A DNA stretch of 56,857 bases, the filler included, from Stramenopiles sp. TOSAG23-2 (lineage: Eukaryota), in assembly GCA_900128395.1 (NCBI GenBank). It is 4 parts of 4 records of this genome, joined end to end, with 100 filler letters (N's around TTAATTAATTAA, not from the genome) between each part and the next. Parts side by side here need not be neighbours in the genome. Positions count along the whole stretch, not along the records: positions 1 to 14,195 come from LT649768.1; 3 more parts are not named here. One strand, written 5' to 3'. Shown here one piece after another: positions 1 through 56,857 of the stretch. The notes beneath the pieces were generated by a model. That model made no database searches, was not told where the DNA came from, and saw only the letters and a list, made by a program, of their open reading frames with translations. A program made the position numbers and the translations under genes. Each line of letters starts with the position of its first letter. Within the stretch, counting starts at the first letter, position 1.

Positions 1-182
1 ACAAAACAAAAAAAAAGCAATCAAGAAACGTCGTCAGAAAAGTACATTGAGAAAACAGGACAACAACAACAACAACAATACAACAATAAGAATAGAATTT
101 GACAAAACAAAAAAAAAGCAATCAAGAAACGTCGTCAGAAAAGTACATTGAGAAAATAGGACAACAACAACAATACAACAAT
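1..182. repeat. Direct tandem duplication (period 101 bp) of the 5' leader of the amidohydrolase gene
   Basis: 1-87 matches 102-182 except one C/T change (56 vs 157) and CAA repeat number. Copy 1 ends ACAATA where copy 2 has ACAATG (start codon). Confidence 0.9.
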
Positions 183-2166
183 GATACATTGCGATACATT
201 AATTAAAAATGGTAACATATGCGATGGTACAGGAAATGAAGTATATGTCAGCGATATTGCTATTAAAAATGGAGTTATAATAGCTGTTGGTCCAAATCTA
301 CAAACATCCCATGATGAATTAATTGATGCAACAGGATTATTAGTCACTCCTGGATTTGTCGATGTTCATACACATTATGATGGGCAAATTACATGGGATC
401 CATATTGCTCTCCATCAACGCAACATGGTGTAACTACACTTATGTTTGGTAATTGTGGTGTTGGTTTTGCACCTTGTAGACCAGAAGATAGGTCAAAGTT
501 AATTGGTTTATTAGAAGGGGTAGAGGACATACCTGGAACTGCATTACATGAAGGTATGGAATTCAAATGGGAAACATTTCCAGAATATATGGATTTCCTA
601 TCGAAACAAGAAACGGCATGTGATTTTTTAGCCATGGCATGTCATGTACCAATCCGTGTATATGCTATGGGTGATCGAGCAGAAAAAACACCAACTGTTG
701 AAGAGTTGAAGTATATGCGTGAATTAGTTGCAGAAGCAATGGAATGTGGTGCAGTTGGCCTTTCTACTTCAAGAACTTTGTTGCATCGTGATTTAGAAGG
801 AACCGTTGTTCCAGGTACATATGGTGACAAATTGGAATTGACCGAATTGATGTGTGGTATGGCACAAGGTGGTGGTGGTATCTTCGAAATGGTACAAGAT
901 TTTGCTGATCATGAAATTGAAATGGATTGGATTTCAAAATTAAGTGCTGGTTTCGGTGTCAAAGTTAGCTTTGGATTTGGTCCGGGTTCCGAACGGCGTG
1001 TAAAATCAATGTTTGATTTGCTAGAAAAAGCAAATGAAACGATGGGTGCACAAGTTACTGGACAAGTTGCCGTGAAAATACAAGGTTTGCTACAAAATTT
1101 AGGATCCAAATTCCATCCATTTGTGGGACATCCAACATATGTCAGTGAATTAGCTGGTTTGGCATTGAAAGAACGGCGTGAATTATTTAGTCACCCAGCT
1201 ATGAGGAAGAGGATATTAGGCGAAAAATCCGGATTTGGTGATGCACCATTTGCGAAAAATATGTTCAACCCTCAAGGTTTATACGTTTTAAATGATATTC
1301 CAAATTATGAACCAGGGAAAAATGAATGTGTATATGAATTAGCAAAACGTAAAGGTTGCACGATTGATGAATTGATGTATGATTTACTTGCTGAAGGTAA
1401 AACGTTAACTGCTATGGGAGGTGGGGGTAAAAAAGGTACTGCTTTATTAGAGCGTACAAAACGATTGATGGAACATCCATGGACAGTAGTTGGTTTGGGT
1501 GATGGTGGTGCACATTTAGGATTGTTAAGTGAAGCGCCATGTCCAACATTTATGCTTACACATTGGGTACGTGATAGAACAGTTGGTACTGGTGCTATTC
1601 CATTGGCAAAAGCTATTAAATTGCAAACGCATGATACAGCTGAATTAGTTGGTTTAAATTATCGAGGTGTTATAGCAAAAGGAAAACGTGCAGATATTAA
1701 CATCATTGATTTTGAAAATTTACAATTGTTAAAACCACAACTTGTACATGATTTGCCAACCAATGCTACTCGTTGGATGCAAAAATCAACTGGATATGTC
1801 CGTACACTTGTCAAAGGTGTGACAACGTTTAAAAATGGAGAACCAACTGGTGCATTGCCTGGGCGTTTGGTACGAAATCCATTAGCTCAGCAATTAAAAG
1901 GCCGTATTCCACACATAACATCGTCTACAAATGCATTGGATATTGTTGATATTGCAACCATACCTCAACCACGTAGTACTAATGATACATTGGTGGATGA
2001 TAAAGATTTAGTTGGTGGTGCTAGTGCTATGGCGCGTGCTGCAAGAAAAAATTTAGCAGCAGCTGAACGCGTAACATCAACAGGAAATATGTTGAGTGGA
2101 AAAGTATTGAATCAAGTTGGATTGGACAGCAGAGGAAAGCCATTAAAAAACAATTCAAAAATGTAA
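181..2166 (+). CDS. N-acyl-D-amino-acid deacylase / D-aminoacylase-family metal-dependent amidohydrolase, 661 aa, C-terminal SKM
   Basis: N-terminal DTLIKNGNICDGTG, metal-binding PGFVDVHTHYD, GVTTLMFGNCGVGFAP, GLGDGGAH, RGVIAKGKRADINIIDF, TGALPGRLVR; intronless ORF. Confidence 0.9.
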   Translation: MIHCDTLIKNGNICDGTGNEVYVSDIAIKNGVIIAVGPNLQTSHDELIDATGLLVTPGFVDVHTHYDGQITWDPYCSPSTQHGVTTLMFGNCGVGFAPCRPEDRSKLIGLLEGVEDIPGTALHEGMEFKWETFPEYMDFLSKQETACDFLAMACHVPIRVYAMGDRAEKTPTVEELKYMRELVAEAMECGAVGLSTSRTLLHRDLEGTVVPGTYGDKLELTELMCGMAQGGGGIFEMVQDFADHEIEMDWISKLSAGFGVKVSFGFGPGSERRVKSMFDLLEKANETMGAQVTGQVAVKIQGLLQNLGSKFHPFVGHPTYVSELAGLALKERRELFSHPAMRKRILGEKSGFGDAPFAKNMFNPQGLYVLNDIPNYEPGKNECVYELAKRKGCTIDELMYDLLAEGKTLTAMGGGGKKGTALLERTKRLMEHPWTVVGLGDGGAHLGLLSEAPCPTFMLTHWVRDRTVGTGAIPLAKAIKLQTHDTAELVGLNYRGVIAKGKRADINIIDFENLQLLKPQLVHDLPTNATRWMQKSTGYVRTLVKGVTTFKNGEPTGALPGRLVRNPLAQQLKGRIPHITSSTNALDIVDIATIPQPRSTNDTLVDDKDLVGGASAMARAARKNLAAAERVTSTGNMLSGKVLNQVGLDSRGKPLKNNSKM

Positions 2167-2686
2167 AGTGGTATATATATATTATATGATGTAGTATTAT
2201 ACCACAAAGAATGTTTATGTGGAGATCTCTCCACAACAAAAAAAAAGTACGGAACAAATACTTAAAAAAAAAAAAAGAAAGTTGTCTCTAGTTTAAAAAA
2301 AAAATGAAAATTTAGTCAAATACATCGCGTCTCTAGTGTGTACAAAAAAAGTGTACATATTGAAAAAGTTTTAAAAATAATATTATATATATAATATAAT
2401 TTACGCATAATTTATTTTTAATTTACTCATGATAATTCCTACTCTTCAAAAGAATAAAATATATATATAATGGGGTTATTATGATATTACGTATGATATA
2501 TCTTAGCTTAGAAGATATAGAATTAGTTTATATTCGTACGTATGATATATATAATTTCTCTTATCATACTCATATATTAATACGAATATACGTATAAATT
2601 TCTTTTACTCCCGGAAGTTAACATCTCAAATAAAAAATAAGAGAATTATTTTATATCTTGATATTATAAAACATTTCAGTTTTATT

Positions 2687-4351
2687 TTATTGTGTACTAC
2701 CTAATGTAATAATATTCCTACCAGTTTCATCTTGTGTAACTGTTCCGGTTCCACCAATCCATTCTTCTTCATTTAACAATCGCATCAACGGTTCCGTTGC
2801 AAAAGTTGCACGGCCTTTGTCATTATACGTACATTTTGTATTACAAACGAATCGTGATCCATCCATTAATCTACCAACTATAATTGCCATATTTGGTATG
2901 GTTTTATCTTTATTTGGCATTGCAAATTCATGTCCAAAGCAGACGGTAAAAACTTCAATTACACAATTACCAGAAGGGATCGGGTTAAAAATTGGCCGTT
3001 TCACTGTATTTACTTCATAGGCATATGAACCTGGAATAGGTGCTTGCCAAACGGATTGTGGAAATGGTTCAGTGGAATAAATACCATATCCTTGCGTTGT
3101 TATTCTTCCACCATTTGTATTCACCAAACCAAATTGACCACGATTTTCTCTACATTTTTGTGCCATTGCAACAACCATTAAACATCCAAAACCAGCACCT
3201 GGCGCACCATGAAAAGAATGCCCACCAACTAAATTCCAACCTCTTCGATCGTCTACAGGCAAATTCAAAGCTTCGGCAGCTAATTGTGGCATACAAGGGT
3301 ATGGACTATAAATGTCAAAAAATGAAATATCATCAACTGTTTTTCTTGCCATTTCTAATACTTTTTTAAAACCTACATGATGTTGTATCGATTGATGATA
3401 TGCAGCTCGGCTAGACATCAATGATGTATCTTCCGTGCTTGCAGTTCCATGCACGTATACCCATTTATCTTCTGGTATACCTAATTTTTTTGCCATACCA
3501 ACTGATGTTACCAGTGCAGCAGCTGCCATATCAACTTCATTGAAAGCGCAACATTGCCTTGTGTAAACATTTGTAATGGCACGATTTCCCGGTGTAAAAT
3601 TTGGTACTGCAATTTCCTCTGCTGACATTTTATTTGGAAACCAACTTACTTCCGGTGCCTTTGCAGCATTTTCACTGTATCGCTCATAAATTTTACCAAT
3701 ATGCAATAAATGATCTTTGTAACTTCGTCCGGCACGAGCCCTTAATGCATTTTCATATAATGAATAACACCAATTTGGTGTAGTAAATCCATGTTTTTGT
3801 TCTTGCGCTTGTTGTACTTCTTCTGATACTCCGATACCAGGCATTGCACAAATACGTAATTCACGTGGCTTTTTCCTGTCTTTGCTATCAACAGCCCATC
3901 TCTTCCCTTGTTTTCGCAATGTTTTCCTGCTATGCCTTGCCTCGCACATTGCAACACATGCTACTCCAAGCTCTGTACCTTCTGATATATTTTTACAGAA
4001 TGTATTTACATATAGTTGACCACTACTCCCAGGTCCTCCATAATAATCTTTTTTTGGTGGTAATGTTATACCACAACCTTCTGCTACCATTTGTGTAGTA
4101 TTATTGGTTTTCTCTTCACGATGAAATGGCATACCCATGCAATCAATTGCATTTCTCAATGCATCTTCACTTGAAGCAGATGCATCTTTAATGGCTTCAT
4201 TCACCGCTTCAATGGCAAGTTGACTTGGTAAAAAATTGCCAGGGAAACCAGCATGTTGTGGTTTTGTTACTCTTGCACACCCAATAATTATAGGAATTTT
4301 AAATTCATCTTGTGATGTAGTCGATGTTTTATTAATAAATACACGTGACAT
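2687..4351 (-). CDS. Thiolase-like protein (bacterial acetyl-CoA acetyltransferase-like family with extra C-terminal domain), 554 aa
   Basis: PIIIGCAR start, YSLYENALRA, VDMAAAALVTSVGMAKKLGIPEDKWVYVHG, DISFFDIYS, GLVNTNGG..TTQGYGIYST, C-terminal IEVFTV..IVGRLMDGSRF. ORF-track start 4369 is TTG; first ATG is 4351. Confidence 0.8.
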   Translation of the reverse strand: MSRVFINKTSTTSQDEFKIPIIIGCARVTKPQHAGFPGNFLPSQLAIEAVNEAIKDASASSEDALRNAIDCMGMPFHREEKTNNTTQMVAEGCGITLPPKKDYYGGPGSSGQLYVNTFCKNISEGTELGVACVAMCEARHSRKTLRKQGKRWAVDSKDRKKPRELRICAMPGIGVSEEVQQAQEQKHGFTTPNWCYSLYENALRARAGRSYKDHLLHIGKIYERYSENAAKAPEVSWFPNKMSAEEIAVPNFTPGNRAITNVYTRQCCAFNEVDMAAAALVTSVGMAKKLGIPEDKWVYVHGTASTEDTSLMSSRAAYHQSIQHHVGFKKVLEMARKTVDDISFFDIYSPYPCMPQLAAEALNLPVDDRRGWNLVGGHSFHGAPGAGFGCLMVVAMAQKCRENRGQFGLVNTNGGRITTQGYGIYSTEPFPQSVWQAPIPGSYAYEVNTVKRPIFNPIPSGNCVIEVFTVCFGHEFAMPNKDKTIPNMAIIVGRLMDGSRFVCNTKCTYNDKGRATFATEPLMRLLNEEEWIGGTGTVTQDETGRNIITLGSTQ

Positions 4352-5213
4352 ATTGTTGCTTTCTTTCAAAGTATAATTGTGTTAAATTGCTTTCTACAGA
4401 TGATTGATACAGTATATACTATCAATATTTTTTCCAAAAAAGATTTGGATATTATTATTAGTAACTTACAAGCAAACAACTGGAAAAAACTATATATATA
4501 TATAATATAGATATCAGAGTTATTTTTTAATGTATATATAATTCAATAATTAGCAATATATGCACATATGGGTATATATATAATAAGTAATAATGGATTT
4601 ATATAAAAGTAGAAGCAGGTGTGGAACTGACTTTTATTTTTTATTATGGACTAGAGGAGGGTCTCCCGTTGGTCGACAGAGGCCTAATTTCATGCTTGAT
4701 AATGTAAGAAGTACCATGTCCTATTTGTATTAATCAACCTCCTTAAAACTAAGGTTTTTGACGGAAAAGTTTTAAAGGTTGTACTCGAGGGTATTGTAAG
4801 TGAAGTAGGATACCTATCGATAAAGTGTCATTTATGAAAATGATAGGATTTTTTTGAAATTTAAGTACAAAGAATAGTATTGTTCAGGAGGAGCCTTGGA
4901 CATACAATCTATTTTTTTAGTTGTTTAATTATGGATTGTTTTCCGTTCCACGCTATCAAATGTTCATAATTTATACTTGAAAGGGTAAATTAGAATATCA
5001 AGGAAAAAACTCATCATCGATTTTCTAAAATATCTTTAACCTCATTTCATACTTTCCAATCAAAATTTATAGTCTATCAAGTATAATATGTTAAAATAGC
5101 ACTGAATAGCATTGTTTTTACATAGTAAACGTCTCACATTTCACGGAATGGAAAATTGTACACCTTATTTTACTTATAGTATGCACGTATCACAGAGTAT
5201 TATTGATATCATA

Positions 5214-5618
5214 CCTATCTATAGGGGTGCAAAAACCTGGGTCACAGTATTCACCTGCTATATATACAATGGATATAGCATACAAGATAGACATACCATT
5301 GTAAATATTTGATAGATATATTACAGGTATTTAGTATAGCCATAAGTACGAAGTGATTCACGGCAAGAACCAAGAATTGGAATGCAGGAGATTTTCGCAA
5401 CTTTCGTGTTGTAGCCAAAAACCATATATCAATATTTGATAATTTATGTTATAAGCATCAAATTGCGAAAATGGACTGATAAAATTAATGACAGTAGCCA
5501 ATGGTATGTACCTAGTAAATAAATATAATATGATAATACCATTACAATGCTATGTAGTGTATATACCACTATAGCAGGTGAATACTGTGACCCAGGTTTT
5601 TGCCCCCCTATCGATAGG
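5214..5618. mobile_element. MITE-like non-autonomous element with 49-bp inverted arms
   Basis: 5214-5262 is the reverse complement of 5570-5618 with 2 mismatches. Core GGGG(T/G)GCAAAAACCTGGGTCACAGTATTCACCTGCTATA. GGGG..CCCC ends (5224/5608) are flanked by TATCTATA/TATCGATA (possible 8-bp TSD, 1 mismatch) or simply TA. No internal coding capacity. Confidence 0.7.
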
Positions 5619-5819
5619 GTATATATAGGGTACATCACATAGCCGCCATGAGGATATATATATATATGTGAAATAACTAACTGTGTAAATATATACACGT
5701 ATAGATATACGTAGATATGGATTCAATAGATAAATCTTATATATTCTTCTACTCCTGTCGTCTGTGGTATTATAGATTAATTTTTAGTGCATTAAACGTT
5801 GTAAATCCATCATTTATTT

Positions 5820-8098
5820 ATGAAAGTACTTACGAGGTGTTTCGTATTGCAATTCTTGCTTAGTATTGCCTATGGAGCACGGCGGTATAAAGGTTTAACT
5901 GATGACTGCAGAGGGAATGATATATCATGGCATAAAGACAAGAATATTGAGGAATGTGAATTGTTGTGCGATGATGTCACTACTTGTGCTGGTTTTACGT
6001 ATGCCCATGGATCTGTAGACGGTAGAGTTGGCGAAAAGGGATGTTGTTTAAAAAGTCAGAGCTGTGGAAATTCTGAAGGTTCTTGTGATCCAAGTAAAAA
6101 ACACTGTTTCTATGTTAAGCACGGAAAATTTGGGTATTTTCTCGGCCCATCTATGAATTTTGACGATGCAAAAAAATGGTGTGAAATTCATGAAATTTCG
6201 ACGTTGGCAATGATTAAAAATGCCGAAAGCCAAAAGAAAGCTGCTGAAGTATGTGATGGTTTTACCTGTTGGATTGGGTTGGTGAAACATGGAGGTAAGA
6301 GTGGTAGTTTGTGGAAGTGGTTAGACGGTGATAACCTTACAAATACATATTCTAACTGGCAATACAGAGAACCAAATGATGTAGATTGGAACTATGCAAC
6401 GATGAATTGTTGTTCTAAGGACGAACAATACAAAGAGCAAAATAAATGGTTCGATGCGCCTGCTAACTATGGAGATGCTCGTCCATTGTGTTTTTCTGGT
6501 GGTGGTTTTAGTAGTGGTTATTGCCCGGCTGCCACTGGTGGCCATATTCTTGGCGCCATTGGATTCGTGCATTGGATTACCTATCATTGGGGTGGCAGTG
6601 CGAGACAGGTACTTGAACCACATGTCGAAATACCTTTGAATCGTAGAAGCCTCTTTCTCGTTGTTCTTACAGTTGTCCTTGCGATATTGCAACTTGCTGG
6701 TGTAAGTGAATGTTACATTTCTCTAAACCTAGTAGATAACCATCTCTAACACACCACTCTTTCAAACGCTGCGCTCCACCACAGGGTGCTTTAATTTTAG
6801 ACAAATGCGATAAAAGTACTACAATAAAATCTGATATTGATTTAGGTATTACATATACTGTTTTTGGATGTTTAGGAGTTGTGTTTGCAACCATTGCACT
6901 AGATAAACTATGTAAGACAAAACCACGTCCACCTATTGATGTAAAAGAAGTAAATGGTGTAAATCATGTAGATTTAGAGTTACAACCACAACCAACAATC
7001 GCAAACACTGATATTTTAGTAGGCATAACGCCACAAAATAACATTGAATTGGAGCAAAAAAGGCGTGAATATTTTAAAAGGAGTGACCATATTCCATGTC
7101 CACAATGCCAACCACCTTTTTCTTCTTCTATGACTGCTTCGGTGGCACCGGATGCACCTGGAAATAAATTAACTGGCCAAGAAGATGATTTGTGTTGGAT
7201 GTGCTTAGGAACTGGCAAAACCAGCAAACATATTGCAGAATTATCCCCACCTCCAGAAAGTGGATTGGATTGTTTAATATGCTACGATAAAGCTGATTAT
7301 GGTTTATCAGACGTTTGTACACATTTTTTTTGTACAACTTGTATACGGCGTAGCTTAGAAACATGTTTAGATGCTGGTGAAATACCAATGTATTGCCCTG
7401 CGTGTAAAGCTACACATGAGAAAAAAAAAAGTGCTGCTGCTAAAATCGGCCGTATTGAAACGCCAACCTTAACGTTTTTAGCAAGGCGTAATGTTATTTC
7501 TAGAGATTTACAATTTCGTATTATGATGGCTGAACGTAAAAAACGAAATGCAAGTGAACAAGGCAAAGAATTTTTTCCATGCCCAGGAAAATGTGGTAAT
7601 TATTTAATTCATGAAGACCCACAGGCTGGTATGAAAGTACAGGAAGGTAAAAATGGGTATAAAATGGTATCATTTACCAAACCTGGTCGTTGTAAATGCG
7701 GTGTCTTATGTTGTGTTAAATGCCATATACAATTAACAGAAAAAAGTATGCTTACGCATGATTGTGATAAAATGAAAGCAAATGCAGAAATGGACAAAGC
7801 CAGTTTAGCTATTTTACAAAAAAATGCCAAAGCTTGTCCAAATTGCGGAGCATGGGTTCAAAAAACAGGTGGGTGCGATACAATGATGTGTGGAACGCAT
7901 TCACATGGATCTATCGTAACTGCAATCCGAAACGGTGGGTGTGGCCATCAATTTGCATGGTCCAGTCTGCAACCATGCAGTACATTTTACACAGGAATTT
8001 ACGGCGAACGTAGGAGTGGGAAAATTTCAAAGGAATACAGATTAAAAGCTATGGAATATGTGTTTGGAAAAAAAGCCGTTGCGTTGAAGCAAAGCTAA
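5820..8098 (+). CDS. Spliced gene join(5820..6701,6785..8098), 731 aa: signal peptide + PAN/apple-like domain + C-type lectin (EPN) + ~3 TM + RBR (RING1-IBR-RING2) E3 ubiquitin ligase
   Basis: Phase-0 intron joins the two ORF-track frames exactly (..LQLAG|GALILDKC..GCLGVVFATIAL). CTL motifs: MNFDDAKKWC, LAMIKNAE, CWIGL, WKWLDG, YSNWQYREPND, WFD. RING1 CLICYD..CTHFFCTTC..CPAC; IBR PCPGKCG..CKCGVLCCVKCH..HDC; RING2 CPNCGAWVQKTGGCDTMMCG..CGHQFAW. Confidence 0.85.
6702..6784 (+). other. Spliceosomal GT-AG intron (83 bp, phase 0)
   Basis: GTAAGT donor at 6702, CTAAC branch point 6746-6750, CAG acceptor ending 6784; removal restores the frame and removes the stop at 6747-6749. Confidence 0.9.
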
Positions 8099-8399
8099 AA
8101 AAGGTAATTTACCGCTCTTCGTAATACAATTTGAAAATAAGTGAGATTGGTTAAAATCTAAGTGTCATAATATCGTAATATTATTTTTTTAAAACTACCG
8201 CGGCTTTTTGCCACAACCGTGCACTTCTAGATCTTTATCTGGGTAGTTACCGGTTGTTGTTCACAACAGGATCTTTCACTTTTCAACCTTTCATGATTTT
8301 CACCATTTCGAAATGAAAAATCCATAATCATAATAACAAGGAATTATACGAATTTAAATTTAGGTCAAAAATGTTGAAACGATGAAATTTTAATGAAAA

Positions 8400-8587
8400 T
8401 TTCCCTGAAGCAACGTGAACACTGTGTCTGTATTTTATTTCATTTATAAAAATCTTGTAAATAAAACTACCAGGTAATTACTATTGAAAAATGAGTTGGC
8501 TTTCCCTGAACACTGTCTGTATTTTATTTTAATTTCATTTATAAAAATCTTGTAAATAAAACTAATTACTATTGAAAAATGAGTTGT
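8400..8587. repeat. Imperfect direct tandem duplication (~100 bp unit) in intergenic DNA
   Basis: TTTCCCTGAA..CACTGT(GT)CTGTATTTTATTT..ATAAAAATCTTGTAAATAAAACTA..ATTACTATTGAAAAATGAGTTG occurs at ~8400-8498 and ~8501-8587; the second copy has small indels. Confidence 0.85.
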
Positions 8588-9073
8588 GCTAGTGCCTCAC
8601 ACAAGGACTATAATATTTCTATAGTCATCTATATATAGCCATCAATCATACTATATAGACTACGAAATGATGCACACAAATGCAACAAAAATACGCGAAG
8701 GTTCAACAACAACAACAAATTTTTTATAAAAAAATAGATATATTGATGCATTACGTGGCCATAGGCATTGGAAGACTGTATATTTACATACATAGTCTAC
8801 ATTAGATACCTGTACGAAAAGCTATAATCCATACATTTACATTTAATTATTAGATAATTTTCATCGAGATAAAGTATATATATTCGTGTGGTGCAACAAT
8901 AACAACAATATAGAAAAGAAAACTCCATACATCACAATACAAACTTAAAAATTATCCAATTATATATCGATAATATAAAGATATTCTATATTATACACAC
9001 AATTTTGCTTATTATATATATATATATCCAACCTCCTTGGTATACCACAAAGTAAAAGAGAATATAGATAAAG

Positions 9074-12000
9074 ATGAGCCGTGCAAATATCAACCCATTG
9101 CAGAAAGAAGGGAAAAAAATAGAGCGAAAATCATTAAGTAATGGAAGTCTTCAGAAATCCAATAGTGACCTTCATAAATTATCTAGACGTTCTTGGCAAA
9201 AAGTAGAAATAGATGAAAGTGGAAAAATACAAGTATCAAAACCGAACAAGAGACATAAGAAGACAGCTGCGACGATGAGGAAACATAGTACTTCTTTCCA
9301 AACTCTTTTACATGGTACAAAAGACATGGAGACAATCAAGTTGAAAATATCTATAGGTGGTACAGAACAAGAACAATTTAATGTGACAGATTCAGAAACA
9401 ATTGAACCTATATCTATTCGAGTACCTCGAGAAATATTTGATGAAGACAAAACACATTATCAACAAATAACAACGAATAATAATAACAACAACAACAGTA
9501 ATACGACAGCAACAACAAAAACTACTAAACTAGGGAAGAAAAGTAGGAATGAAATATTATGGCGAATATATGATGATCCATATTATCAAAATGCGGCATT
9601 TGATACTCTATTGGCAGAGTCAGCAACTGGAGTTGAAAATTTTGAACTACTTGAAACACGTGATGCTAAAGGGGAAAAAATTATTGAAGTGAAAAAACGA
9701 ACAATAAAAATTACTAGAGAAACGAAAGAGGTATTCTTAGTATTTATTCTTTGTTCGCTTGTTTTTGGATCATGGATAATATATACAATTACAACCCCAG
9801 TGAAGGATCAAACAAAGTTTAATAAATGCAATTTAGCAATGCCTAATTGGTTTCAACCATTATTTTCTAACCCTGATAAAGATCATATAATACAATTAAA
9901 ATGTAATCAAGTGATGTACCTTTTTCATAACATATATGTTTCAATCGGTTTTTATACAGGATTTTTGTTTCTTGCTGGTTTGAGAGAATTATATGGACAT
10001 AAATGCAATGGGAAAAGAAGACGATTGTATTTAAATGCTAGCCAAAAAAGTATAAATACTAGAATAGATTGTATATTAGTTATCCTTGGTATCATACAAT
10101 TAATATTATATGGTAATCATGTTGATAATTCAAATCTTTATTTGAAAAATACGAAACTTGAGCACTGGGAATTTATTGTTCAATTTGTTATTGATTGTAT
10201 ATTTGGTCTCATATTTGTATACCAATTTTATATGGCAAAATACATGAACGTAAGGTATATTTCTTACATGTCTCAATTTCCAAACATCATTGCTGTGCTA
10301 TCAATCACATCATCCATAATACATTTAACGTATTGTCTTGATAATTTATATGAGGAAACCGGGCCGTACTCTTTGTCATTTTTAAGAACATATTATTACA
10401 GTGTGTCCTTTAAACGTTTATTGAATGATAAAACTATTCGGCACAGATTGTACTTGGATTCGGATATAATTAAACAATTAATACAAGCAAGTTGGAATAT
10501 AATAGAATTCGTAATAGTAATGGCTGGGATGATCCAAATGTTAGAAGGGATTGATCAGGAAGAAAGTTATTTTGAATCTATTGGTGTTAGTATGTACTTC
10601 ATATTTGTAACTATGAGTACTGTGGGTTACGGTGATATTTTACCACTCACGTTTACTGGGCGATTATTTACTATATTCTTAATTTTTGCGGGGATTATTA
10701 AATTCGCTATAGAAACTAAAACGTTGCAGGATATATATGAGAAAGATAATAAAGGGCAAGGCAGTGCGCCAATTAGTTTTGCACATTGCAAACGGGCGCT
10801 TTTGGTAGGTGATATTAGCAGCGAATCACTGAGGCATTTCCTTACTAATTTTTTCCACCCGTCCATTAAAAGCAGTGCTGCTTATCGCGTGATTGTAATG
10901 GTAGAGCCAATTTATTACAGCAAAAGTGATCATGATTTTTTGCGCCAGCATCCATTATATAAATATCATGTTGTTTATTTAGTTGGGAATGTAACGAAGG
11001 ATGAAGATCTGGAACGATGTATGTTAGATATTTTTACACCCGTATTTATTGTCTCTGATCCGTCACAAGATATAGCTGATTCTGGCAATGTTGTTCGAGT
11101 AATGGCAATCCAAAAATATAGAAAACAGAGGGGAAATATATTTGCAGTTGTTCAACAAAAATCTTCCATTAATCATTTAAAAGTTGCTGGGCTAAGTCCA
11201 TGGTCTGCAGCTGCGTTAGATGATACAAAAATGGAATTATTAGCAAAAAGCGTTGTATGCCCTGGTATCATTCCATTAGTGTTTAATTTATTATTGCCTA
11301 CGTCTGGTAATATTTCAGAAGCCGAAACGCAAGAATCACTTTTAGGGATCGAAGGTATTGAGGATGCAGATAATTTTTTCGTGGCAACTGATTCTAACGA
11401 TGGTGATCTTCAAGGAGATGAAGATATTGGGTTAGTAGCATGGGAAAAAGAATATATATACGGTTTAGAGCAAGATATGATGCAAATTGATGTTCCTAAT
11501 ATGGTGGAAGGCATTGAATTCTTTAAAGCGGTTATCATGTTGCGAAAAGAAACATCCGGACATTTATGTTTAATTGGATTATTTGATACAGAAAAGCAAC
11601 GTCATGTATTTGTTCCAAGCCACCAAACTACTAATATTGAAAAACATAAGCATAAATGTTTAATAATAGTTCGTGAAAAAAGTTGTTTAAAGAAACTGTA
11701 TCAAGATGACGAAAATGTAAATAATGCAAACTACATCACAAGTTTGATTTCAAAGCAACATTCTCATTATTGCTCTGTTTCTAGAAAATTAGATCAACAA
11801 GAAAGTAATAACGTAAATAGAGCAAGACAAAGGGGTAGTAGTAATTTCGATACGATAGATTACAAAGAGTCAGCTGTAAATTTACTAGAAAAAGAAATAG
11901 AACAAGATGAAAAGAAGATTTATAAAGAAATAACACAAGAGGTCATTCAAGAAATGGTTGAACGCGCGGTGTCATCGATTATAAAGGCAGGACTTGATTG

Positions 12001-13624
12001 GACAGAGCGATTATTTGTCGATGTAGGAGCATCGTCAGGTGGTAAATATAGTTCATTAAGTCATACAGCTAGTAATTTATTTAAATTGCGAGATCCAACA
12101 CCACCTCATATTCCAGAGACAGGGTTGAAAGATCATGTTATTATTATTGGTGAAAATTTTGATCCATCTAGTTTCAAAGCGTTTGTTGCAAATCTTCAAT
12201 CAAAAAAACAAAAAGCCAAACGTAAAGTGAAAGATATTGTTATTTTGAGCAGATTTGAGCAACGTAAATCGTTATGGAGGCTAATTTTAATACATTATAA
12301 AAATGTTTATTATGTACAAGGTGATTTTACCCAGCCGCAAGATCTATTGCGTGCTGGTGTCATGACTGCATCAAATGTATTTCTACTGGCAGATCCATCT
12401 GAAAATGAAGATGGTCCAATAACAGATTCAAATGCTGCAAACGATGCTGTGCATTTAGACAAAGCGAGAATATTTTCTACACTGATGCTTGAAGGTGCGT
12501 TAAAAGCATTAGGTAATGACCGGTTAGAAATCGGCATTATAACAGAATTCATGGATTTACAAAATTTAAATTATATGTTGACAAAGGCAAGGTACGATGT
12601 ATGGCCAAGGTATGCTAGTGGTCGCATTTATCCTGCATCTACATTAATCTCTTTATTATCTCAAGCATATTATCAACCACATATTTTTGGAATTTTAAAT
12701 TCATTGATATCCGTTGAAGATGGATTTTCAAAGCAAAGTCCTGGCACAATAGTACAAACAGACATCCCAAGTTCATTTTTCATTAATAGAATTGCTACGA
12801 TGGAAGAAAAAGATTACGATGCAGATTTTTTATATAATGATTTATTTGAATACATTGTTAATGAATTTAAATGTTTACCAATCGGATTATATCGTGGTAG
12901 TAAATTGAATGCAGCTGGACATCGTGTATCGAACGAATCAAGTACTGCATACTTGCCTTATACATATACAAATCCTGTATACAATTGTCCATTACATGTA
13001 GAAAATCATGTTTTGCATAAAAATTTAGATTTATCAAAATTTAATTTAAAGATTGAAGAGGATCAGGTTGAATTTTCTGGGCATATTCCATTGATTGAGG
13101 AATCATTCTCAGTCAATGATTTAGTAGAATTAGATTTTTACAACCATAACACTAAAACACGTACGAAACATATTTATTCGATACGTAAAGTTAGAAAAAC
13201 AATGATGGATGTTATTACAAGTCATAATAATAATAATAGCAACAGCGACATGGAAAATGAAAGTAAAGATTCTCCTATGAAAACAATTTTATATACAAAA
13301 TTTAAAAGTGGTGATATCCAAAAGTATAATGCTGGCAATGTGACCATTTCTAGATTATGTTACTTTGATCGGTTATTTATAATGGGACGTAGCTCTGCTT
13401 TGCAAAAATTATATTACGATGAATCTGGTTCTGATACTAAATTTATACAAAAAATTGCTGCCATTAAACGTATCCAATTACATAGGAAAAAACTAAAAGC
13501 AAAACGGGCAAGTATTATATTGATGGCAGAAAAAAAAGAGAAGGAAATACTTGCAAAAAAGGGGAAAATAACAACAACAAAGAGTAAAGCACTTATACAT
13601 AAATCGCATTCTAGTGTGAAGTGA
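9074..13624 (+). CDS. Slo/BK-family (RCK-domain) potassium channel alpha subunit, 1516 aa
   Basis: Pore signature YFIFVTMSTVGYGDILP, upstream TM helices, RCK1 (ALLVGDI..FLTNFFHP..YLVGNVTKDEDLER), LLAKSVVCPGIIPLVFNLL, RCK2 (DHVIIIG..VYYVQGD..DLLRAGV), PRYASGRIY..LLSQAYY, LPIGLYR. Confidence 0.9.
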   Translation: MSRANINPLQKEGKKIERKSLSNGSLQKSNSDLHKLSRRSWQKVEIDESGKIQVSKPNKRHKKTAATMRKHSTSFQTLLHGTKDMETIKLKISIGGTEQEQFNVTDSETIEPISIRVPREIFDEDKTHYQQITTNNNNNNNSNTTATTKTTKLGKKSRNEILWRIYDDPYYQNAAFDTLLAESATGVENFELLETRDAKGEKIIEVKKRTIKITRETKEVFLVFILCSLVFGSWIIYTITTPVKDQTKFNKCNLAMPNWFQPLFSNPDKDHIIQLKCNQVMYLFHNIYVSIGFYTGFLFLAGLRELYGHKCNGKRRRLYLNASQKSINTRIDCILVILGIIQLILYGNHVDNSNLYLKNTKLEHWEFIVQFVIDCIFGLIFVYQFYMAKYMNVRYISYMSQFPNIIAVLSITSSIIHLTYCLDNLYEETGPYSLSFLRTYYYSVSFKRLLNDKTIRHRLYLDSDIIKQLIQASWNIIEFVIVMAGMIQMLEGIDQEESYFESIGVSMYFIFVTMSTVGYGDILPLTFTGRLFTIFLIFAGIIKFAIETKTLQDIYEKDNKGQGSAPISFAHCKRALLVGDISSESLRHFLTNFFHPSIKSSAAYRVIVMVEPIYYSKSDHDFLRQHPLYKYHVVYLVGNVTKDEDLERCMLDIFTPVFIVSDPSQDIADSGNVVRVMAIQKYRKQRGNIFAVVQQKSSINHLKVAGLSPWSAAALDDTKMELLAKSVVCPGIIPLVFNLLLPTSGNISEAETQESLLGIEGIEDADNFFVATDSNDGDLQGDEDIGLVAWEKEYIYGLEQDMMQIDVPNMVEGIEFFKAVIMLRKETSGHLCLIGLFDTEKQRHVFVPSHQTTNIEKHKHKCLIIVREKSCLKKLYQDDENVNNANYITSLISKQHSHYCSVSRKLDQQESNNVNRARQRGSSNFDTIDYKESAVNLLEKEIEQDEKKIYKEITQEVIQEMVERAVSSIIKAGLDWTERLFVDVGASSGGKYSSLSHTASNLFKLRDPTPPHIPETGLKDHVIIIGENFDPSSFKAFVANLQSKKQKAKRKVKDIVILSRFEQRKSLWRLILIHYKNVYYVQGDFTQPQDLLRAGVMTASNVFLLADPSENEDGPITDSNAANDAVHLDKARIFSTLMLEGALKALGNDRLEIGIITEFMDLQNLNYMLTKARYDVWPRYASGRIYPASTLISLLSQAYYQPHIFGILNSLISVEDGFSKQSPGTIVQTDIPSSFFINRIATMEEKDYDADFLYNDLFEYIVNEFKCLPIGLYRGSKLNAAGHRVSNESSTAYLPYTYTNPVYNCPLHVENHVLHKNLDLSKFNLKIEEDQVEFSGHIPLIEESFSVNDLVELDFYNHNTKTRTKHIYSIRKVRKTMMDVITSHNNNNSNSDMENESKDSPMKTILYTKFKSGDIQKYNAGNVTISRLCYFDRLFIMGRSSALQKLYYDESGSDTKFIQKIAAIKRIQLHRKKLKAKRASIILMAEKKEKEILAKKGKITTTKSKALIHKSHSSVK

Positions 13625-13831
13625 GAAAAGTCGCGTGTAATTAATGTTTTTTTTTGTGTGTTAAAGAGTAGTGTGTGAAAGTTGTATCATACGTAACAAT
13701 TTTTGGTTTTTATGTACTTTATTTATATATGTATGCTAAAGAGAGATACGGTACTTCGTTATTATATTTTTACAGTACTTTTTATCACTTTTATACACAC
13801 TTCACACACAAGGGAAAAGGACGAACTACTT

Positions 13832-14194
13832 TTACGTTAATGCATCTTCGCAATCTTGTATATCATTTATTGTTCGTTTTGTATCAGGATGATCTTTACC
13901 GAATTTATTCATTCGTATTGGTAATGCTTTGTTGTAATATTCTAATGCTTCTTTGTATTTGGATTGATTTTTATATAAGTCACCAATGTTAAAATATGAT
14001 TGCGCAACATCAGTATGATCATTACCTAATTTATTTATACGAATATCTAATGATTTATTATAATATTCTAATGCTTCATCATATTTATTTTGTGAATAAT
14101 AAACTACTGCTATATTATTATATGATTCTGCAACCTTAGTATGATCATTACCTAATTTATTTATACGAATATCTAATGATTTATTATAATATTC
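13832..14194 (-). CDS. 3' end of a 42-aa TPR-repeat protein (kinesin-light-chain/NPHP3-like TPR), truncated by the contig end; absent from the ORF track
   Basis: Manual translation: EYYNKSLDIRINKLGNDHTKVAESYNNIAVVYYSQNKYDEAL / EYYNKSLDIRINKLGNDHTDVAQSYFNIGDLYKNQSKYKEAL / EYYNKALPIRMNKFGKDHPDTKRTINDIQDCEDALT*. Stop at 13832-13834; DNA period 126 bp. Confidence 0.9.
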   Translation of the reverse strand, partial: EYYNKSLDIRINKLGNDHTKVAESYNNIAVVYYSQNKYDEALEYYNKSLDIRINKLGNDHTDVAQSYFNIGDLYKNQSKYKEALEYYNKALPIRMNKFGKDHPDTKRTINDIQDCEDALT

Positions 14195-14195
14195 T

Positions 14196-14295
14196 NNNNN
14201 NNNNNNNNNNNNNNNNNNNNNNNNNNNNNNNNNNNNNNNTTAATTAATTAANNNNNNNNNNNNNNNNNNNNNNNNNNNNNNNNNNNNNNNNNNNN
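14196..14295. other. Artificial contig-joining linker (44N-TTAATTAATTAA-44N)
   Basis: Exactly 100 bp; the central 12-mer gives stops in all six frames; identical to the other two linkers. Confidence 0.98.
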
Positions 14296-14296
14296 A

Positions 14297-17200
14297 GAAT
14301 GGATAGCACTATTTTGGGAATATGTTCATACAAAATTAAATTCAAATTTAAAATTATTTGAAAATGGCTGTCCATTGGTTCCTACAGTTGACCATAAACT
14401 TTACACTATAAAACGCGCATTACCTATCTTAATTTTGGATTCTTCCACCACATCATCTAATGACGAAGTCAATGTAGACAATAAGGATAGCCCTTCAAAA
14501 GATAGCAAGGGAGACGAAGCCGATGCATACGTAAATAACACTGGAGACGAAGACACGAGTTCAGGCAATGCCAGGCAAACGAAACAAGAGAAGGAAAAGG
14601 AAGAACAGGTAATAAACGTATTGAAAGACATAGGTGTCACGTGCATTGATTTAAGTCTCAGTGGTGGAGCAGATGCTACAAGGCGCCTTGCACCTAGATA
14701 TATACAAGAACCAAAGCGAAAAGGTATTCTTGAAGTAATAAATAGTGTTGTTGCAATTAGAAATAGTAAATATTCTGATGTATTTAATCATGTTGATTCA
14801 ACTGGACGAAATATTTTGAGAATTTTTTTAGCAAGTGAAGATGTTGATAAATTGTCAATGCGTGAATGTAAAATTATAAGTCGATTGCCTATTTATGAGA
14901 CGTATGAAAAAAACTCAAATAGTGACAATAGAAACGTATCTACATACAAATCATTGACTCGGAATAACAGATACTTGAACGCCAAAGTGTTAGACATACA
15001 CGAAGATGCTATACCTTCTAATTTTTTGAAAACGAAATCGTCTACGGAATTGCAGCTCCTAAGAAAATTAGGTGTTCCATCGGTTGATGAGGTGACATTC
15101 TGCGTTGAACATTTATTCTCCAATATCAATTCGCTTGAAAGTGGGCCACGTAATGAGACAATGCTTAGCATACTTGTCAACTTTGCTCGTATTTGTAACG
15201 AGTCAAAAGAATTTGCTGTTATTTTACGTGACATTCCATTTGTTCCCGATGTAGAAGGAGAGTTGCACAAACCTAGTGAACTGTACGACATTGAAATACC
15301 TGAATTAAGACTACTATTGAAAGATGAACAGCACGTTTTTCCTTGTGAAATGTTTGCTGCACCGATGGTACTATCTTCTCTACGAAAATTAGGTTTGCGG
15401 GATGTATTGTCACGTACAACAATTTTAGAATGCGCTTCTTCAATATCACTAATTGATAAATTAGATGTTGAATCTATCCGTAAAAGGGCTACTTGTTTAT
15501 TGCGATATGTAGACGGGCACAGCAAAGACTTATTTACTGTTCCAAAACGCAGCTTGTTATCAACGTTGACGATGAAAAGTGATTCCCCATCAAAAAATGC
15601 TGCTGGTCAGATAGAAAGATTTTCACAAGAATTAATGGGCATTTCATGGGTACCTGTCATAACAAGTAACCCTAATGAAAATTTGCCATGGCGAGACGGT
15701 GGTGTTGGAAAGTTGGAAACGCGGCTACCGCGTGAAGTAAGACCAGAAAGTGAAATGTGGCTTTGCTCATACTCCTTAGGAATATTGCGCGGTAATATCC
15801 AGTCTCTCTATCTTAAACAATTTTTCGGATGGGACAAGACGATTGATCCACGTATTGTTGCAATGCAATTAGTAGTTTTAGGCCAATCTTACATACCAAG
15901 TGAACAACTTAGTCGAGAACTATCGATACAAGTACCAAAATTGTATAAATCACTCTCCAATAGTTGCGCTGCAAACCCTAATGCAATACAAAATATAAAA
16001 CAAATTTTAAGTGGCACTAAATGGGTGTGGTGCGGCGATTCATTTGTTGCGGATGAAGATGTTGCATTTCTAACTCCAGTGAATGCCAAACCTCATCTTT
16101 ACAAAGTGCCTAGAGACATGGCAATTGGTTTTGGAAATTTATTTAAAAATCTAGGAGTCAGAGAAGAGTTTGGATTCGCTGATTTTGCAAATGCATTGTC
16201 AAGAATGCATTTGAAATACAAAGATAAACCTTTGGAAAAGTTGGATGTCGACATTGCTGTATCTCTTGTGCAAGAACTTAGTAACACACCCATAAAGGCG
16301 GCTAATTTTGAAATATTTGCACCGAACGAAGATAATGTCATGATGCCAACCAGAGCAATGGTGTATGATGATGCTCCATGGTTGTCAAAGCGTGCTATTG
16401 CCACAAGTAGTGGTAACAATACTCAGTTTATCCACCCTAAAATATCAAACGAAGTTGCAAAAAATGTAGAAGCAAAATCCTTCCGCTCTACTTTAATTGC
16501 AAATGAGACAGAAGATTTACTAGATGATTTTGATGCTACCTCATTCGGACAAGTAGAGCCGTTGACAGGACGATTAAATCATATTCTTCAATTGTATCCG
16601 GAAGGCCCAGGTATTATTAATGAATTAATTCAAAATGCCGATGATGCTCGTGCTACAGAATTTTCTGTCATGCTTAACTTAGAAGAGTATGGGAAAAATT
16701 CATTGCTTGGGCCAAAAATGTCAAAATGGCAAGGACCAGCGCTTTATGTGTATAATAATGCAACATTTAGCAATCAAGATTTTGCAAATCTAGTCAAAAT
16801 TGGCCAAGCCAGTAAGCTTGAAAAACTAAGTACGACAGGCCGTTTTGGATTAGGTTTTAATTCTGTTTATCATTTTACAGATTTACCGTCTTTTGTTACT
16901 GGTGACCATGTAGTGATGTTTGACCCACATACAGACTATATTCCTCGTGCTACACATCAACAACCTGGCTTAAAATTGAAGTTTTCTAAAAGTAAAATTA
17001 TGGATCAATTTCCTGATCAATTCACACCGTATTTATTTTTTGGAAATGATATGCGCAATTATTATAACGGTACATTGTTTCGATTTCCGTTGCGGTCAGT
17101 AGGTAATGCAAGTTTAATCAAGACCCAACCATACACAGTAAGTGATGTAAACAGTTTGATAGAACAATTTAAACAAAATATTGTTCATTCAATGGTTTTT

Positions 17201-20200
17201 CTTAGGCATATAAAGAAAATTTCTGTTTATGTAAATGATGGCTCTACAAATGTTGGAGAAAAAAAGAGTGTTAAGGATGGAGTGAAAAAAGAAGATGGAA
17301 GTAACAATGTTAATTTAAATAAACCGCGATTATTATATCAAGCATTCGTATCAAAACGCGACGATGAGAAGTGGTCAAGCATCTCAAATTTTTTAAAAAC
17401 GGCGACTTCTAAAGCATCAATGTATGCAAAACTTCTCCGCACACCAGAGTCGGAGTTGCCAAGCTTAACACAGCAAGTTGAAATTAAGAGTCAGTATATG
17501 AATGTGCATAATAAAAGTAGTACTGAGCAACTCGACACATATTTAATTGTGCAACGCCTAGGTGGAGGTAATGCTAGGAAAATAGCTTGCTCAAAAGAAC
17601 TGTCGCATATGAAATTAGTACCTTGGGGAGGAGTCGCTGCACATTTGAATACAGAGACAAAGCGTGTTGGTAAAGCATTTTGTTTCTTGCCATTGCCCGC
17701 AGAAACTGGATTGCCGATACACGTCCATGGGTACTTTGAATTATCTTCTAATAGGCGCAACATATGGTTCGGAGATGATATGGCTGGCGAGGGGGCAATC
17801 AAAGCAAAGTGGAATGTAGCGTTGTTGCAGGATGTCGTGTCGCCGTGTTATAAGCAATTATTGCTAGCAGCAAGGGACATAAATATATTATTTTCCAGCA
17901 ACGACAATACCACCGAAGGTACATCGCAAATGGGCTATTACAGTCTTTTCCCTCGGAAAATGCCTAGTGGCCCATGGGAAGTGTTAACAAAAGCATTTTT
18001 TGAAACCATTCAAAATTCACCATTGCTATATTCGTTGATGGACAATGGCCAATGGATTGCACCAAGGCAAGCATATTTAGTGGAAAAGGGATTATTTCCC
18101 AGTAAGACTGAGGCAAAACTAATTAAGTTATTGCTGCAAGAGAACATTCCGATTGTTGATCTGAAAGATGATGAAGTCACAAAACTTTTACTTGAATACA
18201 AATGTGTCCAGCAACAATTGTCACCAAAAGAAATTCGAGCACATTTTAAAAGAAGGCAAAAGCATCCAATTTTAAATAATCGTTACGACGCCATGTTTAT
18301 TCTTGATATTTGCTTACAAGATTTGCAAAATAAGGACAAAGATGGTGACTATTCGGATTTAATTGGTTTGCCATTACTTCCATTAGCAGATGGCTCACTT
18401 TCTGTTTTCAAAGGCGCAAATTCCAATTCTTCTGTATTTGTATGTTCTAGATGGAATGAAACAAGGTTATTGGAGCCTGCCAGTGACAAACTAGTAGATC
18501 CGAAAGTTATTGGGGAAAGTGATGAAAAAAAACCAGTTGATACAGCATTTCACTTAATTGCAAAAGCATTGCGACCATATTATACACCCGAAATCGAACA
18601 AGAGACAAATTTAAAGCAATTGACCCCGGATGCATTTGCATTTCTACTTTCTTACATCCTTCCAATGGAATGGAAAGGAAAGCAAGAAGTGCTATGGGTA
18701 CCTGGTGATTCTTTTTCTCAAAAAAAACAAGTTCGAGGAAATAATAATGTTGATAAAGCCGCATTTATAAGTGAATTATGGATGACTCGATTATGGCGAT
18801 TCCTTAACGAATGCTCCGAAAATGGTATTTACAGCGATGATGAAATGGAGTGTTTTATCAATGAATGGCCTTTATTGCCAACAAAGCAACCAAAAGCAAG
18901 AACATTGATGAGTTTAAAGGAAAATATGGCTGTAATCAATCCCAACGGCCTCAGTCCGACGCTTTGTAATCTGTTTGCTAGGATTGGAGTTAGAGCAGTT
19001 GATACGCGTATATTGCCGAGTCCACCAGAGCGTTTTGTACAATCTGCAAAGCCAAGTGGCTGCCTGAAAGTAATTTATCATAGTGTACAAGGTGAGTTAT
19101 CAATGTTGCCAGACAGATTTTTAATTTTATCTCCTCTTGCATTGCAAGAGTTGCGTGAGTATTTAGGCACATTTAAATGGAAAAGATACCGCGAAAATAA
19201 AAAGAGGAGAGAGCAAGGTGAAGACGATACGGAGGAATTAAATTATTTAGATATCATGCGGGCATTGCCAATTTACGAAGTTTATGGCAATGCAAATAAC
19301 ATTAATTCTAAGATGAGCCAAGAGCAATGCTTTCAAGCTCTCTCCGACGAGCATTATCTTGTACCGGAGTATTTAAAAATCTTTGAAAAAATATTGAATT
19401 CTAGATTCTTAGTTACGCATACAAGTAGAGATAAGACTTTATTGTTAAGTTTAGGTGTAGAAGAACGCGATATACCAACCAGTGTGATTGCGGAACAGCT
19501 GGTTCACATGGGGCGAAAGAAAAGAGATGAAATAGATGCAGAATTGGAGCGTACTTTGAATAACAACATTGTTGATCTGTACCTAAAGCTTGCTAATCTC
19601 GCTGCTGAATCCCCAGAAGAGTTGGAGACTTTGAAAAATATTTTACAAGATGCTGCTTGGATATGGATAAATGGCAAGTTTATGAAAGCTGAATCAGTTG
19701 CGTTTCGGTGCCCACAAAATGCAGCCCCGTTTTTATACGAAGTTCCAGCATACGTTAAAGCAGATGGAAATATCAGTAATTTATGGTCTGCATTAGGTGT
19801 TCGAGCTGAATTTGCTGCCTCCGATTTTGTGGTTGCATTGCAAAAGTTACGGACTTTTGTCGGAGAGAATCCAATGGAAAAAGGACAACTTGATTTTGCT
19901 GTTGCGTTACTTCAAATGTTAGCTGAAAATGATCTTGAGACAAGAAAAGAAGTTGCTAAAACACAAGGTGTATTGTTTGTACCAGATGAAGATTCAGTGT
20001 TGCGCCCATCAGGCATGGTTGTATACAACGATGCGGAATGGTTAAAAATTTCAAATGCTCGATATAAATTATGTCACAGCAATATTAGTGATACTGTTGC
20101 TTCTAAGGTTGGAATCCGTTCATTGCGCTCGTTAGAGTTAGAAACAAGGAAAGATATGAAAGAATTTAGCTGCCCTGGTGCATCTAGTATCAATATACAC

Positions 20201-22990
20201 TTAAGAACCTACAGCAACGCAGAACGCATTTTCTCGGATATGATTGAATTTGCAGATGAACATGGTTCTAGTGGCGTTGCTATATCGTTTGATCAACGCG
20301 CATACCCGTCACAATCGATCATGCATCCAAATATGGCTGCCTTGCAAAACAACGATGCCCTTTGTATTGAAATGAATAATTTTACACTTGAACCTAATCA
20401 TATTTTAGATGCCTTGTCGCTTCGACGCGCAGGTAGTACAAATCGCTTGGGTTTTAATTCTTTATTCCATTTATCCGATTGTTTAGAAATAATCTCTGGC
20501 GAGTACTTGTACATCGTCGATCCTGGACGAAGGTTTACAAAGTCACAAAACATGATGCCAAGTAAAGCAGATTCAATTAATGATGTTGGCAAAGGAAAGC
20601 AACAAAATGATGGAAATAACCAGGCGCAACAAAAACAATCGGTTGGAACTATACGTGCATATAAATGGTTCAATACAAATCTTGGCGATAAATTCCCAGA
20701 TGCACTAAGTTCATTTGAAGCCATTGGACAACTTACACATTTTTCACCCCAAAAAAGATTCAATGGTGTAATTATTAGAGCTTCATTACGGACTGAGCCT
20801 AGTGCAATATCTGAGAATTTATGCTTGTATAATGACATGACACAACTTGTCAACCAGTTTAAAGAGCTCACACCTATTTCTTGTATATTTACAAAACATG
20901 TGGAATTAGTTAAATTGATGGGTTGGGATGAAAACGCAAATTCAAAAGATAAAGATGGATTTATTTATCCGTCGAATATGTATTGCATTGCACGCGTTCG
21001 TAATCAAGATGCGATGCGAGCAATTAGACAAAAGCTATACCAAAATGATGACTGGCATACGTCTGGTATTACACGTTTTTTTGTTGGTTGGAAAGTCCAG
21101 AAATCAAAGTATAGATTGGAAATTCAGGTTACGGAAGGAGTAACGAATATTCCTGGAATAGGCAGCAATGGACTTCCTGAGTATGGTCTAAAGCAACAAA
21201 AAAACAATGATGGGGTTCAAGAATACGTGGATCGATATGAAGTGCAAATGGCCTTAGGTCCTGGTAAAAGCCGGGATGTTGCTATTGATTTACTGAATAA
21301 TAAATTTGGAGATTTGCATGATTTAAAACCGCTTGTAGGTATTGCATCTCATACTCATCGAAATGGAATATCCCCACCCGCACATTTGCACGATAATAAT
21401 GAGAATAATGTAATAAAAAAACAAAATAGTGGGAATTTGAAGAAAAAGCAAAGTAAAGATAGCAACAATGACATACAGCAAAAGAAACAGGGCGACAGCA
21501 ACAGCAACAATAACAATGGTGCTGGGGATAATGATAATAATATCATTAAAGCAGAACATGTTGTAAATGAGAGACAATTTGTAGGTCGAATCATGCGCCC
21601 GGCACCAATGCCACTAAAAACTGGATTACCTATTCATATTATGGCAAATGTTCGAGTCAACCCAGAAGGTAATAATTTTATTAATCAAGGGGATGGCAAT
21701 CAATGGAATGGGACATTGCTGGATAGCGCAACGGGCGATATGTATGTCAGTTTGATAAAATCAATTATCCTTCGCGATCCGAGTAACCAAAATAATAATC
21801 GCAACGTTGCCAACTCACCAAGTAGAAATGTTTCGAAAAATTTATTTACTGCAAATAATGATGTAAGCAATAACGCACGATCTATTTATCAATCCACATG
21901 GCCGGTTATGTCAAAAGTGAAACCTTGTATCAAACCATACATTAGCGGTAGCTTGCACACATCGTTAGCAGACCGGCCTTACTTTTACAGCAGTATGTCG
22001 AAAACCTTTGTTAAACTTAGCAAAGGTTGTTTTCCTGGTAAAAATATGCCAACATTAGTTCAAAACTTTGTTGCAAAGCGGATGGAAATTTTAGATGTCC
22101 CACCAGAAGTAGCTGATGATCTATCGCACGCAGGAGTTGTTGTTAATCGTATGAATCCACCAGAACTGCGTACATTTTTAAGACGAAATGATTATACGCC
22201 TTCATCGAAAGTTTCGGCTAAAATGCCAGTTGGAATGGAGGAAGAATTGTACGAGGTGGATCAAACCTGTTTGTCACTGTTAGAATACTGTACAAGTGAT
22301 ATGAAAATGAACGAAGACGGTGGCGATAATGGTGGTGGTGCATTTGGCGAGGTTGATGTAGCTGCGCAAAGAAGAGAAATTTTACCAAGTTTACGTGGAC
22401 TACGCTTATGTCCAACGAGTGATGGGGGTGTTGGTAGATTCTCACGCTCCAATGTAACCGATCCTAATAATTCTTATTTAATTGGCAGCGAGAACGACAG
22501 ACTATTGATGCCATTTATGTTGAAATTATTTATTCATCCACAAGCGCTTGAATCGGAAACATTAAAGAATTTTTTTCAAAATGAAGATGCAAAGCGGATA
22601 TTAGGTATTACTACATTTAATCCGTCTATATTGTCATATCATATTGGGTCCATTTTACCATCGTCATGGAAAGGAAAGTTAAAAGTTGCATGGAATAATC
22701 CTGGTGGAGAAGATGGACAGCCGACTCACTTATGGCTGCGTCGATTTTGGAGAGTGGTTGATATTACAGATGCAGGATTAGTAGATTTGTTCAGTGAATA
22801 TCCGTTAGTACCACTATGTTCTGGCGAACTGTTGTCCTGCTCCCTAGTAAATAGTGCATTATTAATTGACACGTCGAAACAAGACAATGATAATTTAAAT
22901 AAAGAAATGAATCATATGGATGAGGTTGCTTTTCAAGAGGTTGATGAAGATAGCGATGATGGTGGCGACGATGATGAACAAAAAAAGTAG
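14297..22990 (+). CDS. Sacsin-like protein, 5'-truncated at the contig edge (~2897 aa visible)
   Basis: Frame is open from the contig edge (EWIALFWEYVHTKL..PLVP). Sacsin repeat ATPase-like motif FGQVEPLTGRLNHILQLYPEGPGIINELIQNADDARA..GPALYVYNNATFS..GRFGLGFNSVYHFTD..GTLFRFPLR..AFCFLPLP..TGLPIHVHGYFELSSNRR, followed by a degenerate repeat (RLGFNSLFHLSD..TGLPIHI). ORF-track start 14375 is TTG. Confidence 0.9.
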   Translation, partial: EWIALFWEYVHTKLNSNLKLFENGCPLVPTVDHKLYTIKRALPILILDSSTTSSNDEVNVDNKDSPSKDSKGDEADAYVNNTGDEDTSSGNARQTKQEKEKEEQVINVLKDIGVTCIDLSLSGGADATRRLAPRYIQEPKRKGILEVINSVVAIRNSKYSDVFNHVDSTGRNILRIFLASEDVDKLSMRECKIISRLPIYETYEKNSNSDNRNVSTYKSLTRNNRYLNAKVLDIHEDAIPSNFLKTKSSTELQLLRKLGVPSVDEVTFCVEHLFSNINSLESGPRNETMLSILVNFARICNESKEFAVILRDIPFVPDVEGELHKPSELYDIEIPELRLLLKDEQHVFPCEMFAAPMVLSSLRKLGLRDVLSRTTILECASSISLIDKLDVESIRKRATCLLRYVDGHSKDLFTVPKRSLLSTLTMKSDSPSKNAAGQIERFSQELMGISWVPVITSNPNENLPWRDGGVGKLETRLPREVRPESEMWLCSYSLGILRGNIQSLYLKQFFGWDKTIDPRIVAMQLVVLGQSYIPSEQLSRELSIQVPKLYKSLSNSCAANPNAIQNIKQILSGTKWVWCGDSFVADEDVAFLTPVNAKPHLYKVPRDMAIGFGNLFKNLGVREEFGFADFANALSRMHLKYKDKPLEKLDVDIAVSLVQELSNTPIKAANFEIFAPNEDNVMMPTRAMVYDDAPWLSKRAIATSSGNNTQFIHPKISNEVAKNVEAKSFRSTLIANETEDLLDDFDATSFGQVEPLTGRLNHILQLYPEGPGIINELIQNADDARATEFSVMLNLEEYGKNSLLGPKMSKWQGPALYVYNNATFSNQDFANLVKIGQASKLEKLSTTGRFGLGFNSVYHFTDLPSFVTGDHVVMFDPHTDYIPRATHQQPGLKLKFSKSKIMDQFPDQFTPYLFFGNDMRNYYNGTLFRFPLRSVGNASLIKTQPYTVSDVNSLIEQFKQNIVHSMVFLRHIKKISVYVNDGSTNVGEKKSVKDGVKKEDGSNNVNLNKPRLLYQAFVSKRDDEKWSSISNFLKTATSKASMYAKLLRTPESELPSLTQQVEIKSQYMNVHNKSSTEQLDTYLIVQRLGGGNARKIACSKELSHMKLVPWGGVAAHLNTETKRVGKAFCFLPLPAETGLPIHVHGYFELSSNRRNIWFGDDMAGEGAIKAKWNVALLQDVVSPCYKQLLLAARDINILFSSNDNTTEGTSQMGYYSLFPRKMPSGPWEVLTKAFFETIQNSPLLYSLMDNGQWIAPRQAYLVEKGLFPSKTEAKLIKLLLQENIPIVDLKDDEVTKLLLEYKCVQQQLSPKEIRAHFKRRQKHPILNNRYDAMFILDICLQDLQNKDKDGDYSDLIGLPLLPLADGSLSVFKGANSNSSVFVCSRWNETRLLEPASDKLVDPKVIGESDEKKPVDTAFHLIAKALRPYYTPEIEQETNLKQLTPDAFAFLLSYILPMEWKGKQEVLWVPGDSFSQKKQVRGNNNVDKAAFISELWMTRLWRFLNECSENGIYSDDEMECFINEWPLLPTKQPKARTLMSLKENMAVINPNGLSPTLCNLFARIGVRAVDTRILPSPPERFVQSAKPSGCLKVIYHSVQGELSMLPDRFLILSPLALQELREYLGTFKWKRYRENKKRREQGEDDTEELNYLDIMRALPIYEVYGNANNINSKMSQEQCFQALSDEHYLVPEYLKIFEKILNSRFLVTHTSRDKTLLLSLGVEERDIPTSVIAEQLVHMGRKKRDEIDAELERTLNNNIVDLYLKLANLAAESPEELETLKNILQDAAWIWINGKFMKAESVAFRCPQNAAPFLYEVPAYVKADGNISNLWSALGVRAEFAASDFVVALQKLRTFVGENPMEKGQLDFAVALLQMLAENDLETRKEVAKTQGVLFVPDEDSVLRPSGMVVYNDAEWLKISNARYKLCHSNISDTVASKVGIRSLRSLELETRKDMKEFSCPGASSINIHLRTYSNAERIFSDMIEFADEHGSSGVAISFDQRAYPSQSIMHPNMAALQNNDALCIEMNNFTLEPNHILDALSLRRAGSTNRLGFNSLFHLSDCLEIISGEYLYIVDPGRRFTKSQNMMPSKADSINDVGKGKQQNDGNNQAQQKQSVGTIRAYKWFNTNLGDKFPDALSSFEAIGQLTHFSPQKRFNGVIIRASLRTEPSAISENLCLYNDMTQLVNQFKELTPISCIFTKHVELVKLMGWDENANSKDKDGFIYPSNMYCIARVRNQDAMRAIRQKLYQNDDWHTSGITRFFVGWKVQKSKYRLEIQVTEGVTNIPGIGSNGLPEYGLKQQKNNDGVQEYVDRYEVQMALGPGKSRDVAIDLLNNKFGDLHDLKPLVGIASHTHRNGISPPAHLHDNNENNVIKKQNSGNLKKKQSKDSNNDIQQKKQGDSNSNNNNGAGDNDNNIIKAEHVVNERQFVGRIMRPAPMPLKTGLPIHIMANVRVNPEGNNFINQGDGNQWNGTLLDSATGDMYVSLIKSIILRDPSNQNNNRNVANSPSRNVSKNLFTANNDVSNNARSIYQSTWPVMSKVKPCIKPYISGSLHTSLADRPYFYSSMSKTFVKLSKGCFPGKNMPTLVQNFVAKRMEILDVPPEVADDLSHAGVVVNRMNPPELRTFLRRNDYTPSSKVSAKMPVGMEEELYEVDQTCLSLLEYCTSDMKMNEDGGDNGGGAFGEVDVAAQRREILPSLRGLRLCPTSDGGVGRFSRSNVTDPNNSYLIGSENDRLLMPFMLKLFIHPQALESETLKNFFQNEDAKRILGITTFNPSILSYHIGSILPSSWKGKLKVAWNNPGGEDGQPTHLWLRRFWRVVDITDAGLVDLFSEYPLVPLCSGELLSCSLVNSALLIDTSKQDNDNLNKEMNHMDEVAFQEVDEDSDDGGDDDEQKK

Positions 22991-23000
22991 CGTCATGTGA

Positions 23001-23022
23001 GTGTGTGTGTGTGTGTGTGTGT
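23001..23022. repeat. (GT)n microsatellite just 3' of the sacsin stop
   Basis: Visible dinucleotide run. Confidence 0.9.
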
Positions 23023-23293
23023 GCGTGTAGGTTTTATGATTATATATATGATATGTAAAAAAATGAATATACGAGAAGCGGTATAGCGTATACGTATGAT
23101 GCGAACTCGTAAAATGAAAAATAAATTATTACAATGCGTAAACTTTAAATATTTTATAATATATACATGCATATATATATAATATATCATATATGATTAT
23201 CTTTGATAATATCATACGGCTTCGGCCATAATTTTTACACGACGTACTTCGTATTTTACTATGTACATCTCTCTCTCTCTCTCTCTTTTCGTT

Positions 23294-24445
23294 TCATTTC
23301 AAAGCTGGTACATTATTTTTATGTTTACGATATGATCGTAACGACATACCAGACATGACCCATAATACAGCTAGAAGCAAATTTGCAAATGATAACCAAT
23401 AAAATTCAGACAAATCACACTTTAATCCATTCCCACTAAGGCTGCAAATTTCTATCGACGTAAGTTTTTTATTTATATATTTGTTAATTTTAAAATTAGT
23501 AGAACATGCTTCGTTCACTGTTCCTAATGCAATATTATCAACAACACAAGCTATTATTGCAATGATTGCTTGTACATACATAATAAATTCAATCAACGTA
23601 AGACTAAATTGCACGCAGCAATCACAACGCTTTGCCATCATATAATATATACCAGCTAAAAGAAAGCCTCCAATTGTTGAATAAATTCTAATTTCAGAAT
23701 TATTGTCAGGCCAAGGGGACGTAAAATATTCATTCTCGGGAAAGTTAGAACAACTTAATTTCACAGGAGTTGGCCATTTATTTGCTTGATCATATTTTTG
23801 TATGTCCCCAGAAGCACAACTTTCAGCTGCATTGTATTGAAATGCACATTTATTATCCTTTAACAATTTTTCAGTATTCAAACATTTATCAGCATTAATA
23901 CACCCAGTTGGATCATTTGCTGTGGTACCGATATTTAAATTATATCCTAAATTTTGAACTAAAGACCATGAAAAAATTGTGATTGAGACAAGTGCCGCAA
24001 GGGAAAGGTTCGTCACAAAAAATCCATATTTAGCTTGTTTGCGATCGCAACAAACCATACTTTTGCGCCTATTTGCCCGTTTTTTACCTGGAAGTCTATC
24101 ATCTTCATCCGTACCATCGACGTCATCATTTTGTCTAAGCAAAGATGTCTTCAAGTTATTGGAATCAGCATTATTATTATTTGGCAAACTTCTATTATCC
24201 TGACTATTATTATCGTCCATAAAGCTTTTATCATCTCCTTGTGATAAGCGTTGATGCCACGAAGGTTCGTTTCCATCGTATGCCCCATTAGCGCGCATAT
24301 TGTCAGGTTGATCATTGGAATGTTCAAAGTCAATCACTCTCTCATCGTTATTAGAAAATCCCCCGGAGTGATCAGAAAACGGGTTCCCTTCATAGTCGTC
24401 GTTAGAGTTTCCATAAGCTCCACCACCAAAACTTTCATATGACAT
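23294..24445 (-). CDS. Hypothetical four-TM membrane protein with Cys-rich loops, 383 aa
   Basis: Acidic/Asn-rich N-terminus, four hydrophobic segments (YGFFVTNLSLAALVSITIFSWSLV; IYSTIGGFLLAGIYYMM; FSLTLIEFIMYVQAIIAIIACVV; FYWLSFANLLLAVLWVMSGMSL), Cys-rich loops after TM1 and TM3; family not recognised. Confidence 0.75.
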   Translation of the reverse strand: MSYESFGGGAYGNSNDDYEGNPFSDHSGGFSNNDERVIDFEHSNDQPDNMRANGAYDGNEPSWHQRLSQGDDKSFMDDNNSQDNRSLPNNNNADSNNLKTSLLRQNDDVDGTDEDDRLPGKKRANRRKSMVCCDRKQAKYGFFVTNLSLAALVSITIFSWSLVQNLGYNLNIGTTANDPTGCINADKCLNTEKLLKDNKCAFQYNAAESCASGDIQKYDQANKWPTPVKLSCSNFPENEYFTSPWPDNNSEIRIYSTIGGFLLAGIYYMMAKRCDCCVQFSLTLIEFIMYVQAIIAIIACVVDNIALGTVNEACSTNFKINKYINKKLTSIEICSLSGNGLKCDLSEFYWLSFANLLLAVLWVMSGMSLRSYRKHKNNVPALK

Positions 24446-25118
24446 GCTGATACTACAAATAATATGTACGTACCTATATTATAAATTACGTACCGTATTT
24501 TATTATTGGTTTTTTATATTAAGAAAATATATATAATAAGATATAATATACACAAATGTTAAAGAAGAAAATAAAGAATATGCCTTTGTATTAGTAAAAT
24601 GAATTGATCTATTGAATACATTGAAATGTGTATTTATAATTTATTTTTATTTTTTTGAACTAAGATGTTATACATTGCAATATATATAATACAGAGGTAA
24701 TAATACAATTACAGGTAAGCACGTAAGTTGTTCTTCTTCTTTAAAAAATTCTGTCCCTTTTTGAGTTTATTTTAATTTCTTCCTGGTATTATAGTATTTT
24801 TTTTACCAGGTAGTTATAGTTGAAACATTCTTGGATTTAGGACGAATCGGTATTAGAATACAAAATATTGTATATTAATAATAATATATTGTAATAGTAT
24901 TATTGTTAATTTTCTACACACTCCGCATAATTAGCCATACCAGGTAGAGTACCAATTTAATTCTTGCTCTTTCCATCCCCTCTCTCTCTCTATCTCGTCT
25001 CTCTACAACATCTTCAAATATTTAAAATATTTTTCGATGATGTGGGTCGTCTCATCCATTATCCTGATATTATATGGCCATCTACGAACTCTCTATAATA
25101 ATAGTCTCTACCTTTTTG

Positions 25119-27767
25119 TTAAAATATTTTCTTTCTTACACCTTTGGTATTTAATTTTATCGTTGTCTTTTTCACAGTTGCTCTTCTTCCTCCTAATTTA
25201 CTTGCAGATTTGGAATTGCGACTTTTTAATTTCTTTTTACGTGCACGTTTTTTTTCAAGTACTTTTTCCTCAATTGCTTTTTTTTGCTTTTCCTCAATCT
25301 CTCTTTCTTTATATCGATAATTGACAAAACTACCGAATAATGTACTAGGATCTGCACCATGCTCTTGTAAACTTAAACTTTTCCCACTAATCATTTCATC
25401 TTCTTTCATCATTTCCATTTTTACGATTTCAACAGTAGTTGCTGTGTTTGGTCGTATCATTTTCACGTTGGAACCTGCATTTCGGACATGGGAATTTTTT
25501 GTAGGTGACGGTGGTAAAGAAGTACCATTGATCTTTTTCATATCAGTAACGGTTGTCATGATATCAACGTTGTTATGTAATTGAGCACGATATTTACGTG
25601 CTTCCCGAAAGTAATCTTCGACTGTCATTTTCTTACTAGCATTAGTTATGTTTGGCGCACCACTAATTTGTGGTATTGGTACTTTGGATTTATCATAGCA
25701 TGCAGCATTTTTTTTTGCATTTGCAACTTTGGTAGAGTAAAAATTACTTTTACTATCTGCTGTTGGTGGCCTAGGAAATAAATGTGGTGTATTACTAACA
25801 CCTCTGGTATGGCCTAATCCTTGGATTGGTACAGGAGAGTTGGTATGCATAGATACGACACTCATTGTTTGCCTTGCATCTTTTCGCTCTAAATACCGTG
25901 CATGGCGTAACTGCCGGCGTATTCCTAAACTAGTCACCTCATCGCCGTTTACAGGTAATTCCTCACCAAGAATTTCACGATTGACATTACCAGCTCTTGC
26001 GGCAATTTGAGCAGTCCATGCTGCACTCGCATTCTTCATATCTTTCCATGTTCCTGCACTATTATTCGCAATTGATTTTCGCAAACCAGATGGACCAACA
26101 GCAGCTTGTTCAAATAAATCATTTGCTGCCACGAAATATTTACGATAATTGGAAACTTTTTCGAAATGTCTTGAAATTTGCATTTCATGCAATCTTGCTA
26201 CAAAGGATAAATCATTAATTTCATTGTTAATATCAGACGTAGTTGAAGATTTAATACCAACATCCTCTTCCTTTCCACCACCTAATTGTTGATTATCATG
26301 ATCCTCTTCTTTTTTCTCATCATCTTCACCAGTTTTTCCTAATTGATTGTTTACTTGCTCGAATCGTCTCTTTCTATTTAATATATCAATGACTCTTTGA
26401 CTTCCTGGCTCAGGTTGTGCAGGGACTACTGGTGGAAATATTCTTTCAAAATTCTTTAAATATTTATTTTCATGCTCTTGACGCAACGACATTTTATTTT
26501 TAATTTGTTTATCTATTTTGCGCAATTGTGCTTTGTTGCCCCCACCATACAATCGAGACTGTGCTTGCGCAGCAACGCGCTTTTTATACCTGGATCGATC
26601 ATAACGGCTTGCATTGATTAATTTCATGGTTTCCTTTATGACACCATGTTTAATTTCTAAATCTAATGGTGTATCGCATGTAAACGATGGGCTATGGTTT
26701 ACCTCTAATAATATAGGACGTAAACTACGTGTAAACATCACATCTAAACCTAATATTTCAAAACATGAGAAACCATCATTATCTGGATCCATGAAACAGC
26801 TATGGTACATATGCGCAAGCTGTGGCTGTGCACTAATAATTGTCTTATTTACAATATCACCAACTTGATCCCACATCTCACAATCATCATAACCATTATT
26901 TAATAAATATTCTCTAAACCATTTAATACTTCGCTTGCTGCCTTTGCCAGATGAATTAACGCCTTTATTAAACTCAAATTTTTCACTACCTTTATTAATA
27001 GCATAATTTGTTAAATGCATTCTTGTTTTGCTAAAATTTTTACTTGTTGGTGCAACATATTTCCGTGTGCATAAACGAACTAAACCATCGTTGTATAAAA
27101 ATATACGTAAAGGATCACAACTCAATACTAATACGTAAATTCTTAGATCAAATTTATAGCCATCGATTAAAAATGGATTTGTTACATATTTTTGAGCTAC
27201 ATATTTAATAGTAGGATCGATTTTACTAACTTGATCCCAACTTTTAGTTAAAAAAATGCCTTTACCTTGACATGCATGGTCTGGTTTAATAATGAATGTT
27301 TTTTTACTTTTTCCAGTCTTCTCACCAAATAATTTACGAAATTCCTTTGTATCTTGTGGCAATATCCACGTATCTGGAAAGAAGTTAAAGTCATTTGGGA
27401 AAACTGCTCTTAAACGTTGTAAATTAATGGCCAACTGAGCTTTTCTAGCAATACTAAGCATGCCTGGGAAATGGTTGATTTTTTGGTATTTTTTCAATTG
27501 CATCACCCGTTGGGGTGCAACAGAGGTATCTGTCCAATATATATTCCAGTCGACACAATCATCATCATCGCACTCTACCCAATTTTTTTCCTTTATGCAT
27601 TTTCTAACGACGTCATATTTACATGATGTTAAATTTATATAAAATATCGGTTTCTTCTTCTTTCTTGATTTCTTCTTTTTTGTTTTCATATTTTTTGTTG
27701 ATTTTGAAGATTTTTCTGATGCAACATCAGATTTAGATGAACGTGCTGTTAAGGAACCAGATGACAT
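25119..27767 (-). CDS. TTLL6: Tubulin polyglutamylase, TTLL6/TTLL13-like, 882 aa
   Basis: INLTSCKYDVVR, WNIYWTD, QKINHFPGM, FIIKPDHACQGKGIFL, GYKFDLRIYVLV, HLTNYAINK, CFEILGLDVM, LLEVNHSPSFTCDTPLD; TTLL6 vs TTLL13 cannot be resolved by eye. Confidence 0.88.
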   Translation of the reverse strand: MSSGSLTARSSKSDVASEKSSKSTKNMKTKKKKSRKKKKPIFYINLTSCKYDVVRKCIKEKNWVECDDDDCVDWNIYWTDTSVAPQRVMQLKKYQKINHFPGMLSIARKAQLAINLQRLRAVFPNDFNFFPDTWILPQDTKEFRKLFGEKTGKSKKTFIIKPDHACQGKGIFLTKSWDQVSKIDPTIKYVAQKYVTNPFLIDGYKFDLRIYVLVLSCDPLRIFLYNDGLVRLCTRKYVAPTSKNFSKTRMHLTNYAINKGSEKFEFNKGVNSSGKGSKRSIKWFREYLLNNGYDDCEMWDQVGDIVNKTIISAQPQLAHMYHSCFMDPDNDGFSCFEILGLDVMFTRSLRPILLEVNHSPSFTCDTPLDLEIKHGVIKETMKLINASRYDRSRYKKRVAAQAQSRLYGGGNKAQLRKIDKQIKNKMSLRQEHENKYLKNFERIFPPVVPAQPEPGSQRVIDILNRKRRFEQVNNQLGKTGEDDEKKEEDHDNQQLGGGKEEDVGIKSSTTSDINNEINDLSFVARLHEMQISRHFEKVSNYRKYFVAANDLFEQAAVGPSGLRKSIANNSAGTWKDMKNASAAWTAQIAARAGNVNREILGEELPVNGDEVTSLGIRRQLRHARYLERKDARQTMSVVSMHTNSPVPIQGLGHTRGVSNTPHLFPRPPTADSKSNFYSTKVANAKKNAACYDKSKVPIPQISGAPNITNASKKMTVEDYFREARKYRAQLHNNVDIMTTVTDMKKINGTSLPPSPTKNSHVRNAGSNVKMIRPNTATTVEIVKMEMMKEDEMISGKSLSLQEHGADPSTLFGSFVNYRYKEREIEEKQKKAIEEKVLEKKRARKKKLKSRNSKSASKLGGRRATVKKTTIKLNTKGVRKKIF

Positions 27768-28439
27768 GATGATATATTTCTTCTCTATTTTTCAAAATAT
27801 TATTAGTTTACACCGTTTTTTGCTTTTATATAGTTTATTATATATTTTTTTTCACCAAATGTATTATATAATATTATACAATCTTCTAATTATTATTATA
27901 AATAATCTATAATATTTCTATATATATAAAAAAAAAAATGAAATGTTAACAAAATATATATATATAATATATATGGATCTGTATATTCACAAAAATATTA
28001 TTCTAAAATAGATCTGTATTATCGAATTGTTTTTTTCATAATAATATGCAATATGTAATATTGTCTTATTCTTACTGTTTATATATATAATCAGTTTTGT
28101 TCATCAGAATATAAGTAACGAATAATAATAGGTGCAATTTAAATTAATACCAAAAATAAACCCCCAAAAACCCTAAACTAAACAACTATATACCTGTATA
28201 TCACTAATACAAATTCCTATATAAGGATTAATCCTAGCCTTAGCTAGCATTGAATAAAATTACATTTTTGTTTAAATATTAATAGCATGCAATACTATTG
28301 TAGTCTTCTTGGGAAAACGTAGATTTTTTGGACCTAGCTGGCTGAGGCTGGAAAAGTGGAATCGTATTTTAGGTATTATTTGTCTACTAATTAGTATATT
28401 AACAAGTATAAAATTATACTATCAAAAAGCATCTGTCCG

Positions 28440-28539
28440 NNNNNNNNNNNNNNNNNNNNNNNNNNNNNNNNNNNNNNNNNNNNTTAATTAATTAANNNNN
28501 NNNNNNNNNNNNNNNNNNNNNNNNNNNNNNNNNNNNNNN
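28440..28539. other. Artificial contig-joining linker (44N-TTAATTAATTAA-44N)
   Basis: Same 100-bp structure as 14196-14295. Confidence 0.98.
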
Positions 28540-28546
28540 TTTTGTA

Positions 28547-28548
<2 letters not shown>

Positions 28549-28594
<46 letters not shown>
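28549..28594. repeat. (TA)n microsatellite at contig start
   Basis: Visible dinucleotide run, a likely cause of the assembly break. Confidence 0.9.
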
Positions 28595-28597
<3 letters not shown>

Positions 28598-29639
28598 GTA
28601 CTTACTGTTGTACATTATAATTTTTTATTAATTGTTTACCACGTGAAATGGTTAAAAACATTTCAATTAATTTCGGTTCTTCCATGGTTATTATTCTGAA
28701 ACAATCGATGGAATAGTATTCAATAAATATATATATATGTTATAAAAATAAACGTTGCGTAATTAAAAATATTCTACTATTACTTGTTTCAGATATTTTG
28801 TTTTGTTTACCTTATTTCGTTGTGACGTTGTAACGCGGATTGATACTAATAAAATTGTATTAAATTTTTGACTAATTATTTTATAAAAATGTAATAAATT
28901 TTGATTATAATTTAATTTGTAATTTGTAATCAAAAAAAAAATAAAATATAATAACTGTTTTTTCTTTTGCCTAAGTCAAACAATATATATATATAACACT
29001 GTATAATATATTTTATAATATATATATATATACGATATACATATACATATATATATATATATACATTACAAATATGTACATATATCGAAATGAAACATAA
29101 TATCACCTGCTACCTGCTATATTAATAGAGGTATTTACACTACATAGCATTATGAATGAATGGTATTACCATATTTATTTTGCCGAACACCTTTTGCATA
29201 TATTAATATGATATGGTTAAAATCTCAGCATATATATTTACTCGTATATTCTTTTGAGGGAGTATCATATAATCTCATCTAGGAAATTGTCATGGGGTAG
29301 AAAAAAAAATTAAAACATGTAATGATACGTCCGTACACTTTATTTATTTTAAATAAAATATATAAAAAATGTACGCGAAGTATTTTTAATAATCTCTGAG
29401 GAAAATTGTGTACATATTTTCATATAAAATTCATTACGCGCTCTCGTGTATATATCGTATACATATTTTTTTTTCATTTTTCAACACACTTATCATCTCA
29501 TTTTTTCTTCTTCATTTTTATAAAATATTCTCCTCGTAAATTTGTTATATTTTTGGATATTACTGTACACGTACTCTGTTTTAAAATCTGTTTTTTCTTT
29601 TCCGGCTCTACTACGAATATATATGAACATATATATATA

Positions 29640-31967
29640 TTAAATCATGTCACCATCATCATTCTCATCGTAATCTTCATCAGCATTGCTACTTTGCCTA
29701 GTTTCTTCACTTTTATCAGCATCCTCCTCATCATCTCCACCAGGACCTACATTTTTTAATGCTTTTGCTGGTTTTTTCATAAATTTGTTCAAACTCTCAC
29801 CCATATAGTATTCACCCGGTTCATTATTATCTTTATCTCTTAAATATGCGATCAAAATAGTTTCAATTGCCATATCGTATACCGTTAAAAATACACTTGC
29901 TACAAAATGTGCCACCATTGCACATATTAATGTTGGAAACAAAGCATTTGATACGTATGTAGCTTTAGTATCATCCGTATATGTTGTATCCGATGAAAGC
30001 CACAAGTAACATGCGGCAACACATGCTAAATCAATAACAACTTTACCTAACAGCATAACGTATGTGGATATCATAGCAACTAATCCCATTTGTGCTGTAT
30101 TTGTTGTTAATAGACCAAATACAGAAAATGCTGCAGCACAAAAGCTTTTCGAATCCATAATAACTATTACATACGCTTGCCTACAAATGTATTTCACACA
30201 TTTTTCAAAGCACCATAAACAACATGCAACGCATTTAAATATCAATTTTAAAATACAGTTTTTTTTCTGTGCGTTTTGTGATTGTTTATCTAAATATGCC
30301 AATATAGCACGCAATAATTGCACGACTGCAACTAAAAACGACCCAAATGCTACCGAACCAGCATGGAAAAACAATGTACGTTTTACTGCATTTAATATTG
30401 GATTGCCTTTTAATGGTCTGCCATCTTCATCCATTTCCCTTGGACGAAAGTACCAAGTAGTCACTGCACCAGCTATTACCATCAATGCAATACCTTGTAC
30501 AAATTGATTCATCCACAGAAACATAAAGAAATGAAATACAAGTAAATAATCTTTCATTGCAGAATCTGGAACATCCGTTATTCCTGCTGTTGCATTCCCT
30601 GCAGCAGTAGATGCCACTTCAGTAACGCCGCTAACATCTGCCATGGTATATATAGCTGCTGCACCATATAAAAACCATAGAATTAAACCAACAATAATAA
30701 CGCATGGAAATATTGGAAATGCCATTAATAAAGGCATTTCACCAATTGCTTTCGATGCCTCTTGTATAATAGCAGCAGCGATGTTAATTTTCTTGCCAAA
30801 ATACGCAGTTAACATAAATTGTACGATTGTTAATATCAACATAATGTACGCACATGCTTTCCATAGATCTTGAGATGTTGTATCAACTTCAATTGTACCA
30901 GTTGTCGCTTGCAGAGGATTGTCAATCATTCCAGCTTTAACAAAGAAAAACAATGTTACCAATACATATAATACAAGAACCAATGCGACAATTGTCCATA
31001 CCATACAACGTGCAAATTTCTTCAATAGAAATAACCATGCAAAGCCCATTGCTGTTGCGAAGCCTACGCCAATAACCATAATAACCATGAAACCATTTCG
31101 GATATCACCTAAATAACGACCAAATATAGTAGCAAATGTATTTAATTGTTCCATGAGGAAATTTTTTTGTGCTGGTTGTTGTGATTGTATTGTCTTAATC
31201 ATGGTTTTGCATTTGGATGCTTCATCTGTACCATATGGCTTATCTCTAATCTCTGCACCTGCATCAACAATTCCATCGGCATCATTATCACAGCCATAAA
31301 ACGTACTTTCATTGTAATTTGGAAAGCAACGAAAAAACGTTTCTTTACCAGCTATATCATTGTACCAACATTTTTGCATTAATGTGCCACAATCAATACT
31401 TGTACCAGCAATATTTGCAACAACACTATTCCATTGGCTTGCAACAACAATTCCTTCATTTCCAAGACGGCAAGCATCCAGTTTTGCAATGAATGCAGCT
31501 GATAGATCCGATCCTGGTGTTTCTATAGGATCTTGTTGAAGAAGAATATCATCGGTGCACGTATACGTTTGTGCTTTTGGGCATTCTGTTACACATACGC
31601 CTGTAAACTTCAACGCGGTTGGATCAGTAAAGTCAATACCATCTTTCACCATTTGTATAACGTCGTCATTCATTCTTGGATAAGTTATTTGAATCCTGTT
31701 TGTCATATCACATTTACTTGAATTGTCTTTGTCATACGGACATGTTGTTAAGTGATTATTTGCGCTACCACACGTAACACCAGTATAATCTGTGCCATAC
31801 AATAATGATTCTGGATTACCAGCATTCATACCAATAATACCAACTACAAAACCAACAACAACACAAGCTATAAATACAGCAAGTGGAATTAAGTCTGTCA
31901 CACCATGTTTAGTTTCATTTGCATTATAGTGTTTCTTTTCATTTGGATCTGTTTTAGATCGACACAT
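29640..31967 (-). CDS. Choline transporter-like protein (CTL/SLC44 family), 775 aa
   Basis: TDLIPLAVF, GNPESLLYGTDYTGVTCG, CVTECP, RCFP, KINIAAAIIQEASKAI, FHAGSVAFGSFLVAVVQ, CCLWCFEKCVKYICRQAY, FLTVYDMAIETILIAYLRD; about 10 TM segments. Confidence 0.92.
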   Translation of the reverse strand: MCRSKTDPNEKKHYNANETKHGVTDLIPLAVFIACVVVGFVVGIIGMNAGNPESLLYGTDYTGVTCGSANNHLTTCPYDKDNSSKCDMTNRIQITYPRMNDDVIQMVKDGIDFTDPTALKFTGVCVTECPKAQTYTCTDDILLQQDPIETPGSDLSAAFIAKLDACRLGNEGIVVASQWNSVVANIAGTSIDCGTLMQKCWYNDIAGKETFFRCFPNYNESTFYGCDNDADGIVDAGAEIRDKPYGTDEASKCKTMIKTIQSQQPAQKNFLMEQLNTFATIFGRYLGDIRNGFMVIMVIGVGFATAMGFAWLFLLKKFARCMVWTIVALVLVLYVLVTLFFFVKAGMIDNPLQATTGTIEVDTTSQDLWKACAYIMLILTIVQFMLTAYFGKKINIAAAIIQEASKAIGEMPLLMAFPIFPCVIIVGLILWFLYGAAAIYTMADVSGVTEVASTAAGNATAGITDVPDSAMKDYLLVFHFFMFLWMNQFVQGIALMVIAGAVTTWYFRPREMDEDGRPLKGNPILNAVKRTLFFHAGSVAFGSFLVAVVQLLRAILAYLDKQSQNAQKKNCILKLIFKCVACCLWCFEKCVKYICRQAYVIVIMDSKSFCAAAFSVFGLLTTNTAQMGLVAMISTYVMLLGKVVIDLACVAACYLWLSSDTTYTDDTKATYVSNALFPTLICAMVAHFVASVFLTVYDMAIETILIAYLRDKDNNEPGEYYMGESLNKFMKKPAKALKNVGPGGDDEEDADKSEETRQSSNADEDYDENDDGDMI

Positions 31968-32320
31968 TTTCTACGTATGTATATATTTCTATCTTTTTCC
32001 ACTAAAACAAGGAATGGTAATACGTGTAAAATGGTAAAAATAAAGTCAATAATACGCATATATATATATATATAAGTGTTTATTATTATTTACATATATG
32101 TTTAAGTATTATACTACATGATATTTTTTCAATAGTACCTAGTAGTAATCCAGGTAATCTGGTAATAAAATTCTTCTTATTACATCAAAAAAGTCTGGGA
32201 ATAACTCCGTTTTATTAGGGTTTTGTATCAATTTAGCATGAAATAGTATTATAGTCGATAGAGTTAGAAATGTCAGTTTTGCTTTTTTATAATATGCACC
32301 TTTTTTTTTTTTATTATTTT

Positions 32321-32335
32321 NNNNNNNNNNNNNNN
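32321..32335. other. Intra-scaffold assembly gap (15 N)
   Basis: N run without the TTAATTAATTAA core, next to a poly-T tract. Confidence 0.9.
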
Positions 32336-32910
32336 ACTGTCAGTTATGCCTACATGTCCATGTGGATCAGCTATCAGCTATCAGTATAAGCTACAGTATA
32401 CAGTATACAGTATACAGTATACACATAACACATCACAGTTAAAATTTTAAACTAGCTTTTTGTGAACCCTACGTTAAATTTATATGAAAATATTATAAAG
32501 AAACGCTACTACAGAAAATATAAAGTTATTTACAGTAGGGGTTCTTTTGATGTTAATTTCCTACAACATTGTCTGTATGTGTATACTTACAGTACGTATG
32601 TTCGTATTGATTTTGCTAAATGTCTCCTATTTCTTAATTCCAACAGTTTTTTTGGTTTCACTTTGTATTTACTTGCTACTTCCATTATTTGATGGCAGTT
32701 ATTATAGCAACTATTTTTGTTGGTTTGTTGTTAGTTACATTTTTTTTTTTTGCCATTAGACTATAAATATTTATTTTTTTTTATTATTATTATTATTACT
32801 CTAGTAGAAAGAATGTAGGAATATATATACAATCACTCTCATAAAACTGGTTTAACTTTATGAAAGATAACACTTTTTCTCCTTGGCTTCTAAATATATA
32901 CTCTTTATAT

Positions 32911-32942
<32 letters not shown>

Positions 32943-32958
32943 CACATCATCCCAAAGT

Positions 32959-34401
32959 ATGGGTGTAAAATTATCCATATATAATTTAGATGATATATCA
33001 GATAGTATATTACTAGATATATTGCATAAGTCAGTATTAGATTTGCAAGAATTATGTGCGTCACATCAAGCTATATCAATAGCACATGGTCGACCTGTAT
33101 TGTACCGAACACAATTTCAGTCATTATTTTCATTTAAACAATCCGATATATTGTTTTTAAAATTTGATAGCGATAAGGATGGTAAAGTTGATTTTTTTGA
33201 GGTCATGTCTGTATTGATACTGTGCAGTAGAGTATCACCGTTAGCGAAAATACGAATGGTATTTCAGCTATTTGATTTAGGCGGTAAGGATATGTTAAAT
33301 AAAAGTGAAATGACGCTTTTGGTATTATGTCTGTTAAAAGGCTTAAGCAAAGTATGTACTGTACCGTTACCGAAGGAAGAAGATGTTGAATTAGCAGTAA
33401 AAGGTGCGTTTCGTAAAATATGGCAACAAGATATGTCCAAATTATTAAGTGATTTAGATGTTGAGAATAATCCTGAATATGTACAACAAATAACAATGCA
33501 TCCAAATATAAAACATAATGGTCCTCACGTTGGGTTTTCCTTGTTTAGTGCATGGATACGCAGTCGATCAGATATATGCCAACTGTTTCAAACATTTTCA
33601 TTATCTGCTACGACGCAAGTACAAAATGAACGATTGAAAGAAAAAGTATATAAGTATAATAAATTAAATCCAGATGCATATAAAAAAGCAGATAGTAGAC
33701 GTAATAAAGTTGCAAGTAAATTTGGTGGTAAATTTTTAAACAAAGCTGGTAAAGGAAATAAAAAAGTTAAAACATTCAAACGAAGTGACGCTATTATACT
33801 ATGGCAAGTATTTCATAGTTTTAGAAAAGATAAACGTGGGCGTGTAAATTGTTTAGCATTTAAAGATGAATTGTTGTCTCATGGATTTAATGAATATGTG
33901 AAAGTTTTATTTCAACATATTAGTGAAACTGATTTATACGATACATTTTTTTCCTTTATTGATTTATTACAAAAAATGCATCCTGAATCACCTCATGAAG
34001 AGTTAACAACTATGGCACACGATGCATCGCATCATCATGCAAGTACGGATCCTGGATTCGATCGTGTATTTATTGATTCTGATCAACGCAAAGAAATCAA
34101 TGAATTATTATCTTTGTATGATGAAGAAGCACATGGTGTCATGACGGTTACGGAAATTATTGCTATTATTTGTGCCAATGGTTATTTTCAAAATGATAAA
34201 GTAAGCACAATGTTTGAAGAGGAAGGTTTACCACCTGATGAATATTTATCCAAAATGGAATGTAAAAATATATTTGCAAAAAATTTTAGAATTACACAAC
34301 AAAATGTACCCGGCGATGAGGATGGTAGTGATAGTGGTAGTGACTTTGATGATGATGGTGGTACTACGGAAACTGGTAGTTATGTTACAAGTAGATCGTG
34401 A
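32959..34401 (+). CDS. EF-hand calcium-binding protein (calcineurin-B/NCS-like N-terminal pair), possibly N-myristoylated, 480 aa
   Basis: Canonical loop FDSDKDGKVDFFE, then KIRMVFQLFDLGGKDMLNKSE; further degenerate EF-like segments C-terminally. ORF-track N-terminus translates a (TA)n tract; likely start is MGVKLS at 32959 (MGxxxS). Confidence 0.75.
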   Translation: MGVKLSIYNLDDISDSILLDILHKSVLDLQELCASHQAISIAHGRPVLYRTQFQSLFSFKQSDILFLKFDSDKDGKVDFFEVMSVLILCSRVSPLAKIRMVFQLFDLGGKDMLNKSEMTLLVLCLLKGLSKVCTVPLPKEEDVELAVKGAFRKIWQQDMSKLLSDLDVENNPEYVQQITMHPNIKHNGPHVGFSLFSAWIRSRSDICQLFQTFSLSATTQVQNERLKEKVYKYNKLNPDAYKKADSRRNKVASKFGGKFLNKAGKGNKKVKTFKRSDAIILWQVFHSFRKDKRGRVNCLAFKDELLSHGFNEYVKVLFQHISETDLYDTFFSFIDLLQKMHPESPHEELTTMAHDASHHHASTDPGFDRVFIDSDQRKEINELLSLYDEEAHGVMTVTEIIAIICANGYFQNDKVSTMFEEEGLPPDEYLSKMECKNIFAKNFRITQQNVPGDEDGSDSGSDFDDDGGTTETGSYVTSRS

Positions 34402-34860
34402 GATGAAGGTGTGTGTTATATAATATTTAAAATATTATAAAATTAATAAAAATATGAATAAAGAGTATAATATTTTATCGAGATAATAAAATATTCGTAT
34501 ATGATACTTTTGATACTTTTGTATACGTGAATATTATGGTGCATGGTGCAGTGTGTGTGTGTAGAGACTGATATATTTTATTTTTTAGTACACGTATTTT
34601 TATACGAAAATAATAAATTAAAAATGTACGAGTGTTCGTATAATTTAAAATCAAAATTTATCTACTTTTTAAAATTTACTTTTTACCAGAGGAGTGTGGT
34701 ATGATACATATATTAATCTTTAGATTCATTTTCTTATGATGTGACCCTATACTAATAATTATTTTTTTTACGAACATACTATTTTTTTATTATACTCTTC
34801 GTATATTTTTTTTATAAAAATCTCTTCCTCTCTCTCTTCCTTCTCCACCCTTCTTGTTTC

Positions 34861-36725
34861 TTACTTCATCTCTATTAACACACGCATGATTTTATTTTGA
34901 TCATCAAGACTAAGTTTACTATGTTCTTTATATAAATCTTGCGGTAAATATCCTAATCGTTTCAATTCTGGATCGGAATTGATTAATTTTTTGTAATGAT
35001 CTACACCCCAAATTTTCGTAATATCAACTTTAACCTCTTCAGGATTTTCTTCGTCGCTTTTCCCACCGCCATGGATTGGCGGCAATCCTAAATGTACCTT
35101 GGATGAACTTTTAAATGGTGAACGATGATAACGTTTTGTTATATATCTACCACTTTTATCAGTATCCAATTGATTATATGGATCTATGGCAAACTTATCA
35201 ATCAATTGTTTCTCATATTGTTTATCGTAACATAATATAGACGTTCGTGGTTTTAAAAATTCATGTAAAATACCAATATCCTTTGCTAATTCAGCAATTG
35301 ATAATGTTGGACCACCTTCACTTATACGTTTACATATATTAATAATTTCATTTTCTTTCCGCATTAACGCTATATCTACTGGTGTTTTGCGTGTATTATC
35401 TGTTCCACATTTATATAATGTTTTTACATTTAAACTTCGTTTATATTTGAAATATAAACATATGAACGCAGCTACATTTCCTTCATATGCGGCATGATGA
35501 ATAGGCAAACGGCCTTTACTATCAAATATTTTAGTTGGATCAAAATATTTATATTTCGTAGTACCTTCCTTTGTACGGTATGTATCTTCAATATATTTTA
35601 TCGATAATAAATATTGTATGACATCATATGGTGTATCACTTGTAATACAATGCAAACATGTCCATCCAATTGGTGATTTAATTGATAATGATTTTGGATT
35701 TAATTCAATCATTTGTTGTATTGTTATCAATGGTGCACCATACATAACAGCTGTCATTAATGGTGTCAATCCATTATAAAGTTCTTCTAAAATTTTAAAA
35801 GACGATATCATCAACTCATTCATATTTGTATATTTCATACCTGTCTTTTCATTTACTAATGGTTGTTCTTTTATTTTACGTTCAATCGCTTCTAAAAATG
35901 GTGTTTTATTATTAGCTTTATCTAATTTCATATCTTTATTGATATAACGTAATTGATTTAATATTTCTAATAAATCTTCTTTATACATAATTTCCAAGAA
36001 TAATGTTTTATTATTGTTGTTGTTATTCGAAGAGGTAGTAGTAGTAGTAGTAGTAGTAGTAATCTTATCGTTGTCATTGTTGTTGCCATCATCCTCATTG
36101 TTGTTCTCTTCTTCTTTTTCTACTTTTTTGATTGGTATAAATAATCGATAATCTTCAATTAAACGTCTATCAAAGATTGATCTACCACCATTACGTAAGC
36201 ATTGTTTAAAGATTAATTTTATAATATGTATTGGTCTTGTATCACGCCATGCACCTGTTGCTTTCCATAAACATCGACATTTTTTTGGACCTGTATATTA
36301 TTATTATTATTATTATGCAACAAGTATGTGTGTGTATATATGTTGTATAAATTAATTAGTGTTAGATTTATATAATAATGATGTTTGGTTTTATATGTGT
36401 TCAAATCATACTTACATTTTCCATGATTTGAACATGAACTTGATGCAATGGATGCTTTACATGTACATGGTGTTTCAATCACTTTTCTTTTTAATTTTCT
36501 AACATCACGTTTGGAGAAAGGATGATGTTGCTTTTTTTTCTCATTAATTTGTAATTGTATAAACTCATATTTTTCACATTTTTGACAAGTACTATAATGT
36601 ACTTTATGATGTTTTAATTGATACGATGGTCCAGGTTTTTGTGTTTTTCCACCATAATTATTATTATTATGGTATTTCATTTGATCATCATTGTCTTCAT
36701 TACCAGGTAATGTTGATATATCCAT
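34861..36725 (-). CDS. Spliced ankyrin-repeat protein complement(join(34861..36290,36416..36725)), 579 aa, with Cys-rich N-terminus
   Basis: Ankyrin motifs GLTPLMTAV, GWTCLHC, GRLPIHHAAYEG, KTPVDIA. Phase-1 intron joins ORFs 36219-36725 and 34861-35997 in frame (..SNHGKC|PKKCRCLW..LFLEIM). Confidence 0.8.
36291..36415 (-). other. Spliceosomal GT-AG intron (125 bp, phase 1)
   Basis: Minus-strand GTAAGT at 36415, CTAAC (plus-strand GTTAG 36361-36365), CAG acceptor ending 36291; restores an open frame. Confidence 0.85.
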
Positions 36726-37724
36726 AGCGTTTGTTTGTTTGCTTGTTTGTTGTTGTCGTGTTAGTGATTATTTGTTGTTGTTATTTACGATTTTTATTAT
36801 ATATTATGGATGAATGGATGGAATAAATATTATGGTTGATGATCAATATTATTCTTATTCTTCTTCTTCTTATTATTATTATTAATTATTATTATTGGTG
36901 ATGGTTGTATAACTATTTATCTATTCTACTATTATTGACTTTTACTAAATGAATTCACAAAGTAGTTATTAACCTATCTATGTATCTATCTATCTATCTG
37001 ATACACTCTCAGTTGCATATATATTGATACGATTTCCGCCATAAACGATTTCCGCCATAAACGATTGCTGCATTGCTGCATTGCTCATATTTAATTTGTT
37101 ATTTGTTGCGTTGAACGGTTGAAGAACGAAAAAAAAGAAGAAATTGATAGGCATGAATAAATGGTATACTAAGAATAATCAATGTTGTATGTGTATTATT
37201 AGGGAAGGTAGAGTTGTACTTAGAGAAATCGATGTTGATATTTTTTTTTTATTTTTATTTTTTGTGAAGTTGTTTTTATGGGAAGTGGGAAGATGTTCGT
37301 TAAGTGCAAAAAGGTGCTATGTCTATGGTAGGTTGTATTTGGTCCCGGACGTTGTTTAAGGTTGAAGGATATTGTTTAAGGATATTAGACTCTCAATTAA
37401 AATGAAATATGAAGTTTTTGATGCTATGTATATGTTATTTCTCTTATTTCTTTTTCATACGTATCGAGTTAGAGTGTGTTTCCTAGGAAACTGGAAATTG
37501 CTATGATTTATCACTCGATCCGATATCGTCCATTTGCCAGATGTGCTTTCAAAACTGATGGGAAGATGAAATAAAAACACAATCATATATGTAAATGTTT
37601 TTACACTCTCAACTTTCAACGCATTCGTGTTTCACACACACCACAGTACCCGATATATATATATTATATATTATACGCATCTCTGTCTTTCCCCCCTCCT
37701 ATTTTCTCTTTCTCTCTCCCCCCC

Positions 37725-38270
37725 TCACACCACATCATTCATTAAAAATATATGATATAATTTCATTTTCAATTCTTCAATACGATGTGGTTCCCCATTA
37801 ATTGGTAATTTTAATGTTACATTGGATAAAATATTATTATGAACAATATCATTTCGTTGTTTCTTTTTTCTATCGTTTAAAGGTTGTTGATTGTTGTTAT
37901 TGTTTGATAACAACAATCCCGATGTAATAATTGGCTCAACAATTTGTCTTTGACTACCACCAGCCCATGCTTGTGTTAATCGATGACCAGATGGATCACT
38001 AGCAAATATTGCATCTTGTTCTTCTACACATAATGGATCATACATAATAATCACTTTAATTTTATTTATTAATGATTGTAATGATTTTAAATTTTGTTCA
38101 TATACCATTCGTATTTGTTCTTGTTGTTGTTTCTTTTCATTCGTGGCATTATCCATAATGTCATCTGTATGTGATGATGGTGATAATCCATATGATTTAT
38201 CTTTCAATAAACGTGTAAGCATGTTTACTACATTGTATTGTGTCGCTTCAATATTAATATTCTTCGCCAT
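37725..38270 (-). CDS. Hypothetical protein, 181 aa
   Basis: ATG preceded by a CAA-rich leader like other genes here; codon usage and poly-N/Q tracts match neighbouring genes; no recognised domain. Confidence 0.6.
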   Translation of the reverse strand: MAKNINIEATQYNVVNMLTRLLKDKSYGLSPSSHTDDIMDNATNEKKQQQEQIRMVYEQNLKSLQSLINKIKVIIMYDPLCVEEQDAIFASDPSGHRLTQAWAGGSQRQIVEPIITSGLLLSNNNNNQQPLNDRKKKQRNDIVHNNILSNVTLKLPINGEPHRIEELKMKLYHIFLMNDVV

Positions 38271-39291
38271 GTGTTTGTTGGTTTGTGTCTTGGTTTGTGT
38301 TATTATGATATTGTTTCACTTGAAATTCTTTTATATTTATATCAGTCAAAGATCTATTTGTATTCCTACATGCAATACATTTATCCATTTGTATATATAT
38401 GTCACACATCAATCGGTATATGTATGATATATATGTATGATATATATATATGTGTTTATGTAAATGTGTACTATTCCTATTAGGGATAATAAGTTGATGA
38501 TATTAGCTACTGATCGTATGAGAGAGAGTGTGTATTTTATGATATAATATTATATATATGGTAATAGTATAAGGAGATGCAATATAATATAGCTGTGGAG
38601 GTAGTGTAAATTGAAAAGAAGGGAAATGATGTCTTATTTATATCCGTAATAGGACGTCCAGAACAACGTATTTTATGTCATTTGTCATGATATGTCATGT
38701 AACGATTTCAACTGTATCAATAAATAGTAGGATCATAGCACAAGGGAAGGAAGAGTATAAAATGTGTTAATGTAGTATAGATTATCTAAATACAGGATAC
38801 AGGCAGGCTGGGCGGCTGGGCAGGCATACAGGCATTCATCAACAGTCATAAAATCAAAATGTGGCTTTTTATCTTCGTCTCCCGACTCCTTTCTTGGTGG
38901 CTAATGATGGATCCATGGTCCATGGTAAATGGTAAATGGCACTCTATAAATGACGTATTATCGGATATTTATAATTAATATAATATTATTGATATTTTAA
39001 TCATTTTAATATTTACATTATACATTATATAATTTATAGAACAGAATGAAATTATAATAAATATTTATTTAAATGGATTTATTAGTGATAAAAATAATTC
39101 TCTTCTCTCGCACATCTCAGAACTCAGCAGAAGAGATAAGAGATCATCAGAGATCAAGAGATCATCTTATTGATAAAAAGATATGCGAGTGTGTGTGTGT
39201 AATGGGTTAGGTGGTGTACAAAATACATTTGAAGGAAAATATATTCATTCAATCCATATATATATATATATATATATCAACTACTACAAAC

Positions 39292-41632
39292 ATGAAATTG
39301 AAAAAAAGAATAATCATTTTATTATGGTGGTATGATATCGTTTATTATTTACTTGCCACCACCATTACCATCACCACCACCTCCTCATTACCAATACCAG
39401 TTCATGCTGATGAAAAAGAGACGAACATAATCATAAATAATAATAATAATAATAATAATAACACATGTATAAATGTTAATACAACAACGAAAAAATATCA
39501 TTCTCTTGTCTTACAAGGTGGTGGTGTTCGTGGAGCTGTATGTTAATCTATAATATATATATAACAAAAAAGTAAAACATAATCTAACAAATAAATATTC
39601 ATACATACAACTATAAATATAGATCTATCCTGGTGCATTAATTGCACTCGAAGAAGCACATTTATTAAAAAATATTAAACAATTTGCTGGTACATCAGCA
39701 GGTAGTGGTACAGCTGCATTTTTAGCAATTGGTTTATCCGTATGTGATATATTTAAAGTAATGGAAGAAACCAATTTTAAAGATTTAGTTGATTTTTCAT
39801 TACCAAAAACATTAAAACGTGCTATATTCGGAAGTAAGTACATACAAACATACATACATACCTACACGTTCAACTATAATGTATTATATATATAACTAAC
39901 AATAAACAACAATTATAATATTATTATGATATCAAACACAACAGTTGATACATTTAATTTTTTTAATGATTTTGTTAGTAAAAAAGGTTTTTTTAATGGG
40001 GATAAATTAGAAAAACAATTTGATTTAGTCATTCAACGTAAATTATGTAGTGAATATTTTAATACAGATTTTAATGACTTTACAAATGAAGATATGGAAA
40101 CAAATACAACATGTAAACAATTTCAACATGCAACATTTATACAAGTATTTGGTGGTGGTGGAAATGATGAAAATAATATTTTTACAACAAAATCATTTTG
40201 GAAATCAAAATTTCAAAAAATTTATAATAGTTATAATAATAATAATAATAATAAAAACAAACAACAACAACAACAATCACCACCACCAAAATATGATTTA
40301 AAACGACGAAATTCAATTGATTTACGTTTAACTGCATTTGATATTACAAATGGTATGTTAAAATGGTTTGATAAAATAAATACACCAAATATGCCAATAA
40401 GCAAAGCAATACGTATTAGTAGTGGTATACCATGGATATTTGAACCCGTTTTATATCAAGGGAATTTATATGTTGATGGTGGTGTTTTAAGACGTATGCC
40501 AATTGATGCATTTCAAGTAAATGAACATAAACATATGTTAGTATTGAAAATAAGTAGTGATTTTCAACCAATTAAACCAGAACAATTGAAACATATGAGT
40601 ATGATGGAATATACTGGTAAATTGTTACGTACGATTACAATGCAAAGTCAAGATTTAGATTTAATACAACGTGCAAAAGATAAGATGAAAGGGCAAATGC
40701 ATTTTATTGATTTTACTATGATGAAACATATGCGTAAACAAAGTGGTATTGAATTTGATATATCATTTTATAAAAAAGCACGTATGGTAGAAACTGGTTA
40801 TAAAATTATGTGGAATCATATATTAGAATGCGATTCTAATAATAGTGAAAACAATATAACTACTACTTCATTTAAAGCATTGAAAAAAATAATTACAATG
40901 GATTTAATACATAATTATATTATGAATAATAATAATAATATGATATTGAAACACAATGGTGGCGATGATAAGAAAAAATTAATATCATCTTTATCATGTG
41001 CATCAAATAAAAATTGGATTGATAACATGTATAAAAAAGCAAATGAAAATGATATCATCAATGGTAATGTTAAAGATAGTACTAGTAGTAAAAACAATAA
41101 TAATGATATAGAACATGATTATAAAATGGAACGTAATCTTGCTATTTTAATCTGTTTAACATTAGTATTATCCATATGTCTTGGTAAATTACGTAATTTA
41201 TCACATATTATATTGTTAAATCAATTTAGTAATATTGAGACAACATGTTGTAAGCATTGTCAACGTAATTGGGTACCATCTGAATTATCATATGTACGTG
41301 TTAATAAATTAACAAAAGAGGAAATCATTGAAGCATTAAAAGTACGTGGTTTCGTGGATGATGATGGCATTCATGATAAAGATGATGACGAAGAATATGA
41401 TATGAAATTATTACGTCAAAAATTAAAACACTGCGTTTATGTAGAAAACATATCATTTAAACGTCCATGGTCGTTTTTATATCATAGTAGTGTATGTCCA
41501 TGTAGATGGAGTAAAGATTTTCCAATCAATGAATGGGTTGTATTATTTGTTGCCATGTGGTATTTAATGTCTATCACATGGACAGTAAATAATATCTTAG
41601 GAAAGAAAGAGGTTGGTAATGGTGAATTGTGA
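39292..41632 (+). CDS. Spliced patatin-like phospholipase join(39292..39537,39623..39833,39945..41632), 714 aa, N-terminal signal-like segment and two C-terminal TM segments
   Basis: Splicing assembles all patatin motifs: LVLQGGGVRGA|IYPGAL (oxyanion), FAGTSAG (nucleophile Ser), AIRISSGIP, YVDGGVL (catalytic Asp). Exon 2 is absent from the ORF track. Confidence 0.88.
39538..39622 (+). other. Spliceosomal GT-AG intron (85 bp, phase 0)
   Basis: GTATGT donor, CTAAC 39584-39588, TAG acceptor. Confidence 0.88.
39834..39944 (+). other. Spliceosomal GT-AG intron (111 bp, phase 1)
   Basis: GTAAGT donor, ACTAAC 39895-39900, CAG acceptor; frame matches the 39926 ORF. Confidence 0.88.
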
Positions 41633-42280
41633 GCGGATTATATATTTTATCTTGAGAGAATGTTGTGGTGTGTGGTGGGTGTGTGATGGTGTGGTATATA
41701 TAAAAACCCGACGTCCAGCGTGTTCAACGAGTACGCGCGGAAGGATAGAGTAAAATTATTACGTATATATAACTTAGATTTTAACCGTATCAAATAATGT
41801 ATTATATAAAAAAAAAGTAAAATTTTTATTTTTTGAGATATGGAGATGTCCCCATACTCTCTGATAAATAGTAAAAATAGCATGGACACACCACCATTAA
41901 TATTAATATGAATATATCATTTGACACCAGCCTTTTTCCTGGCCATCGCTACTCTCCGCTCAATAAACAAAAAGATACAAAAAAGTAAAAAAATAAAACA
42001 GCACAGCATTGAAAAATTAATAAAGATTATAAGAGCAAGTGCAAGAATCCAACAACTATTATTATTAATATTTCATTCATTCATTAATAAATATACATTA
42101 TTCTATATATGATCTTCTACGCGTTTACTTTACATAAACATATCTATTTATATAGAGAGATACACACGTATTACAACCCATATATACATACATTTATATA
42201 TAGATAGATATATTTCAAATACAACTACACAATATATTACAAGTCCAATTATATATATATAGTAGTAGTAATATTACATA

Positions 42281-42592
42281 ATGATTCTAAGTGGTACACC
42301 TACGTCGTACAATAATATTAAGTCTGGTAATGGATATGCTACTCCACCACCAACAACAACAACAACAACAACAACCAAAAAATTAATTGGTGTTTCGTCC
42401 ATGTCATTTAATAAATATCCTAGAAAAAAATCAAAGACTAAATTAAGTGAACATCATCATGGTTCTCTTGGTAGTCATTTATATTTAACTCCACAACATA
42501 GTTATAGAAATAGACAACGTAGTATACGCCATCAACAAAATAGACCAATACGTCCATGGGCTACTGAAGAGAAAAAGAAATTACATGAAGCA
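42281..42592 (+). CDS. 5' part of a probable Myb/SANT-domain protein, truncated by a fold-back chimera at the contig end
   Basis: RPWATEEKKKLHEAH resembles the first helix of a Myb/SANT repeat (W-x-x-E-E-x-x-x-L-x-x-A). Sequence after 42592 is an inverted copy of upstream DNA, so the ORF-track stop at 42619 is probably artefactual. Confidence 0.5.
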
Positions 42593-42653
42593 CATGGACG
42601 TATTGGTCTATTTTGTTGATGGCGTATACTACGTTGTCAACAAAATAGACCAA
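42513..42653. repeat. Perfect 46-bp inverted repeat plus switch-back (fold-back chimera)
   Basis: 42593-42638 is the exact reverse complement of 42513-42558; 42637-42653 then repeats 42532-42548 in forward orientation up to the contig end. Confidence 0.92.
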
Positions 42654-42753
42654 NNNNNNNNNNNNNNNNNNNNNNNNNNNNNNNNNNNNNNNNNNNNTTA
42701 ATTAATTAANNNNNNNNNNNNNNNNNNNNNNNNNNNNNNNNNNNNNNNNNNNN
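42654..42753. other. Artificial contig-joining linker (44N-TTAATTAATTAA-44N)
   Basis: Same 100-bp structure as the other two linkers. Confidence 0.98.
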
Positions 42754-42822
42754 CCCCCCCCCCCCCCCCCCCTCTCTTCTACATGCGCGTATATCCCAAA
42801 ATTTACAACTATTTCTCGTTTT

Positions 42823-44457
42823 TTAATAAATTTCAGTCCTCATATGTTTAGGCTTTTTCTTTTCATCTTCAGTACTCGATTTCCATAACCGTGTTGCTGC
42901 TGTTGAACGCATATAGCTTGGGAGAGGCTTTTTATTACTACTATTTACAATTCTACTTCCGGTATTTTTATTATTGTTTTTCCTAGTAGTATTTCTATTT
43001 TGTTGTTGTTTTCTAGCTAATCGTGGTGATGCTTTTGCACGAGAGCCACGTTTTAAATAGGATGTACCACCAACATTATTATTGTTATTACTTCTTGAGT
43101 TATTTTGAAGATTTTTTCTTTGAGCATAATTATTTCGATAACTATTACTATTATTATTATTTCCACCATAAGATGATTGTTTTTTCTGCTTCTTTTTTAA
43201 TAATTTTAATTCTTGTTCATGTTGTGCTATATGCTTTGACAAAGGTGATAATGGCTGTTGATGGTGTTGCTGCTGCTGTTGCTCTTGTTGTTGCATATTT
43301 TCAAGCGGTAATTGAAAGTTTAAATTTAAATTTTGCACACCATTGTTAACAAAATCACTATTATTGTTATTATTATTAATATTATTATTATTATTGTTGC
43401 CACCATCCCCCCATGACATTGTTGTAACAATGCCACTATTATCATCATCGTTCATATTATTATTAGTAGTATTGTAATATTCGCCATTATTTAATTTTGA
43501 TAATGGAAGTGCAGATGTTGGTTGAACTAAAACTCGTTCTGTTCCAGGTGCCAATGATAAATAACTTGTCAACCCACCAGCTCCTGCTGCCATTGCCATA
43601 TTTGCATTTGCTAAATTTCTTCCTGCTCGAATAATTTCTTCTTGTTGTGGTTGTTGACCATCTTTAATCATCAATTCCCCACCACCTCCTCCCGTCTTTT
43701 CCATTTCTTCCCATAATGCCCGTGTAACTCTTCCCGATGTTTCTCGTTCAGATCTCCTTTCAAATATGGTGCGATGGACTGTTGCTGGCTGCTCACATGT
43801 ACAAGTAACCGTTGGAACGAACCCATTACACATGCATCTACCATCCCCGTGAGTGCAAGGTATTGGCCTTCCATTTTTGTCTCTATGTTCTTCTAAATCA
43901 TGTTTACATTGGCACTTAACTGCTCTCCCACCTCTGTGATATACATAATTAAAACAAGTACATTTACAACCTGGTACACGACAATGGACTTTTTTCGATT
44001 GATTCCGATAAAATGCATGTGCGCGGTACGAATGTCCGCAAAAACACCTAGTCATCGGCCCGACATTAACACAATCCATTCCAGTTTTCATATTTCTCCA
44101 AGTACAAAATAATCTATCCTTAGCAGCTTCAAGACAACGTTTTTCCAATTTTCTATATTGTGCCTCAGGCAATGGGTTACCTCCATCAGCCTCACCAACA
44201 ATCATATTATACCGATGATATGCATCTAAGTGCTCCCCGACAGTTGCATCTTTGTATTGATCATTAAAATTCAATGAAGTTGTTCCACCTTCTAATTGTG
44301 CTTGTTGCCTCATACGTTTAATTTTTTTATCCCGTTTATTTCTCCAATCCATATTACGTTGAAAAATCCCAGGTGGAGCTTGGTTTGTTACTAATTGTGC
44401 ATGGTTTTTTGATGGTGCTCTCCGATATTGTACATTATTCGATGCATATTGTGCCAT
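42823..44457 (-). CDS. FAM221A: FAM221A-like (DUF4475) Cys/His-rich protein with low-complexity N/Q-rich tail, 544 aa
   Basis: IVGEADGG, RLFCTWRNMKTGMDCVNVGPMTRCFCGHSYRAH, CKCTCFNYV, CQCKH, CMCNGF..CTCEQP..HRTIFERRSERETSGR. Start moved to MAQY at 44457 because the ORF-track N-terminus translates CA/TA repeats. Confidence 0.8.
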   Translation of the reverse strand: MAQYASNNVQYRRAPSKNHAQLVTNQAPPGIFQRNMDWRNKRDKKIKRMRQQAQLEGGTTSLNFNDQYKDATVGEHLDAYHRYNMIVGEADGGNPLPEAQYRKLEKRCLEAAKDRLFCTWRNMKTGMDCVNVGPMTRCFCGHSYRAHAFYRNQSKKVHCRVPGCKCTCFNYVYHRGGRAVKCQCKHDLEEHRDKNGRPIPCTHGDGRCMCNGFVPTVTCTCEQPATVHRTIFERRSERETSGRVTRALWEEMEKTGGGGGELMIKDGQQPQQEEIIRAGRNLANANMAMAAGAGGLTSYLSLAPGTERVLVQPTSALPLSKLNNGEYYNTTNNNMNDDDNSGIVTTMSWGDGGNNNNNNINNNNNNSDFVNNGVQNLNLNFQLPLENMQQQEQQQQQHHQQPLSPLSKHIAQHEQELKLLKKKQKKQSSYGGNNNNSNSYRNNYAQRKNLQNNSRSNNNNNVGGTSYLKRGSRAKASPRLARKQQQNRNTTRKNNNKNTGSRIVNSSNKKPLPSYMRSTAATRLWKSSTEDEKKKPKHMRTEIY

Positions 44458-45028
44458 GATATATATATAATAATCCTGTATATATATATATATAGATATC
44501 GAGAAATATGTATAGCCATCACACACACACACACAATTCTATTTTTTTTATTTTTGAAATGTATAATTTAATCGAAGAAATGAATATATTTTTTCTAACT
44601 GCCGATGATGATGAAAAAATGCAACTTTTTTGATGACCCCGTACTCAAAAATCTATTTATATAGGTAAAAATATGCGGCATGTATACCACACATACAGTA
44701 CTCGTATTTAACATACCATACTATAATACTATTACGACTTATATAAGTGTTGAAGTATTTTTTAAGTCCTAGCATAGACACAATGGGGTGAAAGTCCGTA
44801 CTATCAAAAGAAAATTGGCGGTAGTGCACCCCTTAAATCTTGAATATTTTCGTATTTTCGAAAATGTTAAGGTAAAATTGCCATAAGATTAACAATTCTC
44901 CCTTTTTTTTAACACGTATTTCAATTATTCATTCAAATAATAATTGAAAAATACAAAAAACATATACTATACTAGCGATAGATATAGAAAATATAGAAAG
45001 TAAACAACAAACAACAATAAACAGCAAG

Positions 45029-46129
45029 ATGGCAGCAACGGTTAAACCATTTTCAAGTGCAGCAACATTTACGTTTAAAAAGCCCGTTCCAACGGAAAAA
45101 CCATTAACAGGGTTTTCGGAACAATTTTTAACCCGTTTAAAAGAAATTGAAGGAAAAACAAAAACAATTAATTTAAAAAGTGGAAGGAAGATATGTTATT
45201 TTGATGAGTCGGGCAAGTCTACCAATGGTAAACCACTTGCTGTTGTCCTGTGTATCCATGGGTTAGGGCAAGGAAAAGAGCTTTGGATGTTTCCAGAGCC
45301 ACTTCCAAATGTACGCTTAATTGCAATAGATAGAATTGGTTATGGATCCTCCTCTCCGCAACCACATCGATATGGTTTTAAAGAAAGTTGTGATGAAATT
45401 AATGAGTTGTTGGAAAAAATTGATGGGGTAGATAAATTTTATATTGTTGGACACAGTGCTGGTGGTGCGACAACACAAGCTGCTGCTGCTGAGTTAGGAG
45501 GCGGTGACAACGATGGCCGCGTACTTGGTTATGCTTCTTTGTCAGGCATGTGCGATATGTATCATGAGAAAGGCCCAAAAGTAAATTCAAAAGAATGGAA
45601 AAAAATGAATGCATACGGTGGAAGTTTAGCAAAAGCATGTGGTCCAAATCCTGGCTGCTGTAGTGGAACAATACGCAATTGTTTTTTAGTTTCAATATTA
45701 GGAAACATGTTGTTTTTCCCGAATAAAGACCAAGACCCTGGGTTTTGTAGTTTGTATACAAGTAGTATGCGAAAGGAAGATGGTGGGTGTGATCGTACAT
45801 GGAGCGCAATGGATAAAGATTCATTTTTTGTTGAAAAATATATATATGCAGTTCTTCATGGTTGTGTTGATAAATTTTCCGTACTAGGCGATATATGGCG
45901 TTTATTAGGTATCTGGGATGTAGATATTTCTAAATTTAAAGGGCATTGTGTGATATACAATGGAACGGGCGAAACAACGCCTGAACCAGCAGCAGAAAAT
46001 ATTCATAAAATTGTTTCCCAATCTGAATTGGTCATTATGGAAGGGCATGGGCATACCACGATATGTATGGAAACGGAAGGGATTATAAGTGCATTGATTG
46101 AAGGGAAAAGTGCTAAACAGTTGTATTGA
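45029..46129 (+). CDS. Alpha/beta-fold hydrolase, 366 aa
   Basis: LKSGRKICY, VLCIHGLG, IAIDRIGYGSS, nucleophile elbow VGHSAGG, C-terminal EGHGH. Confidence 0.88.
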   Translation: MAATVKPFSSAATFTFKKPVPTEKPLTGFSEQFLTRLKEIEGKTKTINLKSGRKICYFDESGKSTNGKPLAVVLCIHGLGQGKELWMFPEPLPNVRLIAIDRIGYGSSSPQPHRYGFKESCDEINELLEKIDGVDKFYIVGHSAGGATTQAAAAELGGGDNDGRVLGYASLSGMCDMYHEKGPKVNSKEWKKMNAYGGSLAKACGPNPGCCSGTIRNCFLVSILGNMLFFPNKDQDPGFCSLYTSSMRKEDGGCDRTWSAMDKDSFFVEKYIYAVLHGCVDKFSVLGDIWRLLGIWDVDISKFKGHCVIYNGTGETTPEPAAENIHKIVSQSELVIMEGHGHTTICMETEGIISALIEGKSAKQLY

Positions 46130-46432
46130 TATATTATTTTTAATCTTTGTATAATGTTGTTAATGTGTTTCTTTTGCCATAATATAAATAATATTAATAT
46201 GATCATTTTACCAGGTAGATTTTTATATAGATGAATGTGGTGTGTGGTGTTTAAATAGGTTAATATTTTAAGTACATTTATCAGTATACTTTTACAAATT
46301 TAATACCCCCCCCCCCAAAAAACACAAATTCATCACAACTAAAAACAAAATTATAATATATACTAAAGCAAGAAGATATATAGAAATATAGAAACATAAG
46401 AAACAAACGATGAAAATTATTTAATAACAGCC

Positions 46433-47611
46433 ATGACATCAATAGCAACGTCTACGAATACGAACAACAATAAAGCAACTAACGAACCGCTGCCACATCC
46501 AACGAAAGAACATATTGATAATTGTCAATTTCATAAATGGTACAATTTACATCAAAATATTAAAAAATGTACAATACGTTCGATAATAATACCAATGTCA
46601 AAACAATTTGTTAAATATTTAAATGAAGATGGGATCAAGTTGCCAAAAGTACCTAATGGCATGACAGTATCGCCATTTGATCCTAGGCATGAAAAACCAA
46701 TTGCAGACGATGATGAATGGAATGATTATGAAGATGACGACGAGGAGGAAGAAGAAGATACGTTCAATTATTGCTTTCCTGAATTTGAAGATAAAATAAA
46801 TAAAGCTATTAAAAAATTAGGTGGTAAAGTATTTGTGAAAACAAATTGGAGTTCTCCCAGGGATGCCAAGTGGGTTAGTGGTACATTAGAATGCCAAACA
46901 CCTGGTGAAATATATTTATTATTGAAAAGTTCAGATTTCATTTCATATGATTTGTCACATGCATATGATTTAGTGCAAGAAACGGATAATAATAATGATG
47001 GAAAAAAAGAAATGTTATTGACGATGAACAATAATATTGATGCTAAAAAAACAACACAAGAAGAAGAAAATCTTATAACAACAACAACAAAATCAAAAGA
47101 AGAAGAAGATAGTACTTTGTATCTCGTAATTCGAAAATGGGGTAATTTATATCCTTCACAAGAATTTAGATGTTTTGTAAAGCAAAATAAATTAATTATG
47201 ACAACACAACGTGATCCTACAAAATGTTATCCATTTTTAGTAAATCAAAAAAATAAATATAAACCACTTGTAGAAACATTTTTTGATGAATATATTTTAA
47301 ATATATTTCCAGATGAGAATTATTCATTTGATATTTATATTGATAGGAAAAATCGTATTTGGTTATTAGATTTCAATGTATATAGTCGTGCAACTGATGC
47401 ATTGTTATTTACATGGGATAAAATATTAAAGTTCAATGTGGTAGTAGATGAAAAAAACCACGAGCAACATGAATTTCGAATTGTAATGGATGAAAGCCAA
47501 GTAAAAAGTTCACAATTAACCATGCATAAAGTACCTGCTGAATTTGTAAATAATCCGAAAAATTTCATTGAAGAATTTGTAGATAAATATAGAAATGGTG
47601 AGATTGAGTAA
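46433..47611 (+). CDS. CDC123: Cell division cycle protein 123 (D123; eIF2 assembly factor), 392 aa
   Basis: CQFHKWY, FVKYLNEDGI, FPEFE..AIKKLGGKVFVKTNWSSPRDAKW, LLLKSSDFISYDL, LVIRKW..EFRCFVK, FDIYID..WLLDFN..TDALLFTW. Confidence 0.95.
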   Translation: MTSIATSTNTNNNKATNEPLPHPTKEHIDNCQFHKWYNLHQNIKKCTIRSIIIPMSKQFVKYLNEDGIKLPKVPNGMTVSPFDPRHEKPIADDDEWNDYEDDDEEEEEDTFNYCFPEFEDKINKAIKKLGGKVFVKTNWSSPRDAKWVSGTLECQTPGEIYLLLKSSDFISYDLSHAYDLVQETDNNNDGKKEMLLTMNNNIDAKKTTQEEENLITTTTKSKEEEDSTLYLVIRKWGNLYPSQEFRCFVKQNKLIMTTQRDPTKCYPFLVNQKNKYKPLVETFFDEYILNIFPDENYSFDIYIDRKNRIWLLDFNVYSRATDALLFTWDKILKFNVVVDEKNHEQHEFRIVMDESQVKSSQLTMHKVPAEFVNNPKNFIEEFVDKYRNGEIE

Positions 47612-48184
47612 ACAAATGCGCGTGAATATCATAGGGTGGAAATGCAGTTTAAAATAATGTACGAGTATATACGAGAGTATTAAATATATTAATTGCGAAA
47701 AGTACTGAAGTATTTTTATACGAAGTATACTCGTCGTGTATCATATAAGAAGTGTGTATAATTAAAAATTATTACTGCTATGCATACACTCCGTTTTTAT
47801 TGAGAAAATCAAAAGATATATATTTTTAAAATATGTCATATGATATTATAAATTAAATATCATATATTATGATGTGGTTAAAATCTAAGTTATAATATTT
47901 TTACACTTCTCGTGTTAAGTAATATGCTCAATACTCAATCGCAAGAATAATATATGTTATCCTACTATAGTAAAGCTCTAATGCACCTCTGCAAACTAAT
48001 ACTCTACAAGCACAAGTAGGTTTCTATCCTTCCAACATGTTCGAACGTAACATATAATATGATATTATAAAATATAAAAATAAATTATGCGTAAATTAAA
48101 TTAAAAATATACCGTCGAATATATTTTTAAATGAAATTTTTTAAAAATTGTTCTAAATATAAGACGAATTGTACCAAACTTCCG

Positions 48185-48213
<29 letters not shown>
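48185..48213. repeat. (AC)n microsatellite just 3' of the F-box gene stop
   Basis: Visible dinucleotide run. Confidence 0.9.
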
Positions 48214-48216
<3 letters not shown>

Positions 48217-50205
48217 TCATAGAGAAACTGTCTCCCCGATCACATCTTGTACAGAACCAATATCAATAATTCCAATTCGACTCTCGTTGAATGGATCTGA
48301 TCGCAATGCTCGATCGAACTGATCATCATTTAACTGCATCCAATGACGTAACAATTCGCTTTCTCTGTTTTGATTTACATATGAAATGTCAGATCTAGCA
48401 ACACCTAGTAGTGTTAAATCACTATTTCCTCCTTCGCTTGGAAAAATAGAAGCTCTGCTTATTTCACGTACAAATGTATTTAATTTCAACATTCGACATA
48501 ATATTTGCAATCTAGCTATCCGTAATACAATAGAATCCATTATATTATTTTGTTGTGATAACACACGCAAATGATCATTATTTGCTTGCTTTGTCCAAAT
48601 CAATATTCGTATGGAAATAAACGAATACAAAGAAAACAATGAAGATGTATCTTCCGTTGGTGTACGACAAATGTTCGCTGATATTCGTGTTATAATATTG
48701 AGGAAATTAGTTGGTTGCAAATATTCCATGAATCGCGCCTCATTTTGAAAGTTCATGGCAGCTCCCATCACTCTGCGCATAATTTGAAAACAATCATCTT
48801 TGTCCAATATTCTTCCTTTGTCAAATGCATCTATATAAATAACTTTTTCTACAGGCCATGCACAAATAAATATGCCATCATCCTCACCAGTTGGTTTATA
48901 GCTTGAAATGAAATGCCCTGGCATGCCTACAGGATGGAAATTTTTCATCCCAAGTCGCTGTGTAATGGCAAGAAATAAAATTGTTAATGATATTGGTATA
49001 CCTTTACGTTTATTGCTTCCTAATAAAATGTGATCTAAAAAAGAATTTTCACGTTTATAATAATCATTTCCTGTGCTACCTTTAATGCAACACCGTTCAA
49101 ATAAAATTTCACTCACATCTTTTATAACATCATGTGGTGGTCGTCTACTTAGTATGATTTCATCATTATTATTGCTATTTACAATTGTTTGAAATGCATT
49201 TTGACATTTTATTGGATCATTCTTGTATGTAGATTCATTTAGTAATGCTTTCATTATTAATATATTTTTAATAGTATCAGCTAATCTATCCAATTCATGT
49301 TTAATTGCAATTTGTCCATATGGAAAAATAAAATCTTTATTACTAAATGGAACAAAAATTTGTAATAGATCATCCCATTGATAATTAAATCTTGTCCTTG
49401 TTGGATCATTATTATCATTTTCGTTTTTCAATATGCCATCAGTACTCATATTCGTATTTATATTATTAATAGTTGTAAATGGCGAAACATGATGATCATC
49501 AACCATTTTATTTAACAAAGTATATGTTTGTCTATGAATTCCAATCCATAATAAAATATCACATCTATAGTTAAATGGTTTTCTATATGCATATGCCAAA
49601 CGATTTCCTAGTATTTTATTGTTTAATTTTGTTAAATATGTTACTACTGATTCAGGATGTCTTGCTAAAAAACTTAGCGAGACAGATGAAAATGGTGATC
49701 CTGTTTCTAATGCATTTTGTAATTTATTTATTATACATGTTGAAATAAATTTACAACGCTTTATGAATTCACGTTTGACATCTTCACGTTTCTTTTGGGT
49801 ATAAACATTATGATTTATATTTGGATTCCCAGTAACATTGGCAAAGAAAAACTGTTTTTTACTTTCATTTGTGATAGAATTGATGCCTGGCACCCATGTA
49901 AAATTATACATGTCCCACTGTTCAATTATTTCATCTTCATCCATTGTATCATATTTACTAAAACCATATCGATGATAATCTGCAAATTTTGAAAAAAATA
50001 AATTATACCAAATATCATCACAAGCTTCTAATATTTTAGACCATGTTTTACATACCAGGTTACATGCTAATATATTCTTTATATCTGCACTAGGCATGAA
50101 ATTGAATACAATTGATAATAATTCTTTATTCAATAAAACATCTAGTGTTGTATCGTCGTTGTCGTTGTTGTTATTATCTTTTACTTCATTTGCAATGGAG
50201 GCCAT
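48217..50205 (-). CDS. F-box protein with SirB1/transglutaminase-like domain (FBXO21-like), 662 aa
   Basis: F-box LNKELLSIVFNFM..ACNLVCKTWSKI..DDIW; SirB1-type GSTGNDYYKRENSFLDHIL..RKGIPISLTILFLAITQRLG..VGMPGHF..IYIDAFDKGRIL. Confidence 0.85.
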   Translation of the reverse strand: MASIANEVKDNNNNDNDDTTLDVLLNKELLSIVFNFMPSADIKNILACNLVCKTWSKILEACDDIWYNLFFSKFADYHRYGFSKYDTMDEDEIIEQWDMYNFTWVPGINSITNESKKQFFFANVTGNPNINHNVYTQKKREDVKREFIKRCKFISTCIINKLQNALETGSPFSSVSLSFLARHPESVVTYLTKLNNKILGNRLAYAYRKPFNYRCDILLWIGIHRQTYTLLNKMVDDHHVSPFTTINNINTNMSTDGILKNENDNNDPTRTRFNYQWDDLLQIFVPFSNKDFIFPYGQIAIKHELDRLADTIKNILIMKALLNESTYKNDPIKCQNAFQTIVNSNNNDEIILSRRPPHDVIKDVSEILFERCCIKGSTGNDYYKRENSFLDHILLGSNKRKGIPISLTILFLAITQRLGMKNFHPVGMPGHFISSYKPTGEDDGIFICAWPVEKVIYIDAFDKGRILDKDDCFQIMRRVMGAAMNFQNEARFMEYLQPTNFLNIITRISANICRTPTEDTSSLFSLYSFISIRILIWTKQANNDHLRVLSQQNNIMDSIVLRIARLQILCRMLKLNTFVREISRASIFPSEGGNSDLTLLGVARSDISYVNQNRESELLRHWMQLNDDQFDRALRSDPFNESRIGIIDIGSVQDVIGETVSL

Positions 50206-50720
50206 ATTGATGATGTCTTAAATTAATTTATTTTTTCGTCGTCACAAAAATATATATTATTTATGTACGTCACTGTACAATATTCTCTCAAATATATATG
50301 TATTGTTTTTTAATTATAAAATGTCTACAATCGGTAATAACAATCACGTTTCTATTGATTTTGTTTTTGTTCATCAAAATGATTATCATATGTGAACACA
50401 CTCTTCATACAATAATATAAATACTTTTGAATTTTTATAATAAATGTTCTAATTCTAATTTATTATTTTATTATTCGACGAAGATCTGATATTCTAATTT
50501 TCCATTCAAGTATACATTATGGTCATTTGATAGTGAGATTGAGGCGACAGCCTGACACAGCACTATGGTTAGAGTGTCGACTCTTTTCTTTATATATTTG
50601 GTGCTTTGATTGATTAAAATAATGTTTAAATATTAGTTTATATTTTTTAAAAATACCTTTTTATATACCAAACCATTTTTATTTTTACACTCTTGATATT
50701 TATGGACCGCTCAATTGTGT

Positions 50721-51377
50721 TTAAAGATCTTTGTATAACATTTGCGCTTCTTTTTTATTGAATTTTTTATATTGATTTGCAGCTTGGTTGTATTTATTTG
50801 TATTGTTTCTAGTATGATATGCAACAAAATTTTTCCATTCTTTTTTTGGGCTGGCTAATGTATTCATAACAGCATCAAGTGCATCGTTCATACCCATCAT
50901 TTCAAAGATATTTTTTGGTCTCTTTCTTTGCCTTTGCTTTGTTTGCAAAGCTGAACATGATTTTGAGCTACCTAATGATCGACGTCTTGGGGGTTTCTCT
51001 CTCTTTAGAACATTCTTGCTGTTGGAAGAGATATGTTCTTTTCCTACGGATTTTACATTTTTGTTTTTGCTACAATTATCACCACCATAAATATAGTTTT
51101 TGTGCTCTTGTGCTAATTTAGTTTTTACATGTTTCCTACATTTACCACTTTTATTAAGATATGATAATTCTGGAGTATATCTCCCAGCTTTTCTTAAATT
51201 TTTTGGCGCAGATGTTAATTTTTTTAATTGCACATGTAGACTTTTTGGAGTTGGAATTTGATTCACATTATTGCTATTGAAGTTGATTACATTAAGTGCA
51301 GCTACATTTGCTGATACGTTTCTTTGTCTGCCAAAGGCATTCATTTTGTTATAATTATAATTTGCAATGCTTGTCAT
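50721..51377 (-). CDS. Hypothetical basic protein, 218 aa
   Basis: 654-nt open frame with ATG in an A-rich context; Lys/Arg/Asn-rich; no recognised domain. Confidence 0.55.
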   Translation of the reverse strand: MTSIANYNYNKMNAFGRQRNVSANVAALNVINFNSNNVNQIPTPKSLHVQLKKLTSAPKNLRKAGRYTPELSYLNKSGKCRKHVKTKLAQEHKNYIYGGDNCSKNKNVKSVGKEHISSNSKNVLKREKPPRRRSLGSSKSCSALQTKQRQRKRPKNIFEMMGMNDALDAVMNTLASPKKEWKNFVAYHTRNNTNKYNQAANQYKKFNKKEAQMLYKDL

Positions 51378-52050
51378 AGTTGTTTCTTATTTCAGTTTTC
51401 TTTTACAATTCGAAATTTAGTTTTGTGTGTTTGTTTTACTTTTATTGATTTTGGTTTGTCTGTTATAATAAATGATTTCTTTCAAATGATTTTATTGTTT
51501 CTATTATATCTTTTTCGGTGTATGTAGATATATATGTGTATATCTGTTTTGTATCTATTGCACCACCTATTTGTATATATTAGTGCTATTGTGCGTGAAT
51601 TTCAACAAAAGATTTGATATCGGTTGGTTACAATGCTATTTACATAGTATTATAACGTGTCCAAATATAAAAGACCGGAACCTGGGTATTTATATTTAGT
51701 ACAATATTTCTTGTAGTCAAATTAATCCTATCAACTGTCTATCGGTTTTTATCATTTGATGGACACATTTTTCTTCTCTTCTTGTGCTCTGATGCACCTC
51801 TTCTTTTTTGAATTTGTGTTGGCACGTTTTGCTTTATGTTGCTTTGTGCATTTGTTGTAATAATAATATATTTGTATTTATTATAATTTCGAAATAATTA
51901 TATTATGAACATACTGGATATATATATACAGAATAAGACAAGCATATCAACACATACATTCACAACTAGATATATATATATATATAAATTCAATCAAAAA
52001 AGAACCACCTCTGATACATATAGCTATATATACATAGATATCTACAAACA

Positions 52051-52412
52051 ATGTTCAAAATGAAAAGCCCACATTACCTCATATTATTATTGATAATAAT
52101 AATATCACCAACAATTATTATATCAACAGAAACATATAATTTTTTTTCAAATACATCACCATATCATAATGATAATGAAAACGACTATTACGATGGCGAA
52201 TTTAGTAAACTTATTATGAAGATTTCTATTTAAATCAATTTTTACAATCATCAAGTGAAAATAGAGTCAAACAATTTTGTATGCATGGTATGACAAGTGC
52301 TATGTATGAAGGAAGTAGTACTTTCTGTTTGGAAGAGACAAATAGGTTAAAAACAAATTTCGTTGAAAGAAAATTACATTTAAGAAATGGCTACGATCAT
52401 ATTGATTTATAG
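52051..52412 (+). pseudogene. Frameshifted small secreted-protein gene (pseudogene or 1-bp assembly error)
   Basis: Signal-like MKSPHYLILLLIIIISPTIIIS; adding one A in the AAA run at 52207-52209 extends the frame by ~66 codons (YYEDFYLNQFLQSSSENRVKQFCMHG..GYDHIDL*) to TAG 52410-52412. Confidence 0.35.
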
Positions 52413-52491
52413 TAGATGATGAAGCAGAAAATTACATTTAAGAAATGGCTACGATCATATTGATTTTTACTGTATAGTAGATGATGAAGCA
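52368..52491. repeat. Direct tandem duplication (58-bp unit, second copy with 7-bp insertion)
   Basis: AGAAAATTACATTTAAGAAATGGCTACGATCATATTGATTT..ATAGTAGATGATGAAGC at 52368 and 52426. Confidence 0.9.
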
Positions 52492-52793
52492 TGAAGCCAT
52501 GAAGAAAACTAATATATCGTAATCTAATTTCGGCTCAAGTATAAATTAATTAATATTTGATAGCCAGATGATAGCACCACCATACCAGCAGATTGGCTAC
52601 AAAAAAAAAAAACAGTCCGTCCTTGTTGTGTATTTTAATTTATTCATTTATATTATAAAAAGTGAGGAAAAAACAATAATACATGTAGATAGATACAGAT
52701 AGATATAGATATGTAGATGTGTAGAGGATGCAAAGGAAGAGATATACAGATATAATATAATATAGTATATATCGTATCATATTGTTAGTGACC

Positions 52794-54497
52794 ATGGCGT
52801 CGTTGACAACTGATAATGAAAATCCATCAGCAAAAAGACAACACCAGGAATTGGATACAGCTTCCATGCAAGCGTTGGAAAATGATGAAGAGAGAAAAAA
52901 GAAAAAGAAAAAAAAACTGGCAAATAGACGGCAACACGGATTGAAGCCATCAGCCACCGTCGAAGCGTTGGGAAATGACGAGAAAGAGCAAAGTATAAGT
53001 TTTGGTGCAATCATTTCTCCACCAACATTCACTTTTATACCTCCCACGCAAGCGTTGGATATTGAAAGCTCTGTCAGTTACAATGAAGAGAAAGAAGAAC
53101 CACAGGCAAAAAGACAACGGCAAGGATTGAAGCCATCTACCGTCGCAGCGTTGGAAAATGACAAGAAATTGCGAAGTGTAAGTTTTGGTACATTTATTTT
53201 GCCAGCTGGAGTTGAATCAGCCTGTGGAATATTTTCAAATGTAACAGAACTTTTAGATACTAAATCATTATTGGCTTTGAAAGAATCTTCTTTAATAAAA
53301 CAGTTTAGAAAAGAATTTGGATCAAATGATTTTGAATGTTACCGTAAAAAAGCATTGCATCCTAAGTTTGGTGGATATAGAAACATTAATGAACTGATTT
53401 ATCTCCAAAAAAAACTCTACGAAATCTATTATGATTATAGATCAATGTTTGTAGATTTAACAAATGAAAGGGAAGTTCATATCAGAAACGGTAGGGGTGA
53501 ATTGCCAACACCATTTTTATGTGCCTGCGAACTAGGAAATCTGGAGGATGTTCAAGCAATGGTTGATCTTTTCGAGTTTCATCGCTATGTCTGGGATCTT
53601 CCGTATCCTGTACCGTGGGAGGTTCCCCGCCCCTGGACCCGCCACTTGCGGGGACTGAAGGGGGAAGTATTTGTTTCTTACGGCGCATCCAGCCCCAATG
53701 GTAGTTTGAACGAGATGATCAGTCATTTTGGTGTTAATTGTGATAGCAATAGTAAGTTCACACCTTTAATGGCAGCTGTATTTCAAGAACATCCTCATAT
53801 TGTTCAATATTTACTAGATATTGGTGCAGATGCTAGTGTAACAGTGAATGATGCCGTGCTCTCGGATGGCTTCCACATGTTTGACGATGATCATGAAGGG
53901 GATTTTTTTTATTATACCAGCGAAAGGACTGCCCTTCATCTTGCATGTTTTATTAATATGAGTATCAATATTGCAAAATTACTACTGGAAAAGGGTGGTA
54001 CGGACCAGATTAACCGGGTATATGGAGGATCAACTCCTTTGGATGTGGTTTTTGCGGCACTTAATAATCATAGTAATATTTTGGATGGCCGTGACCCCTT
54101 GTTTCTGTGGGGATCTCCGAACGTGGAAGAGCGTGATAGTACCATTCTCGATGATTTTGTCAAGTTACTACGTGCCCATGGCGGTAAAGCAAATAGACAT
54201 GATATAAATGGTAATGAAACAGGATATGGTAGTGGTGATTTAGATGGAGGGATGGGCATGAAGAAGGGTAGATTAGTTTTAGCAACAGACTTAGTTTATG
54301 CGAAAGATGTCTTATCTTGTATTCCATTGGAAGAGCTTAATAAAGAGCACTATGGTACATTTAGAGATTGCGCCGAACGTTTATACACTTTGAACACTCT
54401 CTTGGATTTTGTATATGCAAATAGAGATAATCCAATTCGAGAAGATCTTATCAAAATAATCCAAGATAAAGGTGGTAAAAAATATAGAAGGTGGTAA
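52794..54497 (+). CDS. Ankyrin-repeat protein with triplicated N-terminal segment, 567 aa
   Basis: TPFLCACELGNLEDVQ, TPLMAAVFQEHPHIVQYLL, TALHLAC..IAKLLLE, STPLDV..LLRAHGGK; three KRQ..ALEND-like repeats at the N-terminus. ORF-track start is TTG; ATG at 52794 in an ACCATGG context. Confidence 0.82.
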   Translation: MASLTTDNENPSAKRQHQELDTASMQALENDEERKKKKKKKLANRRQHGLKPSATVEALGNDEKEQSISFGAIISPPTFTFIPPTQALDIESSVSYNEEKEEPQAKRQRQGLKPSTVAALENDKKLRSVSFGTFILPAGVESACGIFSNVTELLDTKSLLALKESSLIKQFRKEFGSNDFECYRKKALHPKFGGYRNINELIYLQKKLYEIYYDYRSMFVDLTNEREVHIRNGRGELPTPFLCACELGNLEDVQAMVDLFEFHRYVWDLPYPVPWEVPRPWTRHLRGLKGEVFVSYGASSPNGSLNEMISHFGVNCDSNSKFTPLMAAVFQEHPHIVQYLLDIGADASVTVNDAVLSDGFHMFDDDHEGDFFYYTSERTALHLACFINMSINIAKLLLEKGGTDQINRVYGGSTPLDVVFAALNNHSNILDGRDPLFLWGSPNVEERDSTILDDFVKLLRAHGGKANRHDINGNETGYGSGDLDGGMGMKKGRLVLATDLVYAKDVLSCIPLEELNKEHYGTFRDCAERLYTLNTLLDFVYANRDNPIREDLIKIIQDKGGKKYRRW

Positions 54498-54874
54498 AAG
54501 GGGGTATTGTGGGTGGTAAAAGGGGGTATTGTTATCCATAAAATAGTGAATCAGAAGGTTCCGACTCTGAAGGATCAGCTGGAGGTGAAGCATGAAGGCT
54601 CTGAGAATAACATATTTATTTTTAGTATATTTAAATACTAATGGTATAAATAATAAAAAAAATACACAGAAGTGTATTTTTTATAAAAGTTTAATAAATA
54701 TTATCATATTACGACTCGTATGATACTTGAGTATATTTTTTTTATATAATATTAAAAAAATATATATTATGCATATGATACGAGACGTATTAATATCGCG
54801 TATAATATTTTAAAAAAAAGAAAAAACAACACGGAGACACGCGATTATTTCACCCCCTCCTTTTTCATCTCTCT

Positions 54875-56647
54875 CTACTGCAACTGATATTCAAAGACAT
54901 ATGGTGATGATGATGAATTCTTTTCTTCATCACCACTACCTAATTTATCAACTTGCAATAAATCTTTTGATTTTTCTAAATCAAATTTAATATCTAAAAA
55001 TCTTGGATTCTTTTCATTTCGTTTAATTTCAATAATACCTTCTATGATTGTATTGACTTTTAACATTTTTGATGGTATCTTCAAATACACAAGCGTCTGT
55101 TTCCAATGTGTTGGTACACTATCTGGTCCAGTTTTTAATACAATAGGAACTTCACATTGCTCATTAAAATCGCAATCAAAACTTATAACAAATCCTATTA
55201 ATTGTCCTTCCTTTTGAACAGATAATTTAAATGTTGCAACTAAATCTAATTCACTTGGCTTAATAGTTTGTATATCTAAATCCCATATAGGAATCATTGG
55301 TGTAAAAATAGATTTTGGGTTTACGATCGTCACATCAGCTTCTTGTAATACGTCTTTTTGCATACACATCATATCATATCCATATACATTTTCCCAATAA
55401 TTGACTTTATCGTTCCATATAGCCATATCCGATAGACCACCTAAATGTACTGTTGCGGAGTTTGGAAACATAACACCACCTTGAGGTTTTAACCATTGAT
55501 CACGTGCAACTAATACCGTTTCCAACATGCATTCATATACTAATGCATATCCCATCCATTCCGATACAATAATATCAACTTTATCAATGCCATCTGGAAG
55601 CTTAATGTTTTCAACTTTGCCATGTAAAATAGTGATTTGATTTTGAAATCCATTTTTAAGTACAATTTCCATTGCACGAAATGCCATATCTGACATATCG
55701 ATTCCAATCACATGCTTTGCACCAGCTTTAGCAGCAAACATTGATAATATACCGGTACCACAACCTATATCCAATACGACCTTTCCAGCAAATAATTTTG
55801 GATTTTTTAACATTGCATCTTTATATGCGTTTGTTCTTGATTTATCTTTTAACATTGTTTCATGGATACCATAATGTGAATAACTATCAAAATAATATGT
55901 ATCATTATCAGGGCCATCGCTATTATTTAAATTATCATCATCTCCAGTAGTAGTAGTACTAGATGCAATATTATTGTTGTCATCATTAGCTACAAGAGAA
56001 CGTAACATTCCTTGGCATCGTTTTACCATTTCTTTTAAATGCAAATTTTCATCATGTACTGCTTTCATCTGTACAAACATATTTTCTTTTGCATTTGTTG
56101 ATAATTGATTGAATCTTTCTACCATATCTTCCATTGATTCATCAGTATTATTATTATTGTTATTATTGTTATTATTGTTATTATTTGTTACATTTTCTTC
56201 ATCTTCAAACTCTGGTACTTCATCATCACTTTCATCATTATCATCCTCATCATCACTAAACTCATCAAATGCATCGATTGATGATGTGATATACAATATT
56301 AAAGGATCATTTGGGATAACTGGTGTTAAAAATTGTTCTTTTAAACCTTCCATAAAATTTGTTGTATTAAATTTATTTATAATAGTATTTATTTCACTAC
56401 TATTACCACATTGTTTTATTGTATATCGTATGTAATTAATAATTTTTATTGCACCATATATTCCAACGTTAGGTTGACTACATATATTTAATACATCAAA
56501 CTTGTATTGTGTTATCATATACTCACATGCTTCTTTTGGAGTATTGAAAACTTGATCAGAAAATAAATCAATGGTTGAAATGGTTTCATTTGCATTTTCA
56601 TTATTATTTACTTCTTCCCATTCTTCGTTTTCTAGTATAGATGCCAT
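54875..56647 (-). CDS. PRMT3: Type I protein arginine methyltransferase, PRMT3-like, 590 aa
   Basis: YFDSYSHYGIHETMLKDKSRT, VVLDIGCGTGILSMFAAKAGA, VDIIVSEWMGY, THWKQT; PRMT3-type N-terminus (YGAIKIINYIR, FLTPVIPNDPL). Confidence 0.88.
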   Translation of the reverse strand: MASILENEEWEEVNNNENANETISTIDLFSDQVFNTPKEACEYMITQYKFDVLNICSQPNVGIYGAIKIINYIRYTIKQCGNSSEINTIINKFNTTNFMEGLKEQFLTPVIPNDPLILYITSSIDAFDEFSDDEDDNDESDDEVPEFEDEENVTNNNNNNNNNNNNNTDESMEDMVERFNQLSTNAKENMFVQMKAVHDENLHLKEMVKRCQGMLRSLVANDDNNNIASSTTTTGDDDNLNNSDGPDNDTYYFDSYSHYGIHETMLKDKSRTNAYKDAMLKNPKLFAGKVVLDIGCGTGILSMFAAKAGAKHVIGIDMSDMAFRAMEIVLKNGFQNQITILHGKVENIKLPDGIDKVDIIVSEWMGYALVYECMLETVLVARDQWLKPQGGVMFPNSATVHLGGLSDMAIWNDKVNYWENVYGYDMMCMQKDVLQEADVTIVNPKSIFTPMIPIWDLDIQTIKPSELDLVATFKLSVQKEGQLIGFVISFDCDFNEQCEVPIVLKTGPDSVPTHWKQTLVYLKIPSKMLKVNTIIEGIIEIKRNEKNPRFLDIKFDLEKSKDLLQVDKLGSGDEEKNSSSSPYVFEYQLQ

Positions 56648-56857
56648 AATTTAAATTATGTATATAAAAAAATAAATTTGACGTATATCAATTATTTTAA
56701 TTTTGTTTTTCTATATCACAAATATATATATATATACGGCAATACAATTTTACAATAATTTTTACAATAGATATTTATGTTTCTATATATTGTTCCTTCT
56801 TGTAGCTACAATATTTCTAGATATACGGGAAGAAACAAATGATGACGTGATGTATGT

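What the first reader, a model, noticed from the sequence alone, without database searches (positions are those of the whole stretch)
5820..8098. Lectin receptor-ubiquitin ligase: PAN + EPN-type C-type lectin ectodomain fused through the membrane to a cytosolic RBR E3 ligase
Seen: an 83-bp canonical intron (GTAAGT..CTAAC..CAG, 6702-6784) fuses two separately listed ORFs into one 731-aa protein: signal peptide, PAN/apple-like Cys domain, C-type lectin with EPN (6369-6377), three hydrophobic segments, an extra CPQC..CWMCLGTG zinc-binding-like motif, then RING1-IBR-RING2. Established: EPN marks mannose/GlcNAc/fucose-type Ca2+-dependent lectins. Membrane RBRs (RNF144, RNF19, RNF217) have no N-terminal ligand-binding ectodomain, and receptor-type E3s with ectodomains (PA-TM-RING such as RNF43/ZNRF3/GRAIL) use a simple RING. 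Inference: a signal peptide plus an odd TM number places the lectin outside or luminal and the ligase in the cytosol, giving a one-chain glycan-sensing to ubiquitination receptor (prey/pathogen recognition, phagosome or glycoprotein sorting). I do not know this architecture from characterised proteins.
Basis: partly seen in the sequence, partly recalled or inferred. Interest (0 to 1): 0.85.

Follow-up and report, generated by a model that had tools for sequence, protein, structure and literature searches.

The report
Lectin-domain membrane receptor fused to RBR ligase
A marine protist gene, confirmed as spliced in RNA, joins an outward-facing PAN plus C-type-lectin-like domain through a conserved three-helix membrane module to an unusual RBR-type ubiquitin ligase, a combination not found described, though its sugar-binding site looks incomplete.

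Summary
ORFs 5820-6701 and 6785-8098 are joined by an 83-nt GT..AG intron. RNA contigs from two studies skip exactly 6702-6784, giving a 731-aa protein.

The PAN and C-type-lectin-like folds are supported by PDB sequence hits, a Pfam-passing homologue and Foldseek. The C-terminal half is a divergent RBR: its family profile hits ARIH1 at E=4.6e-9, with the Cys at 7874-7876 aligned to the catalytic Cys.

A second protein, P0160 (796 aa, one continuous ORF), has the same CTLD / three-segment membrane module / zinc knuckle / RBR order.

- Only two segments are clearly hydrophobic. The first is marginal, so the odd TM count is inferred, not shown.
- EPN is present, but two of the five canonical Ca2+/sugar ligands are replaced (W190, F211).
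- The RBR lacks the His two residues after the catalytic Cys.
- A public unannotated gene model of this gene exists (P0178), with an intron that RNA contradicts.

Verdict: a real, expressed, receptor-type RBR ligase. It is a new variant of known kinds. Ligand, topology and activity are untested.

The parts
5820..5876 (+). Signal-peptide-like N-terminus (res 1-19, ...SIAYG|ARR)
   Evidence: Hydrophobic N-terminal stretch (KD 1.31). AF2 helix 4-17. Small residues at -3/-1 read from the sequence. No SignalP was available, so cleavage is inferred.
5904..6092 (+). PAN/apple-like domain (res ~29-91)
   Evidence: Pfam PAN_4 E=3.3e-5, 24.3 bits, below the cut-off of 27. PDB factor XI / prekallikrein apple domains E~0.004-0.007 over res 23-84. 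Homologue P0009 (49% id) passes PAN_4 at 29.8 bits. AF2 strand-helix-strand-strand at 35-79, pLDDT 77-86.
6099..6497 (+). C-type lectin-like domain (res ~94-226)
   Evidence: phmmer vs PDB: ASGPR2 8urf E=3e-6, CLEC10A, langerin, MBP-A. The family profile hits single CRDs down to E=4.6e-22. AF2 pLDDT 84-96. Foldseek MBP-A 1kwz E=5.4e-7, prob 1.00, TM(target) 0.66-0.86. No Pfam Lectin_C hit at E<=1 for the window itself.
6369..6377 (+). EPN tripeptide (E184-P185-N186)
   Evidence: Aligned to the QPD of ASGPR2. The downstream family Glu is W190 and the WND position reads W210-F211-D212.
6540..6590 (+). Membrane-module segment A (res 241-257), His/Trp/Gly-rich, marginally hydrophobic
   Evidence: KD ~1.0. 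AF2 helix 240-256, low confidence. The motif H.LG..G..HW.T[FY]H is found in 8 of 8 module-bearing sequences.
6651..6701 (+). Membrane-module segment B, exon-1 part (res 278-294)
   Evidence: KD 2.58. AF2 helix 275-292.
6702..6784 (+). 83-nt spliceosomal intron, GT..AG
   Evidence: Skipped in RNA contigs of X1 and X2 (tables 5 and 8). An X3 contig starts at 6785, and its loose end matches the end of exon 1.
6785..6799 (+). Segment B, exon-2 part (res 295-299), followed by the conserved D-K-C
6845..6901 (+). Membrane-module segment C (res 315-333)
   Evidence: KD 1.91. DLGITY..FG is conserved in 7 of 7 sequences that reach it.
7097..7216 (+). Four-Cys zinc knuckle CPQC...CWMCLGTG (C399, C402, C431, C434)
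   Evidence: The four Cys and two Gly are >=90% conserved in 14 family sequences. The likeness to DnaJ CxxCxGxG repeats is recalled, not tested.
7271..7405 (+). RING1, C3HC4 (C457...C501)
   Evidence: Pfam zf-RING_2/zf-C3HC4 are sub-threshold. Aligned to ARIH1 RING1 in the profile search. Ligands are >=90% conserved.
7580..7765 (+). IBR (C560...H619, C621)
   Evidence: Profile alignment to the ARIH1 IBR. Invariant Cys/His. Pfam IBR is sub-threshold in the homologues P0007 and P0202.
7835..7960 (+). Rcat/RING2-like domain (C645, C648, C658, C663, H668, C680, H682)
   Evidence: The first half aligns to ARIH1, parkin and HOIL-1 Rcat. The second half (GGCGHQF.W) has no aligned counterpart there.
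7874..7876 (+). Putative catalytic Cys658 (TGC)
   Evidence: Aligned with the Cys of GGCNHM in ARIH1. Invariant. One RNA contig shows a synonymous C>T at 7876.
8096..8098 (+). Stop codon TAA
   Evidence: An RNA contig runs on to 8165.

Best explanation
This is one expressed, spliced gene of an AT-rich, intron-poor marine protist. It encodes a 731-aa multi-pass membrane protein.

Its parts, in order:
- a signal-peptide-like N-terminus;
- a PAN/apple domain and a C-type-lectin-like domain facing the outside or an organelle lumen;
- a conserved three-helix membrane module: a His/Trp-rich helix A and two strongly hydrophobic helices B and C;
- a cytosolic four-Cys zinc knuckle;
- a divergent RING1-IBR-Rcat (RBR) ligase with active-site Cys658.

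The most likely working: the ectodomain binds a ligand, whose nature is open and which is probably not bound by a canonical Ca2+-mannose site. This brings or holds the cytosolic RBR next to membrane substrates or itself. The RBR then takes ubiquitin from an E2 onto Cys658 and passes it on, marking the receptor or its neighbours for endocytic, phagosomal or degradative sorting.

Shown: the gene structure, its transcription, the folds, and conservation of the module order in a second protein. Inferred: signal-peptide cleavage, the three-pass topology, ligase activity, ligand, location and the downstream effect.
For: Splice: the junction 6701/6785 is present in RNA contigs of 2 of the 4 runs laid, from two studies. 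A third run has a contig starting at 6785 with loose letters that match the end of exon 1.

Domains:
- CTLD and apple hits in PDB.
- P0009 passes Pfam Lectin_C (46.1 bits) and PAN_4 (29.8 bits).
- The AF2 model of exon 1 has CTLD pLDDT 84-96, and Foldseek gives prob 1.00 to MBP-A, mannose receptor CRD4 and langerin.
- The RBR family profile hits ARIH1 at E=4.6e-9 (8 sequences) and 1.3e-6 (14 sequences). It also hits ARIH2, parkin and HOIL-1. RING1, IBR and the catalytic-Cys region are aligned.

Same order in another protein: P0160 is a continuous 796-aa ORF in a cluster of 36 members. It is 75% identical over res 235-729 and 59% over the CTLD.

Membrane module:
- It is shared with CTLD proteins that carry other tails, acidic or poly-Pro, which look cytosolic.
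- A Cys before helix A and D(K/H)C after helix B occur in 8 of 8 sequences.
- The B-C loop is net negative in 6 of 7.
- The stretch after C is net positive in 3 of 7 and neutral in 4.

Other RBR-family members:
- Six of the seven longer ones with no CTLD (P0199-P0203, P0205) start MGC, MGAC or MGIIC; P0204 starts MGALES, with no Cys, and P0198 starts MYCSC. I read MG-Cys as acylation-type N-termini from recall.
- P0004 has one KD-1.42 stretch C-terminal to the RBR, which I read as a possible anchor.
- Both fit a ligase that works on the cytosolic face of membranes.
Against: - Helix A is only marginally hydrophobic. KD is about 1.0 in the window and below 0.8 in P0160, P0158, P0161 and P0127. 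A summed biological-hydrophobicity value of about +7 comes from scale values I recalled. Plain hydropathy therefore gives two TM helices, which would put the RBR on the ectodomain side.
- The membrane region is low confidence in both AF2 models.
- The RBR lacks the His at +2 from the catalytic Cys (T660; family T/Y/I/V/F). A review calls the Cys-His-Glu/Gln triad necessary in vitro in parkin, HHARI and HOIP (PMC3940038, passage read).
- After C663/H668 only C680 and H682 are conserved, so the second zinc site of Rcat is not canonical.
- Pfam thresholds are not reached for PAN, RING or IBR, and Lectin_C is not hit at all in the window's protein.
- Ca2+ site 2 keeps 3 of 5 canonical ligands.
- No binding, activity or localisation data exist.
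Confidence: 0.6

Rival explanations
1. Same chain and topology, but the ectodomain is a true Ca2+-dependent mannose/GlcNAc/fucose lectin. The protein would then be a glycan sensor for prey or pathogen surfaces.
For: EPN sits at the canonical place, aligned to the QPD of ASGPR2. The best Foldseek matches are mannose-type CRDs. Related proteins keep EPN plus the Glu, and the P0158 group keeps a full EPN...ED...WND set.
Against: In the window the family Glu is W190 and WND reads WFD, so 3 of 5 ligands remain. The same residues are seen in the near-identical P0159, so this is not a sequencing error. The usual second disulfide pair is replaced by a different Cys pattern (C145, C150, C197, C198). 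Foldseek matches reflect the fold, not the binding site.
Confidence: 0.25
2. A luminal quality-control or sorting ligase. The PAN+CTLD part faces the ER, Golgi or endolysosomal lumen and picks out glycoproteins. The cytosolic RBR then ubiquitinates them or their carriers. This would be a one-chain analogue of lectin-plus-E3 ERAD complexes.
For: The topology argument is the same as for the best explanation. A review notes that luminal lectins OS-9/XTP3-B deliver substrates to the membrane E3 HRD1 (PMC4021871, passage read), so the logic has a precedent.
Against: I saw no ER-retention signal at the C-terminus (...KKAVALKQS). Relatives of the ectodomain are single-pass or three-pass proteins with long, low-complexity tails that look typical of surface receptors. 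Nothing here tests location.
Confidence: 0.2
3. The RBR-like part is not a Cys-relay ligase. It could act as a plain RING-type E3 through RING1, as a scaffold, or on non-lysine or non-protein acceptors.
For: The +2 His is absent, the second half of Rcat is atypical, and the profile alignment to ARIH1 stops right after the catalytic-Cys motif. All Pfam RING/IBR hits in the window's protein and in P0160 are sub-threshold.
Against: Cys658 and the surrounding K...GGC..M.CG motif are invariant in 14 sequences down to 35% identity. This argues for a conserved catalytic role. The whole RING1-IBR-Rcat order is kept.
Confidence: 0.15
4. Two-pass topology. Segment A is a juxtamembrane helix outside the bilayer and only B and C span it, so the RBR lies on the same side as the lectin domain.
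For: The hydropathy of A is below usual TM thresholds in the window and in 4 of the 5 module homologues scanned that contain it.
Against: An RBR needs cytosolic E1, E2 and ATP, and its many zinc-binding Cys would not suit an oxidising compartment (established knowledge). The tails of sister proteins (poly-Pro, acidic coil) look cytosolic. Loop charges and the conserved Cys pair fit three passes. Both AF2 models draw A as a helix, 17 aa in the window and 24 aa in P0160.
Confidence: 0.05

Closest known systems
Ariadne-type RBR ligases (ARIH1/HHARI, ARIH2), parkin, HOIL-1
   Same: RING1-IBR-Rcat order. C3HC4 RING1. IBR Cys/His pattern. Catalytic Cys in a GGC..M.C context, aligned by profile (ARIH1 E=4.6e-9).
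   Different: No His at +2 from the catalytic Cys. The second half of Rcat (GGCGHQF.W) is not alignable. There is an extra four-Cys knuckle before RING1, no Ariadne, UBL or RING0 domains, and an N-terminal ectodomain with a membrane module.
Human membrane RBRs RNF19A/B, RNF144A/B, RNF217
   Same: RBR ligases with hydrophobic membrane segments (PMC4021871, passage read).
   Different: From recall, their hydrophobic segments lie C-terminal to the RBR and they have no signal peptide or folded ectodomain. Here the membrane module and ectodomain are N-terminal.
PA-TM-RING receptor-type E3s (GRAIL/RNF128, RNF13, RNF43/ZNRF3 by recall)
   Same: Signal peptide, extracellular or luminal binding domain, membrane span, cytosolic E3. 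The ectodomain selects the substrate (PMC4021871).
   Different: Those use a PA or other domain, a single TM and a simple RING. This protein uses PAN+CTLD, a three-helix module and an RBR.
Animal type C-lectin receptors (ASGPR, langerin, mannose receptor CRD4, MBP-A)
   Same: CTLD fold. EPN at the sugar-specificity position.
   Different: Two of the five Ca2+-site ligands are replaced. The Cys pattern differs. The domain is N-terminal with a signal peptide and is coupled to an enzyme in the same chain.
Protist CTLD + three-helix-module proteins found here (P0158, P0161-P0163, P0127) and P0160
   Same: The same membrane module (helix A His triad, AGG.L..D(K/H)C, DLGITY). P0160 also shares the zinc knuckle and RBR.
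   Different: P0158-type and P0127 carry non-enzymatic tails. P0160 lacks PAN and has a Cys-rich insert after its CTLD.

Membership tests
RBR (RING-between-RING) E3 ligases | N-terminal canonical RING1 with eight Cys/His ligands | tested here: met
   C457-x2-C-x11-C-x-H-x2-C-x2-C-x17-C-x2-C read. Ligands are >=90% conserved. Aligned to ARIH1 RING1. Pfam RING hits are sub-threshold.
RBR (RING-between-RING) E3 ligases | IBR domain between the two RING-like domains | tested here: met
   C560/C564...C597/C599/C604/C607...H619/C621. The profile aligns to the ARIH1 IBR. Pfam IBR is only sub-threshold in the homologues P0007 (19.9 bits) and P0202 (20.6 bits), against a cut-off of 24.3.
RBR (RING-between-RING) E3 ligases | Rcat/RING2 with an active-site Cys | tested here: met
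   Cys658 aligns with the Cys of GGCNHM in ARIH1. It is invariant in 14 sequences.
RBR (RING-between-RING) E3 ligases | His two residues after the catalytic Cys (the Cys-His-Glu/Gln triad of parkin, HHARI and HOIP; PMC3940038, passage read) | tested here: not met
   T660 in the window. T/Y/I/V/F in the family.
RBR (RING-between-RING) E3 ligases | Canonical second zinc site in Rcat | tested here: inconclusive
   Only C680 and H682 are conserved there. C692 is not conserved. No coordinates or metal analysis were available.
RBR (RING-between-RING) E3 ligases | Ubiquitin thioester on the Rcat Cys, loaded from an E2 | not testable with these tools
   Needs a biochemical assay.
C-type lectin-like domain (fold) | CTLD fold with WIGL-type core and a C1-C4 disulfide pair | tested here: met
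   PDB E=3e-6. Foldseek prob 1.00. CWIGL, C121 and C224 are present. The Pfam Lectin_C model itself gives no hit at E<=1. The homologues P0009 and P0160 pass it.
Ca2+-dependent carbohydrate-recognition CTLD (mannose type) | EPN motif | tested here: met
   E184-P185-N186.
Ca2+-dependent carbohydrate-recognition CTLD (mannose type) | Glu before strand beta-3, and Asn-Asp of WND (the remaining Ca2+ site-2 ligands; list recalled from MBP-A) | tested here: not met
   W190 sits at the family Glu column. WND reads W210-F211-D212, so only the Asp is kept. The placement rests on a MAFFT alignment and AF2 strand positions, not on superposed coordinates.
PAN/apple domain | Pfam PAN_4/PAN_1 above the gathering score | tested here: not met
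   24.3 bits against 27, and 15.8 against 21.4. However, P0009 passes at 29.8 bits, the near-identical P0159 carries a precomputed PF14295 hit, and factor XI apple domains are hit in PDB.
PA-TM-RING receptor E3s | PA ectodomain, single TM, RING-H2 | tested here: not met
   No PA hit in Pfam. There are three segments rather than one, and an RBR rather than a single RING.
RNF144/RNF19/RNF217-type membrane RBRs | Membrane segment(s) C-terminal to the RBR, no ectodomain (recalled) | tested here: not met
   All hydrophobic segments lie N-terminal to the RBR. The C-terminus after Rcat is hydrophilic.

The most novel reading that the evidence does not exclude
PAN/CTLD ectodomains joined to the His-triad three-helix module define a so far undescribed protist receptor chassis. 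Its membrane module would itself transmit a signal, through ligand-, pH- or metal-dependent rearrangement of helix A. In this gene and in P0160 it would switch a cytosolic RBR on across the membrane. That would be the first receptor-type RBR ligase, with ubiquitination as the direct output of extracellular recognition.
Probability: 0.3. Interest if true: 0.8.

Novelty: new variant of a known kind. Interest (0 to 1): 0.62.

Why it matters
Characterised RBR ligases are controlled from inside the cell, by autoinhibition that is released through phosphorylation, neddylated cullins or ubiquitin-like ligands. A chain that puts a folded extracellular or luminal binding domain in front of an RBR would be a natural case of outside-in control of a Cys-relay E3. 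It would also give marine phagotroph biology a candidate link between surface recognition and membrane sorting.

Three further points follow:
- A divergent RBR clade escapes Pfam thresholds, so searches by domain architecture would miss it.
- A conserved three-helix membrane module with three invariant His has no family assignment.
- The existing public gene model of this gene deletes one membrane helix. That changes the predicted topology.

Tried and rejected
- Whole-genome search: no genome is held for this window.
- Earlier findings: three look-ups returned nothing.
- Rfam: no match in the window at gathering threshold, and none at E<=1 in 8100-8500.
- ESM Atlas on the membrane module of P0160 (res 295-410): no usable hit.
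- Foldseek with the whole P0160 model: the listed matches (to rank 50) were all CTLDs, so it said nothing about the RBR. The model is low confidence overall (mean pLDDT 53).
- Pfam on the window's protein and on family members: RING and IBR hits only, sub-threshold in the window's protein and P0160. The weak DUF6860 hit over the B-C segments (16.7 bits against 27) was not seen in P0127 or P0122 and was dropped.
- 'Two separate genes': rejected by the spliced contigs and by continuous homologues.
- The public model P0178 (intron 6643-6800): rejected. Both bridging RNA contigs contain 6643-6701 and 6785-6800 and skip 6702-6784.
- Parts of the gene without RNA-contig cover (for example 5976-6257) say nothing either way.
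- The spliced 731-aa protein could not be given to the fold tool, which takes only unjoined sequences, and I did not send it to any other search tool. It was folded as exon 1 alone, and the membrane module as part of P0160.
- No SignalP, DeepTMHMM or coordinate output was available.
- Literature: three searches found no paper joining a C-type lectin or other ectodomain to an RBR. The supplements of the pan-eukaryote ubiquitin survey (PMC4327156; passages read have no 'lectin' or 'transmembrane') are closed. They may hold domain co-occurrence tables that bear on this.
Full report
**1. What is in the sequence**

The window between 5820 and 8098 reads as the first-stage reader described.
- An ATG at 5820 opens a frame that runs to 6749.
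- A second frame is open from 6740 to the TAA at 8096-8098.
- Cutting at 6701|GTAAGT and CAG|6785 removes 83 nt and joins the frames.
- Read that way inside a script, the product is 731 aa with no internal stop.

The surrounding window is about 24-39% G+C in 2-kb windows, mostly 27-38%. It carries long, mostly uninterrupted ORFs for plainly eukaryotic proteins:
- a BK-type K+ channel;
- a 2,912-aa sacsin-like ORF;
- a tubulin-tyrosine-ligase-like protein;
- FAM221;
- a choline-transporter-like protein;
- D123;
- an arginine methyltransferase.

No whole genome is held for the window. I read it as an AT-rich, intron-poor, flagellated marine protist. I did not determine the lineage.

**2. Is the intron real?**

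Yes. Of 24 runs listed for the stretch, 23 hold part of it, and 22 of those are on record as RNA. They come from 11 studies, mostly of seawater or marine metatranscriptomes. I laid four of them.
- X1 (study P1) and X2 (study P2) each have a contig that lies on 6606/6632-6701, continues at 6785 and skips exactly 83 nt with GT..AG ends. Neither contig has a mismatch.
- X3 has a contig that starts at 6785. It is preceded by 16 loose letters that match the end of exon 1 except in the first letter.
- No listed contig covers 6702-6784.

These are assembled contigs from RNA libraries, so they show presence, not level. A join that removes a GT..AG intron can still only come from spliced RNA.

Independent support comes from homologues that are continuous across the junction. 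P0122, P0127 and P0160 read ...AGG(A/S)L..D(K/H)C where the window has ...LAG|GALILDKC.

Other points seen:
- a 6-nt in-frame insertion behind 6517 in two runs, also present in P0159 and P0008;
- a synonymous C>T at 7876 inside the putative catalytic Cys codon.

**3. An existing public model, and why it is wrong**

The cluster look-up returned P0178. It is a 706-aa EukProt gene model, named g9514.t1 by its source. It is identical to my product except that res 275-300 are replaced by a single His.

That corresponds to a predicted intron at 6643-6800 (158 nt). I derived these coordinates by hand from the sequence and the P0178 sequence; the script confirmed the exon-2 start at 6801 but misplaced the donor. 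This intron deletes membrane segment B. Both bridging RNA contigs contain 6643-6701 and 6785-6800, so they contradict it.

The fused gene is therefore already in a public proteome. There it is unannotated, and it has an error that changes the number of membrane segments.

**4. The ectodomain**

Pfam alone is weak for the window's protein. PAN_4 scores 24.3 bits against a cut-off of 27, and Lectin_C gives no hit at E<=1. More sensitive evidence is consistent:
- phmmer against PDB hits C-type lectin domains over res 94-214 (ASGPR2 E=3e-6; CLEC10A, langerin, MBP-A). It hits factor XI and prekallikrein apple domains over res 23-84 (E 0.004-0.007).
- An exhaustive search of 1.84 billion representatives gave 173 hits at E<=1e-3.
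- The best full-domain hit, P0009 (507 aa, 49% identical over res 21-224), passes both Lectin_C (46.1 bits) and PAN_4 (29.8 bits).
- A profile of 32 sequences hits single CRDs down to E=4.6e-22.
- The AF2 model of exon 1 (mean pLDDT 74) has the CTLD at 84-96 and the PAN part at 77-86.
- Foldseek returns MBP-A, mannose receptor CRD4, langerin and mincle with probability 1.00.

So the PAN and CTLD folds are real.

**5. Is it a lectin?**

EPN (E184-P185-N186, 6369-6377) sits where ASGPR2 has QPD.

In the relatives the loop reads EPNN..G.DE..A.MNCC...G.W.DAP. The window has EPND-VDWNYATMNCC, three residues shorter. W190 sits in the column of the conserved Glu. The WND position reads W210-F211-D212.

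Against the five site-2 ligands of mannose-binding protein A (a list I recall, not a tool result), three are kept. The near-identical P0159 has the same residues, so this is not an error. P0008, a 91%-identical fragment, keeps the family version of the loop.

The Cys pattern also departs from the usual second disulfide (C145, C150, C197, C198). I could not superpose coordinates, so the residue equivalences rest on the alignment and on AF2 strand positions.

My reading is that the fold is certain and canonical Ca2+-mannose binding is doubtful. The ligand is open.

**6. The membrane part**

Hydropathy gives two clear segments and one marginal one:

| Segment | Residues | Kyte-Doolittle |
|---|---|---|
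| A | 241-257 | about 1.0 |
| B | 278-299 | 2.58 |
| C | 315-333 | 1.91 |

In P0160, P0158, P0161 and P0127 the equivalent of A stays below 0.8.

The three segments are nevertheless one conserved module. A profile of it found 8 proteins at E<=0.01 among 7,999 scored candidates.
- One is the window's own exon-1 ORF (P0159).
- Five have a whole or truncated CTLD in front and non-enzymatic tails: P0158, P0161, P0162, P0163 and P0127.
- One has another Cys-rich ectodomain (P0122).
- One, P0160, has CTLD, module, zinc knuckle and RBR.

Counting the window's protein in place of P0159, all 8 module-bearing sequences share three features:
- H.LG..G..HW.T[FY]H in helix A, with three invariant His;
- a Cys 6-8 residues before it;
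- D(K/H)C right after B.

The B-C loop is net negative in 6 of 7 sequences. The 15 residues after C are net positive in 3 of 7 and neutral in 4. The A-B loop is net positive in 5 of 8.

The AF2 models draw A as a helix, 17 aa in the window and 24 aa in P0160. In P0160 they draw three long helices (300-323, 334-364, 369-402). Confidence in that region is low in both.

The three-pass topology is therefore an inference. It rests on four points:
- A disulfide-rich CTLD behind a signal peptide must be exoplasmic.
- An RBR, and the poly-Pro or acidic tails of sister proteins, must be cytosolic.
- B and C are certain, so a third pass is needed. A is the only conserved candidate.
- The charges and the Cys pair fit this arrangement.

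I rate that reading at about 5%.

**7. The ligase part**

Exon 2 found only 7 relatives of similar length and 9 longer ones, 16 cluster representatives in all.

A profile of 8 sequences hits ARIH1 at E=4.6e-9, with two aligned stretches. One covers RING1. The other runs from the IBR through the linker to ...CP.C....K.GGC..M.C, which places Cys658 on the catalytic Cys of ARIH1. ARIH2, parkin and HOIL-1 follow. A 14-sequence profile gives ARIH1 at 1.3e-6 and parkin at 2.3e-4.

Across the 14 sequences:
- The RING1 ligands and the four Cys of the upstream knuckle are at least 90% conserved.
- The IBR ligands, C645, C648, C658, C663, H668 and C680 are invariant.
- H682 is at least 90% conserved.

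There are three departures from textbook RBRs:
- The residue two after the catalytic Cys is T/Y/I/V/F, not His. A review states that parkin, HHARI and HOIP show a Cys-His-Glu/Gln triad whose substitution inactivates them in vitro (PMC3940038, passage read).
- The second half of Rcat (GGCGHQF.W) has no aligned counterpart, and only two conserved zinc ligands.
- Pfam's IBR models stay under threshold throughout.

I file it as a divergent member of the RBR superfamily. It probably works as a Cys-relay ligase, with a real chance (about 15%) that it does not.

**8. How common is the fusion?**

Among the 16 RBR-family representatives, only P0160 has a CTLD and the module. P0002, P0003 and P0007 are fragments that start inside the RBR, and P0001 is a fragment of the soluble P0196 type, so those N-termini are unknown or belong elsewhere.

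The seven other longer proteins have no Lectin_C hit.
- P0199 to P0203 and P0205 begin MGC, MGAC or MGIIC.
- P0204 begins MGALES, with no Cys, and P0198 begins MYCSC.
- I read MG-Cys as acylation-type N-termini from recall.
- One of them is named by its source as a hypothetical protein of Amorphochlora amoebiformis.

P0004 has one moderately hydrophobic stretch (KD 1.42) C-terminal to the RBR, which I read as a possible membrane anchor.

The clade thus looks like membrane-face ligases with interchangeable anchors. The lectin-module anchor was seen in two genes.

P0160 is 75% identical to the window's protein over res 235-729 and 59% over the CTLD. It lacks PAN and has a Cys-rich insert. Whether the two are paralogues in one genome I cannot tell.

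**9. Comparison with what is known**

Three full-text searches found no paper that joins a C-type lectin or other folded ectodomain to an RBR.

A review of human transmembrane RING proteins lists five RBRs with hydrophobic regions (RNF19A/B, RNF144A/B, RNF217). It calls PA-TM-RING proteins unique in having an extracellular or luminal domain (PMC4021871, passages read).

A pan-eukaryote survey of ubiquitin domain architectures mentions neither lectin nor transmembrane in its main text (PMC4327156, passages read).

The parts are all known kinds. Their combination, and the three-helix module, are not described as far as these searches reach.

**10. Verdict**

This is a real, expressed receptor-type RBR ligase gene, a new variant of known kinds.

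There are three caveats:
- The odd TM count is inferred.
- The 'lectin' site is incomplete.
- The RBR is atypical.

Interest 0.62.

Noticed in passing
window 8197-8282: In all four RNA runs laid, many short contigs pile up on this ~85-nt stretch just after the gene's 3' end. Summed depth reaches about 550, against 2-7 over the gene. The contigs carry 0-5 mismatches and continue into flanks that differ from the window but resemble each other across runs. This looks like a conserved, highly expressed sequence from other loci or organisms. No Rfam match at E<=1. Single copy in the window. Unexplained.
   Followed up: partly
window 5214-5262 and 5570-5618: A 49-nt inverted repeat, 96% complementary, with 307 nt between the arms. 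It lies about 200 nt upstream of the ATG at 5820. It may be a small foldback or MITE-like element in the promoter region.
   Followed up: partly
window 6643-6800 (public gene model P0178): The EukProt gene model of this gene uses a 158-nt intron that removes membrane segment B (25 aa). RNA contigs support 6702-6784 instead.
   Followed up: yes
window 6517/6518: A 6-nt in-frame insertion (adds Val-Asp before C235) in RNA contigs of two runs and in P0159 and P0008. This is a strain-level length variant in the stalk between the CTLD and helix A.
   Followed up: partly
P0008 (fragment, 91% identical to res 174-294): This near relative keeps the family version of the CTLD loop (EPNN...DEKNAMMNCC), whereas the window has the shorter EPND.VDWNY version. 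The rest is almost identical. The divergence is concentrated in the putative binding loop.
   Followed up: no
P0199-P0205 (RBR-family relatives): Long relatives of the RBR module start with MGC, MGAC or MGIIC. These are N-termini of the myristoylation/palmitoylation type (recalled rule). They suggest lipid anchoring of this ligase clade.
   Followed up: no
window 14252-22990 and 9068-13624: An uninterrupted 2,912-aa ORF with sacsin domains and a 1,518-aa BK-type K+ channel ORF lie just downstream on the same strand. I saw no sign of a functional link to the finding.
   Followed up: no
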